Positions 1 through 64,000 of a DNA stretch of 64,000 bases are shown here, piece after piece. The stretch comes from Candidatus Latescibacterota bacterium. GTDB lineage: Bacteria > Latescibacterota > UBA2968. Below the pieces are notes generated by a model. That model was not told the DNA's origin. It worked only from the letters and a program-made list of their open reading frames with translations, and made no database searches. Position 1 is the first letter of the stretch. Each line of letters starts with the position of its first letter. The DNA is taken from assembly GCA_965204375.1 (NCBI GenBank), contig OZ241986.1, positions 928,001 to 992,000 on the forward strand, given 5' to 3'. The translations under genes were made by a program, and so were the position numbers.

Positions 1-1097
1 ACCGCTCCCATTTTCCCAAACAAATCCCAAAACACATACCGCCCTGGCAAATCTTCTTGCCCATGTGATCTCAAATGCGCAAGCAAACTCACGCCATGAA
101 CTGGATGCTGTCCATTCATTTTGGGAATCTCAATGCCAGCCGCACCCAGCACAGTGGCAAACAAATCAAAATGCACAGCACCTGCATCAGATACCATCCC
201 TTTGGGAATAACACCCGGCCACTGCATCACCGCAGGCACGCGGATTCCACCTTCATATGTCATTCCTTTTTGCCCGCGTAAAGGGCCATTATTGCCCGGA
301 AATTTATCAATCATTGCACCATTATCGCTCAAGTAGATGACAAGTGTGTTATCTACGATAGCCAACTCATGCAATGTCGCCATGATTTTACCCACACCAT
401 CATCCATATGATCCAGCACCGCACAATAGTCGCGCTTGGGGAACTCAATACCGCGATCTTCATACTTTTTTAACCACTCGGCTTTGCCCGATGTTTTGGG
501 TGCCTGTTCTCGCCACAAGGGACCATGCACAGCATTGTAAGGCACATAACAAAAAAACGGCTTATCACGATGTTTCCGAATAAAGTCAATCGCATAACCA
601 GTAAACACATCCGTCAAATGATCTCCATGCACCATGGGCTGGTCATTGTGCAAAAGGCGACTACCATCAAAAGGCCAATAGGGGTGTGCACCACCCAAGA
701 ATCCGACAAATTCTTCAAAACCGCGCTCATTGGGCACATTGGGTGCATCATATCCCAAATGCCACTTGCCAAACATGCCAGTTTTATATCCTGCTTCCTT
801 CAAAAACTCGGGCAAAAGTTTTACATCATCATGAATGCGCCTTGGCAACGTATCTGTTTTCTGCCCCGGCAGTGATGGGCCACGCCACATGCCGCATTCC
901 AAAGAATACTGTCCAGAAAAAAGAGATGCACGCGTTGGCGCACAAAGTGGATTGACCCTCAACTGTGTAAAACGCACCCCATTTTTTGCAATCGCATCCA
1001 TCGTTGGTGTATCGACCTCTGTATCCCAATAACAACCCGCATCTCCATACCCCTGATCGTCTGAAACAATGATGAGAAAATTTGGTTTTGTGCCCAT
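1..1097 (-). CDS. Arylsulfatase-family sulfatase (3' end runs off the window)
   Basis: Not in the ORF track. Read manually from ATG at 1097: MGTKPNFLIIVSDDQGYGDAGCYWDTEVDTPTMDAIAKNGVRFTQLRVNPLCAPTRAS, with CxPTR formylglycine motif; FGKWHLG and YLSDNG occur downstream. Confidence 0.9.
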   Translation of the reverse strand, partial: MGTKPNFLIIVSDDQGYGDAGCYWDTEVDTPTMDAIAKNGVRFTQLRVNPLCAPTRASLFSGQYSLECGMWRGPSLPGQKTDTLPRRIHDDVKLLPEFLKEAGYKTGMFGKWHLGYDAPNVPNERGFEEFVGFLGGAHPYWPFDGSRLLHNDQPMVHGDHLTDVFTGYAIDFIRKHRDKPFFCYVPYNAVHGPLWREQAPKTSGKAEWLKKYEDRGIEFPKRDYCAVLDHMDDGVGKIMATLHELAIVDNTLVIYLSDNGAMIDKFPGNNGPLRGQKGMTYEGGIRVPAVMQWPGVIPKGMVSDAGAVHFDLFATVLGAAGIEIPKMNGQHPVHGVSLLAHLRSHGQEDLPGRYVFWDLFGKMGA

Positions 1098-1173
1098 AAT
1101 AATCTACCCGGTCTTCCAGATGTATTCCTCAGTTCAATTTCCGTGTCTTATCGTCCTGTCAATACCCAGTTTA

Positions 1174-1519
1174 TGGTTCGCTTCTATTTTCTTGATTAGA
1201 CCTCAGAGCCTGCAACAGTGCGAACGGCCTCGCTCCAGTCATCCCATCAGGCGTGCTTTGACGGTCTGCCTCCGGGAGACCGTTTAGCCAGGTTTGAGGG
1301 TCGTCTCGGCGCAAATGACTCGAGGTGTTTCCCGCCCACAGCCTGTCCCGCGCTGCAGCACAAAGTTTGGGGTCGAGAATATTTCGTTTAACGAGGAATC
1401 CGTTCGTAATAAATTGTTGGATCTCTTCTGTACTCAGTGCTGCCAATGCTGTATTCATGGAAATAAGCCTTCTTTCTTTAATACTGAACCATTATTGGTT
1501 CTCCTGCCTTCTAATTAAT
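1174..1519 (-). pseudogene. Internally deleted copy of the PhyH-family gene at 15248..16315
   Basis: Near-identical to 15226..15298 joined to 16104..16376. 805 bp are missing and the 3' end is frameshifted. Confidence 0.93.
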
Positions 1520-1656
1520 TTGTTCGATCAGATAATAAGCAAAATACAATCAAAAACAATCCCAATTACCACCGAATCACCAGAATACATCGACCTGACA
1601 TCGAATTCCATTGTAATCGTTCTCTCATATGCTGTGACGATGAATACAAATTCGTA

Positions 1657-1702
1657 TGGTGGGTGATACCGGATTCGAACCAGTAACTTCCTGCGTGTAA
1701 GG
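1657..1702 (-). other. 3' half of tRNA-Val(TAC); probable att-site remnant
   Basis: Reverse complement is CCTTACACGCAGGAAGTTACTGGTTCGAATCCGGTATCACCCACCA: anticodon loop, T-arm GGTTCGAATCC, CCA end. No 5' half upstream. Confidence 0.8.
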
Positions 1703-1704
1703 AA

Positions 1705-1751
1705 TCACTGAGTAATTGATTGCCTTATACTTCAAATTTTCTTTGAATATC
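1705..1751 (+). repeat. Diverged copy of the LacI upstream/operator segment 3271..3318
   Basis: TCACTGAGTAATTGATTGCCTTATA...CTTTGAATATC versus TCACTGAGTAATCGATTGCCTTATA...CTTTGAATATC. Confidence 0.85.
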
Positions 1752-1857
1752 TATTACAGGCACTATATTTAAATGATCGTTGATCGTATAAAATTACCTG
1801 GCCTGACCTCTGTCACGCAAAAACGAAATCTAAAAAAAATCGGCTTTTGATAGAAAG

Positions 1858-2874
1858 GTGGCTTCTTTGGAAAAACGAATATTGGGTCGTACTGGATTAG
1901 AAGTGGGTGCTCTGTCGCTTGGAGCAGCATTTGCAACGCGTGGAGAAGAGGGATTTGATGGCGCGAAGAACATCATTTTTGAGGCTTTGGAACTGGGGCT
2001 GAATCTGATCGATACATCCGCGGATTACGGTGACAGTGAAGCCGGGGTTGGTGAAGCAATGAAAGATATAAACCAGCCCTGCATCATATCTACGAAGCTG
2101 GGGCCAAGGTCGAAAGATTTTGACCCAAAGAATAAAGGGCAGCTGCGTGCGATAGTCGAAGAAAGCTTAAGGCTTCTTCATCGTGAAACGATAGATATAC
2201 TCATGATTCACGAACCGGATCGGCCGGGCCAGTTCGATTGGTGGGATGATCTTCGAACCTTTCAGGGCCCCGTAACCGAGTTGCTCCAGGAATTGAAGGA
2301 AGAAGGAATCATTCGGTTTACCGGTTTGGGTGGTACAACAGCCTATGAAGCTGTGCCCATCATTGCCACGGGGTTTTATGATGTTGTGTTGACAGCGTTC
2401 AATTCCAGCATGCTGTGGCGAGAAGCGCTGATTGAGTTGATACCGGAAGCCAGGCGACAGAATATGGGGATCCTAATGGCATCTCCCACGCAGCAAGGAT
2501 GGCTGGCAGAAAGGTACGATGAACAGATTGATCAGGCCAACTCCAGATGGTTGAATAAACCAAGGCGGGAGCAGTTAAAACTGCTCTACAAATTGGTTGA
2601 TGAAATCGGGATCCCTATTCCAGAACTGTCGTTACGTTGGGCGCTTGCCAATGCTGACGAATCGACGACTGTGCTGACGGGACCGCGGAACGTCGCACAA
2701 CTGCGGCAAAATGTCAACGCTGCCAGGGATGGTGCCCTTCCAAATGACATCATGGAACGTATCGACGAAATTGCGGCTATGGTTCCATTTCGTCCCTATG
2801 AAGAACCTTTTGGATGTCCCTTTCGACGGGATGATTTCGATCTTGTCAAGAGACCCGGACGTGCCAACCGTTGA
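1858..2874 (+). CDS. Aldo/keto reductase
   Basis: KRILGRTGLEVGALSLG, IDTSADYGDSE, ISTKLG, IDILMIHEP motifs. Confidence 0.92.
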   Translation: MASLEKRILGRTGLEVGALSLGAAFATRGEEGFDGAKNIIFEALELGLNLIDTSADYGDSEAGVGEAMKDINQPCIISTKLGPRSKDFDPKNKGQLRAIVEESLRLLHRETIDILMIHEPDRPGQFDWWDDLRTFQGPVTELLQELKEEGIIRFTGLGGTTAYEAVPIIATGFYDVVLTAFNSSMLWREALIELIPEARRQNMGILMASPTQQGWLAERYDEQIDQANSRWLNKPRREQLKLLYKLVDEIGIPIPELSLRWALANADESTTVLTGPRNVAQLRQNVNAARDGALPNDIMERIDEIAAMVPFRPYEEPFGCPFRRDDFDLVKRPGRANR

Positions 2875-3340
2875 TCATAATAGCTGAGAGCGTTGATGGT
2901 AGAAAGAACGGATCACCATCCGCTATTTTAGGTGATCGGTCGCTGTTCTTATATCCAGTCAAAACACTGCAAAGCCAGCAAGACTATAGATCCCTGTTCA
3001 TTAGTATCTTTATCGGTTTGCCGATTTCGTTTAGGGCATCACCATGATTATGAATCAAGGCAGGTTCGTTTCTTTCGGGTTCAAGGTTTCTATCGACGGC
3101 ATGTCTGGCGTAATTGTTCCCTTTAGAACGGTACTGTCTTTGCCCGCTGCCAATAGGAGTCACATGCGGGGTGACCGCAAGGAACTGTATGACGGGTTCA
3201 TCACCTAGAACTTTCGGCAACATCCCTACCACCGATATGCCATTTATTCGTCCTATCCGCCTACAGAACCTCACTGAGTAATCGATTGCCTTATAATATG
3301 AAATATACTTTGAATATCATGTTATATATCGTATATTATC

Positions 3341-3360
3341 TTGAGTAAACGATTACTCAA
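3341..3360. promoter_or_regulatory. LacI-family operator (probable autoregulatory site)
   Basis: Near-perfect palindrome TTGAGTAAACGATTACTCAA with central CG, 28 bp upstream of the LacI ATG. Weaker second site CTGAGTAATCGATTGCCTTA at 3274..3293. Confidence 0.75.
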
Positions 3361-3388
3361 GATAATATATAATTCAAAGGAAAATTTG

Positions 3389-4402
3389 ATGAATTCTCGA
3401 CGACAGGCGACGCTTTCTGACATCGCCCAGGACGTTGGCGTGAGCACGGCAACGGTTTCGCGCGTGCTTGCAAACGCCCCAGGCCATCGCGCTGGCAAAG
3501 ACACGCGGCGCGCGATCCTGGAGGTTGCGGAGCGGCTGGATTACCAGCCCAACGTGGCAGCTCGCGCCCTTTCGACAGGCCAAGCGCCGCTGATCGGCAT
3601 TGTGATGCCTTCGCTGGCCGCTGAGCAGTTTCCGGCTATCATTGCGGGTGTTGAGGAGGAGGCCGTTGCATCGGGTTATCAGACAGTCGTCATTTCGGGT
3701 GGTCGCCCCAACAAGTCATCGCAAGTCGCAGCCATCCAGGCGATCCAGACGCATCATGTGAGCGGCGTGATTGTTTGTCCTATGGATGCCGAAGAAGACG
3801 AGGCCCTGCGCACAGAAGCTGAGGGTCTGCCCCCGATGGTTCTCGTCGAACGTCCCATTCCGCACCCATCTGCACCGACCGTCGCGGCTGACAACCGCAA
3901 TGGCGGCTGGCAGTGCGGGCAATGGCTGGGCACACAGGGATGCGATCGGGCGCTATTTGTGCATTCTTCGCAACAGAATTTCCCCTCGATTTGGACGCAG
4001 CGGTCTGCTGGCATGACCGAGGCGCTCACGGCAACCGCTTGTGAGCACCGCAATCTGTTTCTGGATGATGCAAGCAGTCTCTCTGAGTACTTCCGGTGGT
4101 TGTTCCAGGCGGAGCGACCAGGCATGTGTCTGGCCTCCTTCTTCTCGTTGCGCAGGTTACTGCGACAAGTCAGCGCCTGCGATCTTGATTTGCCAACCTC
4201 ACTGCGTCTTTGCGGTTTCGATCGCGCCGTGTTTAGTCTCGACGACGTGGCTGCGATGACCGCTCTTGGGCACCTTGATCAGCCGCCCCACTACGTACAT
4301 TACTCAGGCCAAGAAATCGGCCATCAGGCTGCCAGACTGTTGCTCCAGCGTCTGGAGAATGGGGCATGGTCGCAGCAGACAATCGTCGTGCCTGTAAGCT
4401 GA
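3389..4402 (+). CDS. LacI-family transcriptional regulator
   Basis: HTH TLSDIAQDVGVSTATVSRVL, hinge YQPNVAARAL, periplasmic-binding-fold C-terminus. AAAGG RBS before ATG 3389. Confidence 0.95.
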   Translation: MNSRRQATLSDIAQDVGVSTATVSRVLANAPGHRAGKDTRRAILEVAERLDYQPNVAARALSTGQAPLIGIVMPSLAAEQFPAIIAGVEEEAVASGYQTVVISGGRPNKSSQVAAIQAIQTHHVSGVIVCPMDAEEDEALRTEAEGLPPMVLVERPIPHPSAPTVAADNRNGGWQCGQWLGTQGCDRALFVHSSQQNFPSIWTQRSAGMTEALTATACEHRNLFLDDASSLSEYFRWLFQAERPGMCLASFFSLRRLLRQVSACDLDLPTSLRLCGFDRAVFSLDDVAAMTALGHLDQPPHYVHYSGQEIGHQAARLLLQRLENGAWSQQTIVVPVS

Positions 4403-4492
4403 CTGAACAACCATCACAATGGCCATTCAGGAATCTATTGTGACTGGGAATCGTGTTGCGGTGGACTGTTAGGTAAAGGGGAAATTGCTATC

Positions 4493-4825
4493 ATGAAACG
4501 ACTAGTGGAATTCGTCATTGCTGGTGTTCTGGCGCTGTGTGTAGCTCATGCAGCCGAAGACAAGCAGGCGCAGATTCAAGAGATCAAACCCACACGCACG
4601 TCACAACCCGAGGGACAAAATACCAACATCATCGGCAACAAGGGATATGTTCACGTTGAGAACATCGACGGCGTCTGGTTCATGATCGACGGAGAGGGAA
4701 CACGGTTCGTCCCAACGGGCATGAATCATGTGGGACCCATGTCGAGATTTGCCCCTTATAACAAGGACCATTGGATTCAACAATTCGGTGAAGGAATCTT
4801 CAGCCCACAGGGCCTGATCAACTGA
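4493..4825 (+). pseudogene. Truncated secreted agarase-like glycoside hydrolase (N-terminal fragment)
   Basis: Signal peptide, then IDGVWFMIDGEGTRFVPTGMNH, homologous to the starts of the next two genes; stops at 110 aa. Confidence 0.65.
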
Positions 4826-4832
4826 CAGGGAA

Positions 4833-5921
4833 ATGATGACCATGCAAGAATCTAAAACGACCCAATCTGAGGCCAAGGGGTTTTTTACACTTGATCAGCG
4901 GAAAGGGCACTGGTGGTTGATTACACCTGATGGGCGACCTTTCTTTTCTATGGGTGTCAACCATATCGATCCTGCGACCATGCGTTATCTCGAAAATATT
5001 GAACTCTGGCGCAATAAATATGACGGAAACACGATCAAATGGATTCAGAAATCTGTTGCGCCGAACCTGACACAGTGGGGGTTCAATTCCATTGGGTGGG
5101 TTCAGGAAGTGACGGTGCGAAAATGGCAGCATTCCCGTGCTTTTACACCTGAAGAATATCAGGCGCTCAATATGCCATACTGCCATCTTCTGCCATTTAC
5201 AGAATCGCACCAGTGGGAACAGCATACGCGTCACTACGACTTTAACAGCTCTGAGTGGGAAGAATGGTGCGACTACGTGGTGCGATCACATTGTGCTGAA
5301 CTGAGTGAAGATGCCAATCTGATCGGGTACTTTTACAGTGATTGCCCAACCTGGGTTCACGCTAACCCTGCAAATAAATGGCGTGGCCCTATCTTTGACC
5401 CTGATCTGCTCAAAACGGAAGCGGGGCGACAAGAACTTTCGGCATTGGCCAGCAAGTATTATAAAACGACGCATGATGCGATCCGTCGCTATGACAAACA
5501 CCACCTGATCTTGGGGGATCGCTATGAAGCCAATGCCCCAATAGCGATGGAAGTTGTGAAAGCGGCTTTGCCATATGTTGATGTGCTATCGTTTCAGGAT
5601 TTTCGTGACCCGGTTACCCATCTAGACGAATGGCACACGAAAACGGGAAAGCCGGTGTTGCTTGCCGATGCGGCGAGAATGAATTGGCATACCGAGCCAG
5701 GTGAATTTACGCGCAACGATGGTCAATGGTACGCGGAGACACTGGCAGAAATACACAAGAATCCAGGGTGCATTGGCTTTCATCTTTGCGGTGCTTACCA
5801 GCGCAACAGAGCACGGCGTTACGGCCTGATAGACGAAGAGGAACAACCCGATCATGAAAACGTAGATTTGATGAAAGCGGCCAACGAAAAAATCAACCAG
5901 TGGATGGATGAGCAATTCTGA
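4833..5921 (+). CDS. Putative glycoside hydrolase, agarase (GH50)-like TIM barrel
   Basis: WWLITPDGRPFFSMGVNH, NLIGYFYSD, AIRRYDKHHLILGDRY, TGKPVLLAD motifs. Confidence 0.7.
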   Translation: MMTMQESKTTQSEAKGFFTLDQRKGHWWLITPDGRPFFSMGVNHIDPATMRYLENIELWRNKYDGNTIKWIQKSVAPNLTQWGFNSIGWVQEVTVRKWQHSRAFTPEEYQALNMPYCHLLPFTESHQWEQHTRHYDFNSSEWEEWCDYVVRSHCAELSEDANLIGYFYSDCPTWVHANPANKWRGPIFDPDLLKTEAGRQELSALASKYYKTTHDAIRRYDKHHLILGDRYEANAPIAMEVVKAALPYVDVLSFQDFRDPVTHLDEWHTKTGKPVLLADAARMNWHTEPGEFTRNDGQWYAETLAEIHKNPGCIGFHLCGAYQRNRARRYGLIDEEEQPDHENVDLMKAANEKINQWMDEQF

Positions 5922-5969
5922 AATCGTGCTGGATTATGAACAGTAGAGACTTTTACCAGGAGGTTTTCC

Positions 5970-6174
5970 ATGCAGATGACCCAAACGCAGAAACGGCAGT
6001 TTTTTGAAGAAGGGTATTTGATTGTACGAGGCGCGATTCCCAAATTGATGGTAGAGCAAGCACGTAAGGCGATCAATCACCATATGGGGTCGCATGTCAA
6101 CGGATGCGATGGTTGATATCTGGCGCGAGTTTGAAGGGCTTAAGGATGTCAAAGAGGAAGCGATGGCCGTTTGA
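5970..6174 (+). pseudogene. Hollowed PhyH-family gene remnant
   Basis: AGGAGG RBS and MQMTQTQKRQFFEEGYLIVRGAIPKLMVEQARKAINHH (PhyH N-terminus), joined out of frame to a C-terminus-like TDAMVDIWREFEGLKDVKEEAMAV*. Confidence 0.75.
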
Positions 6175-6248
6175 TTTTAAGGCGCATCGCTCAATGAACA
6201 GAACGACAGATCTTTGTTACTTCGCAGCTTGAAAGGAGTTTACGTCAC

Positions 6249-8489
6249 ATGGAACATCTAACCTATCACCAATTTGCTGCGGGCATCTGGACGCTCACTC
6301 TGATATTCGCTACGTCTTTTGCATCCGCAGCACAGGAACAATCCGCCATTGGGCTGGCCGAGATCGAAGGCCGCACCTGGCTGATCACCCCTGAGGGAAA
6401 ACCATTCTTCGCCCACGGGATTACCCATATGACCAACCGAAGCCTACGGACCGACTACAGCGCGGCCTCGAGGGCCTGCAAGAATCTCGGGTTCAATGCC
6501 TACGGGTATGGGTGCCCGAATGAACTGAAGAGCGATATGCCCTACGTGGAAGGTCGTAACTACGTCCCCATCTCGACGTATCGCGCCAATGGGGGGAGTT
6601 TCCGCTTCATCGACATCTTTGATCCTCAAGAGCAGCAGAAACTGACAGCGCAGGTCAAGCAGTCCTGTCTCCAGAACCGCGACAACCCAAACCTGATCGG
6701 CTACTACTGGACCGATCTCGGGGCCTGGCCGCTGAAGAATTCCGTCGGTAAGAACTGGGTGGACTTCATCCGGGAGCTGCCTGCCGATGCTCCCGGACAT
6801 AAGGCCTATGCTGAGTTTTTAAAGACCTGGCAGGGCGATGACGCGCAAGCACGGGATCTTGGCTTTCTTCGGACCATTGCACGCGAGTATTTTCGCGTCA
6901 TGGGCGAGGCGAACCGGAAACACGATCCGGATCATCTTATCTTTGGAGATCGCTTCGCCTTCAATACGCTCGTCCCCGAAGTGCTGGAGGAAATGGTGCC
7001 ATGGGTTGACGCCATTGCCATTCAGCCGCCTTTTCAGCCCGGGTTTCCCAAGGCGAAGTATGAAGAGATTCACGAGCTGACCGGAAAACCCATTTTGATC
7101 TGTGACTTCGCGATTCGATTTAAGGATGGTGACAAGTCGATCCGCGGCTGGAAGCTCCAGGACAACGCCCGGATAGCCGGAGAGCGTTACGCGGAATACA
7201 TCCGCGTCGCACTGGAGACGCCCTACATCATCGGGGCCTTCTGGTGCAATCCCGTCGACTCGACGCCCGCCTTCAATAGAGGGGGACTCAAGCAAGGGTT
7301 TTTCGGTGATGGGCTGACGCCGCGACCGGGCCTGAGCGAAGTGGTGATCGAGCTGAACCGTCACATTGCCCAAGTCACTCCTGATCGTGTGGATGCGCCC
7401 GAGGTGGCAGAAGCTCCCGAAGCGCGCTCGGACAGGCGGTTGCGTGACATCGTCGCAGAGAAATTCCCAAAAGGCAATGTGTATATCGGGGCAACCTCCA
7501 TGTCGCCCCGGGGGCCCCAGGGACAGATCCTGGCTCGGGAGTTCAGTTACATCACGCCTGCCAATGATTTCAAGCAGACCTACATCCACCCTGAACCTGG
7601 GCAGTGGCGATGGGAAAGACCGGATCGCTGGGTTGAATTTGCGGAACAACACAACCAGGTGATCAGGATGCACGGGCCTATTTCTCCGCAGTGCTCACCG
7701 TGGACCAAGGCCGACGACCGAACCGCTGAAGAACTGGAACAGAACCTGGAAGAGTTCATGACCGCCTTGTGCAAGCGTTATAATGGTCACGAAAACATCC
7801 TGTGGATGGACGTCGTGAACGAGACGGTGAACCCGGACGGCACATGGAAGAAAGCCGAACCCGGCGCAAATTGGGAGATGCCCTGGGAAAAGATTGGGTA
7901 TGAAAAGACCCCGGCAGAGTTCAAGCATCTGGATGGACAGATCCCCAAATATATCATCCAGGCCTTCCGCATCGCCACGGAATATGCCCCGGACATCAAG
8001 CTGGTCATCAACCAGCACATCGGCCTGGAAGAACCCGCGTGGAACAAAGTGAAAGATACGGTTCTCTACCTGCGTTCCATCGGCTGCCGGGTGGATGGTG
8101 TCGGTTGGCAGGCACACATCAAGTTGATCAGAGACGATCCCAGTCAGTGGGAAACCGGCGCCATCAATACCCAGGATCTGTCCGACCTGATCGCCTGGGC
8201 GCATGAGCACGACCTTGAGTTTCATGTCACCGAAAACAATCTTCACGTCAGGCCGGAAGATGAAGGGAATGTCGATGAGCATGCCGCAGTTTATGCAGGG
8301 ATATTCAAGGCGCTTCTGGAAAACCGGCACAGCGGCGTGGTGACGTGGAATTTGTGGGACATCAAAGACGTCCGGCATTATGCGAGGAGGAACGTCGTAA
8401 AGATCGGGCTCTGGGACCGGAACCTTCGACCCAAACAAGCCTATTATGAATTGCAGCAACTGCTCGAAAATCCGCCCCCGATGAAATAG
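6249..8489 (+). CDS. Secreted two-domain glycoside hydrolase: agarase-like domain plus GH10 xylanase-like domain
   Basis: Signal peptide. N-domain [14 protein letters not shown]...[12 protein letters not shown]-domain [31 protein letters not shown] (GH10 catalytic motifs). Confidence 0.85.
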
Positions 8490-8518
8490 AGCGTACCTCG
8501 AAATACAAGGAAAAGTTG

Positions 8519-8665
8519 ATGAATTCTCGACGACAGGCTACGCTTTCTGACATCGCCCAGGACGTTGGTGTGAGTACCGCAACCGTATCGCGCGTGCTCG
8601 CAAATGCCCCTGGTCATCGAGTCGGTACGCAAAATGACAATCAAGGAGCAATCTATGTCCAGTAA
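8519..8665 (+). pseudogene. LacI HTH-only stub (48 codons)
   Basis: First 34 codons encode the same peptide as LacI at 3389 (MNSRRQATLSDIAQDVGVSTATVSRVLANAPGHR), followed by 14 unrelated codons and TAA. Confidence 0.88.
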
Positions 8666-10064
8666 TCGTCCCAACATCCTCGTCATCATGTCCGACACCC
8701 ATGCCACCTGGGCAACGGGCTGTTATGGTTCTGAAATTGCCCTTACACCAAACATTGACCGCCTGGCGGCTGAAGGCATTTGCTTTGACCGCGCCTATTC
8801 ACAAAATCCAATCTGTGTACCGTGTCGCCAATCGCTGGTCACCGGCCAATACTCATTCCAATGCGGCGTGCTGCAAAACGACACCCCAATGCCAGAACTC
8901 TATACCATGGCCCACCACCTTGGCAAAGCGGGGTATGACACGGCAGCATTGGGCAAAATGCACTTTATCCCCGACACAGAATCCTCATTGGGCAAGGAAC
9001 GCCATCATGGCTTTACCGACCGCATCGACTACGAAGAATTTTGGCATTACCTCCGCAACGAGCGTGGCTGTCCACCCGTAGAAGGTCACCCCGACGATCC
9101 CTGGCAGGTCATCCACCTCGAACTGATCCAACACGCACTCCAACGCCCACTCATCACGCCCTCGGAAACAGGCGTTCAGGGTAACTGGGGCACATTGCCG
9201 CACGAAGACCATCAAGAATATATGGTTCTAAACGCCTGGGAAGAATATCTCGCACAGGAGCGTGAAAATCCATTTTTTACATTTGTCAGTTTTCAAAGCC
9301 CCCACGGTCCCTCATTGCCAACACCCGAATGTTTAGAACCATTCCTCGGCGACATCCCCCTGCCTGACCCGCCTTTAGAATCCATGTTGCAGCACCCCGT
9401 CTGGCACAAAGCCATACGTAATCTCGACGAAGAGCGACGCCGAGAATGGACCCGATATTATTACGCCTTTGCAAACTACACCGATTGGTGTGTCGGCGAA
9501 GCCCTGCGTTTGCTCGACGAATCTGGTAAGCGTGACAACACACTTGTGATTTATCTTTCCGACCATGGCGATATGGGCTTTAACCACGGCCTTATGGGCA
9601 AAACGCAATTCTACGAAGAATCCGTACGCGTGCCCCTCGTGATGCACAAACCCGACACCATCTCAGCAGGACAACACCACACTGGGCTTGTCGAACTCAT
9701 CGACCTCTTCCCCACATTCTGCGACGTCGCAGGCACCGAACCGCCCGAGCTTTCTGGCCGTTCGCTCTGGTCTGATATCTGCAACCAGAATTACGTGGGC
9801 AAAGATGCGGTCTATTCCGAAAGCTATCCCATGACACGCAACGTCGAAGTCTTTGGCCCGCGCCCACATCGCATGGTGCTCACCGATGAATGGAAACTCA
9901 TTCAATACGGCGACATCTGCGTTGACCTCTTTGATGTACAAAAAGACCAGGACAACCATCACAATCTGGCCAATGACCCGGAGCACAACGCCACAGCAAC
10001 ACAATTGCTTCATCAACTCAACGATCGTTTGGGCCCACTCCCCACAGAGGATGTTTGGCGCTGA
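8655..10064 (+). CDS. Sulfatase (choline-sulfatase-like)
   Basis: PNILVIMSD, CVPCR, GKMH, YLSDHGD. AAGGAG RBS before ATG 8655. Confidence 0.93.
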   Translation: MSSNRPNILVIMSDTHATWATGCYGSEIALTPNIDRLAAEGICFDRAYSQNPICVPCRQSLVTGQYSFQCGVLQNDTPMPELYTMAHHLGKAGYDTAALGKMHFIPDTESSLGKERHHGFTDRIDYEEFWHYLRNERGCPPVEGHPDDPWQVIHLELIQHALQRPLITPSETGVQGNWGTLPHEDHQEYMVLNAWEEYLAQERENPFFTFVSFQSPHGPSLPTPECLEPFLGDIPLPDPPLESMLQHPVWHKAIRNLDEERRREWTRYYYAFANYTDWCVGEALRLLDESGKRDNTLVIYLSDHGDMGFNHGLMGKTQFYEESVRVPLVMHKPDTISAGQHHTGLVELIDLFPTFCDVAGTEPPELSGRSLWSDICNQNYVGKDAVYSESYPMTRNVEVFGPRPHRMVLTDEWKLIQYGDICVDLFDVQKDQDNHHNLANDPEHNATATQLLHQLNDRLGPLPTEDVWR

Positions 10065-10121
10065 TGCAGTTTCAAACAGCACATGGCAATGCACACCACA
10101 CAACGTAGAAGGACCTAAGAA

Positions 10122-11126
10122 ATGAAAATCAATAAAGTCGTATTTCCTGGTGCCAACCAGGTCGAATTTCAAGAACACGAAATGGATACTCAAGCGAGTA
10201 AACCGAACGACATATTTTTAAAAACCGAATACAGCGTTGTCAGTGCCGGCACTGAGTGTGCTCTTTTTAGAGGCTCCGAGACCTGGGCAAAGCACCCCAT
10301 CAGCCCCGGTTACGGAGCAGTAGGTAAGGTCGTTTCGGTCGGCGGAGGATTTGAAGACATTAAAGAAGGAGATATGGTATTTACTTACGGCAACCACGGC
10401 AGCTATATCCAGGGAAACAGAATGATAGTTAAAGTACCCGATGGCATCGACCCAAAGTTGGCTGTGGTTGCCAGAATGGCCCAGGTTTCATTCACACCGC
10501 TTCGAGCTTCCGAGGCGATTCTTGGAGATTTCGTAGCAGTCATCGGACAGGGACTGGTGGGTAATATTGCTGCTCAACTTTTTGTTAATAGCGGCTGCAA
10601 GGTCATTGGTATTGACGTGATGGACAGTCGTTTGAAACTGGCTAACGAGTGCGGAATTGATTTCACTATCAATGCTCTGAATGAAAATGTAACGGACAGA
10701 ATTAAGGAAATCACCGGTGGTGCCATGTGTTCCACTGTGGTTGAAGCCAGTGGAATTCCCGACCAATCCTCCGTTGCTGCAGATTGCGCAGGGAAAAAAG
10801 GAGAGGTTATTTTAGTAGGAACTCCAAGAGGAGAGTTCAAAGGAGACACTGTAGAATTTCTTCGAAAAATTCACCTCTGGGAACAAGGCTGCGTTACTTT
10901 CAAAGGGGCTCACGAATGGAAATATCCCGATAAAATTTCTCCGAAGAATGACTATAAAATATCCATTGAAAAAAACATCATGGATTACTTTGACCTGGTC
11001 AAAAAAGGAAAATTAAAAATCGAACCTTTGATCAGCCATGTTGCCGATCCCAAGGACTGCAAAGAAATTTACGAGCAGCTTAACAAGGGAAACCCGGACT
11101 ACTCGGGCGTTGTATTTAAGTGGTAA
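10122..11126 (+). CDS. MDR-superfamily (zinc-binding alcohol dehydrogenase-like) oxidoreductase
   Basis: VSAGTE, PGYGAVG, Rossmann GQGLVG, VVEASG. Confidence 0.88.
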   Translation: MKINKVVFPGANQVEFQEHEMDTQASKPNDIFLKTEYSVVSAGTECALFRGSETWAKHPISPGYGAVGKVVSVGGGFEDIKEGDMVFTYGNHGSYIQGNRMIVKVPDGIDPKLAVVARMAQVSFTPLRASEAILGDFVAVIGQGLVGNIAAQLFVNSGCKVIGIDVMDSRLKLANECGIDFTINALNENVTDRIKEITGGAMCSTVVEASGIPDQSSVAADCAGKKGEVILVGTPRGEFKGDTVEFLRKIHLWEQGCVTFKGAHEWKYPDKISPKNDYKISIEKNIMDYFDLVKKGKLKIEPLISHVADPKDCKEIYEQLNKGNPDYSGVVFKW

Positions 11127-11178
11127 ACGAAGGATTAACCATTTGATGCATCAGAAGGTCTGACCGACAGGAGTTTGA

Positions 11179-12591
11179 ATGAGTTTACCCAACATCATTT
11201 TCATCATCACGGATCAGCAGCGTTACGACACCATCGCGGGTCTCGGCGCTTCGTTCATGCAAACTCCGCACCTGGATCGGCTTGTCAGTGAGGGTGTCAG
11301 TTTTGACCAGTGTCACTGTACTGGTGCTGTTTGCGTGCCCTCACGAGCCAGTCTCTTCAGTATGGAATACCCACACACTGTCCGCAGCTACACAAATAGC
11401 TCACCCTGGCAGCAGTGCTGGGTAGAGGATTTTCAGAAGGTCGGGTACCACACCATCAACGTCGGCAAAATGCACACGAACCCAATCGACGGGGCTTTTG
11501 GCTTCGACCAGCGATACATCGTCGAGAACAAGGATCGAGCACTACCCTACGGCCATCCTCACGGAGGCTTCCTGGACGAATGGGATAAATTCATGCTCAA
11601 CTGCGGCGTCCGGAAGCCATCCCGAGAAACTTACCGTCTAGAGGATCCGAATTGGTCAACTGGGTTAGGTGCATTCGAATGGCCGTTGGAAGAAAAATTC
11701 CATCCGGATACATTTGTAGGCACAATGGCACAATGGGCTGTTGAAACACGCGAAGCGGACACGCCTCTCTTCCTGCAGATCGGATTTCCTGGCCCGCACC
11801 CACCTTACGACCCTCCCAGACGTTTCCTGGACCTTTACGAAAACACTGACATCCCGGTTTCTCTCGTCACCGACGAAGAGCTTGCCGCTCAACCGCCTTA
11901 CCATAAAGCGTATCGCAGCGCTATGATGAAGGGACATCCCGACGCCGTGAAGTGGCATGAAAGACCGTCGGAAGCACAGCTGCTCAGACTCTGGAAGCAT
12001 TATGCTGCCAACGTCACCCTCATCGACGAGCAGGTCGGCCAAATCCTTTCCTCTCTTGAGAATAATGGATATCTCGAAGACGCCATTGTCGTATTCATGT
12101 CCGATCATGGTGATTGCTTAGGCGATCACGGTCATACCCAGAAGTGGACGATGTACGATGCCGTCACCCGAGTCCCGGCAATCGTGTGGGCACCCGGCAA
12201 GCTACCCGAGGGAAAGCGTACAAACGCTCTCATTCAGCACATGGATCTGGTTCCCTTGCTATTTGAGCTTGCAGGGGTTGATCAACCCGACCATTCAGGC
12301 GCCCAATCGGCTCTGCCCGTTGCTCTGGGCGAATCTGACGGACGTGATGCCGTATTCGCGGAGCTGGCCGGTCGGGGAAGCAATGCGTATCTCAACATGG
12401 TTCGCACCCAAGACTGGAAGTTGGTGCATTATCTCGACCATTCTGATTTCGGAGAGCTTTACAACCTGAATGCGGATCCGTCCGAAATTCACAATCTCTG
12501 GACACAGCCGGAATACGACCCCACCAAAACAGAGCTGCTGAAAATCCTACGTGAGTGGCATCTCCGTCAATCGGCAATTTATAGGGGGTAA
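11179..12591 (+). CDS. Sulfatase
   Basis: PNIIFIITDQQR, CVPSRAS, GKMH, GPHPPY, SDHGD. Confidence 0.95.
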   Translation: MSLPNIIFIITDQQRYDTIAGLGASFMQTPHLDRLVSEGVSFDQCHCTGAVCVPSRASLFSMEYPHTVRSYTNSSPWQQCWVEDFQKVGYHTINVGKMHTNPIDGAFGFDQRYIVENKDRALPYGHPHGGFLDEWDKFMLNCGVRKPSRETYRLEDPNWSTGLGAFEWPLEEKFHPDTFVGTMAQWAVETREADTPLFLQIGFPGPHPPYDPPRRFLDLYENTDIPVSLVTDEELAAQPPYHKAYRSAMMKGHPDAVKWHERPSEAQLLRLWKHYAANVTLIDEQVGQILSSLENNGYLEDAIVVFMSDHGDCLGDHGHTQKWTMYDAVTRVPAIVWAPGKLPEGKRTNALIQHMDLVPLLFELAGVDQPDHSGAQSALPVALGESDGRDAVFAELAGRGSNAYLNMVRTQDWKLVHYLDHSDFGELYNLNADPSEIHNLWTQPEYDPTKTELLKILREWHLRQSAIYRG

Positions 12592-12812
12592 AATCAGAGA
12601 AACTGCGGGAAAGCATGATTTTGAAAGCCACGCGTGCATTTCTCGATCCAAACCGGTTTTCCGTTCCAATTCATGACGAAAAATTAGTTTAAACAAGGTA
12701 AAGGAGTTTGCATAACATGAAACAACGCCAATTTGTCCAACCTGCCGTGGCAAGTGGTGCCAGTCTATCCGGAGAGAACAGTGCTTTAGGAGCCGCGCCC
12801 CCGGTCAGCTCG

Positions 12813-12851
12813 ATGATTGCTGAAGAAATCGATCTGGGAAAACCCATCCTT
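12813..12851. repeat. 39-bp copy of an internal segment (18340..18378) of the gene at 18277..19746
   Basis: ATGATTGCTGAAGAAATCGATCTGGGAAAA(C/G)CCATCCTT, 38/39 identical. Confidence 0.9.
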
Positions 12852-13596
12852 ACGCCGTTTCCACTACGTTAGGACGGCGGGCGGATGGGGGCGTGAGAAC
12901 GCGCTTTTGTTGCTCGGTCAGGTCTTCGTAGTCGTCGTGATTGTAGTATATTGACGCGTAGGAAACGTGGCCGGGGGTGAATTTGTAGAGTAGGGTTCTG
13001 CGTTCGTTTTCAGCAGTCCAGGGCAAGGTGCCGTGCATCGTCGCTTCTGTGAAGATGAGGGCGTCGCCTGTTTCTGCACTTGGATTGGCGAGGTAGTGAG
13101 GAATGCACTTAAAGGAGCGAACCTCTTCGGGGACGTTGAGGGCAAAATTGGATTTGTGTGAACCGGGTACGCAGCAGAATCCGCCAGAACCTGGGGGGGC
13201 GGGTGCAAGGAAGTAAACGACTACGGTCAAGCCATTGCGCATGACGCCGTCGCGATATTTGTAATAGTGCGTGCCTGCACGATGGTCCCCACCATGGAGG
13301 CCACCTTTGCGCCCGCCTTGACGCATAAAGATGCCGTAGTCGTGGTCGGCACGAAATTGGGGACCGAGGAGTTCGCTGAGGTAAGGAATCATGTTGGGGT
13401 GGTCAAACAGATTTTGGAAGGGTTTGCCCCAGAGCGAGACTCTGCGGGGAATCTTGAGTCCGTTACTCATTTCCTCCTGGTCAGCCATTTTTTGATCGGC
13501 AATTGCATTGAGTTCATCTACTTCGGCTTGAGAGAGTACATTTTTGACAACGATGTATCCTTGCAGGTCAAATATGAATTTTTCTTCGGGTGTCAT
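12850..13596 (-). CDS. PhyH-family Fe/2OG dioxygenase
   Basis: FDLQGYIVVKNVLS, GGFCCVPGSHK, GDALIFTEATMHG, ERRTL. Start at MTPEEKF after GGAG. Confidence 0.9.
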   Translation of the reverse strand: MTPEEKFIFDLQGYIVVKNVLSQAEVDELNAIADQKMADQEEMSNGLKIPRRVSLWGKPFQNLFDHPNMIPYLSELLGPQFRADHDYGIFMRQGGRKGGLHGGDHRAGTHYYKYRDGVMRNGLTVVVYFLAPAPPGSGGFCCVPGSHKSNFALNVPEEVRSFKCIPHYLANPSAETGDALIFTEATMHGTLPWTAENERRTLLYKFTPGHVSYASIYYNHDDYEDLTEQQKRVLTPPSARRPNVVETA

Positions 13597-13702
13597 GGAG
13601 AATCTCCCTTTGTTTGACAACAAACAGCATAAACGATGGCGTCACATTCGGTGCCCCATTTTTTGTAAACAAACTCCGATGTAATGTCCCAATTCAAAAC
13701 CA

Positions 13703-15187
13703 TCATACCCTGTCAGCCCCGCCGAGAAGCTGCTCTCTGGTCATTACCTTGACAGGTGGCAGGTTATCGACCATTCCCGCGTCCGTGCGTCGAAGCTCAT
13801 CAATGGTCCCTTGCCGAAGTTGGGCGAGCAACTCGTGGTAATCGGATTCCAAAGCGAGGTTTTCCAGTTCCTCAGGATCATTCTCGAGATCGTACATCTC
13901 TTCGATCTCCCCGGGGACGAGCCAGCGGATATATTTGTACTTTCCCGTGCACAGAGATACCCACCAGGGGATAGGAGGATTGCCTATTGGCTCACCACAG
14001 CCGACATCGGTGTCTTCCCCAAAATAATGACCTGTACACTCCATCAGCAGCGGGCGATCCCATTCGGCGTTGGGGTCGGAGAGCAATGGTGTCAGGTCCT
14101 CCCCGTGCATCTTCCAGGGTTGTTCCATGCCGATCAACGAGAGAAAGGTCGGTGGGATATCCTGGCCGCCGATTGGCACATCGCATACTGTGCCTGCAGG
14201 AATCCGTCCCGGCATCCGCATGATCATCGGCGCTTTGATATTGGCATCATAGGGCGCCACCTTGAGTCGAAAGCCGTGCTGTCCCCAGGCAAATCCCTGG
14301 TCCGACGTAAAGACGACCAGGGTATCATCCAATTGCCCCATCTCCTCTATGGCGCCGATCACCCTACCAACCCCTTCATCCAGGGCGCGCACGCCCCGGT
14401 TGTATTGTTGTTCCCAATCGGTGAGGGTCCGTCCATCCCGAATGCCTACCGGTTGGCCCTGATCGCCCTCGCGCCAAACACCATAGTCCCGCATATGTGT
14501 CGCCTTGGTCGGGCGCGGCGGATAGATGTCTTCTGGCGTGGGGACCTGGGGAACATCTGGATAATCCTGGAGATGGCGGTCAGCCACTTCCCAGGGTCCG
14601 TGTACTGCGTCATAGCACAGCCAGAGGTGCCAGGGCTTATCCGGTTCCTCTGCCCGTCCACGGAGAAATTCAAGTGCATACTCCGTGTAGTTATCGGTAG
14701 AATAGCCGCCAACCGGTTCCGGCGGCCCCCCGTTGATGCTCATGTTCTGATTGACATAATAGGGCCCGTATTTCTCGGGTTGGCTGTGGTCCCAGATGGC
14801 AGAAAAATCCCAGTACCGACCGTGACCATGATCGGGACCTGTGTGCCATTTGCCGACGATGCCTGTGTACCAACCGTTCTCACGGAGATTCTCGAGCCAG
14901 TACGGACACTGGTCTGGATCACGGACATAGTTTGGGTAGCTCGAGGGCAGGTGCATGCTCATCACGCCATGCGGCAATTTTCCGGTCAGGTACGTGGCGC
15001 GTGAAGGCGCACACCAGGCACTGGTATAGCAGTTGGAAAAACGCATCCCCTCATGGGCGAGGCGATCGATGTTTGGCGTACTGATCCACGAATGCGCCTC
15101 GGGATAGCAACTCACAGACCGAAAGCTCTGATCGTCGGTGAAGATGTATAAAATGTTGCGCGGACAGTTCGATTGATCATCGTTCAT
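13703..15187 (-). CDS. Sulfatase
   Basis: NILYIFTDDQ, CAPSRA, GKWH, FTSDQG. Confidence 0.95.
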   Translation of the reverse strand: MNDDQSNCPRNILYIFTDDQSFRSVSCYPEAHSWISTPNIDRLAHEGMRFSNCYTSAWCAPSRATYLTGKLPHGVMSMHLPSSYPNYVRDPDQCPYWLENLRENGWYTGIVGKWHTGPDHGHGRYWDFSAIWDHSQPEKYGPYYVNQNMSINGGPPEPVGGYSTDNYTEYALEFLRGRAEEPDKPWHLWLCYDAVHGPWEVADRHLQDYPDVPQVPTPEDIYPPRPTKATHMRDYGVWREGDQGQPVGIRDGRTLTDWEQQYNRGVRALDEGVGRVIGAIEEMGQLDDTLVVFTSDQGFAWGQHGFRLKVAPYDANIKAPMIMRMPGRIPAGTVCDVPIGGQDIPPTFLSLIGMEQPWKMHGEDLTPLLSDPNAEWDRPLLMECTGHYFGEDTDVGCGEPIGNPPIPWWVSLCTGKYKYIRWLVPGEIEEMYDLENDPEELENLALESDYHELLAQLRQGTIDELRRTDAGMVDNLPPVKVMTREQLLGGADRV

Positions 15188-15247
15188 TTTGATTCTCCGT
15201 AATCTATGGTCAGGTAACCAGACCGTGGTTCGCTTCTATTTTCTCGA

Positions 15248-16315
15248 TTAGACCTCAGAGCCTGCAACAGTGCGAACGGCCTCGCTCCAGTCATCCCAAA
15301 GCCCCGGACCCTCTGAGCGAGGCTCTGGTGGTGGGACTTCTTGCCCGAGTTCAAGTCCATGGAGTTTCCTCACATTAGGCGGTGGCGATGGTCGTGGCCC
15401 TTTGACATAACGGCCGTTGTATGCTCTGTCATATACAGACTTTTTGTACGCATCATAAAGAATCATCTGTCGAATCTGCGGAGGGTTGCTGTAGTTCCGC
15501 GTTGCCGAGTGGAACATGCGTCCGTGCCACAAGACCACATCTCCCTCGTCACCAAAGAACTCAAAGGGTTCAATGTTGGCGAGAGCGTCCTTGAGACCTG
15601 GAGGCTGTGGCAGCACGAATGCCGCAGCGCCACTTTCTGGATGGGGTGCGTGCAGGATCGAATAGCGGGCGAGATCTACGGAATCTGGCTCTGCTTCGTA
15701 GAGCAAGCGGTGACTGCCGGGAAAAAGGGCGATGCCACCTCCACCCTGGGGAACCTGGTCAACGTATGCGCTTGCCACCAGATGCACCGGCTCGGGATCA
15801 ATGTGTGCACCGGCACGGATGGCATCCGCCAGAGCAGGTGAGTCGCTCGGACGCTCTCTCGGCAGCACGCAATACATACCGCGCAATTCCTTGCCACCCC
15901 AGACCGGCCAACCACGCAACCGACTTCCACGCGGATCTGGATCGGCCGCGGAGGAAGTTACCTCTGGTGTCACAACTTCACCTTCGCCGAGAAGTTGCTC
16001 AAACCAGGGGAATACGCGGCGTGGAAGCAAGTTGATCAGGTCCTCGTCGCCGGAGAGTTCACGCAGTCGCCAGCCGTGGTCACCAGTGCGATCATTCATG
16101 CCATCAGGCGTGCTTTGACGATCTGCCTCCGGGAGACCGTTTAGCCAGGTTTGAGGATCGTCTCGGCGCAAATGACTTGAGGTGTTTCCTGCCCACAGCC
16201 TGTCCCGCGCTGCAGCACAAAGTTTGGGGTCGAGAATATTTCGTTTAACGAGGAATCCGTTCGTAATAAATTGTTGGATATCTTCCGTGCTCAGTGGTGT
16301 CAATGCTGTGTTCAT
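15248..16315 (-). CDS. PhyH-family Fe/2OG dioxygenase
   Basis: QFITNGFLV, HID, FPGSH, GDVVLWHGRMFHSA. Confidence 0.9.
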   Translation of the reverse strand: MNTALTPLSTEDIQQFITNGFLVKRNILDPKLCAAARDRLWAGNTSSHLRRDDPQTWLNGLPEADRQSTPDGMNDRTGDHGWRLRELSGDEDLINLLPRRVFPWFEQLLGEGEVVTPEVTSSAADPDPRGSRLRGWPVWGGKELRGMYCVLPRERPSDSPALADAIRAGAHIDPEPVHLVASAYVDQVPQGGGGIALFPGSHRLLYEAEPDSVDLARYSILHAPHPESGAAAFVLPQPPGLKDALANIEPFEFFGDEGDVVLWHGRMFHSATRNYSNPPQIRQMILYDAYKKSVYDRAYNGRYVKGPRPSPPPNVRKLHGLELGQEVPPPEPRSEGPGLWDDWSEAVRTVAGSEV

Positions 16316-16458
16316 GGAAATAAGCCTTCTTTCTTCAATACTGAACCATTGTTTGTTCTCCTGACTTCTAATTAATACGAAAAAAAGAGTTGGATTTCAA
16401 CAATTCTTAAAAGACAGGTACTTACGGAAGGCGATATATGTTATTTGGGGCTGGGGTA

Positions 16459-16480
16459 TCAAATCCCTCCGCTCCGACCA
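16459..16480 (+). other. tRNA 3'-end fragment (tRNA-Pro-like); probable att remnant
   Basis: TCAAATCCCTCCGCTCCGACCA: T-loop half plus CCGACCA acceptor end. Upstream sequence does not complete a cloverleaf. Confidence 0.55.
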
Positions 16481-16483
16481 ATA

Positions 16484-16522
16484 CAAAAGGGGTTACGAGT
16501 TTGAATCTTGTAGCCCCTTTTG
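16484..16522. terminator. Hairpin immediately after the tRNA fragment
   Basis: CAAAAGGGGTTACGAG...CTTGTAGCCCCTTTTG inverted repeat with T tract. Confidence 0.7.
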
Positions 16523-16684
16523 TTATGTGTAGGACTGTGGTAGAAATTGGGACTTTGCTCGGAAATCACCCTGAACAAATTCGCTTGCTTCATGTCCGTC
16601 CCTTTGTGTAGTATGCATCCGGATCGTGCCCTTGGACACCAGCAGTAGTTTTGGTGATTTCAAATACATTGAGGAGGAAGAAAA

Positions 16685-18229
16685 ATGAAAGCAAGACCAT
16701 TCAAAGGTGCGAAGATAGGCAAGGCTCTGACCATTGCGTTGCTATTGGCTTTGACCGCGGGCAACGTCGCTGCCCAAAGCCCCACCGAGCTGCCGGCCAA
16801 AGATTTGAGCGCGATTGATTTGTCAAAATCGGAAGGTGCTAAATACTTTCTCATAGTAAAGGCTTATGCCGATTATATGATTACCCACGGGCGCGACCGT
16901 TACGGAACAGAACATTCGCCTCTTTTTGCCACAACGCTTAACCGGGAAACCGGAAATGTATATCGCGAAAATCCTCCCGATGCACCCAAAGGTATCCGCA
17001 ATGGCGATCGCACTTGGCGTGGTTCAAATACGTCAAAAGATAATGGTTTATACAGCATACTTTATCATTTGACAGAAATCACCGGAGATGACAAGTATGC
17101 ACAGGAAGCGGATAAAGCAATCAAATGGTTTTTTGCCAACTGCCAAAGTCCTGAAACAGGATTTATGGCCTGGGGAGAACACATCGGTTGGGATTTTTTT
17201 ACAGAGGCGCCTATTAAAATGGGTACTCGATCTTTGATACACGAGTACAAAATTTTCAATTATTGGGACAAGGTGTGGGAATTTAATCCGGAAGCTGCTG
17301 AAAAGTTTGCACTGGGATTATGGGAACACCAGATTTATGCGCACGAAGGACCAGAAGCGGGTGAGTTTAGCCGACATGCCAGTTATGACACACATAGTCC
17401 TGGAAAAGGAAGAGCTTTTCCCGCACATGGCGGCAATTATATCTATGTTTGGACAAAAGCATATCGGGAAACTGGCAAAGAAGTTTTTTTAACCGCCATT
17501 GAAACCGTATTGAATTATTATGAGCGAAATACAACAGATAAAGGTGCGATCTTATATGCATCAGATTTTCCTGAGCAATATTCTTTGAAACAAAGTATGA
17601 ATCTGGCATCCAATCTTTATCGCGCAAAGGATTTTATGCCCGCAGACCTTGCAAATAGGATGAAGAAATTGTCGGAAGGAACAGATTCTTTGTATTTAAG
17701 TTTTGATCACGATCCATCAAAAGACGGAAAAGGATTTCTTGAATCTGCCAATCTTATGACCCTTGTACCGGGGAATTTTCGGAGGTCAAGTACTGGAACG
17801 GATGCCTGGACTGAAATGTGGTCGGCTGGTTATGGGGTGGGATCGGGAAGTGCCGGGCAGGCAAACAAATGTTATACGCGGTATAAACTAACAGGTATTG
17901 AAGGCTATAGAATCCTTTTTATGAAATCGGTGAATGCCTATTACAACGAAGATCCTCCGCCGTCAGCAGTACTTTATCCCAGCAATTATTCCAGCATATT
18001 TAATACGATGATGAATGCGTATGAATTAACAGGGGCAGAACGTTTTTTAAGCAAAGCAAAAACGTATATGGACTTATCGGTAGAAACTTTTTTGAGTGAT
18101 CAATCACCTCTACCAAAAGCATCAAACCAAAGTGAACATTATGAAGCCATAACAGGTGGCCCAGAATTAATGGAAAATATGCTGCGTTTATGGATGGTAA
18201 TGAACCCTCAGGATCGTACTGGCGAATAG
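16685..18229 (+). CDS. Secreted hypothetical protein, probable (alpha/alpha) toroid lyase/hydrolase (PL2-like N-terminus)
   Basis: Signal peptide; YADYMITHGRDRYGTEHSPLF, TGFMAWGEH, GEFSRH. Strong GAGGAGG RBS. Confidence 0.6.
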   Translation: MKARPFKGAKIGKALTIALLLALTAGNVAAQSPTELPAKDLSAIDLSKSEGAKYFLIVKAYADYMITHGRDRYGTEHSPLFATTLNRETGNVYRENPPDAPKGIRNGDRTWRGSNTSKDNGLYSILYHLTEITGDDKYAQEADKAIKWFFANCQSPETGFMAWGEHIGWDFFTEAPIKMGTRSLIHEYKIFNYWDKVWEFNPEAAEKFALGLWEHQIYAHEGPEAGEFSRHASYDTHSPGKGRAFPAHGGNYIYVWTKAYRETGKEVFLTAIETVLNYYERNTTDKGAILYASDFPEQYSLKQSMNLASNLYRAKDFMPADLANRMKKLSEGTDSLYLSFDHDPSKDGKGFLESANLMTLVPGNFRRSSTGTDAWTEMWSAGYGVGSGSAGQANKCYTRYKLTGIEGYRILFMKSVNAYYNEDPPPSAVLYPSNYSSIFNTMMNAYELTGAERFLSKAKTYMDLSVETFLSDQSPLPKASNQSEHYEAITGGPELMENMLRLWMVMNPQDRTGE

Positions 18230-18276
18230 AGCTATTATGAAAATCCTATGCCAAATTGGGTCGCAAATCCATCAGC

Positions 18277-19746
18277 TCAGCGTTTCACCTGGGTATAGGG
18301 GCTTGAAATATACTGCTTGTAGCCGTTAACCTCTCGTCCATGATTGCTGAAGAAATCGATCTGGGAAAAGCCATCCTTTAACGGTATGGTTGCAGTCCAG
18401 GCACCAGTCTTTGCATCACGTTCCATATCCATCCATTGGTCTGCGGGGATTTGCTCGTGCAAGAATGGGGCGGAACCTGCCGGAGCGCGATCATAGATCC
18501 ACCATATGCGTCCGTCTATCGGCTGAGGTCCTACATTAAAACTCACGCTGACACTTAGTTTGTCCCTAGAGATTTTATAATTTGACTTCGGAGGCTGTAG
18601 CAAGGGCTCGCCACCAAAGAAGTGATGCCAGAGGAAGGCGTCTTTATTCTGTTCGTCCTTTGCCGTAGCGACATGCGGCGTTTGTGAGTGCCCGCCACTG
18701 GGTTCGTAATAGACTGGCAACTGAGGATGATTTTGCGCGCCCCAAAGAATGTCAAATGCAACGTAGTCATGTGTTCCCGGCTGAAAAAGCATATCGACGC
18801 CGCGCTCCGTTAGCCGATCCCAATTCTCCGTAACGCACGCGCTAGACCATAAACGATCCGCAAAGGATTGCATTTCGTCCATGGATTTTCCCGCTTTCAG
18901 CGCCATTTGACCCATGCCGCCCTCAGATCCCACCATAACGCGCTGATAAACTCTCCCGCGTTGTTGATCCAGATCGATATCGCCAGCCTTGACGGCTTCA
19001 AAGAATGCTTTGTTTGCCTCTTCAGCTTTGGCGACTTCTTCCCTGTCGGCTCTTCGAGTCGGCGAAAAGTAAGCAGGCGCATGGTTGGAGCAAGTCGCGG
19101 TAAAACGCTCGTCATTTATTAAGGCGACCGCGGGCGACATGCCGTTCTTGGAGCTGCCCGAGCCGGCAACCTTGCCTTTTTCGAAATGGTCGCTCTCCGC
19201 ATACGCCGCGGTGGTTGCCCGCATTAAGGTCATCGACCAGATCCAGAGAGTCGTGTAGCGGGGATTCAGATCTTTCATAAACATGCGCCCCATTTTTTGA
19301 TCCAAGCCCCGTTTGCCCGGAATCTGCCTGAACGCCTTGACGTGCGTCTTGACGATACCAACGCCACCTGCCAGCAGTTTCGCCTGAAAGTCAGTTGGAC
19401 GCGAGTCTTCCATCAGCCCTTCATAGGGATTGGCTCCGGTAATGCTAAAGCCCTTCGCCTTGCCTTCGAGCGGAACAATCATACGCACCGGGATCCGATA
19501 ATCTTGTCCAGGCCACCATTCGGCGACATTGATTTCGATTAGCTTCTGTCGCGTCGTGCCTGTCACCTCGTCCACGTGCCAGTCCTTCAACGTCTTTATA
19601 TCCAGCGTGCTTTCGTCAAGAATCTCTTCGATATTGAACATGTCGCAGTTCATACCAGAATCCTTCTCAGAATCGGCAGCAAACGCTACGGAAATCGTAA
19701 AAGTCGCGAGAATAACCAGCGATGCCATTATTCTAATTCTATCCAT
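18277..19746 (-). CDS. Secreted hypothetical alpha/beta-hydrolase-like protein (PqaA-like)
   Basis: Signal peptide from MDRIRIMAS; GSGSSKNG nucleophile elbow; GTHD and GGH motifs. Confidence 0.6.
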   Translation of the reverse strand: MDRIRIMASLVILATFTISVAFAADSEKDSGMNCDMFNIEEILDESTLDIKTLKDWHVDEVTGTTRQKLIEINVAEWWPGQDYRIPVRMIVPLEGKAKGFSITGANPYEGLMEDSRPTDFQAKLLAGGVGIVKTHVKAFRQIPGKRGLDQKMGRMFMKDLNPRYTTLWIWSMTLMRATTAAYAESDHFEKGKVAGSGSSKNGMSPAVALINDERFTATCSNHAPAYFSPTRRADREEVAKAEEANKAFFEAVKAGDIDLDQQRGRVYQRVMVGSEGGMGQMALKAGKSMDEMQSFADRLWSSACVTENWDRLTERGVDMLFQPGTHDYVAFDILWGAQNHPQLPVYYEPSGGHSQTPHVATAKDEQNKDAFLWHHFFGGEPLLQPPKSNYKISRDKLSVSVSFNVGPQPIDGRIWWIYDRAPAGSAPFLHEQIPADQWMDMERDAKTGAWTATIPLKDGFSQIDFFSNHGREVNGYKQYISSPYTQVKR

Positions 19747-19795
19747 TGCCTTCTCCTTTGCAGATTTAGTGTGTCTCGCACGTTGGCACTGCGGG

Positions 19796-21418
19796 TCATT
19801 CCCCCGTAACATTCGGGATGAGTGCCGACAGGCCCAGATTTGTTAGCCGCTCGATTTCTTCCCGGAGTTCGTCGCCCGCCAGCGGACCCGCGTAGGGGGC
19901 CTGCTCGAAGCGACATGGAGACTCCACCAGGCGGGGATCGTCGTTCTCCCGCAGGAGACCCATGAGTTCGTTCGCCAGGTCTTTGCGGGCCTGATCGTAG
20001 TCCGGGTCTGTGGCGACATTGTTCATGTAGTGGGGATCGACCCGAAGGTCGTAGAGTTCCTCTCGAGGACGCTTACCGAAGCCGATCTCAAAGAGGGGCT
20101 GTACCTCTTCGTCGGCGCGATGGTGAATCATCCAGGCCTTGGTTGGACCCCCATCCATGTCGGAATACGCCGGGCGCGAGCTGGCCATGAGACTGTCCCA
20201 GGACGGCGCCTCCGCATTGGGGTCGTCAAGCCCTCGCGGGTCTCCCACGGGCCAACGATCAGGCTCGAAGTTGTGGATGTAGAGAAAGTCCCTGGTGCGG
20301 ATCGCACGCATCGGATAGGGCATGCCATCTCTTGCCATGACATTGTGGCGCTCTCGGCCCGTCACGACGGCCGTGCGCTCTGCTTCTACCTGTCCACTCC
20401 TATCGCTTTCGAGCACAGGTAGAAGGCTGCGAGCCGTCATGCTGTCTGGGATGTCAACGCCGGCGGCGTCGAGGAAAGTGGGTGCCAGATCCATCAGGTT
20501 GACGAAGTCATCGACGACGCGGGCGGAAGGGATGCGTTCTGGCCACCGGGCGGCCAGCGCCACTTCGCAGCCAATGTTGTAAAGGTTGCACTTGGCGCGC
20601 GGGAAGCCCGGAATGCCGTGGTCGCCGCTGACGACGATGAGTGTATTGTCCAGCTCGCCGCTGGCCTCGAGGCGCTCGATCAGGACGCCCAGACCAGCAT
20701 CTACCGCCAGACACTCACCCAGGTAATCGTTCACGTCTTCACGGATGTCGTGGACGTCGGGGAGGAAGGCCGGAAGGCGACCTTTCAGGTCGTCGGATTC
20801 CAGCCCCCATAGCGCCTTGCCAGAGCCGCGCTCCCAGGTTCGGTGAGTGTTGGTTGGACCCCACCAGTAGCAGAAAGGCTTTCCCGCGGGCCTCGCCTCC
20901 AGGAAGGCGTCGAAGTTCTGCCGCGTCTCTTCGATGAGCATTTCTTTGGCTCCGTCGATCCCGAGTTCAGAAGCCCGTTTGGTCGCGACGTGGGAGAAGC
21001 GGTTGTACAGCCTGCCAGCAGATTCGTACCGCGTACGCTCTGCGCCGTAGGGGGCGTTCATGGTCCTTCCAGGAGACCACACTTTGTACGTGTACCCGAT
21101 GTGGTAGCCATTTTCCTCGAGAATGAGGGGATAGGTCGGAATGGTCTCGTCCCACACAGCGCCCTGCAGGATGGCGCCGAGGCCCGTCTGCCAGAAGTAC
21201 TGCCCCGAGAGGATGGAACTCCGGCAGGGCGTGCAACTGGGCGCCGGGACAAAGGCGTTTCGGAAGAGCACACCTTCCTCGGCAATCCGGTCGAAATTTG
21301 GGGTGTCAATGAGTGCGTTAATCGCGTTTTCGCCCTCGAACGGACGGTATGCGCTGGCATAACGCCCCCAGTCGTCCGCAAAGGCAAAGAGTATGTTGGG
21401 GGGCATCGCATTCTCCAT
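19796..21418 (-). CDS. Sulfatase (N-sulfoglucosamine sulfohydrolase-like)
   Basis: PNILFAFADDWG, CTPCRSS, SGDHG, GRERH. Confidence 0.93.
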   Translation of the reverse strand: MENAMPPNILFAFADDWGRYASAYRPFEGENAINALIDTPNFDRIAEEGVLFRNAFVPAPSCTPCRSSILSGQYFWQTGLGAILQGAVWDETIPTYPLILEENGYHIGYTYKVWSPGRTMNAPYGAERTRYESAGRLYNRFSHVATKRASELGIDGAKEMLIEETRQNFDAFLEARPAGKPFCYWWGPTNTHRTWERGSGKALWGLESDDLKGRLPAFLPDVHDIREDVNDYLGECLAVDAGLGVLIERLEASGELDNTLIVVSGDHGIPGFPRAKCNLYNIGCEVALAARWPERIPSARVVDDFVNLMDLAPTFLDAAGVDIPDSMTARSLLPVLESDRSGQVEAERTAVVTGRERHNVMARDGMPYPMRAIRTRDFLYIHNFEPDRWPVGDPRGLDDPNAEAPSWDSLMASSRPAYSDMDGGPTKAWMIHHRADEEVQPLFEIGFGKRPREELYDLRVDPHYMNNVATDPDYDQARKDLANELMGLLRENDDPRLVESPCRFEQAPYAGPLAGDELREEIERLTNLGLSALIPNVTGE

Positions 21419-21448
21419 TCAACAATTTTTGAAATCTATACTTCGCGT

Positions 21449-22798
21449 TTACACTTGTTTTCTGCGAAATGCGTGGGGATTGACGATTTCATATCCCCAT
21501 CGATCCAACAATTCCTGCCCAGTCTCAAACGCGTCGTTCTGTTCCTTCAACAGATCTGAAAGCAAACCTTCCAGATGCGTTTGAACAGATTCTACCTCAG
21601 GCCGACCACAAAGGTTCTCCAACTGATAAGGATCTGCCTCATTGTCATACAACAACCAGGGCCCCTCCAGGTCACGCACATAAGTATAACGGCTCGTGCG
21701 AACGCCTCGATATTCTCTGCCACCATGTTCATAAGAATAATTGGCAAACGGCACGTAGCATCCAAAAAGTGAAGCTTCAAAAGGCGCATCGGCTTCACCG
21801 AGCATGTGTTTGGCAAAACTCACCCCTTCGACACCGTCCGGCACAGGTGCGCCTACCAGATCCAGCATGGTTGGCATCATATCCGGTATCCCAAAAGGTG
21901 TGTCGATTTGGCGACCCGTGCCATCTGGCAAACGCAACAGAAAGGGCACAAGAATGGATTCATCCCAGGGCCGTATTTTCCGATCATGGCCTTGTGACCC
22001 ATTCATTTCACCGTGATCAGACGTAAACACAAGAATCGTATCCTCTGTCATCCCGAGGCGTTCAAGTGCTTCTTCAACACGCCCAACACAGTGATCAAGT
22101 GCCGTAATATGCGCATAATAACCCCACATGTCATTCCGGGCAGTCGCTTCACTCTCAGCAGGCACATTGTCTCTCAATACGATTTCATCTTCATTGTAGA
22201 GCGCTCTGTATTCTTCCGGCACTTTGTGGAAAGGGTTATGAGGCGGGCCATATGAAACAAAAAGGAAAAAGGGATCGTCTTCATCCTGCCTGCCCTCCAG
22301 ATACTCAATCGCACAATCTGTCTGTGCAAACGCATCGTATCCTTCCCACTTTTTCATAATGCCCGAATCATCATAATAGGGCGAATCGTAATAATTGTGC
22401 GAGCATTCGTGCGCGCGCCAAAAGTCAAAGCCCAACCGTCGCTCTGGTGGGATGAAATTTTGCTCGTGGGTATCTCCGTCCAAATGCCACTTGCCAATGT
22501 ATGCGGTGTCATAACCGTGTGACTTTAGAACCTCAGCGAATGTGGTCGTATCGGGCTCAAGCCGAATCTGGTTTAAAAAGATCCCATGCGTCAGTGGATA
22601 TTGCCCGGTCAAAAGACAGGCACGAGCCGGACAACAAACCGGGCACGTTGACACAGTCGTATCCAACCGAACACTCTTTTGAGCCAGGGCATCGAGATTG
22701 GGTGTCTTAACATTTGGATCTCCCGTATACCCCGTCGCCTGTGCGCGCCACTGATCGGTCAAAATGAATACAATATTGGGCTTCTCTTTGTTGGCCAC
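21449..22798 (-). CDS. Sulfatase
   Basis: PNIVFILTDQWR, CCPARA, GKWHL, GPPH, TSDHG. Confidence 0.95.
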   Translation of the reverse strand: MANKEKPNIVFILTDQWRAQATGYTGDPNVKTPNLDALAQKSVRLDTTVSTCPVCCPARACLLTGQYPLTHGIFLNQIRLEPDTTTFAEVLKSHGYDTAYIGKWHLDGDTHEQNFIPPERRLGFDFWRAHECSHNYYDSPYYDDSGIMKKWEGYDAFAQTDCAIEYLEGRQDEDDPFFLFVSYGPPHNPFHKVPEEYRALYNEDEIVLRDNVPAESEATARNDMWGYYAHITALDHCVGRVEEALERLGMTEDTILVFTSDHGEMNGSQGHDRKIRPWDESILVPFLLRLPDGTGRQIDTPFGIPDMMPTMLDLVGAPVPDGVEGVSFAKHMLGEADAPFEASLFGCYVPFANYSYEHGGREYRGVRTSRYTYVRDLEGPWLLYDNEADPYQLENLCGRPEVESVQTHLEGLLSDLLKEQNDAFETGQELLDRWGYEIVNPHAFRRKQV

Positions 22799-22866
22799 AA
22801 AAAACTCCTCAGATTACTTCACGCTAATAAACGAATCACAGAAATATCAAAAAGATTTGATTCCTT

Positions 22867-23721
22867 CTAAACAACCGGTCTGATCTCTGGGGCACCGTTC
22901 TCTTCGCACCACGGCGTAAGTGGGCTATCTCCACCACCAGCTTTGTACCCCTCTATCTTTGGATATCTTTCACCTACCAAATACCGACCCAATTCATCCA
23001 GTTTATCCATAAAGGCAGGCTCCTGGCTTCGATAGTCCAGCGGCATAACCCAACGATAGCCATAACCAATCATGATCGCCTTTCGGATGTTACCCGATGT
23101 GTTTATCCCCGCCGCATGACCGGTTCGATTTTCAAAGAATAGGCAATCACCCGCCTTTAAAGAAGCTTCAACATAACCTTTTGGTCCAAGCTCTCCTTCA
23201 GGGACTTCAATGGGGTTGCTGTGGCGATTGGAGCCAGGCGCAATGAGTGTCATTCCCGAGTTTGGTTCGGTCAGATCATTGAGATAAAACGCGCACTTTA
23301 ACAAAACACGGGGCACATGATTTCCCAATACTTTTGTCGCTGCACCATAATCGCGATGCCATCCGACCCGCCGAATTTTCTTCGAGAGATCAGAAGAGTT
23401 TCTGTAAGCAAGTTGTGAGACCATCAGTTGGATGTGTGCACCCAAAAGCTGTACTGCAACCGACAGCGATTTGGCGTGGGTTAGCAGTGGAATAAAAGCA
23501 TCATCTTTCACAATACAATTCTTAAAGCCCAGTCGTCCCGTGCGCATGTGTTGGTCGTCACTCGCAATCAACCGATCAGCAGCCTCAACGACCCGGTCAA
23601 TCATGTCCTGATCGAGCACGTCGCGCACGATGAGATAGCCTTGCTCATCAAACTGCCTGATTTCTTGTTCTGAAAGCGCATGCCAGTCCAGATCAATCGA
23701 CGATTCTGTCATCTGAGCCAT
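22867..23721 (-). CDS. PhyH-family Fe/2OG dioxygenase
   Basis: FDEQGYLIVRDVL, WHRD, GDCLFFENRTGHA. AAGGAG RBS before ATG 23721. Confidence 0.92.
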   Translation of the reverse strand: MAQMTESSIDLDWHALSEQEIRQFDEQGYLIVRDVLDQDMIDRVVEAADRLIASDDQHMRTGRLGFKNCIVKDDAFIPLLTHAKSLSVAVQLLGAHIQLMVSQLAYRNSSDLSKKIRRVGWHRDYGAATKVLGNHVPRVLLKCAFYLNDLTEPNSGMTLIAPGSNRHSNPIEVPEGELGPKGYVEASLKAGDCLFFENRTGHAAGINTSGNIRKAIMIGYGYRWVMPLDYRSQEPAFMDKLDELGRYLVGERYPKIEGYKAGGGDSPLTPWCEENGAPEIRPVV

Positions 23722-23757
23722 TGTTTGCTCTCCTTTCGTTTGAGCCATCGGGGGATT

Positions 23758-25185
23758 CTAAACACTCGGCAAAGGCACAGTATCTCCTGTTTCATGTTGC
23801 CACAATCGAATCTTCGCCGCCATATCGCGAATGCGATCGCGATGTTCAGGAACATCAAACAGATTGTTTTCTTCATAAGGATCTGTATTAAGGTCGAACA
23901 ACTCACACTGATCACCTGCACACAAATTCAACTTCCAGAGATCACCCGTCACCACAGACCGCCAGGGCAATGTCGCCATCAAGTTAATGCTTGGATTCCC
24001 TAAATTGCGATCGCCAATCCCATTCCACTCCATAAATGCAACGTGATCCTTCAAATCGCGCTCACCGGTGAGTGCACCAGCCAAACTTTCCCCTTCACAC
24101 TGATCTGAAACTTCAACGCCCGCCAGATCCAAAAGTGTCGGCACCAAATCCGCATGCCCAAACACACCATCGATTCGTTTCTGTTCCTCATTCAACCACG
24201 GCACACTGAGCAAAAACGGCACTCGCGCAGACTCTTCGTAAAACGTCCGTTTTTCCAGCATCGCATGATCGCCCACCATTTCCCCATGATCACTCGTGTA
24301 AGCAATAATCGTATTCTCCAGTTGCCTTGTATCTTCCAATGCCTGAATGATCCGCCCCACAGCATCATCCACAATCTTCATATTTCCGAAGTATTGCGAT
24401 CTCACTTTCCGCCATCCCAATTCCGTACTTAAATCTTCACCTGCCTCTATCTTTGTTGCATAATGCTCTGCTCGCACCCGATTAAATCGCGAATGCCCTT
24501 CAGGCTGTTTCAAAAACGTCGGGCCAACTGGCAATTCCTCAGGATCATACAATCCGTCATACGGCCCTGTATATGGAGGGTGCGGTTCAAACGTACTGCA
24601 CACCAGCAACCAGGGCTGATCGACATTTTCTCGAATAAACCGATCCGCTTCCTGCGCGACAAACGCCCCGACCTGTTGTTCCGCTGGCAAACGTGCGCGA
24701 TCTCCTGCAGAAAATTGTTTCAAGTCCGGTGCCAAATGCGAGGGTGGTTCAACGCCCTGTGCCACCAACCACTCATAGTGGGAACTCATCGGCGCATCTT
24801 GAATCGTATTCAAATGCCGCAAATTATCCTGAATACTGATCCACTCATCAAACCCATGTTGGCGAACGGTATCGTTGCCCAAATGCCATTTGCCCATATA
24901 TGCTTTGCGATATGTATCTGGCATCATTTCCGCAATCGACTTTGTATCTTCCCGTAGATGAATCCCATTCACCACACATCCGTGCGAATGAGGGTACAGT
25001 CCAGACATCAACGTACCCCGCGACGGCGTACACACAGCCTGACCAACATACGTATTCTCAAAAACAAAAGACCGCTCCGAAAGCGCATTCAAATGCGGCG
25101 ATTGAATCCAATCATTGCCGTAACACGACATGGTATCTGTGCGTTGCTGATCTGTGAACACAAAAAGGATATTCGGTTGATTCAT
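23758..25185 (-). CDS. Sulfatase
   Basis: PNILFVFTDQQR, CTPSRG, GKWHLG, EPHPPY, TSDHGE. Confidence 0.95.
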   Translation of the reverse strand: MNQPNILFVFTDQQRTDTMSCYGNDWIQSPHLNALSERSFVFENTYVGQAVCTPSRGTLMSGLYPHSHGCVVNGIHLREDTKSIAEMMPDTYRKAYMGKWHLGNDTVRQHGFDEWISIQDNLRHLNTIQDAPMSSHYEWLVAQGVEPPSHLAPDLKQFSAGDRARLPAEQQVGAFVAQEADRFIRENVDQPWLLVCSTFEPHPPYTGPYDGLYDPEELPVGPTFLKQPEGHSRFNRVRAEHYATKIEAGEDLSTELGWRKVRSQYFGNMKIVDDAVGRIIQALEDTRQLENTIIAYTSDHGEMVGDHAMLEKRTFYEESARVPFLLSVPWLNEEQKRIDGVFGHADLVPTLLDLAGVEVSDQCEGESLAGALTGERDLKDHVAFMEWNGIGDRNLGNPSINLMATLPWRSVVTGDLWKLNLCAGDQCELFDLNTDPYEENNLFDVPEHRDRIRDMAAKIRLWQHETGDTVPLPSV

Positions 25186-25187
25186 AT

Positions 25188-27185
25188 CTATTCCTCAAAC
25201 CCAGAGGACAGTTCAATTCTCTTCATCACCCGCTCCAATACCCACACCCTGACGATGCCATCTCGCTGCCCACCAAGCCCGCTTGTGTAATTGTTCTTTT
25301 TGAGCTGCGTATTGTGTTCTGGCCCGCACATCTCCTGTTTGTTTATGGCCTGCTCCAGGGCGGAAATAAGCGATGCCATAGGCTGCAATTCTTCGCGGCT
25401 ACGGTATGACAGATAAGCGCCGGCCCGTAGCCGCGCCCAGAGGATATCGCTCGCCAGCGCCCGTTCAAAAGCAGGCAGAGCCAGGGCGCCTTCGCCTGCC
25501 CGCACCAGATAGTCTCCGGCGGCCAGGCTGACGCTGATTGAGGGATCGTCAAGGAGGGGGGAGAGCCGCTCGGTCATCGCGCGTTCCACACCAAGCGAGC
25601 AAAGGCCGGTAACAGCCCAGAAACGCACGGCGCTGTCGGGATCACCAAGTCGTTTTACGAGTTCTTCCTTTGCTTCTTCGCCCATGCGCGCCAGGTCCGC
25701 TGTTTCCAGGATCCGCTCATAATTATCACAGTGAGTACCGACTGCGTGGCTGATGCCGTTGTACTGCTCGGCTCGCGCGGCAATCTCCGGTTCATCGATC
25801 AGCCCCAGATCGCGGGTCTCGATCATCCAGCCAAACAGCTTCTGTCGCAGTTCCTTTTTGACGTCGCTGAAAGCGGGATCTTCTGCCAGGTTATGCACCT
25901 GTTCAGGATCCTTTTCGATGTCGTATAACTCTTCGGCCGGTTTGTGATCCTGCCAGATATGAAACTGCTGGTAATGCTCAGGTAGCCCGTCCTGTTTGAT
26001 CATGACCGGTGGACCGAGCATCAGAAACACGCCGTCGGGGTCGTGGACCTTCTGTTTGCCCGGCAGGCAAGAGGTCTCCCAGAAGGCTCGCTCCGGCGTT
26101 CCCTCTTCTGGGACGGGCGCGAAGAACCCGCCGTCTGGATAGAACGAAGCATAAGGCTGGTGGGGGAGGAAGTTACGCATGTAACGGTATTTTTTGGTGC
26201 GGATCGTGCGGATCACCTCCGGGTTGTTGTCCAGCCGATCTCTGGCACTGCAGACGAACTCTCTCGGTTCATCTCTGTTGGGACCGCACAGGTTTCGACT
26301 CTGTATATGATCGGCGAGCGGAATGCCTGCCAGCTGCAGGGTCGTCGCACACAGGTCCATGTGCAAGACGGGTTCATCAATCGCGGTGCCGGGGTCTGCC
26401 GGGGATAGGTGCCGGTACTTCTCCGGGAATCGCATAATCAGCGGAATACTCAATCCGTCGTCGTATGCATGGATCTTGCCCCGGGGATAACCCGTGCCGT
26501 GGTCTCCCCAATAGACCACAATAGTGTCTTCACTGTGCCCCTGCTCTTCAAGCTGGTTCAGGATCTCCCCGACCTGCTTATCGACATTTGTAAGGGCATC
26601 GTAGAAAAGTGCCATCCGTTCCCTGAACAGGGGCGTGTCGGGAACAAAGCTCGGAACCGGCACATCATTCGGATCGTGCAACTCGTCGTCGCTCAAGAGC
26701 GCGGAACGCGCTTTCCGTGCATCCTCGGGCGTCAGTTTGAATACGCTGGCGTGGGAACTGCCCAGTCTGTAATACATGAAAAACGGCTTGTCTTCAGGGC
26801 GATTCTCCCAAAAATCTTCAGAATTGTAATACTGTTCACGCTCATCTTTGGAGACGTATAGATTGATGTCATTGTCCGGCTGCGTGCAGGCATAACCGGC
26901 GTTTGTCAGCATTGTGTTTAACAGTTCAACCCCTGCGGGGCGGATGACCGCGCTACGGTGATGATGCGTGCCCAGCGTGGTCGGATGCATGCCGGTATAG
27001 ATGCCCGTGCGCGATGGTGAGCAGATTGGGCCAGCGGTGAACGCGTTGGTGTAGCGCACACCTTCTGCCGATAGGCGGTCAATATTCGGGGTATGCGCGT
27101 ATTGATCGCCGTAGCAGCCGTAGTTCCAGGCGCTGGAGTCGTGGTTGCTGATCCAGAGGAAATTGGGTCTGTCTTGTTTTTCCAT
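25188..27185 (-). CDS. Sulfatase with C-terminal HEAT-repeat domain
   Basis: CSPSRTG, WGDHG. C-terminal LGDPDSAVRFWAV and LLDDPSISVSLAA repeats. Confidence 0.9.
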   Translation of the reverse strand: MEKQDRPNFLWISNHDSSAWNYGCYGDQYAHTPNIDRLSAEGVRYTNAFTAGPICSPSRTGIYTGMHPTTLGTHHHRSAVIRPAGVELLNTMLTNAGYACTQPDNDINLYVSKDEREQYYNSEDFWENRPEDKPFFMYYRLGSSHASVFKLTPEDARKARSALLSDDELHDPNDVPVPSFVPDTPLFRERMALFYDALTNVDKQVGEILNQLEEQGHSEDTIVVYWGDHGTGYPRGKIHAYDDGLSIPLIMRFPEKYRHLSPADPGTAIDEPVLHMDLCATTLQLAGIPLADHIQSRNLCGPNRDEPREFVCSARDRLDNNPEVIRTIRTKKYRYMRNFLPHQPYASFYPDGGFFAPVPEEGTPERAFWETSCLPGKQKVHDPDGVFLMLGPPVMIKQDGLPEHYQQFHIWQDHKPAEELYDIEKDPEQVHNLAEDPAFSDVKKELRQKLFGWMIETRDLGLIDEPEIAARAEQYNGISHAVGTHCDNYERILETADLARMGEEAKEELVKRLGDPDSAVRFWAVTGLCSLGVERAMTERLSPLLDDPSISVSLAAGDYLVRAGEGALALPAFERALASDILWARLRAGAYLSYRSREELQPMASLISALEQAINKQEMCGPEHNTQLKKNNYTSGLGGQRDGIVRVWVLERVMKRIELSSGFEE

Positions 27186-27286
27186 AAGTGGCTCCTATTT
27201 TTGATTCCCGGCGCGGCCTGGATTAGTCAATTTCTAAAAAATAATAATATGTACGAAATCTTCAGTCAAGAAAGTAACAGCACGTC

Positions 27287-27318
27287 CTCCATCTTACGAA
27301 GAAGTTGGAGGATGAGAT
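27287..27318. terminator. Hairpin downstream of the ABC/GdmH operon
   Basis: CGTCCTCCATCTT...AAGTTGGAGGATG imperfect inverted repeat just after the ATPase stop codon. Confidence 0.5.
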
Positions 27319-27330
27319 ATATTTCAATGC

Positions 27331-28227
27331 TCAGATGACTTCGTCGCCTGCCTGAGTAAGCCGGATCATGGGAAGGTCTTCATGGCGGTTTTTTTCTGGC
27401 GGATGGATGAGTTCTTCGAGGCGTTTTTTGGTGGCCAGAAATTGGGGTGTGAGGAATTGGTCTGGATTGCGGGGGCGGGGCACGGAAACTTCGATAATTT
27501 CCTGGATGTGACCGGGGTGGGTACCTAAAACTACGATGCGGTCAGCCAGATAGACGGCTTCATCCAGGTCGTGGGTGATAAAGAGGATGGTGATATCTAC
27601 GTTGCGCCAGATTTGGAGCAAGTAGGTCTGCATCTGGCTTCTGGTTTGGGCATCAAGGGCACCAAAGGGTTCGTCCATGAGCAGGATACGGGGGCGGTTG
27701 GCCAGGGCGCGTGCGATGGCCACGCGTTGTTTCATGCCACCTGAAAGTTCGTGTGGATAAGCGTTGGCAAAATTGCTCAGGCCCACAAGGTCGATCCACT
27801 GGAGTGCCTGTTCTTCGGCATAATTGTTGCCGTGGTTAGTCATTTTGAGGCCGAACATGATATTCTTTTTTATGGTCAGCCAGGGAAAGAGCGTGTAACC
27901 TTGAAAGACCATGCCGCGATCAGGGGACGGACCTTTCACTTCTTGATTGTCCAAGAGGACCTGGCCGGAGGTGGGATAGTCCAGGCCAGCCAGGATGCGG
28001 ATGAGGGTGGATTTACCACAGCCGGAGGCGCCGATGACACAGATAAATTCACGCCGGTGTATGTTGAACAGGATGTCGTGGAGGGCGACGATGTCGCCGT
28101 CGGCCCCCGGAAAGATTTTGCCGAGGTGCTGGACTTTCAGGACAACGGGGCGCTGGCGAATTTTTTCAAATCGGGCTTTAACGTCCGGTTCCTGTTCCAG
28201 GTAGCTCGGTAAATTCAGGTTGTTCAT
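27331..28227 (-). CDS. ABC transporter ATP-binding protein (TauB/SsuB/NrtD type)
   Basis: Walker [29 protein letters not shown]. Confidence 0.97.
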
Positions 28228-28297
28228 GGTTGGGTTTTTCTGTCTGAGAGGTTGATTTTTTGAAGACTTTGAAAGTTCGGTTCAGCCGCAGGCGTCC

Positions 28298-29257
28298 TCA
28301 GTTGCGGCGTTCCCAGGGGAAGAGGTAGTGACCGATGAAGCGCAGGATCTGATCGGTGGTAAGGCCGATAATGCCGATCATGACAATGGCCGCAAAGACG
28401 TTATCGTAATTGCGGTATTTGGCCTGCTGATTGATAAACCACGAAATGCCCGAAGACGCGCCGATGAGTTCGGCAACAATGAGGTAGGTCCAGGCCCAGC
28501 CCAGGAGAATGCGCATGTCGCGGTAGAGGTTGGGCAAGATGCCGGGTACAATGACGTGGAAGATCAGTTTTTTTGAGGTCGCGCCCAGAGTCTGGGCGGC
28601 TTCAAGTAGGGATTTGTCCAGCAACCGCGTGGTGTTGCCGACCACGAGCACCATCTGAAAGAAGGTGCCGATAAAGATAATGGCCACTTTGGGCGCATCG
28701 GCGATGCCTAAAAAGGCGACCATGAGGGCACCAAAAGCCGGGGCGGGCATGTAGCGGATGAAGTCGATAAAGGGCTCGATAATGCGTGTGAAAAAGGCAA
28801 AGGTGCCACATAGAATACCGAGGGGCACGCCGAGGATGGCGGACAGGGTGAATCCGTAGAAGATGACGGTGATGCTGTGCAGAATGCTTTGGTGTAGCCA
28901 GGGATCATTGCGCCGGATGGGGGCGGTTTGAAAGGCTGTGATAAAAGCCTGGACGACCTGATGCGGGGCTGGCAAGTAAATGGGGTTAGCCAGCTCGCCC
29001 CGCGCTTCTGATTCGCCTTCTTCGCGCATGAACGCATTTTCTTTGTTGAATATCTCCCGGTCAACCAGCATGTCTTTTTGAAAGTAGGCCACCCCTCCCG
29101 GATCGCTGATGAGCACCATCGGATGCCAGATCCAGGGCGTGTAACTCACCAGGCTCCAGATACCTAGCGGCAACAAAAAGGAGCACAGACCCAAAAGCCA
29201 ACTCCTCTGACCAGACAGATCTTTGCGAATCGCAAACCAGTGTTTTCTCACATTCAT
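28298..29257 (-). CDS. ABC transporter permease (TauC/SsuC type)
   Basis: Hydrophobic; FIRYMPAPAF, EAAQTLGA loop, WAWTYLIVAEL. Confidence 0.95.
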   Translation of the reverse strand: MNVRKHWFAIRKDLSGQRSWLLGLCSFLLPLGIWSLVSYTPWIWHPMVLISDPGGVAYFQKDMLVDREIFNKENAFMREEGESEARGELANPIYLPAPHQVVQAFITAFQTAPIRRNDPWLHQSILHSITVIFYGFTLSAILGVPLGILCGTFAFFTRIIEPFIDFIRYMPAPAFGALMVAFLGIADAPKVAIIFIGTFFQMVLVVGNTTRLLDKSLLEAAQTLGATSKKLIFHVIVPGILPNLYRDMRILLGWAWTYLIVAELIGASSGISWFINQQAKYRNYDNVFAAIVMIGIIGLTTDQILRFIGHYLFPWERRN

Positions 29258-29333
29258 AAAAAGCTCTGATTAAATAAACGACAACGGAGACAAATATTTC
29301 TCTCGTCATGGGAGAAGGGTGTTTAAGGGCCTC

Positions 29334-31190
29334 CTAAGCAAATTTCATTTTTAAAGCGTCGTCGATCTCGTTTTCACAAGCCATGGCCGGAAGCCCCAGT
29401 TCGCGTTCGACCACATCAAAGAAGGCACTTTTTCGAACATTCTGACCCTGAAGGCGGCTGGCCAGTACATCGGCCCCGGGCAGGCCGTGGCTGAGGGTGA
29501 TCAGGCCGGGATTGGGGATCAGGTCATAGTGCCCCCAGCGGCTTCGGTAAAGGCCCTGACGGTTCCAGCGGATGGCTACGTTAAGGGCTTCAACCAGGCC
29601 GAAGGGATTGAAGAGGGTGCTGTAAATTTTGGCCATTTCACAACACACACGGGCAAAATAGGTGATATTAGGACCGTGCCAGGCTGCTCTTAAAGGGGCG
29701 GGTATGAGGCCGAAGCAATTGGAGATGGACAGGCGTGTGTGACCTTTGAACCGGGCGAAGGAGATGAAATCATTACTGGCGTAGTCGAGTAAGAGTTTTG
29801 GTATAAATCGGCAGAGTTCGGGGTGATAGGATTTGTGTCCGGCCTCTTCGAGGTGCCCAGCTATGTCGGAGGGATTGGCACATTGGCCGTCCCAATAGGC
29901 CTCGGTGACGTTGAGATAGTGGGCATTGTGGTGGTCAATAACGTCCTGGAGGCCAGTGCGTTTGAGGTATTCTTGATCTTGATCGCGAATCCAGGTGCGA
30001 TGGGCTTTGCTTTCCGTTTTCCAGTCCCAGGAGGTTCCGCCCAGATTTCGTCCTACAGTATGGCCTTCTAAGATTACGGCCCGACCGGGCAGAGCCGACA
30101 GAAGTTTGTCGAGGGCAATGGGGTCGGTGTAGGTACCGGTGGCATATCCATGCCAGGTGACTTTGACGAAGGCGGGGTCTGAGGTGATGCCAAAACTTTG
30201 AAAGAGGCGGGATAAAGCGTCAGTGTCGTGGATTTCGGCGATGGTGGCACCCTGATAGGTGTGCGTGTGGGGCACGGGGCCTTCGATATCTCGGATTGGC
30301 AAAGTGCCGTCGGGACCGTGGATACAACTTACAGGTTGGGCGTTTTTGTTGTGCTTGGGCGAAGGGGTGCGTTTTGCAGTTTTTTCGCGGTGGGCGTTCC
30401 ATAGAGCGGACAAACGCTGTTGCATCCATGCTGAGAGGTGTGCTGTGAGGCCCAGTGAATTGCAGAGAATCCAGGTGTCGGCGAGGGGATGCTTTTTGCA
30501 GAAATCTTTGTAGATAATCCGGGTATATTCTGCATGGTCGTCTTCAAATAGGAGATAGGGGGCCAGGATCCAGCGATACGGTGTTTGCGCCGCACAGGCA
30601 AGTTGCTCGGGCAGGGGTGTTTTTTCGTGGCGTAAGAATGCCACGTCCGCTTGTGCCAGACTCAAGTGTTCCCAGAGCAAGCGCATCAATTGATAGGATT
30701 TTGCACGGCCTACCGGATCGCCGTGTCCACTGGCGACGAGCATCAGGGCGGTGTTTTGAGGCAATGTGTTGGTGTGGTGCAGGCGGGTGCAGATGTGATC
30801 GACAAAGGCCTGGATCAACAAGGGATGGCAGGGGTCTGGATCGTCGTAGAAGATATTCATATCCGGATGGTCCCTGCGGGTCTGATTGATGGTTTCTATA
30901 AAGATGGTTTTCTGATCGATGCTGAAGTCCAGCAAGAGGGGCAGTATAAAGACAGCACTGGCACCGTCTTGATGGCAGGCCTGGAGATGTTCGGGCAGAT
31001 CGCCTCCGGTCCATTGCCCGGCGGGAGGTAGAGACGCACAGGTAATAGAAGGGGTAAATCCCAGGATTGGAGCGCATGTTTCGCTCAGAGCCTGGCAGAG
31101 GGCTTGGGGCTCGTTCAGACGGTTCGAGCAGGTGTCGGTCAGGAGGACAAACACAGGAGGCCCCCTATGTGTGTGGTTACTGGATGCCAC
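29334..31190 (-). CDS. Fusion of a CbiX/SirB-like chelatase domain pair and a DUF362-like domain
   Basis: N-half: LPLLL, RRDHPD...HPLL, TALMLVASGHGDP, RLLWE, VAFL, PYLLF (CbiX-L pattern). C-half: FVKVTW, TYTDP, ILEG, RFKGH..LSISNCFGLIP...WHG (DUF362 pattern). Confidence 0.7.
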   Translation of the reverse strand: MASSNHTHRGPPVFVLLTDTCSNRLNEPQALCQALSETCAPILGFTPSITCASLPPAGQWTGGDLPEHLQACHQDGASAVFILPLLLDFSIDQKTIFIETINQTRRDHPDMNIFYDDPDPCHPLLIQAFVDHICTRLHHTNTLPQNTALMLVASGHGDPVGRAKSYQLMRLLWEHLSLAQADVAFLRHEKTPLPEQLACAAQTPYRWILAPYLLFEDDHAEYTRIIYKDFCKKHPLADTWILCNSLGLTAHLSAWMQQRLSALWNAHREKTAKRTPSPKHNKNAQPVSCIHGPDGTLPIRDIEGPVPHTHTYQGATIAEIHDTDALSRLFQSFGITSDPAFVKVTWHGYATGTYTDPIALDKLLSALPGRAVILEGHTVGRNLGGTSWDWKTESKAHRTWIRDQDQEYLKRTGLQDVIDHHNAHYLNVTEAYWDGQCANPSDIAGHLEEAGHKSYHPELCRFIPKLLLDYASNDFISFARFKGHTRLSISNCFGLIPAPLRAAWHGPNITYFARVCCEMAKIYSTLFNPFGLVEALNVAIRWNRQGLYRSRWGHYDLIPNPGLITLSHGLPGADVLASRLQGQNVRKSAFFDVVERELGLPAMACENEIDDALKMKFA

Positions 31191-31196
31191 GGGGCT

Positions 31197-32354
31197 TTAT
31201 TCCGATTCGAGTTTGCCGCCAATCCGGTCGTATTTTACCAGGGTGGCCAGGGTGTCCATCATGGCGCGAACGCCCAACAGGGCCGTAATGTCGGAGATGT
31301 CGTAGGGCGGAGCGACTTCGACAACTTCCATGGCGGCGATGCCTTCTTTGGCAATACCACGGAGCAGGGATAGGGCTTCTCTGGGTAGATATCCGCCGGG
31401 CTCTGGCCAGCCTGTGCCGGGTACAAAACCGGCATCTACGGAGTCGATGTCGAAGGAGAGATATACAGCACTGGCACCTTTCCAGGCCACTTCGAGGGCG
31501 ATTTCGAGGGTTTTGTCAATACCGAGGGTTTCGACATCGTCGATGGTGAGCACGGTTGAGCGCATGGTGCGGCCGTGGCGCACCCCCGTTCTGGGTACCT
31601 GCCAGCCACCAATGCCCAATTGGACCAGATTGGTGGGGGGGCAGTTGGGGATATTGGTGGCATGGAACCAGGGACAGGTGTGCATGATTTCGTCCATGTC
31701 TTTTTCCTGGGTGTCCACATGGCGGTCCAGATGGATGATGCCGACTTTGCCTTCGACGCATTCGGCCACGCCGCGCACACAGGGATAACCGATGGAGTGG
31801 TCGCCCCCCATGATCATGGGCAAAGCCCCGCTGGAAAGGATATGGGCAACGCCTTTGGTAATTTGGTCGTGCCCTTTGGTGATATTGGCGGGACAGAAAA
31901 TATCTCCGATGTCACACATTTTGAGAGATTCGCGCAGGTCAATGCCGAGTTCAAAATTATAGGGGGTGTACAGGGAAGATATCCGGCGCATGCCCTGTGG
32001 CCCAAAGCGGGTGCCGGATCGGTAGGTGGTGCCGATATCGAAAGGCGCGCCGACGAAGGCCACGTCATAATCGCCGACCTGACGCACATCTTCGAGGTAG
32101 GGGAGTTTTAAAAAGGTGTTGATGCCCGACCAGTGGGGGAGCTCGCCCCGTTGAAAGCAGGAAATGTCGGGGTCAGCGATGGAATCTGATCCGGACAGGC
32201 CAAATTCCAGACTGCGGGCAATTTCGTTGCGATATTGTGTGTCCGGAAGTTCGGATTCGGCATCCTGTGCAAGCCAGCCGTTGAGGTGGGAGATGTCGGG
32301 GAGGTCGCGTTGATGCTCGCGGTAATTGGGGGCATGCGTGTCGTAAAATGGCAT
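31197..32354 (-). CDS. gdmH: Ureohydrolase, guanidine hydrolase (GdmH)-like
   Basis: Binuclear-metal motifs GGDHS, DRHVD, SFDID. Segments I recall from Synechocystis Sll1077/GdmH: RGELPH, YTPYNFE, MHTCPWFHATN, QLGIGGWQVPR, PGTGWPEPGG. Confidence 0.85.
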   Translation of the reverse strand: MPFYDTHAPNYREHQRDLPDISHLNGWLAQDAESELPDTQYRNEIARSLEFGLSGSDSIADPDISCFQRGELPHWSGINTFLKLPYLEDVRQVGDYDVAFVGAPFDIGTTYRSGTRFGPQGMRRISSLYTPYNFELGIDLRESLKMCDIGDIFCPANITKGHDQITKGVAHILSSGALPMIMGGDHSIGYPCVRGVAECVEGKVGIIHLDRHVDTQEKDMDEIMHTCPWFHATNIPNCPPTNLVQLGIGGWQVPRTGVRHGRTMRSTVLTIDDVETLGIDKTLEIALEVAWKGASAVYLSFDIDSVDAGFVPGTGWPEPGGYLPREALSLLRGIAKEGIAAMEVVEVAPPYDISDITALLGVRAMMDTLATLVKYDRIGGKLESE

Positions 32355-32424
32355 GAAGATTCTCGTGTGGCGTTTAGAGATCGGTCGGTGCCGAATTTTT
32401 AAGATATCCGGCACCGACGATGTG

Positions 32425-33405
32425 TTATTTCAGTTCCATAATCAAGCTGGGATCGAAGTAGGTATCAATGTCCTGCGATTTTTCATAGACCTTGTTATCC
32501 ACGTTGAATGTGTTGACCACTTCGCTGGATCCATAAACCGAATCTAACCCCTCGGCTTTGGCAAAGCGTTTTTTGGCCTGCTCTGCGGTGAGCAAGTAGG
32601 TGCCTTCCAGGAGTGGGGCATAGTCTTCGGGGGTGAGGCCCACGCGGGCACTGAGGATTTTGAGGACTTCCTCGCGGTTGCTGTCGTCTTTGATGTAATC
32701 TACAATGTCATACCAAATTTTGACGACTTTCTGCCAGTCTTCCCTGTTGGCCGCTAGGCTTTCGTTGCTTACGTAAAGCAGGTCATAAATGATGCCGGGC
32801 GCATTGGCACTGGTGAAAATGGGCCGGGAGCCGGGCACGGTTTTGAGAGCCTGTCCGGAGTTGGGTTGCCAGGCCACGATGGCGTCGACCTGTTTGGAGG
32901 CCAGACCCTGAGGGGTTTCGTGAGTGGGCATGTTGATCAGGGTGACGTCGCTTTCTTTCATGCCATTGGCTTCAAGGCCTTTGAGCAGCAAGAGGTGGCT
33001 GACAAAACCCAGTTCGACACCCACTTTCTTGCCTTTGAGTTGGGTGATTTTGCGAATGCCTGGTCTGCCAACGACCATGTCGTTGCCGTTGGAATAGTCG
33101 TTGATCAAGATGCCTTTGCAGGCTTTGCCTGTGGCACCTGTGACCAGGGCGTCTCCGTTGGTCATGCACACGGCATCTACTTTGCTGGCGGCAAAGGCGT
33201 CCATGGACGGCACATATTCAAACCAGATAAATTCCACATCGATACCGGCTTTTTTGAACCAACCCTTCTGGATGCCAACTTCCCAAGCGACCCAACCCGG
33301 CCAGTCGCTGTAGCCAATTTTGAGTTTGGCGGCCAACGAGGGAGAGGCAAAAAGCAGGGAGAACGCGCACCCGACAATGAGAAATAGGCGTGTGCCTTTT
33401 TTCAT
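32425..33405 (-). CDS. ABC transporter substrate-binding protein (guanidine/urea-carboxylase-associated type)
   Basis: Signal peptide; [37 protein letters not shown]. Confidence 0.9.
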
Positions 33406-33777
33406 GGTAATCTCCTTATAGTTGTACAGCTCATAGCGTATATGACGAACAGATTTAAGTATAAAGCGAATATGTTTCTTGTAGATTTACTCGATGTGAA
33501 CGAAGGATTAAATTTGCTTCATATCTGCGGTCCAGGGGGTTGTGCCCAGTACACATGAGCATGACCTGGTCAATGGCGTTCCAGAGTGTATTGAGATTGG
33601 AGGTTTGGATACAAGGGCGCGTATTACAAAGAGGTGGGATTTGGTTGGGATAGAGAAAAGAAAAGAGGGGATCGGTACGTGTTTTAATCGGTCTGAAGCA
33701 GCCCGGCACAGCCGGTGGCAGGCTGGTAGGATGGGAGCGATAGGGGAGGGAATGGAGATGTGTGATGTGTATTCGGT

Positions 33778-35205
33778 TCACCAGTTCTGATCTATAATCA
33801 GAAATCCTTTTGCTTTACACAGTTCACTGTCTTTCCACCCGTAAAAGAGGAGCATGCCATCTCTTACATTTCCTTTTGGATCTTTAATCGGTTGGATATT
33901 GTTAAATTTCCAACCGGCATACTCCGGGGCATGTGGCGTCAAATCTCTCACCCTTTTCCAGGTAAATCCGCTATCGGTGGAGATCCACTCTTCAATATCT
34001 CCTCCACCTCTGGAGTCCATGTTGCCACGCGTTTCTTTTACAAATTTGTGATCACCTACTATCAGATAAGCATGTAGCGTGCCACTTTCATCCAGCCTGA
34101 GATAGCAACTGTTCCAATCATCAGTGGCAGGGGTGATAACCGTCTGTATCCATTCGTGATTGATATACCTCACATAATAGTAATTGCATCTGTCGGGCAC
34201 ATCTTCCGATAGCACATGCAAAAAGGCCGGATTATCATTTTCATCTATGACAATATCAGGTGGAACGCCTGCGCCTCTCCAATCGGTATCCCAGATTTTG
34301 CATTTGTCATTTGCAGTGCCAATATCAATGGGCGTTCTGACTGTCTCGCCATCAAAATTCGCGACCTCATGCGTTTGAAGGTTGATTTTTACATAATAGA
34401 GGTTGTATTTGAGGCCGAGATTCTTTTTGGTTCCATAACGAGGATTGTAAAACTTTTCTGGGATATCCTTTTTGTTGTCATCATAAGAACAAAATACGGC
34501 GTGCAAAAACTTTCCATCTTTACTCGGAAAGCAAGTGTGATAAGAAGACCACTCATTCAAGTCCATCGGATCATCTACTGTTGCCGTTTCTTCTCCCATG
34601 TTTAAATCTGTGACATCATTTTCAGGCCCCGACCAGGTCTTACCTTCATCGTCTGAAATTAAATATGACCACGAACTTCTGTGCTCTCCTGTTCGGAAAT
34701 AAACCACTTGCCTATTATTGTCTATGTGATAAACCGTAGGGTAAGAAAGCGAGTTTCTTATTTCAGGGGCTGGAGACCAGTCTTCTACACTGTTTCCAAT
34801 ATCCGCTACCTTTTTGGATATTAAATGTGTTCCTGGCGTTTTGTGACAACCCGACAAAATATGTAAAAAGTCATCATTGTCAGCCCAGATTACGGGGCAA
34901 TAATGCTGGTCGTTTGAGCCTTTGGTTCCCAACTGTAGGGGAGACGAAAAGGACTTTGTCTCGGGGTTAAAAGAGATAACAAAAGGATATGTCTTTTCCC
35001 TGGTCTCAGCATCCATTGGTGCCCCGCCATTATAAACGATATATACTCGATTGTTGATAAAGATGGCTTGAGGGCGCTGCCTTCTGTCATAGATCATTTT
35101 TAATTGTCCCCCACTTCCAAAGGGAACAACAGAAAAATCCGTTTGTTTCTCAGTATCCACAGCCTGACCTCCAAATGCAATCGGTGAAATAAGAAGGACT
35201 CTCAA
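33778..35205 (-). CDS. BNR-4 beta-propeller, ulvan lyase PL25-like
   Basis: DQHYCP...SGCH (two His 20 apart) and SYP...YFR (Tyr and Arg 16 apart), matching the PL25 active-site spacing as I recall it. TTG start uncertain. Confidence 0.7.
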   Translation of the reverse strand: MRVLLISPIAFGGQAVDTEKQTDFSVVPFGSGGQLKMIYDRRQRPQAIFINNRVYIVYNGGAPMDAETREKTYPFVISFNPETKSFSSPLQLGTKGSNDQHYCPVIWADNDDFLHILSGCHKTPGTHLISKKVADIGNSVEDWSPAPEIRNSLSYPTVYHIDNNRQVVYFRTGEHRSSWSYLISDDEGKTWSGPENDVTDLNMGEETATVDDPMDLNEWSSYHTCFPSKDGKFLHAVFCSYDDNKKDIPEKFYNPRYGTKKNLGLKYNLYYVKINLQTHEVANFDGETVRTPIDIGTANDKCKIWDTDWRGAGVPPDIVIDENDNPAFLHVLSEDVPDRCNYYYVRYINHEWIQTVITPATDDWNSCYLRLDESGTLHAYLIVGDHKFVKETRGNMDSRGGGDIEEWISTDSGFTWKRVRDLTPHAPEYAGWKFNNIQPIKDPKGNVRDGMLLFYGWKDSELCKAKGFLIIDQNW

Positions 35206-35228
35206 TTTCCAGAAGTGCTACCATCTCA

Positions 35229-37151
35229 CTATTCTGCCTGTTTTGTAAAATCCAGGACCTTCTTGCGCGTTCCCTTGCTAATGGTGACGACCCCGCTATT
35301 CCACTCCGCATTGAGAAAGGGGCTTTCAAAGACTTTCTTTGGAGCGTAGTCAACAGGCTTGCCATTGATTGAGGGTACCGATTTGGTGCTGGTATCAAAG
35401 GTCAACTGATCGCCATAGATGGTTTTGTAGCGCAGCACCGTCCCATCCAGATGAACTTCACAGGCTTTCACCTTTTTTTTGAAGGCGTCGAAACTCGTGA
35501 CATCGCCCTTGGCCATGACTTCAATGATCACCGGTGCGTATTCATCATTGGGGATCATGGTCGCGTTTTCGGGAACAAAGCGATCCGTTTCAAACTCGCC
35601 ATCCATCCACTTGAAACCGCCTGTGGCCACGCGGATCGCCGCATAAGCGCCTTTGGCTTCCACATAGACCACGCCATCCTCTTCCACTGGCGCGCTCAAC
35701 CCGCTCTTCGACATCCAGATGATCATCTCGGCACCGTCCTTATGGTGCTTGAGCTTCTGGGTAATCAAGCTGCCTTTGCTCTGCACAGACCACTGTGCGT
35801 TCATGGCCACCCGGTTGTCTTTGGGGCGAACGATGGGAACAATACGCGCATCGTGTTCGCCGGCAAAGATCACGCCTTGCCAGCGGTTTTGCGCACTGAT
35901 CGCAGCCCAATCCTCTATGGGCCTCGCTTCCGTCATCGGCGTTCCCATGATGAAGGCGGGATCGCAGTAGCTGTAGCGCAGAATACCACCCCCATCGGTT
36001 CGCATCCTGGTCGGCATTTGCGTATCAGCAGTCTTCAAAGGCCGACCCGTTTTTCCCAGCCCCTGGGGGCGCTGCCGCACCTCGTAGCGTCCTCGTCCCG
36101 CCACGTCGATTGCGATATCGGCCACTACGGCTGGTGGTCGGTAGTCGCTGAGAGCCGCGTTCATGTCATGACCATAAACAGCAGGCTGCTTGCCGATGCC
36201 AAAATAGAACCAGGCCAGCGGCGCATTGCCATGCTCCCGGTTTTGCTTAAGCCCTTTCCAGAAATAGATGCGCGACCGTCCACCACCTTGAACGCCGTCA
36301 ATCTGTTCCTGCGCCCAATAGGCAAAATAAAGATCGAGCAACATCCCGGCCGACCGTCTCACTTGCGGGTCACCAAAGTCGTAGAAATTGTAGAATCCCT
36401 TGATCAGTGTGCTATTATAGCCGTCACTCATCATCTCGATGCACAGGCTTTTGCGCGCACGTTCACGGCAGTAAACCACAAAATACGCATTCCAGGCCCG
36501 ATAATGTTCCGCCGCTGTAGCGCCGTCATCATACTTGAGGTCCTTGTATTCGGGCCGATCTTTCGCGATCCTGGCAAACTGCCAGCAGACCGTAAAACTC
36601 ATGGCATGATGATTCTCTGACAGGTAGATGTGCCAGGTCTTAGATTTCTCGTATTCCGCCTTATCAAGCCGGGAAACCTTCCTGACGTACTCCCAGATCG
36701 GCTTGAGAGCGAGGGCTTCGGTCTTTTTGGTGATGCGATTACTACCGTTGGTGCCGTACATCTCAATCAGCCGCATGACGATCTCCGCATGCCAGTGAAA
36801 ACTGTCACGGTCATTGATGTCCAGGGGGTTGTCGAGATAGTGCTGGGCATTTTCGGCAAGTGCGGCATTGGCTTCTTCCAGCATCTCGTTCAGGTAGAGG
36901 CAACGTGCGGCAAACCCCACCATGGAATAGGAATAGGCCCGCACATAATTTCCCCGCCCGGGATCGAGTGGCTTCCGTTTCTTTGCCCGCACCAACGGCT
37001 TGCCGGATTCAGCGCAAAACATCGCATCCACTCGTTGTTCAAAGCCAGCTACGACCGCTTCGGGAGTTAAATTTTTCTCCACTGATTCAGCTCCTTGTGT
37101 CTGCCCAGTTATAAGTATAACGATCAGCATTATGCGGTTGATGATTCGCAT
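35229..37151 (-). CDS. Secreted hypothetical protein (probable helical toroid plus beta-sandwich, lyase-like)
   Basis: Signal peptide from MRIINRIML; SENHH, LLDLYFAYWAQEQIDGVQGGGRSR, RWQG, KVFESPFL. Paralogous to 37514..39613. Confidence 0.7.
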   Translation of the reverse strand: MRIINRIMLIVILITGQTQGAESVEKNLTPEAVVAGFEQRVDAMFCAESGKPLVRAKKRKPLDPGRGNYVRAYSYSMVGFAARCLYLNEMLEEANAALAENAQHYLDNPLDINDRDSFHWHAEIVMRLIEMYGTNGSNRITKKTEALALKPIWEYVRKVSRLDKAEYEKSKTWHIYLSENHHAMSFTVCWQFARIAKDRPEYKDLKYDDGATAAEHYRAWNAYFVVYCRERARKSLCIEMMSDGYNSTLIKGFYNFYDFGDPQVRRSAGMLLDLYFAYWAQEQIDGVQGGGRSRIYFWKGLKQNREHGNAPLAWFYFGIGKQPAVYGHDMNAALSDYRPPAVVADIAIDVAGRGRYEVRQRPQGLGKTGRPLKTADTQMPTRMRTDGGGILRYSYCDPAFIMGTPMTEARPIEDWAAISAQNRWQGVIFAGEHDARIVPIVRPKDNRVAMNAQWSVQSKGSLITQKLKHHKDGAEMIIWMSKSGLSAPVEEDGVVYVEAKGAYAAIRVATGGFKWMDGEFETDRFVPENATMIPNDEYAPVIIEVMAKGDVTSFDAFKKKVKACEVHLDGTVLRYKTIYGDQLTFDTSTKSVPSINGKPVDYAPKKVFESPFLNAEWNSGVVTISKGTRKKVLDFTKQAE

Positions 37152-37164
37152 TATAAACACTCTG

Positions 37165-37479
37165 CTAATCCTGGTGAAAAACTTCCTGCAGCGGTATGCA
37201 GACCGGCGAGTTGTCGGGGTTGGTATCCATGATATCGGCCATGTAGGCCCACCACTTCTTGACGATTGCGGTCTCCGACAACTCATCTGCAGTATTGTCG
37301 TCGGCCAGCTTCTGTACGGCAAAGAGTGTCAGCGTCTCCTCATCGAGAAAAATTGAATAGTCCGAGACGCCAGCTTTGCCCAATTCTTCAGCCAGTTCCG
37401 GCCAAATTTCGTCGTGGCGCTTTTTGTACTCGGCTTTGTAACCGGGCTTCAGTTGCATCTTGAAAGCATTGCGTTGCAT
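37165..37479 (-). CDS. rhaM: L-rhamnose mutarotase
   Basis: 104 aa; AFKMQLKPG..EYKKRHDEIWPEL, DYSIFLD, KWWAYMADIM, LQEVFH. Confidence 0.95.
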   Translation of the reverse strand: MQRNAFKMQLKPGYKAEYKKRHDEIWPELAEELGKAGVSDYSIFLDEETLTLFAVQKLADDNTADELSETAIVKKWWAYMADIMDTNPDNSPVCIPLQEVFHQD

Positions 37480-37513
37480 GATATTTTGCTCCTGACTTCG
37501 AGGATGAAGGGTT

Positions 37514-39613
37514 TTAGCATTCGTCCCTGGAATTGTTGTTAAAGTCGAGGTTGAGTTTGTAATCATCTTTGAAAATTTCAATCTGGCCGCTATCATACTT
37601 GGATTGGATATAAGGGCTGTCGAAAACTTTTGGGTGCTCATAATCGACATATTCGCCACCAATTGTAGGCACATCGCTTGTATTGGCCGCATTAAATACC
37701 ATTTCTTCCATGTCCGGTGCCGCACTCTTGTAAACCGCAACAATGCCTGTTTCTCTTGTGACGACGGTCCTGTGGAGTGTGAGATCGCCCTGAAAAATCA
37801 TACGCTTATAACTTTCCAACGTTGGGTGGTCTGCCTTGCGACCGGCTTCTATCAGAATGGGACTGTATCTGTTGGTCAGTTGCAAAATCGTCCGGTCGTT
37901 ATTGAATCTATAACTGTCTTTTCTAAGAACCACTTTGCCCCGGTAGCTGTCGGTCCCTTTTGCCCAGGCTTTAGCGTCGGCCTCTGCTTCCAAAAGAATA
38001 ACCCGTATTGCCACATAAACATTTTCCTTCTCTGCAAATATCCATCCATCTGTTTCATCAATACGATCCCATCCGTTGCCCAGGAATAACCCGAATTCCC
38101 GATCATACCGATTGTCATTGGCTGGATACCAGTCTGGATTGGATTGTGCCCAACGTCTTCTTTGTTGGGTGATCAGCACTTGCTTGTGCTGGACGCTGTG
38201 ATACACCAATTCCATGTCGTAGGCATTGTTACCATCGCTTTCTGCTTCGGGTGTATCCAGTGCAATGGTTGCCAGACGGGTGTTGGGATCTTTGGTCACC
38301 AGGCCTTGCCAGCGTCCGGCGGTTGATAGGTGGTTGTAAAGCGCATAAGGGTGATCCATCTGAGTACCCAGTATATAATCTGGCGTTACCCAGGTGTATT
38401 TGACAAACCGCGATGGTGTATCTCCCATCACGGAGCGCTCCGTGCCCAATGGACGAGGGCTGGTAGGCTCTTCTTCTCCAATGCCCCGAGAGAGATATGC
38501 AAATGACCCGAGCCGTTTTCGATCCAGAGCCAATTCCCATACGATTCTTGGCCAGGCGTAGTCGCTTAAGAGTTGCTGCGGATAGTTGAACGAGGTTTTG
38601 CCCTCACCACCCAGATAGAAAACGGCGAGGTCTGACATAGAATCGTACCCACCAGCAGTCTTGTGGTGGCGCGTTTTGGGACCACCTCGTAAACCTGCAA
38701 TTTGTAGCTGTGCCCAATCGGCCCACATCAGATCTAAAAACATGCCAATTTTCTTTTTTAGCCTCTTATCACCACAGAAATTGTAGAGCATAAGAATATA
38801 ACTGATGGTGTACTTCATATAGGTCGGCGAACCATTTTCAAGAAAGAATCCCCGCTTTGCACGCTCGGTGAAATAGTCATTGAGATAGGGCAACCAGGCA
38901 CCGTAATGATCGGCTGCGTTGTAAGATTTTCCATCCGCCCAATTTGCGCGCCCACCACCGTGTCGATCACTGTTGCCCTGCCCACAATAGCCCGACTCGC
39001 CGTATCCGATGCCATCTCCATAACCGAGGTCGGGATAAATGCGGTCAACATACTCGGGTTCATTGGCAAAAATACGCGCACTTAAAAGATTACAGGCTTT
39101 TGTATTCAGATCGTGATTTTCACTACCCGCGATCCACCAGGTGCTCTTTTTTGCGACGGAAATATCATTTTTGTACCTGGTTCGCGCCCATAATAAAGCC
39201 AGCAAAGTTTGCTCTGTTTCAGGCGTGAGTCGATTTGGCATCTGTGTACTTTTAGACCCAAACCAATTGTAGAATGTAATCAGCCTTGGATTGCGCCACA
39301 GGCTGTAGAGACTCTGCACGGGTTGTATGCCTTTCGCCTCACATTCTGCGAGATTTGCCAGTTCGGTTTGAAAATCTATCGTCAATTCTCTGTTGACTTC
39401 GTTTAGATTTTGGTTGAGCCACATCTGATCAAATAGCTGGCGGTCTTTGCCTGAAAAATCTGTTTTTGCACCTGCTTCAAAGGCTTGTTGAATGCGTTGT
39501 GGGCGCGTTTCCAATTCTTCTGCCATTAATTCGGTGATACGCTTTTCGACGGGTGAATCACCAAATTCCAGAAGGGATCGAAACCAACTGTTTTTAGCAT
39601 CTGCTTCGGGCAT
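37514..39613 (-). CDS. Hypothetical protein, paralog of 35229..37151
   Basis: GSENHD, FLDLMWADWAQLQIAGLRGGPKTR, RWQG, KVFDSPYI. Confidence 0.7.
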   Translation of the reverse strand: MPEADAKNSWFRSLLEFGDSPVEKRITELMAEELETRPQRIQQAFEAGAKTDFSGKDRQLFDQMWLNQNLNEVNRELTIDFQTELANLAECEAKGIQPVQSLYSLWRNPRLITFYNWFGSKSTQMPNRLTPETEQTLLALLWARTRYKNDISVAKKSTWWIAGSENHDLNTKACNLLSARIFANEPEYVDRIYPDLGYGDGIGYGESGYCGQGNSDRHGGGRANWADGKSYNAADHYGAWLPYLNDYFTERAKRGFFLENGSPTYMKYTISYILMLYNFCGDKRLKKKIGMFLDLMWADWAQLQIAGLRGGPKTRHHKTAGGYDSMSDLAVFYLGGEGKTSFNYPQQLLSDYAWPRIVWELALDRKRLGSFAYLSRGIGEEEPTSPRPLGTERSVMGDTPSRFVKYTWVTPDYILGTQMDHPYALYNHLSTAGRWQGLVTKDPNTRLATIALDTPEAESDGNNAYDMELVYHSVQHKQVLITQQRRRWAQSNPDWYPANDNRYDREFGLFLGNGWDRIDETDGWIFAEKENVYVAIRVILLEAEADAKAWAKGTDSYRGKVVLRKDSYRFNNDRTILQLTNRYSPILIEAGRKADHPTLESYKRMIFQGDLTLHRTVVTRETGIVAVYKSAAPDMEEMVFNAANTSDVPTIGGEYVDYEHPKVFDSPYIQSKYDSGQIEIFKDDYKLNLDFNNNSRDEC

Positions 39614-39614
39614 A

Positions 39615-41579
39615 CTATCTCTCTTCCTCCATTTCCAGTTGTAAATAATCGTACATAACGCCAAAATGAGGATAGTTCTGTCGTTGTCCGCGGTGTTGTT
39701 TCTGCGGGAGGAGGTCGAGCGTCAACACATTCTCTCCTGTACGCAACAGCGACGCATCAAATGTAATAAAGTGTTCACTGAAGCGCCCGTAGATGCCACT
39801 GCGGGGAAGCGCACTGTCATTCTCCAAACCGGTAATCTTATCCAGAGATTTGCCATTGAGGCCGATAGCGATTCCCCCATCGCGATTCACCGACGCCAGA
39901 GCGATTGTGAGGGTCGCACGCCCGGACATTGGCCTATCATCGCATTGAAATCGGACCTTCCAGGTAGGCAGTCGCCAGTTGCCCTCGCCAGTCCGATCAG
40001 CAGGCTGTATGCGGGGTTGCCATCCACCTTTCTCTTCCCAAATTGCCATATGTGCATAATTCCAGTCGCTTCGCGCTTTACTCTTGCCGATCGCGAAATC
40101 GACGTCCCCGGGAAAATCCTTCTGGTAATTGAACCATAGACCCCAGTGACGATGGTCATCTCCGCGTCGAAATTCAGCAGCGGTTCGGTCTGGTTTCCCG
40201 ACACGCCAGAGCAACTTGCCGAAGGAACGGGGTGACCACTGCAGACTGCCGAGTTTGACTTCGCCAGTTGTGTTGATCGTGACGTTATCTTTTCTAAATT
40301 CACCAATCATGTCAGGTGCAAACGCATAAAGCGTATATCTCCCTTTTCGAACAGCCGGTATTGCAAAGGAACCATCATTCGCCATTCTGGCACGGTAGAT
40401 GTAGTTCTCTGCGCCTTGCTGCTGCCAGTCCAGCCCTCGATATTCCCGGGGCCGCGCCAGAACGACCCATCCATTGCTGTGGTGTGTCAGACCCGTGTCT
40501 TTGAATCTTCCCGTAACCACAGTCCTGTTGATCGGGTACTCCGGATGTTCCAGCCAGCTATAGGGCCAGCGCTTTCGATGTTTTTCACCCTCGCGCTTTG
40601 CATCATCCCACAAATGCTGGGTATCTTCACCTTTGTTCATATAAACAAAAACCGGCCCGAAGATTTTCTCCCATTTACCGCTGACGTAATCCCCTCTGCT
40701 GCCGTAGTGGTGAGAATAAAGCAGCTTCAGGATGATCGGCCCCCGATCAGTCGCGTGGCTGGTATTGTGTTGCTTTGTCGGACCGCCGCAGAGGTATTCA
40801 TTGCTCGGCGTGACCATCCACACGCCCTGCTTTCCATTGTGCAAACCGTGTACAAGAGCCTCCTCAGTTGGAGATGACCAGTTATACTTTGTATCCATCT
40901 TTCCCGATTGAAGCGCATGTGTGGCATCCATCACCATGCCCTTTGCGCTGGATATTGCCTTGCTATCTGGAATTACACCAGAGAGTTTGTCATTGACCCT
41001 GATATTCACCATCGAATCATTTAAGCGCATCCCAAAACGGAGTTGTGTCAGCACTGCGTCGCCCGTATCCTCGGGTTTGCTGGCCACGACATAGTAATAG
41101 AATCCCGAATCACCCGCTCTCAAGACATAATGGCGTTCCATCTTGAACGGGAAACCTTTGGGTTGTTTGGGGGTGAATGAAATATCGACCATTTCCGTGT
41201 TATTGATGTGGACGTTAAACTCGGGGTTTTGGTCGCGCAAAAATTTTGCCCTTGCCCTCGACTCTTTACCCGCCATATAGTTTGTATCCGAATCATCGAC
41301 ATAACTGGCCAGGATGGTGAAATATCCAAACTGCCTGGGAGATAGGAGAGCGTCTCCCTGATGCGCCAGCGAGATAATCCGTCCAGACGACTTTTGGATT
41401 GTCATCGAAACGGAACTGTTCTCAAGGATGATTCTATTGCCAGATTCAACAAGCATCGAAACCTCGGCGAAAACAGGCGTGCTGATCATGCACTGGATGG
41501 ATAAAAGCAGACTACACGCCGTGAGTCTGCCAAACCCAATTTTTTTGAACATTTTGTGTCTTGCTATGAGGCGCTGCAT
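39615..41579 (-). CDS. Rhamnogalacturonan lyase (PL4)-like protein
   Basis: EYLCGGPTKQ, SHHYG, WEKIFGPVFVYMN, WPYSWL, LWRVGKPDRTAAEF, MYDYLQLE. Confidence 0.85.
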   Translation of the reverse strand: MQRLIARHKMFKKIGFGRLTACSLLLSIQCMISTPVFAEVSMLVESGNRIILENSSVSMTIQKSSGRIISLAHQGDALLSPRQFGYFTILASYVDDSDTNYMAGKESRARAKFLRDQNPEFNVHINNTEMVDISFTPKQPKGFPFKMERHYVLRAGDSGFYYYVVASKPEDTGDAVLTQLRFGMRLNDSMVNIRVNDKLSGVIPDSKAISSAKGMVMDATHALQSGKMDTKYNWSSPTEEALVHGLHNGKQGVWMVTPSNEYLCGGPTKQHNTSHATDRGPIILKLLYSHHYGSRGDYVSGKWEKIFGPVFVYMNKGEDTQHLWDDAKREGEKHRKRWPYSWLEHPEYPINRTVVTGRFKDTGLTHHSNGWVVLARPREYRGLDWQQQGAENYIYRARMANDGSFAIPAVRKGRYTLYAFAPDMIGEFRKDNVTINTTGEVKLGSLQWSPRSFGKLLWRVGKPDRTAAEFRRGDDHRHWGLWFNYQKDFPGDVDFAIGKSKARSDWNYAHMAIWEEKGGWQPRIQPADRTGEGNWRLPTWKVRFQCDDRPMSGRATLTIALASVNRDGGIAIGLNGKSLDKITGLENDSALPRSGIYGRFSEHFITFDASLLRTGENVLTLDLLPQKQHRGQRQNYPHFGVMYDYLQLEMEEER

Positions 41580-41706
41580 AACGAAATGTCTTGATTGAGA
41601 TTCATTTTTGTATGTACTATTATACCAGTAGTTCTACACTCACGTTGTCTTGCGCTACACCGATCAGGTAGCGCGGACTGAACTCAAAACAATGGGAAGA
41701 ATATAT

Positions 41707-43122
41707 ATGGCACAGGCACAAGGACGACCACACATACTCATTCTCACGGCGGACCAGCTACGGGCGGATTCCATGGGCTGTGCCGGTCATCCGCGGGTCA
41801 AAACGCCGGTCATCGACTCGCTTGCCAACGAGGGCATGCGGTTCAGCAATTGCCACACCGTGTCGCCGGTCTGTCAGCCAGCGCGCGTGTCGTTCATCAC
41901 TGGCACCTATCCCCACAACCACGGTATCTGGTACAACCGCGGCGAACTGCCGATCAACTATCCGACGCTGTTCTCCCAATTGCAGGACGCCGGCTATCAC
42001 ACGGCAACCGTGGGCAAGTCGCATCTCTGGAGCCACAAGAAGGTGTCTCATTTGCGCGAAGGCGAGCCGTATATGCAAGCGCTCGGTTTTGACGTCATCG
42101 ACGAACTCGGTGGACCGCGGGGGAGTCTCAACTCCGGTTCGTATTTCACCGACTATCTGCGCGAGAAGGGTTTGTACGAGCTCTTCGTCAGCGATACGCG
42201 CGAACGGGTTCGCGACCCAAAGATCGTCAGACCAGCGGCGTTTGAGGAGGACGATCACATGGACGGGTATGTGGGCAGGCGCTCGGTCGAGTTTGTCGAT
42301 TCTGCGCCCGGGGACTGCCCGACCTGTCTGTTCGTCAATTTCCCCGGGCCACATGATCCGTGGGACGCGCCCGGGAAGTACGCCACCATGTATGATCCGT
42401 CCGATTCGCCGCCCGCCATCGGCGTGCCACTACGCCCCGCCACGCTCCCCGACGAAGTCGCTCAGAAGGAGGATTTCAAGACGGAGCCTGGCTTGACCGC
42501 CGAAATCGCCGCCGCGATCCGGGCAAACTACGATGGCAAGATCACATTCGTCGATTACTGGTGCGGTGAGATCCTTGCGGCGTATGAACGACGCGGCTGG
42601 CTCGATGATCTCTGTGTCGTGTTCTGGTCCGATCACGGCGAAATGACCGGCGATCACGGCAGGGTGTTCAAACGCACCTTTCACGAATCTGCGTTGCGGG
42701 TCCCCCTGATCCTGCGCTGGCCCGGACGGATACCGTCCGGTACTGTCTGCGACGCACTGGTGGAAACCATCGATGTCGGCCCTGCCTTGCTGGAAGCCCT
42801 GGGGCTCGACCAGTTGCAGATGTCCCTTGGGCAGTCGCTGGGGCATTTGTTCGCGGAACCGACCGCACACCACCGCACCGAGGTGCTATCAGAGATCTTC
42901 TACGGTGGTTCGCGCAATACGATGGTGAAAAACGAACGCTACAAGTACGTCATAGATCAGCACGGCATGGGGTACATGCTGTACGACATACAGCAGGATC
43001 CGGATGAGCAGCACAATCTGATCGGCGATCCCGAGCATCGGGATACGGAGAACGAGATGCGGGACACGCTGCTTCGCCGCCTCGCGGCCAGCGCGTTTGT
43101 CATGGACAGCGTGAACTTGTGA
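41707..43122 (+). CDS. Sulfatase
   Basis: PHILILTADQLR, CQPARVS, GKSH, GPHDP, SDHGE. Confidence 0.93.
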   Translation: MAQAQGRPHILILTADQLRADSMGCAGHPRVKTPVIDSLANEGMRFSNCHTVSPVCQPARVSFITGTYPHNHGIWYNRGELPINYPTLFSQLQDAGYHTATVGKSHLWSHKKVSHLREGEPYMQALGFDVIDELGGPRGSLNSGSYFTDYLREKGLYELFVSDTRERVRDPKIVRPAAFEEDDHMDGYVGRRSVEFVDSAPGDCPTCLFVNFPGPHDPWDAPGKYATMYDPSDSPPAIGVPLRPATLPDEVAQKEDFKTEPGLTAEIAAAIRANYDGKITFVDYWCGEILAAYERRGWLDDLCVVFWSDHGEMTGDHGRVFKRTFHESALRVPLILRWPGRIPSGTVCDALVETIDVGPALLEALGLDQLQMSLGQSLGHLFAEPTAHHRTEVLSEIFYGGSRNTMVKNERYKYVIDQHGMGYMLYDIQQDPDEQHNLIGDPEHRDTENEMRDTLLRRLAASAFVMDSVNL

Positions 43123-43130
43123 AAACAGCC

Positions 43131-44057
43131 TCACATCGCAACGACTCTCTGATCAGAAGTACGCGTTTCGCTATTTTCATCCCCAAAAGCCGCGTTGTCT
43201 TCGTCATAATACCTGTTGTATCGTATGTTATTCCCTCCGCTTACCCACACGGCGCGAAACAGTGTTTGCCGTTTTGGCGGCATTGTAGCAATCACTTCTT
43301 TGGGTACGCTGCGACCTCCCCATCTGCTGTTTACGGCATTGTAGAGGTGAAACAAGCTCAACCGCTGGCGATTCTCATTTGTCCACCGAGTACCGGTATG
43401 GCATAGTGCTTCTGTGAAGATCAGCGCAGAACCTGCAGGGCACGTATATGTGTCCCAAATTTCGCTCTCACGGTTGCTCAATGACTCAGGTCGTTGAAAT
43501 GCTGCCTTGTGGCTGCCAGAAGCCAGCATGGTGCCCCCGTCACCCGGCTTGATCTCATTTAATTCCCAAACCACGCGTGTCAATCCCGAATGCACCTTGC
43601 CTGGAAGCATCTGATAGATGTGTGAATTTCCAATAAGATTGAAATAGCCGCTGCCACCGTGAGGCTTGAATTGATCGTATCCCGCCTCGCGATAGTCAGT
43701 GCGTGTGCGCTCAAATGTAAACCCATAACAGTCCTCGGTTGCCAACTGTTGACTTGAAACAATCTCATTCAAAATTCCGACAATCACGGGATGATCCAGC
43801 AGCACTTGAGAAGGCCCTCCCACCGGATTTCGTTCTTCTGGCGGAAGCGACTCAGGCTCCTTAACGAGCTTCATCTGGTGTTCGTGGATCTCTGCCAACT
43901 GATCGCCCTCAACCAATCCCGGTAGGCAAATCCAGCCCTTCATATCAAACAGGTACTTGTGCTCTTCGGCCATGGGAACGACCGGGAGTCCATCGGCATT
44001 GGTGGTCGGTAACATTTTGCCCACATCAGATTCCAGGTTTGGACGTCCTCGATTCAT
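43131..44057 (-). CDS. PhyH-family Fe/2OG dioxygenase
   Basis: YLFDMKGW, GGTMLASGSHK, GSALIFTEALCHTG. AAGGAG RBS before ATG 44057. Confidence 0.85.
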   Translation of the reverse strand: MNRGRPNLESDVGKMLPTTNADGLPVVPMAEEHKYLFDMKGWICLPGLVEGDQLAEIHEHQMKLVKEPESLPPEERNPVGGPSQVLLDHPVIVGILNEIVSSQQLATEDCYGFTFERTRTDYREAGYDQFKPHGGSGYFNLIGNSHIYQMLPGKVHSGLTRVVWELNEIKPGDGGTMLASGSHKAAFQRPESLSNRESEIWDTYTCPAGSALIFTEALCHTGTRWTNENRQRLSLFHLYNAVNSRWGGRSVPKEVIATMPPKRQTLFRAVWVSGGNNIRYNRYYDEDNAAFGDENSETRTSDQRVVAM

Positions 44058-44186
44058 TGCGTCTAACTCCTTTCTGTCATTGCGGTTCTCCTTCAGTTTG
44101 TTGGGATAAGGCATGTTAATACCACAATCGCTTGCTGGCAATTCAATTTGGCTAAACGCAGTATGAGCATGAGGATGATGTCCATT

Positions 44187-45305
44187 CTATGGCGTATCGA
44201 CCCACCAGTGAATGAGGTTGGTCAGGCTCAGTTCATACGCGTGCGATGATTGTATCAGCAGGCGGTTTTGCCTGTTGGGATTGTGTGAACCAACCGCGAT
44301 GCTGTTCGAATATGCGCCTGTCCCCGCCTCGCGCATCCTTAAAATGGTGCCATCATCCCAGTTAAGACCATCTTTTGAAGAATACAGAACAAAGTGACCT
44401 TTGTCCTTCTTCTCGCCCTGCAAATGTCCACTGCGTCCGGACATGAAATAACTGCCGTTTAGCACGGCCATCTGAGGATTCCGGATCTTCTTTTTAAAGT
44501 GTGCGATCTTCGGTTCGGACCAGGTGAGACCATCGTTGTCGCTTATCACATAGTCCATCGTGTCCTCAGCGTTCTTGTTGTATATGTATGTAATGATGCT
44601 TCCCGAAGCGAACTTCTCCATAGTGCCATACGATTTCCCGGTGGTGTCGAAGGGAAGCTCACTGCGCAGCTCGAATGTCCGACCGCTGTCTTTGCTCACG
44701 TACAACTGATACACGTGTTCGTCCTTGTTGCCCAGGAAGTTGATCTCATTGTCGTTCTTGAAGTGAAGCGCGAGTATCTCTCCGTTGTAATACCGCGCAT
44801 CGTAAAGCCTTCCCCGGTTGTCGCACAGTTCATACGGCTCACTCCAGGTGTGTCCTCCATCTTCACTGATGATATAGGTCGGGATCTGAAAACGCCTCCA
44901 AATGGCATCGTTTGTGATGTTACACACGAGGAAGAAGAGGACGATGTCGCCGTTGTCTGTCAGTACTGCTTTCTCGCCGAAGGCAGAAAATTTCTCGGTG
45001 TTGGGGCCACCTTCTTGCCCCTCGTCGAACAGGTTTTTTGAATAGTCGAGCACGATTGGCTCGCTCCAGGTTTCGCCGTAGTCGGTAGAACGCTTGTATT
45101 CCATCCATCCCACGGCCGAGTGACCTTTGTTGTCTTCGTTGCAGTTGGGATAAAAGGCGAGGATCTTCCCGTCTTCATACTCGACGAGTGCGTGTCCAAG
45201 ATTTCCACCTCTTTTTGCCGGAGAGTGATCGACGAAGAGAATCCCATCGTTCGGTGGATTTTTGGGTGTGATCTCATAATCTGCTTTGTTTGAGTTCACG
45301 TCCAT
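44187..45305 (-). CDS. BNR/Asp-box sialidase-like beta-propeller
   Basis: STDYGETW, SEDGGHTW, SKDSGRTF, SDNDGLTW, SKDGLNW. Confidence 0.9.
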   Translation of the reverse strand: MDVNSNKADYEITPKNPPNDGILFVDHSPAKRGGNLGHALVEYEDGKILAFYPNCNEDNKGHSAVGWMEYKRSTDYGETWSEPIVLDYSKNLFDEGQEGGPNTEKFSAFGEKAVLTDNGDIVLFFLVCNITNDAIWRRFQIPTYIISEDGGHTWSEPYELCDNRGRLYDARYYNGEILALHFKNDNEINFLGNKDEHVYQLYVSKDSGRTFELRSELPFDTTGKSYGTMEKFASGSIITYIYNKNAEDTMDYVISDNDGLTWSEPKIAHFKKKIRNPQMAVLNGSYFMSGRSGHLQGEKKDKGHFVLYSSKDGLNWDDGTILRMREAGTGAYSNSIAVGSHNPNRQNRLLIQSSHAYELSLTNLIHWWVDTP

Positions 45306-45325
45306 AAGTGTCTCTCTGGGTGAAT

Positions 45326-46057
45326 TTAAGTGCCTTTGTAGATATTGGAAGAGTACATTTCAAAGCCTTCGGGGCCGGGGTAGCCATCGAAGAGTTTGCA
45401 TTCGGGCACATTGCCAACTGCGCCATTTTTGAGCCAGTCGATGAATATGGGGTCGGCATTGCGGTGTGCGAGTTCGGCGAGGCCCGACGCATGAAGGTCT
45501 TGAACGCGATCGGGATTTTGAGAAGCGATATTGTCCAAAGAGCCGTAGGGGGTGAGGATGCTGTCTTCGGGATTTGGGTGCCATTCGAGATAGCCTTCAC
45601 GATCGAAGACTGTAAAGTAACCGCGTTGAAGATGTCGCATCATTTTGCCGCGAGCCACGCCTGATAGGGCGATTTCGCGGTGGCCCATGCTGTTATTGCG
45701 CGCAGCGTTGAGGATGTCGTAACTTTCGATATTGTCGGGAATAGGCGCGCCTGATAGGTTGGCGATGGTGGCGAAGAAGTCCTGAGGTTGAAAGATCGCA
45801 GAACTGCGACCTGTGTCGCCTTCGGGTGTTTTGATGAAAAGTGGGATGTGGATTTCCTGTTCGCGAACGGGTGCGCCTTTGCCGATCATGACGTCGGTGC
45901 GATAGGGGATGGTGGGAAAGCTCGCTGCGAAGGCACGGTCGAAACACCAGGATTGTGAGGATAGGCGGTCGAGGTTGGGTGTTTCGATCCAGTCATTGCC
46001 GTTGGCGCCGATATAGTCGTAGCGCATGGTGTCGATGATTAAGAGAATGATGTTCAT
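45326..46057 (-). pseudogene. Sulfatase-superfamily gene with a large in-frame internal deletion
   Basis: NIILLIIDTMRYD...TPNLDRL...FPTIPYRTD joined directly to GKGAPVREQEIHIPL. Only 243 aa; the central domain and SDHG motif are absent. Confidence 0.75.
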
Positions 46058-48273
46058 TGTAAATCTCTACCGGTATCAAATGCCCATCCGTCCCACATGT
46101 TGTCAACGGTCGCTGGCACATCCTCTCGGAAGTTTCGGGTATCGACCCACCACTGGCGGTTTGGTGCTGGTCCGTGCGATAGGTTAAAAAATGGCGTCAA
46201 ACCATCTCGTTGATACTCACAGGGAACGACGAGACGCACGACAGGTCGATCGCGCTCAGCAGAGCGATTGACACCTCCCCCGTGAATAAGGCGAGGGTGC
46301 CAGAAAACAACGTCTCCTGCTTTGCCGGAAAACTCCACTGGCGTGATTTCTCTCAGCGCATTGTCACGGGCTTTGCTATATGGCTCTGCGAGGTCGGGAT
46401 CAAGGGGACCGTAAACAGTACTGTGATACAGGTGACTCATGTAATGTGACCCCGGCCAGATTGTAAAGCCACCAGAGTGCGGAGGCACCGTATCTACAAA
46501 GACCATAGCAGACAATTGAGCCGCTGTATGGTCTCCATGGGGCGCCAAACGACTTTCTGAATTTGGCGGTTTTGGAAATATACAATAGACCCCGCGCACC
46601 CGGTTTGAACGCTTAACCGGCTCGCCGATAAACAATGAAACCAACTGCCGCATACGTGGGTGGTTGGCGATCTTATCGACAAAAAAAGGCTCTGTACCAA
46701 TTTTACGCGAGCGCATCTTCCAGGTACCGCGCGAAAACTGCCCTGCGTTTTCGGCATCCGCCTCTGTCCACTGCCCGTGTGGCGCATCGAACCACGTTTG
46801 CACATCGTCGCGCTTGACAATCTCACGCGGTACATTTTCCCACACGTAATCCACGATCCGGTCAAACGTCTCCTTCTCTTGCAGAAACCCGCGTTTCACA
46901 ATAAAACCATTCTCTTTAAAAAACGCGACTTCGGCTTCACTGAGGGTGGGATCTCCGTTTATAAATTCTGGATCGGGCAAGAGGGTTGGGTCTCCGTTCG
47001 CAAATTCTGGACCGACCAATACATGGGGCTCACGGATGACGACATCTTCGGAAATTCTGAGCGCGTGTAAACCGCTTCCTTCAAATGGCGGCACCAAAAG
47101 ATTGTAGAATTGTTGCGCTTTCTCCTTCTGATTCATACCTGCCAATTCGGCTTTCACAGGCTCAATATCCATATCTAAATAAAGGTAAGCGCCGAGCCTC
47201 ATACATCTAAATGCAGGCTCCCATGAAAAGGGTTGAATCTGTGGAAGCGTCCACTCGTGATCGCCCGTCCAGTAGGGATAAAGCCAATCAAAGGCGCGTC
47301 GCATGGATCGCCCATCGGTAGATTCAAAATTGGCGAGATCAATACCCCACTGTCGGCCAATTTCAGCGAGTTCTAAAAGAAGCTCCAAATTCATACTCGC
47401 GTATCCAAGTGCCTTTGTGCGTGCGAGTTCCAGAGGCTGTTGACCATCTGGCTCAATCTGATCGGCAATCCTTCTTTCTCCCACTCCTTTTAATATCATT
47501 CGCGCAAGATCTGATTGCCCTGCAAAAAGCGCGAATGTCACAACCTGAACATCATAAGCACTCGAATGGTTATTGCCATGACGCGCTTCGTCAACTCCAT
47601 AAGGATGCTTCAACATCCATTCGAGAAACGCATGAAACCAGGCCTGCAAATCTTCCATATCTTTTTGGGACCAGTTTTTAGAGTCGCGCAAAAAACTGAC
47701 CGCGGGGAGCATCTCGCGTGCAAATGCAGCCGTCTCAATAAGCCCGATACCTCGCCCTTCGCATATCCCGGGTATGGCCTGCCCAAACAAAAGGTTTGGG
47801 TTCATTCTGGTTTCGGGATTCATAAACCATGTTCGCAACAACAATGCAGCATGAGTTGCGTAGTCTTCTCGATGTGTAAAACCATACGCAAACCCCAGCG
47901 TTTTCACCGTTGAAATGAATTTTGCCAACAAAGGGCGGTCCGTTTTCTCGACCTCGGGATTGACCTCGCCATCTCGTCGGATATAAGGCAAACCGTCAGG
48001 CTTATCGGGGTCTGGCCACCAGTAAGGCCCAACACTCATGTAATCGTGTTTGTCACCACTGGAAGGCAAGATCGGTTTGTTCACAATGGTCAGCGGTTCC
48101 TGCTTCAAAGCGGCATCCGCTTTCACAAGCAAGGCTTTAAGGGCTTGCCCACACGGGTTATCTTCCTGTTTGCTCAACGAGCGTGCCCGCTTGATGTAAT
48201 CGGGATCTACTGTAAATATGGGTTCAGCAGGTGAAAACGCCTTGAGCAGATCAGCTTCTTTGTCCGGATACAT
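46054..48273 (-). CDS. Alginate-lyase-domain / PhyH dioxygenase fusion
   Basis: N: SGDKHDYMSVGPYWWPDP, RDGEVNPE, NNH, DGQQPLELART. C: FFKENGFIVKR, HGD, WPGSH, GDVVFWHPRLIHGG. Confidence 0.85.
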   Translation of the reverse strand: MYPDKEADLLKAFSPAEPIFTVDPDYIKRARSLSKQEDNPCGQALKALLVKADAALKQEPLTIVNKPILPSSGDKHDYMSVGPYWWPDPDKPDGLPYIRRDGEVNPEVEKTDRPLLAKFISTVKTLGFAYGFTHREDYATHAALLLRTWFMNPETRMNPNLLFGQAIPGICEGRGIGLIETAAFAREMLPAVSFLRDSKNWSQKDMEDLQAWFHAFLEWMLKHPYGVDEARHGNNHSSAYDVQVVTFALFAGQSDLARMILKGVGERRIADQIEPDGQQPLELARTKALGYASMNLELLLELAEIGRQWGIDLANFESTDGRSMRRAFDWLYPYWTGDHEWTLPQIQPFSWEPAFRCMRLGAYLYLDMDIEPVKAELAGMNQKEKAQQFYNLLVPPFEGSGLHALRISEDVVIREPHVLVGPEFANGDPTLLPDPEFINGDPTLSEAEVAFFKENGFIVKRGFLQEKETFDRIVDYVWENVPREIVKRDDVQTWFDAPHGQWTEADAENAGQFSRGTWKMRSRKIGTEPFFVDKIANHPRMRQLVSLFIGEPVKRSNRVRGVYCIFPKPPNSESRLAPHGDHTAAQLSAMVFVDTVPPHSGGFTIWPGSHYMSHLYHSTVYGPLDPDLAEPYSKARDNALREITPVEFSGKAGDVVFWHPRLIHGGGVNRSAERDRPVVRLVVPCEYQRDGLTPFFNLSHGPAPNRQWWVDTRNFREDVPATVDNMWDGWAFDTGRDLQ

Positions 48274-48317
48274 GTGAATGCTCCTGTTTCGAGTTGGTCA
48301 TGGTATCGTCTGTGATG

Positions 48318-48371
48318 TTACAAGTGATCGGTTAATATGAATACAATATTGGGCTGCTTTGTACTGGCCAC
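48318..48371 (-). pseudogene. 17-codon sulfatase 5' stub
   Basis: AGGAGG RBS, GTG, MASTKQPNIVFILTDHL*; homologous to the start of 21449..22798 (MANKEKPNIVFILTDQW). Confidence 0.75.
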
Positions 48372-48537
48372 AAAGACCTCCTTTGATTACTGGCTGAGGC
48401 ACACCCGTTGTCGAGTGGCGATTTCCTTCACCATCGACAGTGGGCGAGATGTAAAATCATCTTTGAACAGTTTCTAAACTTTGTTAAGTTTTTGTTATGA
48501 TCTTGCCCTGTTCCCAACCCTATTGAGGCTTAAGTCT

Positions 48538-49590
48538 ATGGCTGATCCCGAAATTCTGGTGCTGGGCGGTCCCGAGCGCGATCTCTATCTGGCCCCGGCC
48601 GATCTGGAGCGCCTGGATAGCTTTGCGAATTGGACGTGGCTCCCCTGTGAAGCGGGCCAGGTCCAGCCCGGTCACCAGGCCGAATTGTCGCGACGGCTGG
48701 CGTCCGTCCAGGCCCTGATCGTCTATTCGGGGGCGCCCTACATCGGCCCCGAATTCATGGAACAAGCCCCCGAGCTACGCCTCATCGGCGAATTGAACGG
48801 CGATCGTTTCGCCGAGCGCATCGACGTGGAGGCGGCCTGGCAACGAGATATCCGCGTTGTCGATACCACCAATGGCTCGTCCTACCCTGTCTCTGAGTGG
48901 GCCCTGGGCCTTATTCTCGTATCGTTGCGCAACGCCGGTTATTATCTGCGCCGCTACCTGGAGGGAAATTGCCGCAAAACCCGCGACAACCCCAGCTTCC
49001 TGCGCGGCGAACTCACCGGCAAGACCGTGGGTCTGATCGGCTGCGGCCATGCTGGCCGTCGCCTAATAGAATTGCTGCGCCCTTTCCGGGTCGCCATCCA
49101 GGTTTACGACCCCTACCTGCCTGGAACCATGGCCGAAGCCCTGGGCTTTTTCCTGACCTCACTCGAACAGGTCCTGTCGAGTTCCGATGCGATTGTCTGT
49201 CTGGCCCCGCTGACCCCCGGGACCCAGGGCATGATCGGTCGGGTCGAACTGGATCTGATCCCCTCGGGGACTGTACTGGTCAATGTCTCCCGCGGTCCTA
49301 TCATCGATTCGGTCGCTCTGGTGGAACGCCTCAAGCGCGGCGATATTATCGCCGGCCTCGATGTTTTCGATCCCGATCCTATCCCCGACGGCCACGAAAT
49401 AACCGGGCTGGACAATGTATTCCTTACGCCCCATATCGCCGGCGTCACCCGGGCCGCCTACTGGCGCTTTTTCGAGCTGATGGTAGATGAGTTGGACCGC
49501 TTTTTTCACGGCTTTGAGCCCTATTTCGAATTGACCCAGCGCACCCTGGATGACCGCAGTGGCCGGCCCCCCGCCACTCATTTGTTCTGA
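48538..49590 (+). CDS. D-isomer-specific 2-hydroxyacid dehydrogenase
   Basis: GKTVGLIGCG, LVNVSRG, AGLDVF, LTPHIAG. Confidence 0.93.
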   Translation: MADPEILVLGGPERDLYLAPADLERLDSFANWTWLPCEAGQVQPGHQAELSRRLASVQALIVYSGAPYIGPEFMEQAPELRLIGELNGDRFAERIDVEAAWQRDIRVVDTTNGSSYPVSEWALGLILVSLRNAGYYLRRYLEGNCRKTRDNPSFLRGELTGKTVGLIGCGHAGRRLIELLRPFRVAIQVYDPYLPGTMAEALGFFLTSLEQVLSSSDAIVCLAPLTPGTQGMIGRVELDLIPSGTVLVNVSRGPIIDSVALVERLKRGDIIAGLDVFDPDPIPDGHEITGLDNVFLTPHIAGVTRAAYWRFFELMVDELDRFFHGFEPYFELTQRTLDDRSGRPPATHLF

Positions 49591-49744
49591 ACACGCTTTC
49601 CAGATCGCTCACGGTTTTCCATCCACGCCCCATAATAACCCCGTCCATCCAAAAAGGCAACAACCTCATAGCACATAAAGTAGGGATAGCCGTGATCGGG
49701 CGTCCAGTCCTTCTTGCGAAACTATGGTCTTCATTTTTTATGTT

Positions 49745-50728
49745 TTAAATCTCTTTGGGTGAAAGCAGAAAATGGTCGAACCACGCGACCATCTGCTCGA
49801 AGTACTCAACGAGAAAGCGATGATTGCCGTCGGGTTGATAGACTTTGAAACGATCATCGTGCCCTGTTGATGCATAGGCTTTTTGTACAACGGGTATAAG
49901 GGCATCGACGCCTTGACGCGGCATGTCTTCGTCCCGGGTGGGCGAGATCATCATAAAAGGTCGCGGGGGCATGCAGGTGGCTACGACGCACGGATGATCA
50001 AAATGACACAGGAAGTTAGGGATGTAGTAATAAGCACTGTGTCGTTCGTTGTCGCCGTGGTGAATGACGCTGGCCAGGCTACCAAGGCCACCACAGACAG
50101 TTACGCCTGCCGCGATCCAGGGAGCACACGCCATCGAATACCAGGTTGCGTTGCCGCCAAGCGACATGCCTGTCAGGCCAATGCGGCTTTTGTCAACGCC
50201 ATTTATCGCGCAAAGGATTCGAGCGGCTCTGAGTGTTTCTTCGACCAGAATGCCCATCTGGCTTCGTCCATAAGGAGCCAGGAGCTTGCTCTCGGTTGCC
50301 CATTCTTCAATGCTACGGCGCCTTCCTTCTGTGCCCTTGATCGAGATGGCCAGTGTGGTGAACCCTCTGCGTGTAAGTTCACGTCCCCAGCCGATCAATG
50401 GACCATCGGGAGATTGATGGAATTGTGGATGAGCGACCCGTTCTGCAGAACCGGACGTGCCAGAAATGCATACGATTCCCGGTCGCAATTTTCCAGTATG
50501 TCTAAGCGGTTCCATGAGGATGGCAGGAACGGTTTCGCGCAGTGAGTTCTGGTAGCTCAGGTGGGTGACGCGAATGTCTTCGGTTTCTCGCGTTTCTGAA
50601 GTTGTGAAATCTACATTGTCTGGGACTGTAACCAGCCCCAGAAGCTCTATGAGCTTTGCACGGATATCTGAGTCGGCAAGGTCAGATGTGGATGCTGGCT
50701 GGATGTCGGGTGGTATGATAGGTGACAT
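49745..50728 (-). CDS. Alpha/beta hydrolase (dienelactone hydrolase-like)
   Basis: VDKSRIGLTGMSLGG nucleophile elbow, PRP, GNH. Confidence 0.85.
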   Translation of the reverse strand: MSPIIPPDIQPASTSDLADSDIRAKLIELLGLVTVPDNVDFTTSETRETEDIRVTHLSYQNSLRETVPAILMEPLRHTGKLRPGIVCISGTSGSAERVAHPQFHQSPDGPLIGWGRELTRRGFTTLAISIKGTEGRRRSIEEWATESKLLAPYGRSQMGILVEETLRAARILCAINGVDKSRIGLTGMSLGGNATWYSMACAPWIAAGVTVCGGLGSLASVIHHGDNERHSAYYYIPNFLCHFDHPCVVATCMPPRPFMMISPTRDEDMPRQGVDALIPVVQKAYASTGHDDRFKVYQPDGNHRFLVEYFEQMVAWFDHFLLSPKEI

Positions 50729-50759
50729 ATCGAGAAACCTTTGATTCATTGGTTGCGGG

Positions 50760-51794
50760 CTACTCAAACCAATGAGGGGATTGTGGGCGCTTCGTGCGAA
50801 TCGACTCCAGTGCCGCCTCACAGATAGAAACGATGCGTGCACCCCATCGAGCCGGGATCGGATTACTGATTTTGCCGTCGAGCAGATTCAGATAATCGAC
50901 CACAGAGCGTCCCCAGCCGTGTCCTCCAATCACTTCATGGGCAGATGATTCTTCAATTGGAACTGGCTCATGGCCACGGCGGAAGAGTTGGCCTTTCCAC
51001 AACGTGCCCTCGGTGCCATATACGGCCAAAAAACCACCGCCCATTCCCTCGCCCATGCCATGTCCGGAGCAGCCGCTTGTCACAAAGACTTTGCCTGTGA
51101 CGCCATTTTCAAATTGAAGGATCACAATGTAACAGTCATCATCTGGAAACACCGGAATGCTGAGCTTATTGCTATAGGCATAGACCTCCGCAACCGGGGA
51201 TTCGACCGTCCACAAAATCAGATCAAGTGGGTGGCAGCCGCCGCCCAGCAGGATATTCTGGGGATTTTGCTGATCAATGCGCCAGGGTGTGTGGTTTTTG
51301 CCCTCGGGTGAATAATGACTCCACATGTCGTGGATGTAATCGCCCTGGACAAAGAAAACATCGCCAATCTCGCCGGATTGGGCCATCAGCACCATTTCGT
51401 GCCAGGGATGCAGGTAGCGCATGGTTTGGTCGGTCATGACGTGCCGGCCACTTTTTGCCTCCGCGTCGAGGATGCGTTGGGCATCTGCCACTGTGGTTGC
51501 AAGCGGTTTTTCCACCAGGACGTGGCAGCCCTGCTCCAATGCCAGGACAGTCTGGTCGGCGTGCAGGTGATCCGGTCCTGCCACGACTACAACATCGGGC
51601 TGCGTTTCTCGCAAGAGTCGAGCGTACTCGTGACCAGTCGAGGCATCCGGATATTGTTCCTGCATAATGTCCAACTGCGCTGGCTGTGGATCGACGAGAC
51701 CCACAATTTCTCCACATCCATCGGCGGCGGCTACCTGAGCCACGTTACGGCCAGCGCTTCCACAGCCGCTAATCAAGAATTTGTAACGCTTCAT
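50760..51794 (-). CDS. Gfo/Idh/MocA oxidoreductase
   Basis: GCGSAG, PDHLHA, HVLVEKPLA, GCHPLD. Confidence 0.95.
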   Translation of the reverse strand: MKRYKFLISGCGSAGRNVAQVAAADGCGEIVGLVDPQPAQLDIMQEQYPDASTGHEYARLLRETQPDVVVVAGPDHLHADQTVLALEQGCHVLVEKPLATTVADAQRILDAEAKSGRHVMTDQTMRYLHPWHEMVLMAQSGEIGDVFFVQGDYIHDMWSHYSPEGKNHTPWRIDQQNPQNILLGGGCHPLDLILWTVESPVAEVYAYSNKLSIPVFPDDDCYIVILQFENGVTGKVFVTSGCSGHGMGEGMGGGFLAVYGTEGTLWKGQLFRRGHEPVPIEESSAHEVIGGHGWGRSVVDYLNLLDGKISNPIPARWGARIVSICEAALESIRTKRPQSPHWFE

Positions 51795-51854
51795 GGCAAA
51801 GACCTCAATAATGGTTCCATGTGCCCTCCATTGCCTCTGAAATTTGAACGTTCA

Positions 51855-52640
51855 CTACCTTCTTTTTTTATTAATTTCAGCGATGGTATCGCCGGTTATT
51901 TTGACAGTGTGGGTATCTACTCGCTCAACGTCCTCACGGGTAGCTCTGGCCTCGGCACTGGTAGCGGACTGATATTCGGTCGCGAAAATATACGGAGATG
52001 GGATTGTATAAGGTGCGATTTCTCCGATCCGCCCCATGGCCTTGCGCGCGCCCTCCCGGATCAAATCTCGAGCTTTAGTGGGGGAGAGGGAGAGGGCAGC
52101 CGTGCGGCTGAGCCCCTCTTTTACGACAACGCCTTCGATGGTGGGAACGTAACGTCGGGCTTCATCTACAGCAGCCTGATCCCCGCTGACAAAAACCGTG
52201 GGCACGCCAACCTCACCGGCATGAGCCATGTTGAAACCAATTTCGCCGATCAGTTCATCGTTCAACCAGCAGTTGGCAATGCTTCGGGAACTCCAACTGT
52301 GACACAGCACACCATCAGGGGTGTTCTCCATCGCGTGATGGCCATACAAAAACTGCGCCTCAAATGTCAATCCCATCTCCCACGCAGAACCTCTGGGGCG
52401 GCCGTATATCACCCGGGCTTCGCGGTGGATATGTTCGATATTGATTCCACCACTGCCGTGTCCATCCAGCACGATAGGGTCTGTGGCGCCTCCTTCCATA
52501 GCACCGTCTATGAGGGCGTTGATCTCCAGAGTGGCGAGATATTTGGCCTGTTCGTTGTCGCGCCCCCCGTCGTAAGTTTGAGTTTTGAAATCTACGACGC
52601 CGGCAGTGCCCTCCAGATCGCATAAGATAAGAATTCTCAT
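51855..52640 (-). CDS. M55-family D-aminopeptidase (DppA-like)
   Basis: CDLEG, DGHGSG, GHHAM, LCHS, GEIG, VSGD, VKEG. Confidence 0.92.
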   Translation of the reverse strand: MRILILCDLEGTAGVVDFKTQTYDGGRDNEQAKYLATLEINALIDGAMEGGATDPIVLDGHGSGGINIEHIHREARVIYGRPRGSAWEMGLTFEAQFLYGHHAMENTPDGVLCHSWSSRSIANCWLNDELIGEIGFNMAHAGEVGVPTVFVSGDQAAVDEARRYVPTIEGVVVKEGLSRTAALSLSPTKARDLIREGARKAMGRIGEIAPYTIPSPYIFATEYQSATSAEARATREDVERVDTHTVKITGDTIAEINKKRR

Positions 52641-52850
52641 GGAAAGTCTCCTGATGAACATGGCGGAAGATGTTTTACGTTATCAAAGTACATGATTGTG
52701 GGGCGATCCTGCAAGCAGAGATGCGCCCGCCTCTCTTCCAACGAGAGATGCTCCGTCCAATTGCGTTTGACTCCGGCATGGTCACTTCCTATCTTGCCCC
52801 TGAAAGATATTTTGCTACCTGAATCGTTTTTTTAGAGGAGGATCGGAAGG

Positions 52851-54116
52851 ATGGCGGTTAAACCGGATTTTCGCAAACCAGCGCCGGAAGGGGTGGTGGA
52901 GCAGACCGGCATCGGTTCCGGTACAGGCAATGGGATGGTGGCTTTAGACGACGGCTCCCTGATGATGGTTGTGGGGAGCCACTGCCATATCTCGACCGAC
53001 GGCGGCCAGACCTGGGGCGAGTCGCGACCGCTGAACTGCGAGGCGATGGGAAGTTCTTCCAACCTGTCGTGTATAGAGCTGCAGTCGGGCAAGCTGGCAC
53101 TGGCGCACCGGGGCAGGGAGGAGGCGGGAAGGGGGACGGAAATGTTCAACTGGAATCCCTTTTATTTTTCGGTGTCGGAAGACGACGGCCAGACCTGGGC
53201 GGGCGCGTGGCCGATGAGTCTGCTGGGTGGGCCGTACCACGATGCAATGATTCAGCTGTCGAGCGGGCGGCTGCTGATGCCCAGCCGGATCTGTCACAGC
53301 AACAACCAGCATCCGGGTTTGGAATACGAGCGGGTGAGCAGTTACGGGATCTGGAAGGGGCTGCGGTTGCAGGTAAGCGGACATTATCACTATCCAGAGG
53401 TAGATATCGCCGCGGTGAGTTATTCGGACGACGAGGGACAGACGTGGCAGCAGTGTCAGGGGCAGTTGATGGGCTGGTTCGACGCGGAGGGCATTCCCAA
53501 CGGGCGCGGAGGAATCACGGCGGTGGATGAACCGAGCGTGGCGGAATGCGCGGATGGGCGGGTGGTGCTGATGGCGCGATCCACAGTGGGGCGGCTGGTA
53601 CAGAGCGCCAGCGAAGATGGCGGCCAGACCTGGACGCCGATTTTGCCGAGCGATCTGGCGAGTTCGTATTCGCCGCCGAGGTTGCGGCGGATTCCGAGCA
53701 CGGGCGACTTACTGTGTGTGTGGAACCAGGTGTCGCGGGATGAGATCAAACGGGGCTATCGGCGGGGGAGACTGTCGGCGGCGATTTCCAGGGACAGTGG
53801 TGCGAGTTGGGAGCGGTTCAAGACTATCGAGGTGAGCGACGGTATGGAGGACATGGAGCGGGTGGTGCCGCAAGAGCCGATTACGCCGGTGGTTGGGCTG
53901 CCCGAATTGGGCACGCTGCCAGAGGGTTTTGCCACCTTCGACTACCCCAATGTGTGGTTTGCGAACGATAAGGTGTTCCTGACCTACCATCGAAGCTGGG
54001 TCGAAGTAGATGAGGACGCCGGAGAAGCGGTGACACTGGGGGAACGGAAAGGGAGGGCGAGGAAACCGCGCGAGATGGTGCTGCGCATTTATCCATTGGC
54101 GGCGTTTTACCGCTGA
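52851..54116 (+). CDS. BNR/Asp-box sialidase-like protein
   Basis: Five Asp boxes (STDGGQTW, SEDDGQTW, SDDEGQTW, SEDGGQTW, SRDSGASW), DEP, DYP. Confidence 0.92.
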   Translation: MAVKPDFRKPAPEGVVEQTGIGSGTGNGMVALDDGSLMMVVGSHCHISTDGGQTWGESRPLNCEAMGSSSNLSCIELQSGKLALAHRGREEAGRGTEMFNWNPFYFSVSEDDGQTWAGAWPMSLLGGPYHDAMIQLSSGRLLMPSRICHSNNQHPGLEYERVSSYGIWKGLRLQVSGHYHYPEVDIAAVSYSDDEGQTWQQCQGQLMGWFDAEGIPNGRGGITAVDEPSVAECADGRVVLMARSTVGRLVQSASEDGGQTWTPILPSDLASSYSPPRLRRIPSTGDLLCVWNQVSRDEIKRGYRRGRLSAAISRDSGASWERFKTIEVSDGMEDMERVVPQEPITPVVGLPELGTLPEGFATFDYPNVWFANDKVFLTYHRSWVEVDEDAGEAVTLGERKGRARKPREMVLRIYPLAAFYR

Positions 54117-54124
54117 AATGTCGT

Positions 54125-55363
54125 TTATTCTATTTTTGTATAGTCTGAAGTGAGCGTTAAACCACCCGACTTCACATTCATAAAGCAGGCAGTTGTTCCC
54201 TCGGGCTGCGTGGCGGTTACCACCCACTGATCAGCCTTTCTCTTCAGCTTTGCAGGTGATTCGAACCACTTCCTGTTACCGGTTATCCCAGTATCAGTAG
54301 TTGATATTAGAATGGCCTCATCCAAAGGCCTTGATGATTCAAAAATCACTGTGAACTGCCCGTTCTCTGTCTCGGACGAAATTTGCCTGGCCCAGAGTTT
54401 GCCCTCTTTGATAACGCTGTCTGCGAAGGCATAGCTATCCGGCGGTTTCATGCCGGCCTGGTGTCCGTGTTTCATGTCGGGGATCAGACATACCATGTAG
54501 GGCCCAGATACCGTGCGATAGCAGGAAGCCTGTTTGTCCAATGGAAAGTGTTGATCTCCCGGCCAGGAGAGCCAGAGGGTCGGGGTTTCCACTTTTTTTA
54601 AGCGCAGCACAGGATCCCAGACCTCTTTGTAAAGGTCATTATCTCCAAGCGCCCTGCCGTATTGATTGGCCGCCTGGGATAGGTTCCCGCATCCGTACGT
54701 CAAAATGGCAAAAGCGAAGCGGTCGTCGATACCGATAACAGTGCTTGCAATAATGCCTCCCCAGGAGATACCCATCAGGCCGACTTTCGTACTATCTACC
54801 TGCGGCAGGGAACGAAGTAGCGAGTTAGCGAGGATTGCATCGGCAACGGCGTGATATATCCACTGTTCTTCAATCGGTTTGTCGGAGTCCCCGTAAATAC
54901 CTGCGCGAACTGGTCCTGACCAGGGATGTTTTTTCCACCTGTTGCGCCTATTGTCGCCGGGTTTCCCGGGATCCCGTTCATCTATCTGCCCTTCCACTGC
55001 GATACTGATTGCCGCGTATCCGCGGGCATTCCACTTTTCAACCCACTCCTTAAAGGCGGTTCCGCCACCGCCATGGACTAACAGGATCCCCGGGACCTTG
55101 TGGTTCGACGATGCATCCTCAGGGATACCGATCCAGGCATAGACGCGGGTTGGTTTTCCCTCGTACATAAGCGCATCAAAGTAGATCGTCTTCAATTCCC
55201 CTGCGCCAATACTGACAATTTGCTCTTTTTCATTGCGGACAACCGGCGCGTCTGTCAGCTCAGCCAGTGCGAGTATTTTTGTTTCCTCTGTGCGGTAATC
55301 AGCTTGCACGCTCAAAGTCCTCAGCATTGCTGTAAAAATAACCGTCCATTTAATCATTCTCAT
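54125..55363 (-). CDS. Secreted esterase (acetyl xylan esterase-like alpha/beta hydrolase)
   Basis: Signal peptide, LVHGGGG, GISWGG, DQHF, HGH. Confidence 0.85.
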   Translation of the reverse strand: MRMIKWTVIFTAMLRTLSVQADYRTEETKILALAELTDAPVVRNEKEQIVSIGAGELKTIYFDALMYEGKPTRVYAWIGIPEDASSNHKVPGILLVHGGGGTAFKEWVEKWNARGYAAISIAVEGQIDERDPGKPGDNRRNRWKKHPWSGPVRAGIYGDSDKPIEEQWIYHAVADAILANSLLRSLPQVDSTKVGLMGISWGGIIASTVIGIDDRFAFAILTYGCGNLSQAANQYGRALGDNDLYKEVWDPVLRLKKVETPTLWLSWPGDQHFPLDKQASCYRTVSGPYMVCLIPDMKHGHQAGMKPPDSYAFADSVIKEGKLWARQISSETENGQFTVIFESSRPLDEAILISTTDTGITGNRKWFESPAKLKRKADQWVVTATQPEGTTACFMNVKSGGLTLTSDYTKIE

Positions 55364-55423
55364 TTGAAGGGCTTCCGCTTCATCGAAGTATCATAACTTT
55401 TTCCTATTTCCCTTAATCCCGAA

Positions 55424-56461
55424 TTAGTCGAGTCTCCCTTGATAGCAGGCATCATCCCACAGGGTCGCGCGGAAGCGTGGCTCATTACCCGTTAGTACTG
55501 CAACCGCATCCTTGCACGCATCGGTGAAACAACGTCGATGGCAGAAATCCGTGCCTCCTGCGATATGTGGGGTTGCCAATACGTTGGGATGCCGACGAAA
55601 CCATGCATCGGGCGGGGGAGGTTCCGGTGCGAACACATCAATCGCCGCAGCAATCTCCCCGGCCTCAATGCGTTCCCACAGCGCGTCCTGCTCAACCACT
55701 GCCATGCGCGTAACAAGCACGAACAAAGCACCCCGTGGCAAGGCGTTGATGACTTCTCTGCTGATAATCTGCTGGGTTGTTGGCGTTGGAGGAAGGCCGA
55801 CGACGAAGATTTCACTGGACGCAGCCAGTTCCACGAGTGACAGGGCGCGCTCGACACCGTGTGCTGCAAGTGCGGCATCTGCGACATAGGGGTCGTAGCT
55901 TCTCGTGGTACACCTGAATGGCGCAATCAGTTCGGCGTAACGCCGGTTGATGCTGCCGAATCCGGCGAGTCCCACACGCCTGCCTGTCAGGTCACCGTGG
56001 ACAAAGCCCGGCTTGTTCCACGCATGAGACTTCCATTTGCCCTGGCGTGCGAGGTAGAGCGATTCGGGGATATCGCGAATGAGATTGAGTGTCATGGCGA
56101 GCGCAAACTCGGCAACCGATGGCGTCATGCTGCGCGAAGTATCAATAAGCGGGATGTCGCGGTCTGCCAACTCCTGCAGGTCAACCCAATCATTGAAGCG
56201 ATTGTCAAACGTTCCCGCCAGGACCTTCATCCGCTCGGCAGATTGCCAATCTTTAGGGGTGGTTGCAGGACGATGCCAGGGGCCTATCACAATACCATCG
56301 GCAATGGGAAAACGCTTGAGGAATCGCGTGAATGCTTCCTTGTCCTGTTGATCAGTTTGGCGGATGATTTCGACTTCGCCATGAGCCTCAAGGAACGCAC
56401 AGCCTTCGTCGGTGTACTTCCGCTGTCGATGGGAATCCGTCTCGAACACAAGAAAGTGCAT
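55424..56461 (-). CDS. D-isomer-specific 2-hydroxyacid dehydrogenase
   Basis: SVAEFAL, GRRVGLAGFG, AAIDVFAPEP, ATPHIAGG. GGAGG RBS before ATG 56461. Confidence 0.92.
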   Translation of the reverse strand: MHFLVFETDSHRQRKYTDEGCAFLEAHGEVEIIRQTDQQDKEAFTRFLKRFPIADGIVIGPWHRPATTPKDWQSAERMKVLAGTFDNRFNDWVDLQELADRDIPLIDTSRSMTPSVAEFALAMTLNLIRDIPESLYLARQGKWKSHAWNKPGFVHGDLTGRRVGLAGFGSINRRYAELIAPFRCTTRSYDPYVADAALAAHGVERALSLVELAASSEIFVVGLPPTPTTQQIISREVINALPRGALFVLVTRMAVVEQDALWERIEAGEIAAAIDVFAPEPPPPDAWFRRHPNVLATPHIAGGTDFCHRRCFTDACKDAVAVLTGNEPRFRATLWDDACYQGRLD

Positions 56462-56537
56462 GGACTTACCTCCAAATACTTTGCTAATATCAGTTTTGTG
56501 GAAAATGGGCGACTGTCTCGCCGATTGCCTCCCGTGT

Positions 56538-57620
56538 CTATTCACCATTCGACAGCCGTGCGACCTCCCCGCGCAGTCGGGCATTCTCTGTTACGATCTT
56601 GCCAGTGCGAACGTCTTCCTCTCTGAACTTTGCCATGAAAACCGCTCCGTTTGGCGTGCGATTGTAATCATAAATGATGTAGATTGTTCCATCGCCTGCC
56701 TGCACGCCATCGGGATAGGTGACCTTCTCCCTTTCATCCAGCATGAGTTCGCCCTGCCACGTCTGGCCTTCATCGTCGGATACAAACGCCACTAGTTTCT
56801 CGCGTCTCGTCTTTTCGGTCATGGATCCATGCTTGACCAATAACAATGCGCCAGATTTCAAACGACGCACAAAAAACCGGGTGGTCGGATGTGGTATTTT
56901 AAGACGTTCAACGGGCGACCATGTCTTTCCATGATCGTAAGAAACTGTCTGGCCGATGCCACGGACCCGCACCAGCATCCAGAGTGAGCCATCCTTTCGT
57001 TCAACAATCATCGGTTCATCAGGGCCCCGCAATTCCGCGTTATCAATATTGGCAGTACCACGAAGCTCGAAGGTCTTGCCCTGATCGCGCGAGGCGTAGA
57101 CCTTGATGCTGTTGTCAGTCTTCCATACAGACGAGGTAAAGAGCCAGTCGCCATCCGATAGTACCGTTGGTTTGTTTAGCATAATGCCATTGCCCAATCG
57201 ACGCGGTTTCGTCCATGTTGGATTCTCAGCATCTGGATTGCTGGTGACAATGGTCCATATGCCGTAACGGCCATCTTGTTGACCAAGACTCTGTCCCCAG
57301 AAAACCCACATCCGATCCTGGGGATCGATCCAGATGGAAGCGGACATAGCCCGAACGTCCCTACAGGGCAGTATCATGACTTTTGGATCTGACCAGGTGT
57401 GCCCATCGTCATCACTCCGAATCAAGACTTGGTAGTTTCGCGGGCTTTCGACATCCCGCCCGTAAACTGCCCACAACCGTCCCTTAGTAGTGCGTTCGAT
57501 GCTTGGCACGCCCTGTCGTGTGGTCGGCGGCACATGCTGTTTCCACGGATTGACAATAACCGTCGCCGGTTCGAGTGCAATATCGGCATCACGCTGTTTC
57601 TCAGGTTCTGCATCTGTCAT
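56538..57620 (-). CDS. BNR/Asp-box sialidase-like protein
   Basis: QGVPSIE, SDDDGHTW, SRDQGKTF, SYDHGKTW, SDDEGQTW, TYPD. Confidence 0.92.
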   Translation of the reverse strand: MTDAEPEKQRDADIALEPATVIVNPWKQHVPPTTRQGVPSIERTTKGRLWAVYGRDVESPRNYQVLIRSDDDGHTWSDPKVMILPCRDVRAMSASIWIDPQDRMWVFWGQSLGQQDGRYGIWTIVTSNPDAENPTWTKPRRLGNGIMLNKPTVLSDGDWLFTSSVWKTDNSIKVYASRDQGKTFELRGTANIDNAELRGPDEPMIVERKDGSLWMLVRVRGIGQTVSYDHGKTWSPVERLKIPHPTTRFFVRRLKSGALLLVKHGSMTEKTRREKLVAFVSDDEGQTWQGELMLDEREKVTYPDGVQAGDGTIYIIYDYNRTPNGAVFMAKFREEDVRTGKIVTENARLRGEVARLSNGE

Positions 57621-57805
57621 GTTGTTTTCCTCAATTGTTTTGGGGCGTGCGATTCCCGCAAAAACGCAAAGGTCACAAATAGTGCAAAGAATGCCGAAAG
57701 GACTGCCAACAACATCGGCAATACGGGAAGGTTGACGAGAGTACTCAGGAAGATGATGAACGCCATCAAGCCGATGGCATACATCCTGTGCAGGTCAGAT
57801 GTCAT
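57617..57805 (-). pseudogene. Hollowed MFS transporter remnant
   Basis: First TM helix (MTSDLHRMYAIGLMAFIIFLSTLVNLPVLP) fused in frame to the last helix. 57638..57712 is 72/75 identical to 63208..63282. Confidence 0.88.
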
Positions 57806-57930
57806 TACCCTTCCTCTATAGGGTAGTTGGATCGTTGGTATAAAAAACATTGTTCACAACAGTGTTATCCCTCCCTGTTGGAGCAGGGATATTTTTCTGA
57901 TCAAGATAGTCCACCCATACCATATCGTTC

Positions 57931-58917
57931 TCAGCCTGCGAAGTCCTGGATTCTTTGATATACGCTCAATTTGGCCTGATCCAATTCCTGCCCATACTCC
58001 TGGAAAAACAAAGGAATCCACTCATTGCCAAGGTTTCTGCGAATGGTGTAACAGACTGCGACAAAGTCGAGATACCGATCTCCGACTCCTGCATAGCCCA
58101 AATCAATGTAGCCACTTATACGGCCATCGTGGATCATAACGTTGGGCAGGCAATAATCCCCGTGGGTGAATACCATGTCCTCTGGCGGGAGGTCGGTCCG
58201 TATGCTGTCCAGCTCATCCCGAAGAACCTTCCTCGTTTCACCATTTGGTATCTGACTATCTAACACACCTGCGTCAATCAGGTCTGTCGTCCACACAAGA
58301 TAGTGCTCAAAACGGCGATCCAATGGGCACGAGTTGACAGGTATCGCGTGAATCTCGCGAAGTCCATGGGCAAACAGGCGTACGAGGCCAGGAATATCAC
58401 TTTTGGCGTCTTTATGGATACCAGAGACACCAGCGATTCGGGTCATGAGCAGATACTGAGTACTATCCTCCTCGTGGTAGCAAACCACGCGAGGCACACT
58501 CAATTTGCCGTGCAGCCAGGACATGGCGGCCTTTTCAGCGAGAAGGTCAGGCTCCTGCGGCACAGCAAGCGAATCTCTGACTTTGAGGAACAAGCCGCGT
58601 TTACTCGGGTGGGTAAATGAGAATACATCGGCGCACGATGCTGTCCTGAGATTGTTGCCATTTGAGGTGAAACTCTTCAGGTGGACTTGAACCGAATTTG
58701 GTAGATCCTGGTTTTTCAAGGCTAACCTGTCTTTGAGAGTTACGTTGACGATTGTCTTTAACTGGGGGAGGTTATCCTGGGTCGAGATTTCATCCAGAGC
58801 CCCACTTCGATAGAGGATGCTTGACTTGAAGAACTCAGACCCAAGAATTTGATTCAAGCTGTTTCCAACATCGCGAAAGTTTTTCACTCCGAGCATATCA
58901 CTACCCAGTTCAGTCAA
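57931..58917 (-). CDS. APH(3')-like phosphotransferase, with about 60 aa of a tyrosine-phosphatase N-terminus fused upstream
   Basis: NFRDVG...LYRSG fragment, then LFLK, VPRV, FTHGDYCLPNV, IDLGYAGVGDRYLD. Alternative TTG start at 58719. Confidence 0.8.
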   Translation of the reverse strand: MTELGSDMLGVKNFRDVGNSLNQILGSEFFKSSILYRSGALDEISTQDNLPQLKTIVNVTLKDRLALKNQDLPNSVQVHLKSFTSNGNNLRTASCADVFSFTHPSKRGLFLKVRDSLAVPQEPDLLAEKAAMSWLHGKLSVPRVVCYHEEDSTQYLLMTRIAGVSGIHKDAKSDIPGLVRLFAHGLREIHAIPVNSCPLDRRFEHYLVWTTDLIDAGVLDSQIPNGETRKVLRDELDSIRTDLPPEDMVFTHGDYCLPNVMIHDGRISGYIDLGYAGVGDRYLDFVAVCYTIRRNLGNEWIPLFFQEYGQELDQAKLSVYQRIQDFAG

Positions 58918-59513
58918 ACCAGGATTCCTCTGGAGACCAGATAGGATTCGAGTGTCTCTACGGTTGTGTAGTGATGGGTATTCAGCCCAACGGAAATGGC
59001 AGTTTCGACGTTTGGCAGCCTGTCGTCGATGAACAGGGATTCCTCTGCAGCAACGCGCATGGTTCGCAGCACATGTGTGAACGCCCGAGGATCACTCTTG
59101 GTGAATCCAGTCTCATATGAATAGAACTGCCGCTCAAAGACCTTCAAAAAAGGGTAATTTTGTCTGACGAAATAACTCCATTCTCTTGCATGATCTGACA
59201 GGATGACTACATCCATCTTCTCTACCAATGATGTAACGAGTGCGATTGCGCGATTGTCGGATCGAAGAAGGTTCCGCCTTATAATTTCTTTCATCTCCTC
59301 TACAGTGATTGGCCAGGAGTTATCGGAGATTATTTCGCTAAAATACTCGTCCTCTGTTATACGCCCCACAAACAAAGTTGCGAGCAGATTCCCACCAAAG
59401 CATGGCAGGATTTCATCTTGTGGGATTCCCAGTATTGGCTGAAGTTCTACTTCTATTCCGTACAGGCCAGAAATAAGTACCTCAGAGAGATCGGAGATGA
59501 TGAGCCTTATCAT
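58914..59513 (-). CDS. HAD-superfamily hydrolase (YihX-like)
   Basis: ISDLSEVL, ILSD, SYETGFTK, LFIDDR..NV..A..VG. Confidence 0.85.
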   Translation of the reverse strand: MIRLIISDLSEVLISGLYGIEVELQPILGIPQDEILPCFGGNLLATLFVGRITEDEYFSEIISDNSWPITVEEMKEIIRRNLLRSDNRAIALVTSLVEKMDVVILSDHAREWSYFVRQNYPFLKVFERQFYSYETGFTKSDPRAFTHVLRTMRVAAEESLFIDDRLPNVETAISVGLNTHHYTTVETLESYLVSRGILV

Positions 59514-59687
59514 AGGGCTGTGATTCTTTCGGCAAATAAGCCTTGGAGTTTCAAAATCGGACCGTAGTGCTTTACCAACATAACCCCCATTTTATTTTCA
59601 TATTATGATCTCTCCTACTTTTTCGTAGGAACTTCTTAAGTTGGGAATCTGCATATAGCATTTATCCTAATCTAAACAGAAGCCAGT

Positions 59688-60284
59688 TTACCACTTATCC
59701 AGATTGCGATGAAAAAAACTCATAATAACTCTGGAATCTGGTCTATCCATATACGCCATGTCTGAAAAATAACATCTACTATCAGGATCACACATTATCG
59801 AATTGAGAGGCGCACCAGGCATAGTTTTTTGGCTTTGATTGGCAGTAAATAGCACTTCCATTTGCCAACTATGAAGAAGGGGAGTAGCCTCACTGTGAAC
59901 CAGAGCAATGCAATTGTGCCAGGTGCCAAAAGTTGAGCCACCAACAGAACGTATTTTTTTTATATAATGGTCAATAATCTGCTGATCTGTGATCTCTTGC
60001 TCTTGGGAACAAATTCGCCGGACAAAGACGTTAGGTTGCTCCTTATTTGACAATCCAGTGATCACCAGTCCAGAATCAATTGCAAAAGATGGGAGGTCCG
60101 ATGTTTGATAATAAGCTATTGCCTTTTTAATAGCATTCTTTTCAGGGGTATCACCGTCTTCGGTTACATCTAATTTTAATCCTAATTGGATAGGGTCTAT
60201 AATTTCAATTGAAAACGGTGATAAAATATGTCTAACATGACGAATTTTTTCTTTATTGGCTGTTCCAAATAAAATCTTCTTCAT
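59688..60284 (-). CDS. Ham1/ITPase-family non-canonical NTP pyrophosphatase
   Basis: FGTANKEK, EDGDTPEKNAIKKA, AIDSGL. Confidence 0.85.
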   Translation of the reverse strand: MKKILFGTANKEKIRHVRHILSPFSIEIIDPIQLGLKLDVTEDGDTPEKNAIKKAIAYYQTSDLPSFAIDSGLVITGLSNKEQPNVFVRRICSQEQEITDQQIIDHYIKKIRSVGGSTFGTWHNCIALVHSEATPLLHSWQMEVLFTANQSQKTMPGAPLNSIMCDPDSRCYFSDMAYMDRPDSRVIMSFFHRNLDKW

Positions 60285-60311
60285 TAAGAATTAAACCTCT
60301 GTAGTAAATTT

Positions 60312-61328
60312 TCACTCCTGCCTGCTGGACAGTAGCCTATATTCAAGAAATTTCTCTTGAACCAACCCTTTTGCGAAGAGGTCCTTGCTCAGATCAAAGC
60401 CTTCCTTGATCGAATCTGTTCGTCCAAAACAGTAGAAAGCTGCACCGGCATTCAAACAGACCAGATCCAGAATCGATTTGGGGGTTTGGTGCTGTAAAAG
60501 AGATAGGAAGATTTCTGCATTCTCATCACTATCACCACCTGGAATCTTACTGTAATCCCGTTTAGCTATCCCAAAATCTGAAGGTGAAATCTGGTATTCC
60601 CTAATCACACCTTCGGCCACTTCAAAGATATGAGTGTGCCCAGAAATGGAGATCTCATCAATCCCTGGCTCTCCGACAACAATCATGAAGCGTTTACGCC
60701 CAAGATGGCGGAGTACTTCTACCAGTTGTCTGCCCATATCGACATCAATTGTTCCGAGTATTTGATATTGAGGATTGGCAGGATTGCATAACGGAGCGCT
60801 GAGATTGAAAATCGTTCTTCTGTCAACCATTTGTCTGGCGGTCACCACTTTTTTCATTACTGGATGGTATGTGCGGGCAAACAGAAAACACACATTTGTC
60901 CTCTTGAAAATGTCCTCCAAACGGTCATCTCTGAAATCAAACTCGCAGTCGAGTTTTTCCAGCAAATCAAAGCTACCATTCGGTCTCTTTGAGCCTTTAT
61001 TGCCGTGTTTCACAACCGGAACACCGCCAGCAGATAAAACGAATGCGGCGGTTGTCGATACGTTGAATCGATTTAGACCGCTTCCACCTGTTCCACACGA
61101 ATCAATGGCTTTGGAAGGGAGAGGAACAGGTTTCGACTTAGCCAATAAAGCTCTCGAAAATCCGAGAATTTCATCGGCAGTCTCGCCCTTCTCAGAGAAC
61201 GCTATGAGCAGTTTTGCGATCTGTTCGTCTGGTACATTACTTTCCAGGATTGCACTCAGACAGTGTTCAGCCTCATCGGCCTGGAGAGATTCACCTTCTC
61301 TGAGTTTATCGATGTATTTCGAGATCAT
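60312..61328 (-). CDS. trpD: Anthranilate phosphoribosyltransferase
   Basis: KGETADEI, DSCGTGGSG, FNVSTT, KHGN, YHP, RTIFNL, GIDEIS, LNAGAA. Confidence 0.92.
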   Translation of the reverse strand: MISKYIDKLREGESLQADEAEHCLSAILESNVPDEQIAKLLIAFSEKGETADEILGFSRALLAKSKPVPLPSKAIDSCGTGGSGLNRFNVSTTAAFVLSAGGVPVVKHGNKGSKRPNGSFDLLEKLDCEFDFRDDRLEDIFKRTNVCFLFARTYHPVMKKVVTARQMVDRRTIFNLSAPLCNPANPQYQILGTIDVDMGRQLVEVLRHLGRKRFMIVVGEPGIDEISISGHTHIFEVAEGVIREYQISPSDFGIAKRDYSKIPGGDSDENAEIFLSLLQHQTPKSILDLVCLNAGAAFYCFGRTDSIKEGFDLSKDLFAKGLVQEKFLEYRLLSSRQE

Positions 61329-61358
61329 AGGGAGGTGTTTCCTTAACGCATCAGCAAT

Positions 61359-63176
61359 CTACATATCGATCTCAACGATTGACCACATGGCCAGTTCATC
61401 TACGCTGACCTTTATTGCCTCCTCCGTGGCACCGTATTCAAGTTTTTTCGGTTCTTTGCCAGGGGCGTGAACGGTTATCTTGTACGGACTTGAGCCATAC
61501 AGCAAATCGTTCCTTACCGTGAGTTCAATATTCTTTTGTACGGTGATTCTATCAGTGTCTGGATTGTGTTCTCTATTCAGGAGATGAATTGCCAGATTGC
61601 CTGTCTCCGGGTGTCTTCTGACATTCGCCCATACGGCAGGATTGCTGACTGACACTGCAGGCAAGTACTCTGAAAGGAGCTCATCTACCTCAGTGGTATT
61701 TTTGGCAAGATGGGCTTTCCCTGTCTTGATCAGGTCGTCAACGAGCGACTTCTGAGAACCTTGCAGATAGGATTCAGACGGGACTATGACCTTTCTGAAC
61801 GCCGAAAGATCTCCATCTTCAAGGTGTTCGCGGTAGAAATACGGATCGCCAGCGACTGCAAGCGAGAACTGTATGTTCTTGTCCCAGAGCTGGGCACAGA
61901 TGTCATCGAACTGAATTCTGTATGGTTCGGAACCCAGATGCATCTTGCCAAATGACGGCAGGTAAGCGTAGTTATCGTAAATTAGAGCAATACCCTCATT
62001 AAAAGACTCGTATCCGTCGAAGAGGCGTGCGTTGTCCTTTATGAACTGATAGATTGGTCCAAACGCATCGGGGTCGCCTTCATGGAACGGCGTGCCAGCC
62101 CATCGGTAGATTACCGGCGCAGTGTGGTGTCCGCCAAGCGTATAAGTGCCGCAAATCCAAAGTTTCATCTCATTCTCGTTCTTGTACTCTCCGGCTTTCA
62201 GTTTTTTGTGATCATCAATCGACGGGCACGCCACATAAGGCTTTCCAACAGCGTCGGCTATCTTCAGAACCCGGGCCAGCGAACGCGACATCGTCTTGTT
62301 TGCCCATTCACCGGCATGGTAATGGGTCTCTCCAAGGAAGTAATCTACAAACTCGGCGGTGTAAAGATTGTAGGGAGCGAGATCCCAGGCGTTGGCGGTT
62401 ATCACAACGGGTTCCGGAGCATTTGCCCTGATCAGCGTAGCAAGTTCGCGCCCATACCTGACGCCTGAGAGCATCTGGAAGAATGTGTAATCTCTGCCAA
62501 ACGGTATCGCATTCTGGTTCCACTTCCAACCGAAAGAAGACACATTGCCGACGAGTTTTTTTACCGTCTCGCGATGGTTGTAGGTGTCCAGATCATCAAC
62601 ACCAAGCCTGGTCAGTTCTTCCTGCGTGTACTTGTTCCGCAGATAGTCGCGGAATTTCTCTGTACAGGAATCACAGTAACAGATGGCGTCGCGGACATGA
62701 GGGCCAAGGTTCCCTCCGGAACCGATTGGTTCGTCGATGTGAAACCCCTTTATACCGTCCTTGGCTTTTTGGATCAGCCACTGCTTCTGCCAGCCTGGTT
62801 TGTTCGCGCACATCCGCCATAGCGTGGCATCGGGAAATCCGGAACCCACCGCCTTGACTCTCTTGCCTGTGAAATCTTCGCAGACTTTCTGTCCGCCGAA
62901 GGAAGATGGGTCCTCGAGTGCCTTTCCTCCCCAAACGCCTGCGCTCAGGGTCATGTGAGTACCAATTCCCATAGCATGTATTGTGGGGATTTTGGGGTCT
63001 CTCACCGAACACCATCCGATGTTATCTACACGGTACTTCTCCAGAACGTCGAGATTGTCCGCCGATAGAGGCGGATGAAGGCTGATCACATCTGAACGTT
63101 CAAGAGCGAGAACCGGCCCTGACAAGCCAATAACGAATGCTAATACAACTGTCGAAAACGAAAAAAGACTATCCAC
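61359..63176 (-). CDS. Secreted hypothetical glycoside-hydrolase-like protein
   Basis: Signal-peptide-like start at GTG 63176; GFHIDEP, CYCDSC..KFRDYL (GH42-like elements), AIHLLN in the C-terminal domain. Confidence 0.6.
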   Translation of the reverse strand: MDSLFSFSTVVLAFVIGLSGPVLALERSDVISLHPPLSADNLDVLEKYRVDNIGWCSVRDPKIPTIHAMGIGTHMTLSAGVWGGKALEDPSSFGGQKVCEDFTGKRVKAVGSGFPDATLWRMCANKPGWQKQWLIQKAKDGIKGFHIDEPIGSGGNLGPHVRDAICYCDSCTEKFRDYLRNKYTQEELTRLGVDDLDTYNHRETVKKLVGNVSSFGWKWNQNAIPFGRDYTFFQMLSGVRYGRELATLIRANAPEPVVITANAWDLAPYNLYTAEFVDYFLGETHYHAGEWANKTMSRSLARVLKIADAVGKPYVACPSIDDHKKLKAGEYKNENEMKLWICGTYTLGGHHTAPVIYRWAGTPFHEGDPDAFGPIYQFIKDNARLFDGYESFNEGIALIYDNYAYLPSFGKMHLGSEPYRIQFDDICAQLWDKNIQFSLAVAGDPYFYREHLEDGDLSAFRKVIVPSESYLQGSQKSLVDDLIKTGKAHLAKNTTEVDELLSEYLPAVSVSNPAVWANVRRHPETGNLAIHLLNREHNPDTDRITVQKNIELTVRNDLLYGSSPYKITVHAPGKEPKKLEYGATEEAIKVSVDELAMWSIVEIDM

Positions 63177-64000
63177 TGCTCTGCCCCCTGTGGGAAGGAT
63201 CGGTCGATTTTGGGGCGTGCGATTCCCGCAAAAACGCAAAGATCACAAAGAGTGCAAAGAATGCCGGAAGGACTGCCAACAATAATGGATAGGCCATTTC
63301 GCCTGTCATCCCGAGCGCTACTACTCCAAGCAGCGGAGCGATCAACAAAGAGAGATCCATAAGGGAATCAAATGCCCCCATGGCGGCTCCTATATATGAC
63401 GTGTCAAATGTCTCCGAAGCGTACACGAATGATAATAAGTATGGAACTGCATTTGTAAGACAGAAGAGAACGTAGAATCCTATCAGCAGGGATAGACTGT
63501 CGGCATAGACCAGTCCCGCGCCCGATAGGACCAGGAGCCCAAGAGATGCAAGAACCCAAAGCTTTCGTCCCACCTTCTCAGAGATTACCCCGGTGAAGTA
63601 TGAGGACACACTGAATGCAAATGAACCGGTTGCCAGAATTAGTCCGATCTCCCATGCATCGAGTCCCAGCATCTCGCCCTTTGTCGGCACAAACACTCCG
63701 AAAATCCCGAAGGCAAACAGGCCCGCAAACCCCATCAGGAGATAGACGAATACGCGACTGTTCCCAAAGGTTGCACCAAGGCTGCGAAAAACGCCCAGAT
63801 TGTGCTCCGATGAGGCCCGTTCTCCACCCTTGATCAAATAAAAAGCAGCACAGAAGGCCACGAATGAGAGAAGTCCGTCCACGAGGAATGGAGCCCGGAG
63901 CGAAGCCAACGAAAGTACAGCTCCAAGGGCGGGACCAACTACGAAAGACAGTCCCTGGCTGCTTCTGAGAATCCCGAAGAACCGCCCCGGAGCATCCTTG
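63169..64000 (-). CDS. MFS transporter (5' part outside the window)
   Basis: Frame is open to the window edge; VVGPALG, GVISEKVGRK, multiple TM helices. Confidence 0.9.
   Translation of the reverse strand, partial: KDAPGRFFGILRSSQGLSFVVGPALGAVLSLASLRAPFLVDGLLSFVAFCAAFYLIKGGERASSEHNLGVFRSLGATFGNSRVFVYLLMGFAGLFAFGIFGVFVPTKGEMLGLDAWEIGLILATGSFAFSVSSYFTGVISEKVGRKLWVLASLGLLVLSGAGLVYADSLSLLIGFYVLFCLTNAVPYLLSFVYASETFDTSYIGAAMGAFDSLMDLSLLIAPLLGVVALGMTGEMAYPLLLAVLPAFFALFVIFAFLRESHAPKSTDPSHRGQSSG

Follow-up and report, generated by a model that had tools for sequence, protein, structure and literature searches.

The 618-aa two-domain protein encoded directly after a GdmH-type guanidine hydrolase gene may be a dedicated nickel-loading or otherwise activating accessory factor for that hydrolase, a proposal to which we give an even chance of being right. 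It sits where the nickel helpers of cyanobacteria lie, and is for that reason a good candidate for a helper of a new kind. From their close similarity to enzymes already characterised, we predict that the five genes together form a guanidine-uptake and guanidine-hydrolysis operon, in which guanidine would be imported by the ABC importer and cleaved to urea and ammonium by the hydrolase. The 618-aa protein would then deliver or insert the nickel of GdmH, the role of the HypA/HypB-like GhaA/GhaB in cyanobacteria. The window (the whole stretch of DNA that we analysed, 64,000 nt, positions 928001-992000 of the contig) holds these genes as five co-oriented ORFs, all on the minus strand, in the order binding protein, hydrolase, 618-aa protein, permease and ATPase (Table 1).

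Table 1. Features of the operon, in coordinates of the window.
Feature	Coordinates	Strand	Basis or remark
NMT1/SsuA-type periplasmic binding protein, 326 aa	33405..32425	-	NitT/TauT-type ABC importer; Pfam and NCBIfam
GdmH-type guanidine hydrolase, arginase family, 405-aa frame	32414..31197	-	Pfam Arginase, PDB matches
618-aa two-domain protein	31190..29334	-	GTG start; CbiX and divergent DUF362
N-terminal half, two-lobed class II chelatase fold, about residues 10-275	30366..31163	-	Foldseek, Pfam CbiX
C-terminal half, divergent DUF362, LarA N-domain-like fold, about residues 313-618	29337..30254	-	model, VIA-align, hhalign
ABC permease, 319 aa	29257..28298	-	Pfam BPD_transp_1, E 4.1e-25
ABC ATPase, 298 aa	28227..27331	-	Pfam ABC_tran, E 2.5e-33

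The ORF coordinates agree with the gene order and the 6-bp spacing given in the initial annotation: the stop codon of the hydrolase finishes at 31197, the next frame opens with GTG at 31190, and 6 bases separate them. The hydrolase matches Pfam Arginase (E 5.4e-74), and its assignment as GdmH-like holds, since the solved guanidine hydrolases 9fek (E 2.8e-147) and 7esr/7oi1 (Sll1077, E 1.8e-146) rank far ahead of the next PDB relatives, a guanidinobutyrase (9e-51) and an agmatinase (6e-37). The GGDHS, DxHxD and DxD motifs are invariant in all 29 aligned relatives, as are D205, H206, H228, D230, H232, D234, D322 and D324, which from the arginases we take to be the ligands of the binuclear metal site. 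The relatives' consensus, which opens with M-x-F-Y, aligns from residue 21 onwards, where the 405-aa frame reads MPFYDTHAP; the true start is therefore probably residue 21 (about base 32354), which would give a protein of about 385 aa. The 326-aa binding protein matches Pfam NMT1_2 (E 4.7e-18) and NMT1 (E 6.8e-17), and its top NCBIfam model is TIGR03427, a urea-carboxylase-associated ABC binding protein (E 1e-49, under the model cut-off). A related binding protein is present at 47 of 80 fusion-bearing genome loci, and this one is a probable guanidine binding protein. The closest NCBIfam models for the permease, TauC and SaoP, are both under cut-off, as is the ntrCD subfamily match of the ATPase (E 6.9e-76). 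The operon's neighbours in the window are sulfatases and genes for polysaccharide degradation.

The nearest described arrangement is gdmH-ghaA-ghaB-gimABC (sll1077-sll1082) of Synechocystis sp. PCC 6803. The two clusters share a highly similar GdmH (E 1.8e-146 to 7esr/7oi1), a NitT/TauT-type ABC importer and an accessory gene directly 3' of the hydrolase. They differ in that the HypA/HypB-like genes of Synechocystis are replaced here by the single protein with a chelatase fold and a DUF362 domain, and in that the hydrolase and its partner lie inside the transporter genes. The guanidine-I riboswitch is also not found here: no Rfam family, the guanidine riboswitches included, reaches threshold in a scan of the whole window.

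The 618-aa protein has at least 644 full-length homologues, which their sources name "hypothetical" or "CbiX", and our full-text literature search found no published description of it, in line with the earlier view that it was apparently undescribed. Across genomes the protein travels with GdmH, as had been proposed. Of 80 fusion loci, which come from about eight phyla, 76 have GdmH as the immediate upstream gene in the same orientation; two of the other four stop at a contig end, so that the count becomes 76 of the 78 loci having upstream DNA. One true exception (L054) has no adjacent GdmH but carries a GdmH of 74% identity elsewhere in the genome, and at a Poribacteria locus (L010) the place of GdmH is taken by LarE (TIGR00268, E 2e-98). 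The reverse survey, of 80 metagenome GdmH loci, gave the same picture for the GdmH clade of at least 70% identity, where the fusion follows in 44 of the 46 loci with at least 400 nt of downstream DNA. The gaps between the two genes have a median of 3 nt, and 96 of 106 are 20 nt or shorter, when measured to the candidate start nearest the GdmH stop, a choice of start that biases them to small values. The type of accessory gene tracks the GdmH tree, with 4 changes over 141 labelled rows, and the fusion tree contains the same six-member split as the GdmH tree (99% support).

The genes around the pair vary between genomes while the pair itself stays. The clusters recurring in at least 5 of the 80 loci are GdmH, the ABC importer, urease genes, a metallo-beta-lactamase-fold protein, an outer-membrane barrel and glutathione peroxidase; siroheme, cobalamin or F430 synthesis genes are absent from them. 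That an unrelated tetrapyrrole chelatase gene came to lie beside the hydrolase by chance is an idea suggested by the label "sirohydrochlorin ferrochelatase" or "CbiX" that some sources attach to relatives. The linkage survey effectively refutes it, and we regard it as very improbable: 76 of 80 genomes from about eight phyla retain the pair amid changing neighbours, no tetrapyrrole genes recur, the catalytic His is not conserved, and this operon's own flanks are of another kind.

The position after GdmH holds nickel-related genes in other GdmH clades, which favours the nickel-loading reading. According to excerpts of PMC12704784, GhaA/GhaB occupy this position in cyanobacteria; in our survey a HypA-like gene occupies it at one locus of a GdmH clade other than that of the fusion (L149), and a CbiM/PDGLE/CbiQ-ATPase Ni/Co transporter at another (L144). 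No hypA, hypB or ureG is present in the 64,000-nt window, as first noted. A whole-genome search found no HypA anywhere in this genome, a further point for nickel loading, and four CobW/HypB/UreG-family matches, all outside the window, one of which adjoins a urease alpha gene about 4.1 Mb away. The suggestion that the fusion and hypAB exclude each other stands at the level of the locus, where no fusion-bearing locus has a HypA-like gene within 9-10 kb, but fails genome-wide, where 22 of 45 fusion-bearing genomes encode HypA elsewhere. At about 20 of the 80 loci, ureG lies beside the GdmH-fusion pair within a full urease operon, so that, taken with the HypA count, other nickel chaperones are often on hand. 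The comammox study PMC11410670 describes nickel acquisition by guanidinase as unclear where chaperones are absent, a further point for a dedicated helper. By our reading of it, nickel added to the medium is enough for the guanidinase of N. inopinata and the GdmH of Synechocystis to become active when made in E. coli; a helper may thus raise nickel occupancy and not be essential.

The 618-aa protein matches no NCBIfam family, and its AlphaFold model has a mean pLDDT of 86.8. Pfam and NCBIfam detect neither a HypA zinc ribbon nor a HypB/UreG GTPase domain, nor any other nucleotide-binding domain, and the protein differs further from HypB, UreG and UreE in having no His-rich tail; it could be at most a functional analogue of the HypA/HypB or UreDEFG maturases. 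In a Foldseek search of the PDB, the N-terminal half matches SirB (5zt8/5zt9/5zt7, E about 1e-9, target TM 0.72-0.76), and Pfam CbiX covers the second lobe (residues 157-256, E 1e-9). The two-lobed class II chelatase fold is common to this half and SirB, CbiX and CfbA, although similarity to SirB at the sequence level is marginal (E 0.054). We take positions 156 and 219 to be the SirB histidines, from the motifs GHGS and LLxxGxH and not from structural superposition. Among 78 members, 34 have His at position 156, where the others have Q, D, E, A, N, R, K or T, and 45 have it at position 219, where the rest have L, I and others; the catalytic, metal-binding His pair of class II chelatases is not conserved in this family. 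The 618-aa protein also differs from SirB, CbiX and CfbA in its fused 330-aa DUF362 domain and in having no tetrapyrrole-pathway context. The analogy to the nickel chelatase CfbA drawn in the initial annotation is thus weak, and the strongly conserved part of the protein is the DUF362 half.

The description of the protein as a CbiX/DUF362 fusion needs a qualification for that second half. CbiX is found directly, but Pfam DUF362 (PF04015) scores 16.9 bits (E 0.0069), under its cut-off of 24. A profile of the C-terminal domain picks up free-standing relatives about 300 aa long (E 1e-59 to 1e-26), PF04015 is present in 40 of the 41 of these that were scanned, and hhalign aligns the domain with stand-alone DUF362 over 304 columns (probability 100%, E 5.7e-87). 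The matches listed by the ESM Atlas are likewise all DUF362 clusters (score 0.91). By these comparisons the domain is confirmed, indirectly, as a divergent DUF362 homologous over its full length to bona fide members despite the sub-cut-off score. We know of no DUF362 protein of known function, and our literature search on DUF362 found no function for a member of the family.

The model of the C-terminal domain (pLDDT 91.2, pTM 0.91) brings in the main rival explanation. In VIA-align, the top five structures are all of the LarA family (Z 9.6-11.3; the next is 5.5), the best being LarA 5huq (Z 11.3, rmsd 3.9 over 202 residues), and no other solved protein has a clearly similar fold. The protein might then be an enzyme alongside GdmH, its DUF362/LarA-like domain catalysing a step that involves a substrate, product or cofactor related to guanidine. 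The nickel-pincer nucleotide made by LarB/C/E, or some similar organometallic group, might be employed in this step, with the chelatase half binding the metal or cofactor. DUF362 and the LarA N-domain belong to one Pfam clan, CL0471, according to an excerpt of PMC11770544. The core residues K343, E375, E430, K482, H505 and D518 are common to the C-terminal domain and DUF362 proteins that stand alone, which is what an active or ligand site of the whole family would show. A tie to the nickel-pincer cofactor is possible because a Lar gene lies beside the fusion in 2 of 80 loci: larE, directly upstream at L010, and larC1 (TIGR00299, E 3.3e-62), two ORFs downstream on the same strand at L056. This genome encodes LarC, as do 44 of the 45 other genomes with the fusion, and 4 of 46 fusion-bearing genomes have LarC with no Lar_N match. 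However, the presence of LarC is uninformative, because in a sample from the order of the fusion-bearing Bryobacteraceae genome G012 it is near-universal (148 of 151 genomes) while the fusion occurs in few (9 of 151).

Several further observations argue against such an enzyme, which we consider unlikely. Lar genes adjoin the fusion in just those 2 of 80 genome loci and in none of 80 metagenome loci. The structural match spans about residues 4 to 286 of LarA at most (36-270 in 5huq), which is the N-domain only; the LarA C-terminal domain is missing from the 618-aa protein. Similarity to LarA was also not found at the sequence level: Pfam Lar_N, the signature with conserved His, His, Lys and His residues, has no match in the protein, a profile search of PDB sequences finds nothing, and hhalign gives a probability of 0.1% for the fusion domain against 13 LarA homologues and 0.1% for DUF362 as well. 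Just before NxFGLIP, the fusion has Ser, Ala or Thr in place of a Lys that is nearly invariant in stand-alone DUF362 proteins and that, at a guess, may be the equivalent of the cofactor-tethering Lys of LarA (hhalign alignment and tallies). Finally, characterised guanidine hydrolysis needs no second enzyme, and the enzyme that recurs downstream is urease.

The conservation of the C-terminal domain also bears on another rival, in which the protein has no catalysis of its own and serves GdmH as a subunit or regulator; such a pseudo-enzyme would stabilise the hexamer, control access to the active site or sense the status of nitrogen or nickel. Among the 78 members, H347, H505 and C516 are present in all, C517 in 77, H377 in 75 and C437 in 72. 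The fusion differs from stand-alone DUF362 proteins in having an invariant His/Cys set of its own, for which a protein that is just a scaffold would have little need. The solved GdmH and guanidinase entries name a single molecule each, which we read as homo-oligomers without a partner, and a search of longer proteins found none in which GdmH is fused to its partner, although this is weak evidence. On the other side, metformin hydrolase, a heteromeric ureohydrolase with one inactive subunit, offers a loose parallel, and ureohydrolases of heteromeric build are described (PMC11271267 and PMC11399263). The tight same-strand adjacency and close spacing suit equal dosage, the degenerate catalytic positions of the chelatase half are pseudo-enzyme-like, and the fusion and GdmH trees agree at the one deep split tested. 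On balance, we judge a subunit or regulator improbable, more so than a second enzyme.

Nickel loading, the explanation we prefer, draws on the same linkage across about eight phyla, the close spacing and the tracking of the GdmH tree by accessory type, together with the family-specific invariant His and Cys residues on a DUF362 core. Relatives by fold also handle nickel: SirB was solved with Ni2+ (5zt9), and LarA carries the nickel-pincer cofactor (5huq). The DUF362/LarA-like domain would be the working part, having gained the invariant H347, H377, C437, C516 and C517, and the chelatase-fold half would perhaps serve as a second metal site or a docking module. We infer from this that the protein may bind metal and transfer it to GdmH, possibly independently of nucleotide. 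Against nickel loading, the linkage taken alone would be just as compatible with a subunit or with an enzyme of the pathway; the chelatase His pair is not conserved and the overt features of nickel chaperones, a His-rich tail or a nucleotide-binding domain, were not found; and the C-terminal domain has about 90 invariant positions, of which many are Arg, Lys, Asn, Asp or Glu and several recur in stand-alone DUF362 proteins, and which look more like an enzyme active site than a simple chaperone. A more specific version, which we put forward tentatively and hold to be somewhat doubtful, is a new class of nickel insertion in which a chelatase scaffold and a LarA/DUF362-type domain would load a binuclear nickel centre without a HypB/UreG-type GTPase, maybe via an organonickel intermediate related to the nickel-pincer cofactor. 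If this version is true, a first function would be in hand for the large DUF362 family.

On that version, too, the helpers taken on by GdmH would be of at least three unrelated types: HypA/HypB, the fusion and a small His-rich protein. The last, of 125-187 aa, follows GdmH in 15 of 26 metagenome loci of a sister clade of 59-68% identity, in the same slot as the fusion, and is likewise undescribed. It has no Pfam or NCBIfam family and is unrelated to the fusion in sequence, with BLAST matches that reach E 0.36 at best; its long His-rich tail is an overt nickel-binding feature, of a kind that the fusion does not have.

In one large clade of the guanidine hydrolase GdmH, the two-domain, 618-aa fusion encoded directly after the enzyme is its conserved and dedicated partner. 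In the window it is the third of five co-oriented ORFs, which together form an operon for guanidine import and hydrolysis; guanidine would be taken up by the ABC importer and hydrolyzed by GdmH. The solved structures nearest to the window hydrolase are 9fek (E 2.8e-147) and the Synechocystis Sll1077 entries 7esr/7oi1 (E 1.8e-146), with guanidinobutyrase (9e-51) and agmatinase (6e-37) far behind, and by sequence the protein is a GdmH orthologue. Its arginase-type metal-ligand motifs are invariant in all 29 aligned relatives. The relatives' consensus begins at residue 21 of the frame, the Met of MPFYDTHAP, leaving the first 20 codons (GTG start) unmatched, which suggests that the real hydrolase is about 385 aa long and probably starts near 32354 (unmatched stretch 32354-32414). 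The spacing of 6 bases reported in the initial annotation is exact, as the hydrolase stop codon ends at 31197 and six bases separate it from the GTG of the fusion.

Coordinates of the operon in the window and of features at the GdmH and fusion loci of other genomes and metagenomes
Feature	Location	Strand	Basis or remark
Five co-oriented ORFs	window, between 33405 and 27331	(-)	ORF calls, Pfam, NCBIfam
Periplasmic binding protein, NMT1/SsuA-type, 326 aa	window, first of five ORFs	(-)	Pfam, NCBIfam
Arginase-family protein (GdmH), 405-aa frame	window, second of five ORFs, 31197-32414	(-)	Pfam, NCBIfam
618-aa protein (fusion)	window, third of five ORFs, 29334-31190, GTG start at 31190	(-)	Pfam
ABC permease, 319 aa	window, fourth of five ORFs	(-)	Pfam
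ABC ATPase, 298 aa	window, last of five ORFs	(-)	Pfam
Urease operon beside the GdmH-fusion pair (example)	L030:4629-8819	(+)	ureD, gamma, beta, alpha, ureG, ureF
His-rich protein after GdmH	L154:10165-10674	(+)	also L153, L155-L159, L161-L163, L165, L166, L168-L170
CbiM, PDGLE-domain protein and CbiQ-ABC ATPase fusion, after GdmH	L144:10168-12765	(+)	ECF-type Ni/Co importer
LarE directly upstream of fusion	L010:416-1303	(+)	TIGR00268, E 2e-98; Poribacteria contig, no GdmH there
LarC1 two ORFs downstream of fusion	L056:12728-13453	(+)	TIGR00299, E 3.3e-62; second, partial LarC copy in genome

Pfam assigns residues 157-256 of the 618-aa protein to CbiX (E 1e-9) and matches DUF362 under the cut-off (E 0.007), and NCBIfam returns no match. 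The full-length family comprises at least 644 well-conserved relatives of ∼580-670 aa, which their sources name 'hypothetical', 'CbiX' or 'sirohydrochlorin ferrochelatase'. An AlphaFold model built from 33 sequences has a mean pLDDT of 86.8; searched against the PDB, its N-terminal half retrieves the SirB structures 5zt8, 5zt9 and 5zt7 first (E ∼1e-9, target TM 0.72-0.76) and then ferrochelatases, and as modeled this half takes the class II chelatase fold, with two lobes. The C-terminal domain modeled alone reaches pLDDT 91.2 and pTM 0.91. Foldseek against the PDB finds nothing for it at E 0.001 or better; among 48,161 chains compared with VIA-align 2, the top five all belong to the LarA family (5huq, Z 11.3; 7s91, 11.0; 4nar, 10.6; 9eia, 10.6; 9q3j, 9.6), with the LarA N-domain as the aligned part and the next entry at Z 5.5. 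Searching PDB sequences with a C-domain profile gives no meaningful match, and hhalign of LarA homologues against either the C-domain or DUF362 gives a probability of 0.1%. When a C-domain profile is run against 1.84 billion proteins, it recovers 234 representatives, many of them stand-alone proteins of ∼300 aa that carry Pfam DUF362 in 40 of the 41 scanned; hhalign joins the C-domain set to the stand-alone DUF362 set over 304 columns (probability 100%, E 5.7e-87), and the listed ESM Atlas matches are all DUF362 clusters. Taken with the placement of both DUF362 and the LarA N-domain in Pfam clan CL0471, as given in PMC11770544, these searches bear out the name CbiX/DUF362 fusion used in the initial annotation, the C-terminal half being a divergent DUF362 branch. 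Clusters of its stand-alone relatives are named only 'DUF362' or 'hypothetical', and in the carrier genomes the search for close stand-alone DUF362 relatives found only distant paralogues (E 1e-9 to 1e-14).

Residue conservation was counted over 78 full-length members, namely the window protein and 77 genome loci. Positions 156 and 219, which we take from sequence motifs rather than superposition to be the CbiX/SirB catalytic histidines, are poorly kept: the first is His in 34 members, Gln in 21, Asp in 6, Glu in 4 and other residues elsewhere, and the second is His in 45. The C-domain is far more constrained than these two positions, with K343, W346, H347, E375, N427, E430, D434, K482, R486, N491, H505, C516, R549, D556 and D574 kept in all 78 members and C517 (77/78), H377 (75/78) and C437 (72/78) near-invariant. 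Judged against the stand-alone DUF362 consensus, K343, E375, E430, K482, H505 and D518 form a family-wide core, and H347, H377, C437 and the C516-C517 pair are peculiar to the GdmH-linked branch. If these added His and Cys residues lie together in the fold, they would be what is expected of a metal site. The conservation of the DUF362 core is enzyme-like, which favors the main rival reading, that the fusion is a true enzyme or a cofactor-dependent partner; we consider this rather unlikely. We hold it less probable still that the fusion is a non-catalytic subunit. A complex prediction with GdmH residues 45-405 and the full 618-aa protein scored 0.00, which counts neither for nor against binding, and no fusion of GdmH with its partner was found among longer proteins of 1083-3090 aa, which is weak evidence.

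Screening one genome for each of 185,579 species yielded 126 stretches encoding a fusion relative, of which 80 loci were kept. The carriers fall in Latescibacterota, Poribacteria, Myxococcota (Polyangiaceae, Kofleriaceae, Haliangium), Tectimicrobiota/Entotheonella, Acidobacteriota (Bryobacterales, Terriglobia), Verrucomicrobiae, Planctomycetota and Binatia, and include the cultured planctomycete Singulisphaera acidiphila DSM 18658 (L049). The linkage on which the initial annotation staked its reading extends across these roughly eight phyla: tblastn with the window proteins places a co-oriented GdmH gene immediately before the fusion in 76/80 loci. Two of the misses are contigs that begin inside or just before the fusion (L025 and L044); in a third (L054, genome G033) a GdmH of 74% identity sits on another contig (L191), and in the fourth (L010) LarE takes the place of GdmH upstream. 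Measured from whichever candidate start is closest to the GdmH stop, a choice that favors small gaps, the gap between the two genes has a median of 3 nt and is ≤20 nt in 96 of 106 cases. ABC importer genes adjoin the pair in ∼47/80 loci, and a complete urease operon (ureD, ureF, ureG and the gamma, beta and alpha subunits) does so in ∼19-22/80, chiefly in Bryobacterales; a metallo-beta-lactamase-fold protein (13/80) and a large outer-membrane barrel (14/80) are further neighbors. The urease linkage fits the hydrolysis of guanidine to urea and ammonium with subsequent splitting of the urea, and where urease adjoins the pair a single locus could suffice to convert guanidine completely to ammonium. 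The unpublished genome G018 (locus L029) contributes one row to the linkage, HypA, LarC and Lar_N counts and to both trees, and none of the conclusions depends solely on it.

The survey was also run from the hydrolase. Searching metagenomes with a GdmH alignment gave more than 596 matching stretches, of which the best 80 were kept, a choice that favors the query's relatives. Among these, the fusion is directly downstream of GdmH in 44 of the 54 loci where GdmH is ≥70% identical, 8 of the 10 exceptions have <320 nt of downstream DNA, and two, L133 and L135, are truly without it. In those two loci (L133:1356-2726, L135:1054-3535) an Fe-ADH_2-like gene follows GdmH and a 188-aa ORF without a family precedes it; together with G033, where the fusion and GdmH lie on separate contigs, they mark a Verrucomicrobia-related sub-branch in which the pair comes apart. 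None of the 26 metagenome loci with GdmH 59-68% identical encodes the fusion, and in 15 of them, whose GdmH forms a clade at 59-64% identity to the window enzyme, the next gene encodes a protein of 125-187 aa that combines a conserved C-terminal domain with a long tail rich in His, placed at the N-terminus in most cases and at the C-terminus in L166. This protein matches no Pfam or NCBIfam family and is probably a separate, undescribed nickel helper. Elsewhere among the 26 loci, GdmH is followed by the Ni/Co ECF transporter genes in L144, by ureD in L160 and by a HypA-like gene starting at the contig end in L149. In a FastTree phylogeny of 154 GdmH sequences the type of helper follows the tree, and four label changes suffice. 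Of the 122 rows in one clade (support 100), 112 are fusion-linked, 8 have short flanks and the remaining two are L133 and L135. The 15 His-rich cases all fall in another clade, whose sister is a second fusion-linked group made up of six rows (Entotheonella/Tectimicrobiota, L048 and L029). The same six stand on one side of a branch with 99% support in the fusion tree. Because the GdmH tree is midpoint-rooted, no order of events is claimed.

The place after gdmH is taken by nickel chaperones in cyanobacteria (PMC12704784), by the His-rich protein in a sister clade, and in a single locus by a transporter for nickel/cobalt. These nickel-related genes at the same position, together with the invariant His/Cys residues that the fusion has gained, lead us to favor a nickel-loading or activating role, on which our judgment is evenly balanced. 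The initial annotation saw the fusion in the place of the chaperones HypA and HypB and asked whether the two are mutually exclusive; they are at the level of the locus but not of the genome. A HypA profile, limited in sensitivity by its six seed sequences from carrier genomes, scored all six positive controls and, over six-frame translations of the 160 loci and the window, matched only L149, which has no fusion; HypA is present elsewhere in the genome in 22/45 carriers, away from the pair wherever coordinates are comparable. Where UreG adjoins the pair, it always belongs to a urease operon. The whole source genome yielded no HypA; its CobW/HypB/UreG-family genes number four, none of them inside the window, and one adjoins the urease alpha gene ∼4.1 Mb away. 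Apparent HypA genes in L030 and L077 were rejected, as their coordinates belong to other contigs; those stretches hold urease subunits and unrelated genes.

Guanidine hydrolase, a nickel enzyme discovered only recently, enables cyanobacteria and complete nitrifiers to use guanidine. Across about eight phyla GdmH travels with one uncharacterized protein of two folds, and known relatives of both folds handle nickel. This gives a first functional context for one branch of the DUF362 family. The comammox paper (PMC11410670) describes the nickel-loading route of guanidinase as unclear where chaperones were not found; the nickel supply of GdmH outside cyanobacteria is an acknowledged open point, and the fusion makes the question directly testable, also in the cultured and non-pathogenic S. 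acidiphila DSM 18658. In the engineering of guanidine or ethylene pathways, or of nitrogen use based on guanidine, the choice of helper may determine whether a transferred hydrolase reaches full activity. The description of the system as apparently undescribed holds within the full-text searches made, which returned no account of the fusion with a guanidine hydrolase or guanidinase; supplements and Funck et al. 2022 lie outside this coverage and may bear on novelty. Neither 'chelatase' nor 'CbiX' occurs in the text of the PNAS 2025 paper or of a 2025 review.

The source genome is a single contig of 6.34 Mb, and its closest genomes are Candidatus Latescibacterota with fusion identities of 92-97%. 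No Rfam family reaches threshold in the whole window, so there is no recognizable guanidine riboswitch in it, and promoter and terminator sites in 27000-34000 are no more numerous than in shuffled sequence. The flanks (18277-27185 and 33778-41579) hold no nitrogen or metal genes and no adjacent regulator; they surround the operon with four or five sulfatase genes, a PhyH-family dioxygenase, a BNR-repeat protein and a rhamnogalacturonan lyase. An RNA library labeled as coral metagenome (run X1) yielded contigs that match the window at 97-98% identity and cover 27300-33217, with single contigs (records 6, 7 and 8) bridging the permease/fusion, fusion/GdmH and GdmH/binding-protein junctions; three other RNA runs (X2 to X4) gave only small, less similar pieces. 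A close relative of the source organism is present in the X1 library and may be expressing the operon there; the contigs are compatible with a transcribed operon in that relative, although they cannot show one transcript and DNA carry-over is possible.

Because the C-domain has a LarA-like fold, genes for the nickel-pincer cofactor were checked for co-occurrence with the fusion. LarC (PF01969) is present in the source genome and in 44/45 other carriers. As a control, 151 genomes sampled from the order of one Bryobacteraceae carrier (G012) were examined, and LarC is found in 148/151 and the fusion in 9/151; LarC is near-universal there, its co-occurrence with the fusion says nothing, and we rejected it as support. 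Lar_N matches occur in 42/46 carrier genomes. Several carriers (G004, G023, G027 and G030) combine a strong LarC with an absent or marginal Lar_N match, and such bacteria may employ the nickel-pincer cofactor in proteins other than LarA. The enzyme or cofactor-dependent reading draws further on two Lar neighbors of the fusion, LarE in L010 and LarC1 in L056, where by rough estimate far fewer than one this close would be expected by chance; the other 78 genome loci and the 80 metagenome loci hold no Lar genes. Since the adjacency was tested after the fact, it serves as a lead for that reading and not as support. Distant DUF362 paralogues also lie ∼2-3 kb from weak Lar_N matches in three carrier genomes (G012:C59:2902-5050, G021:C2:304999-307174 and G024:C31:2077-5656), and these may represent a recurring pair of two members of the same clan.
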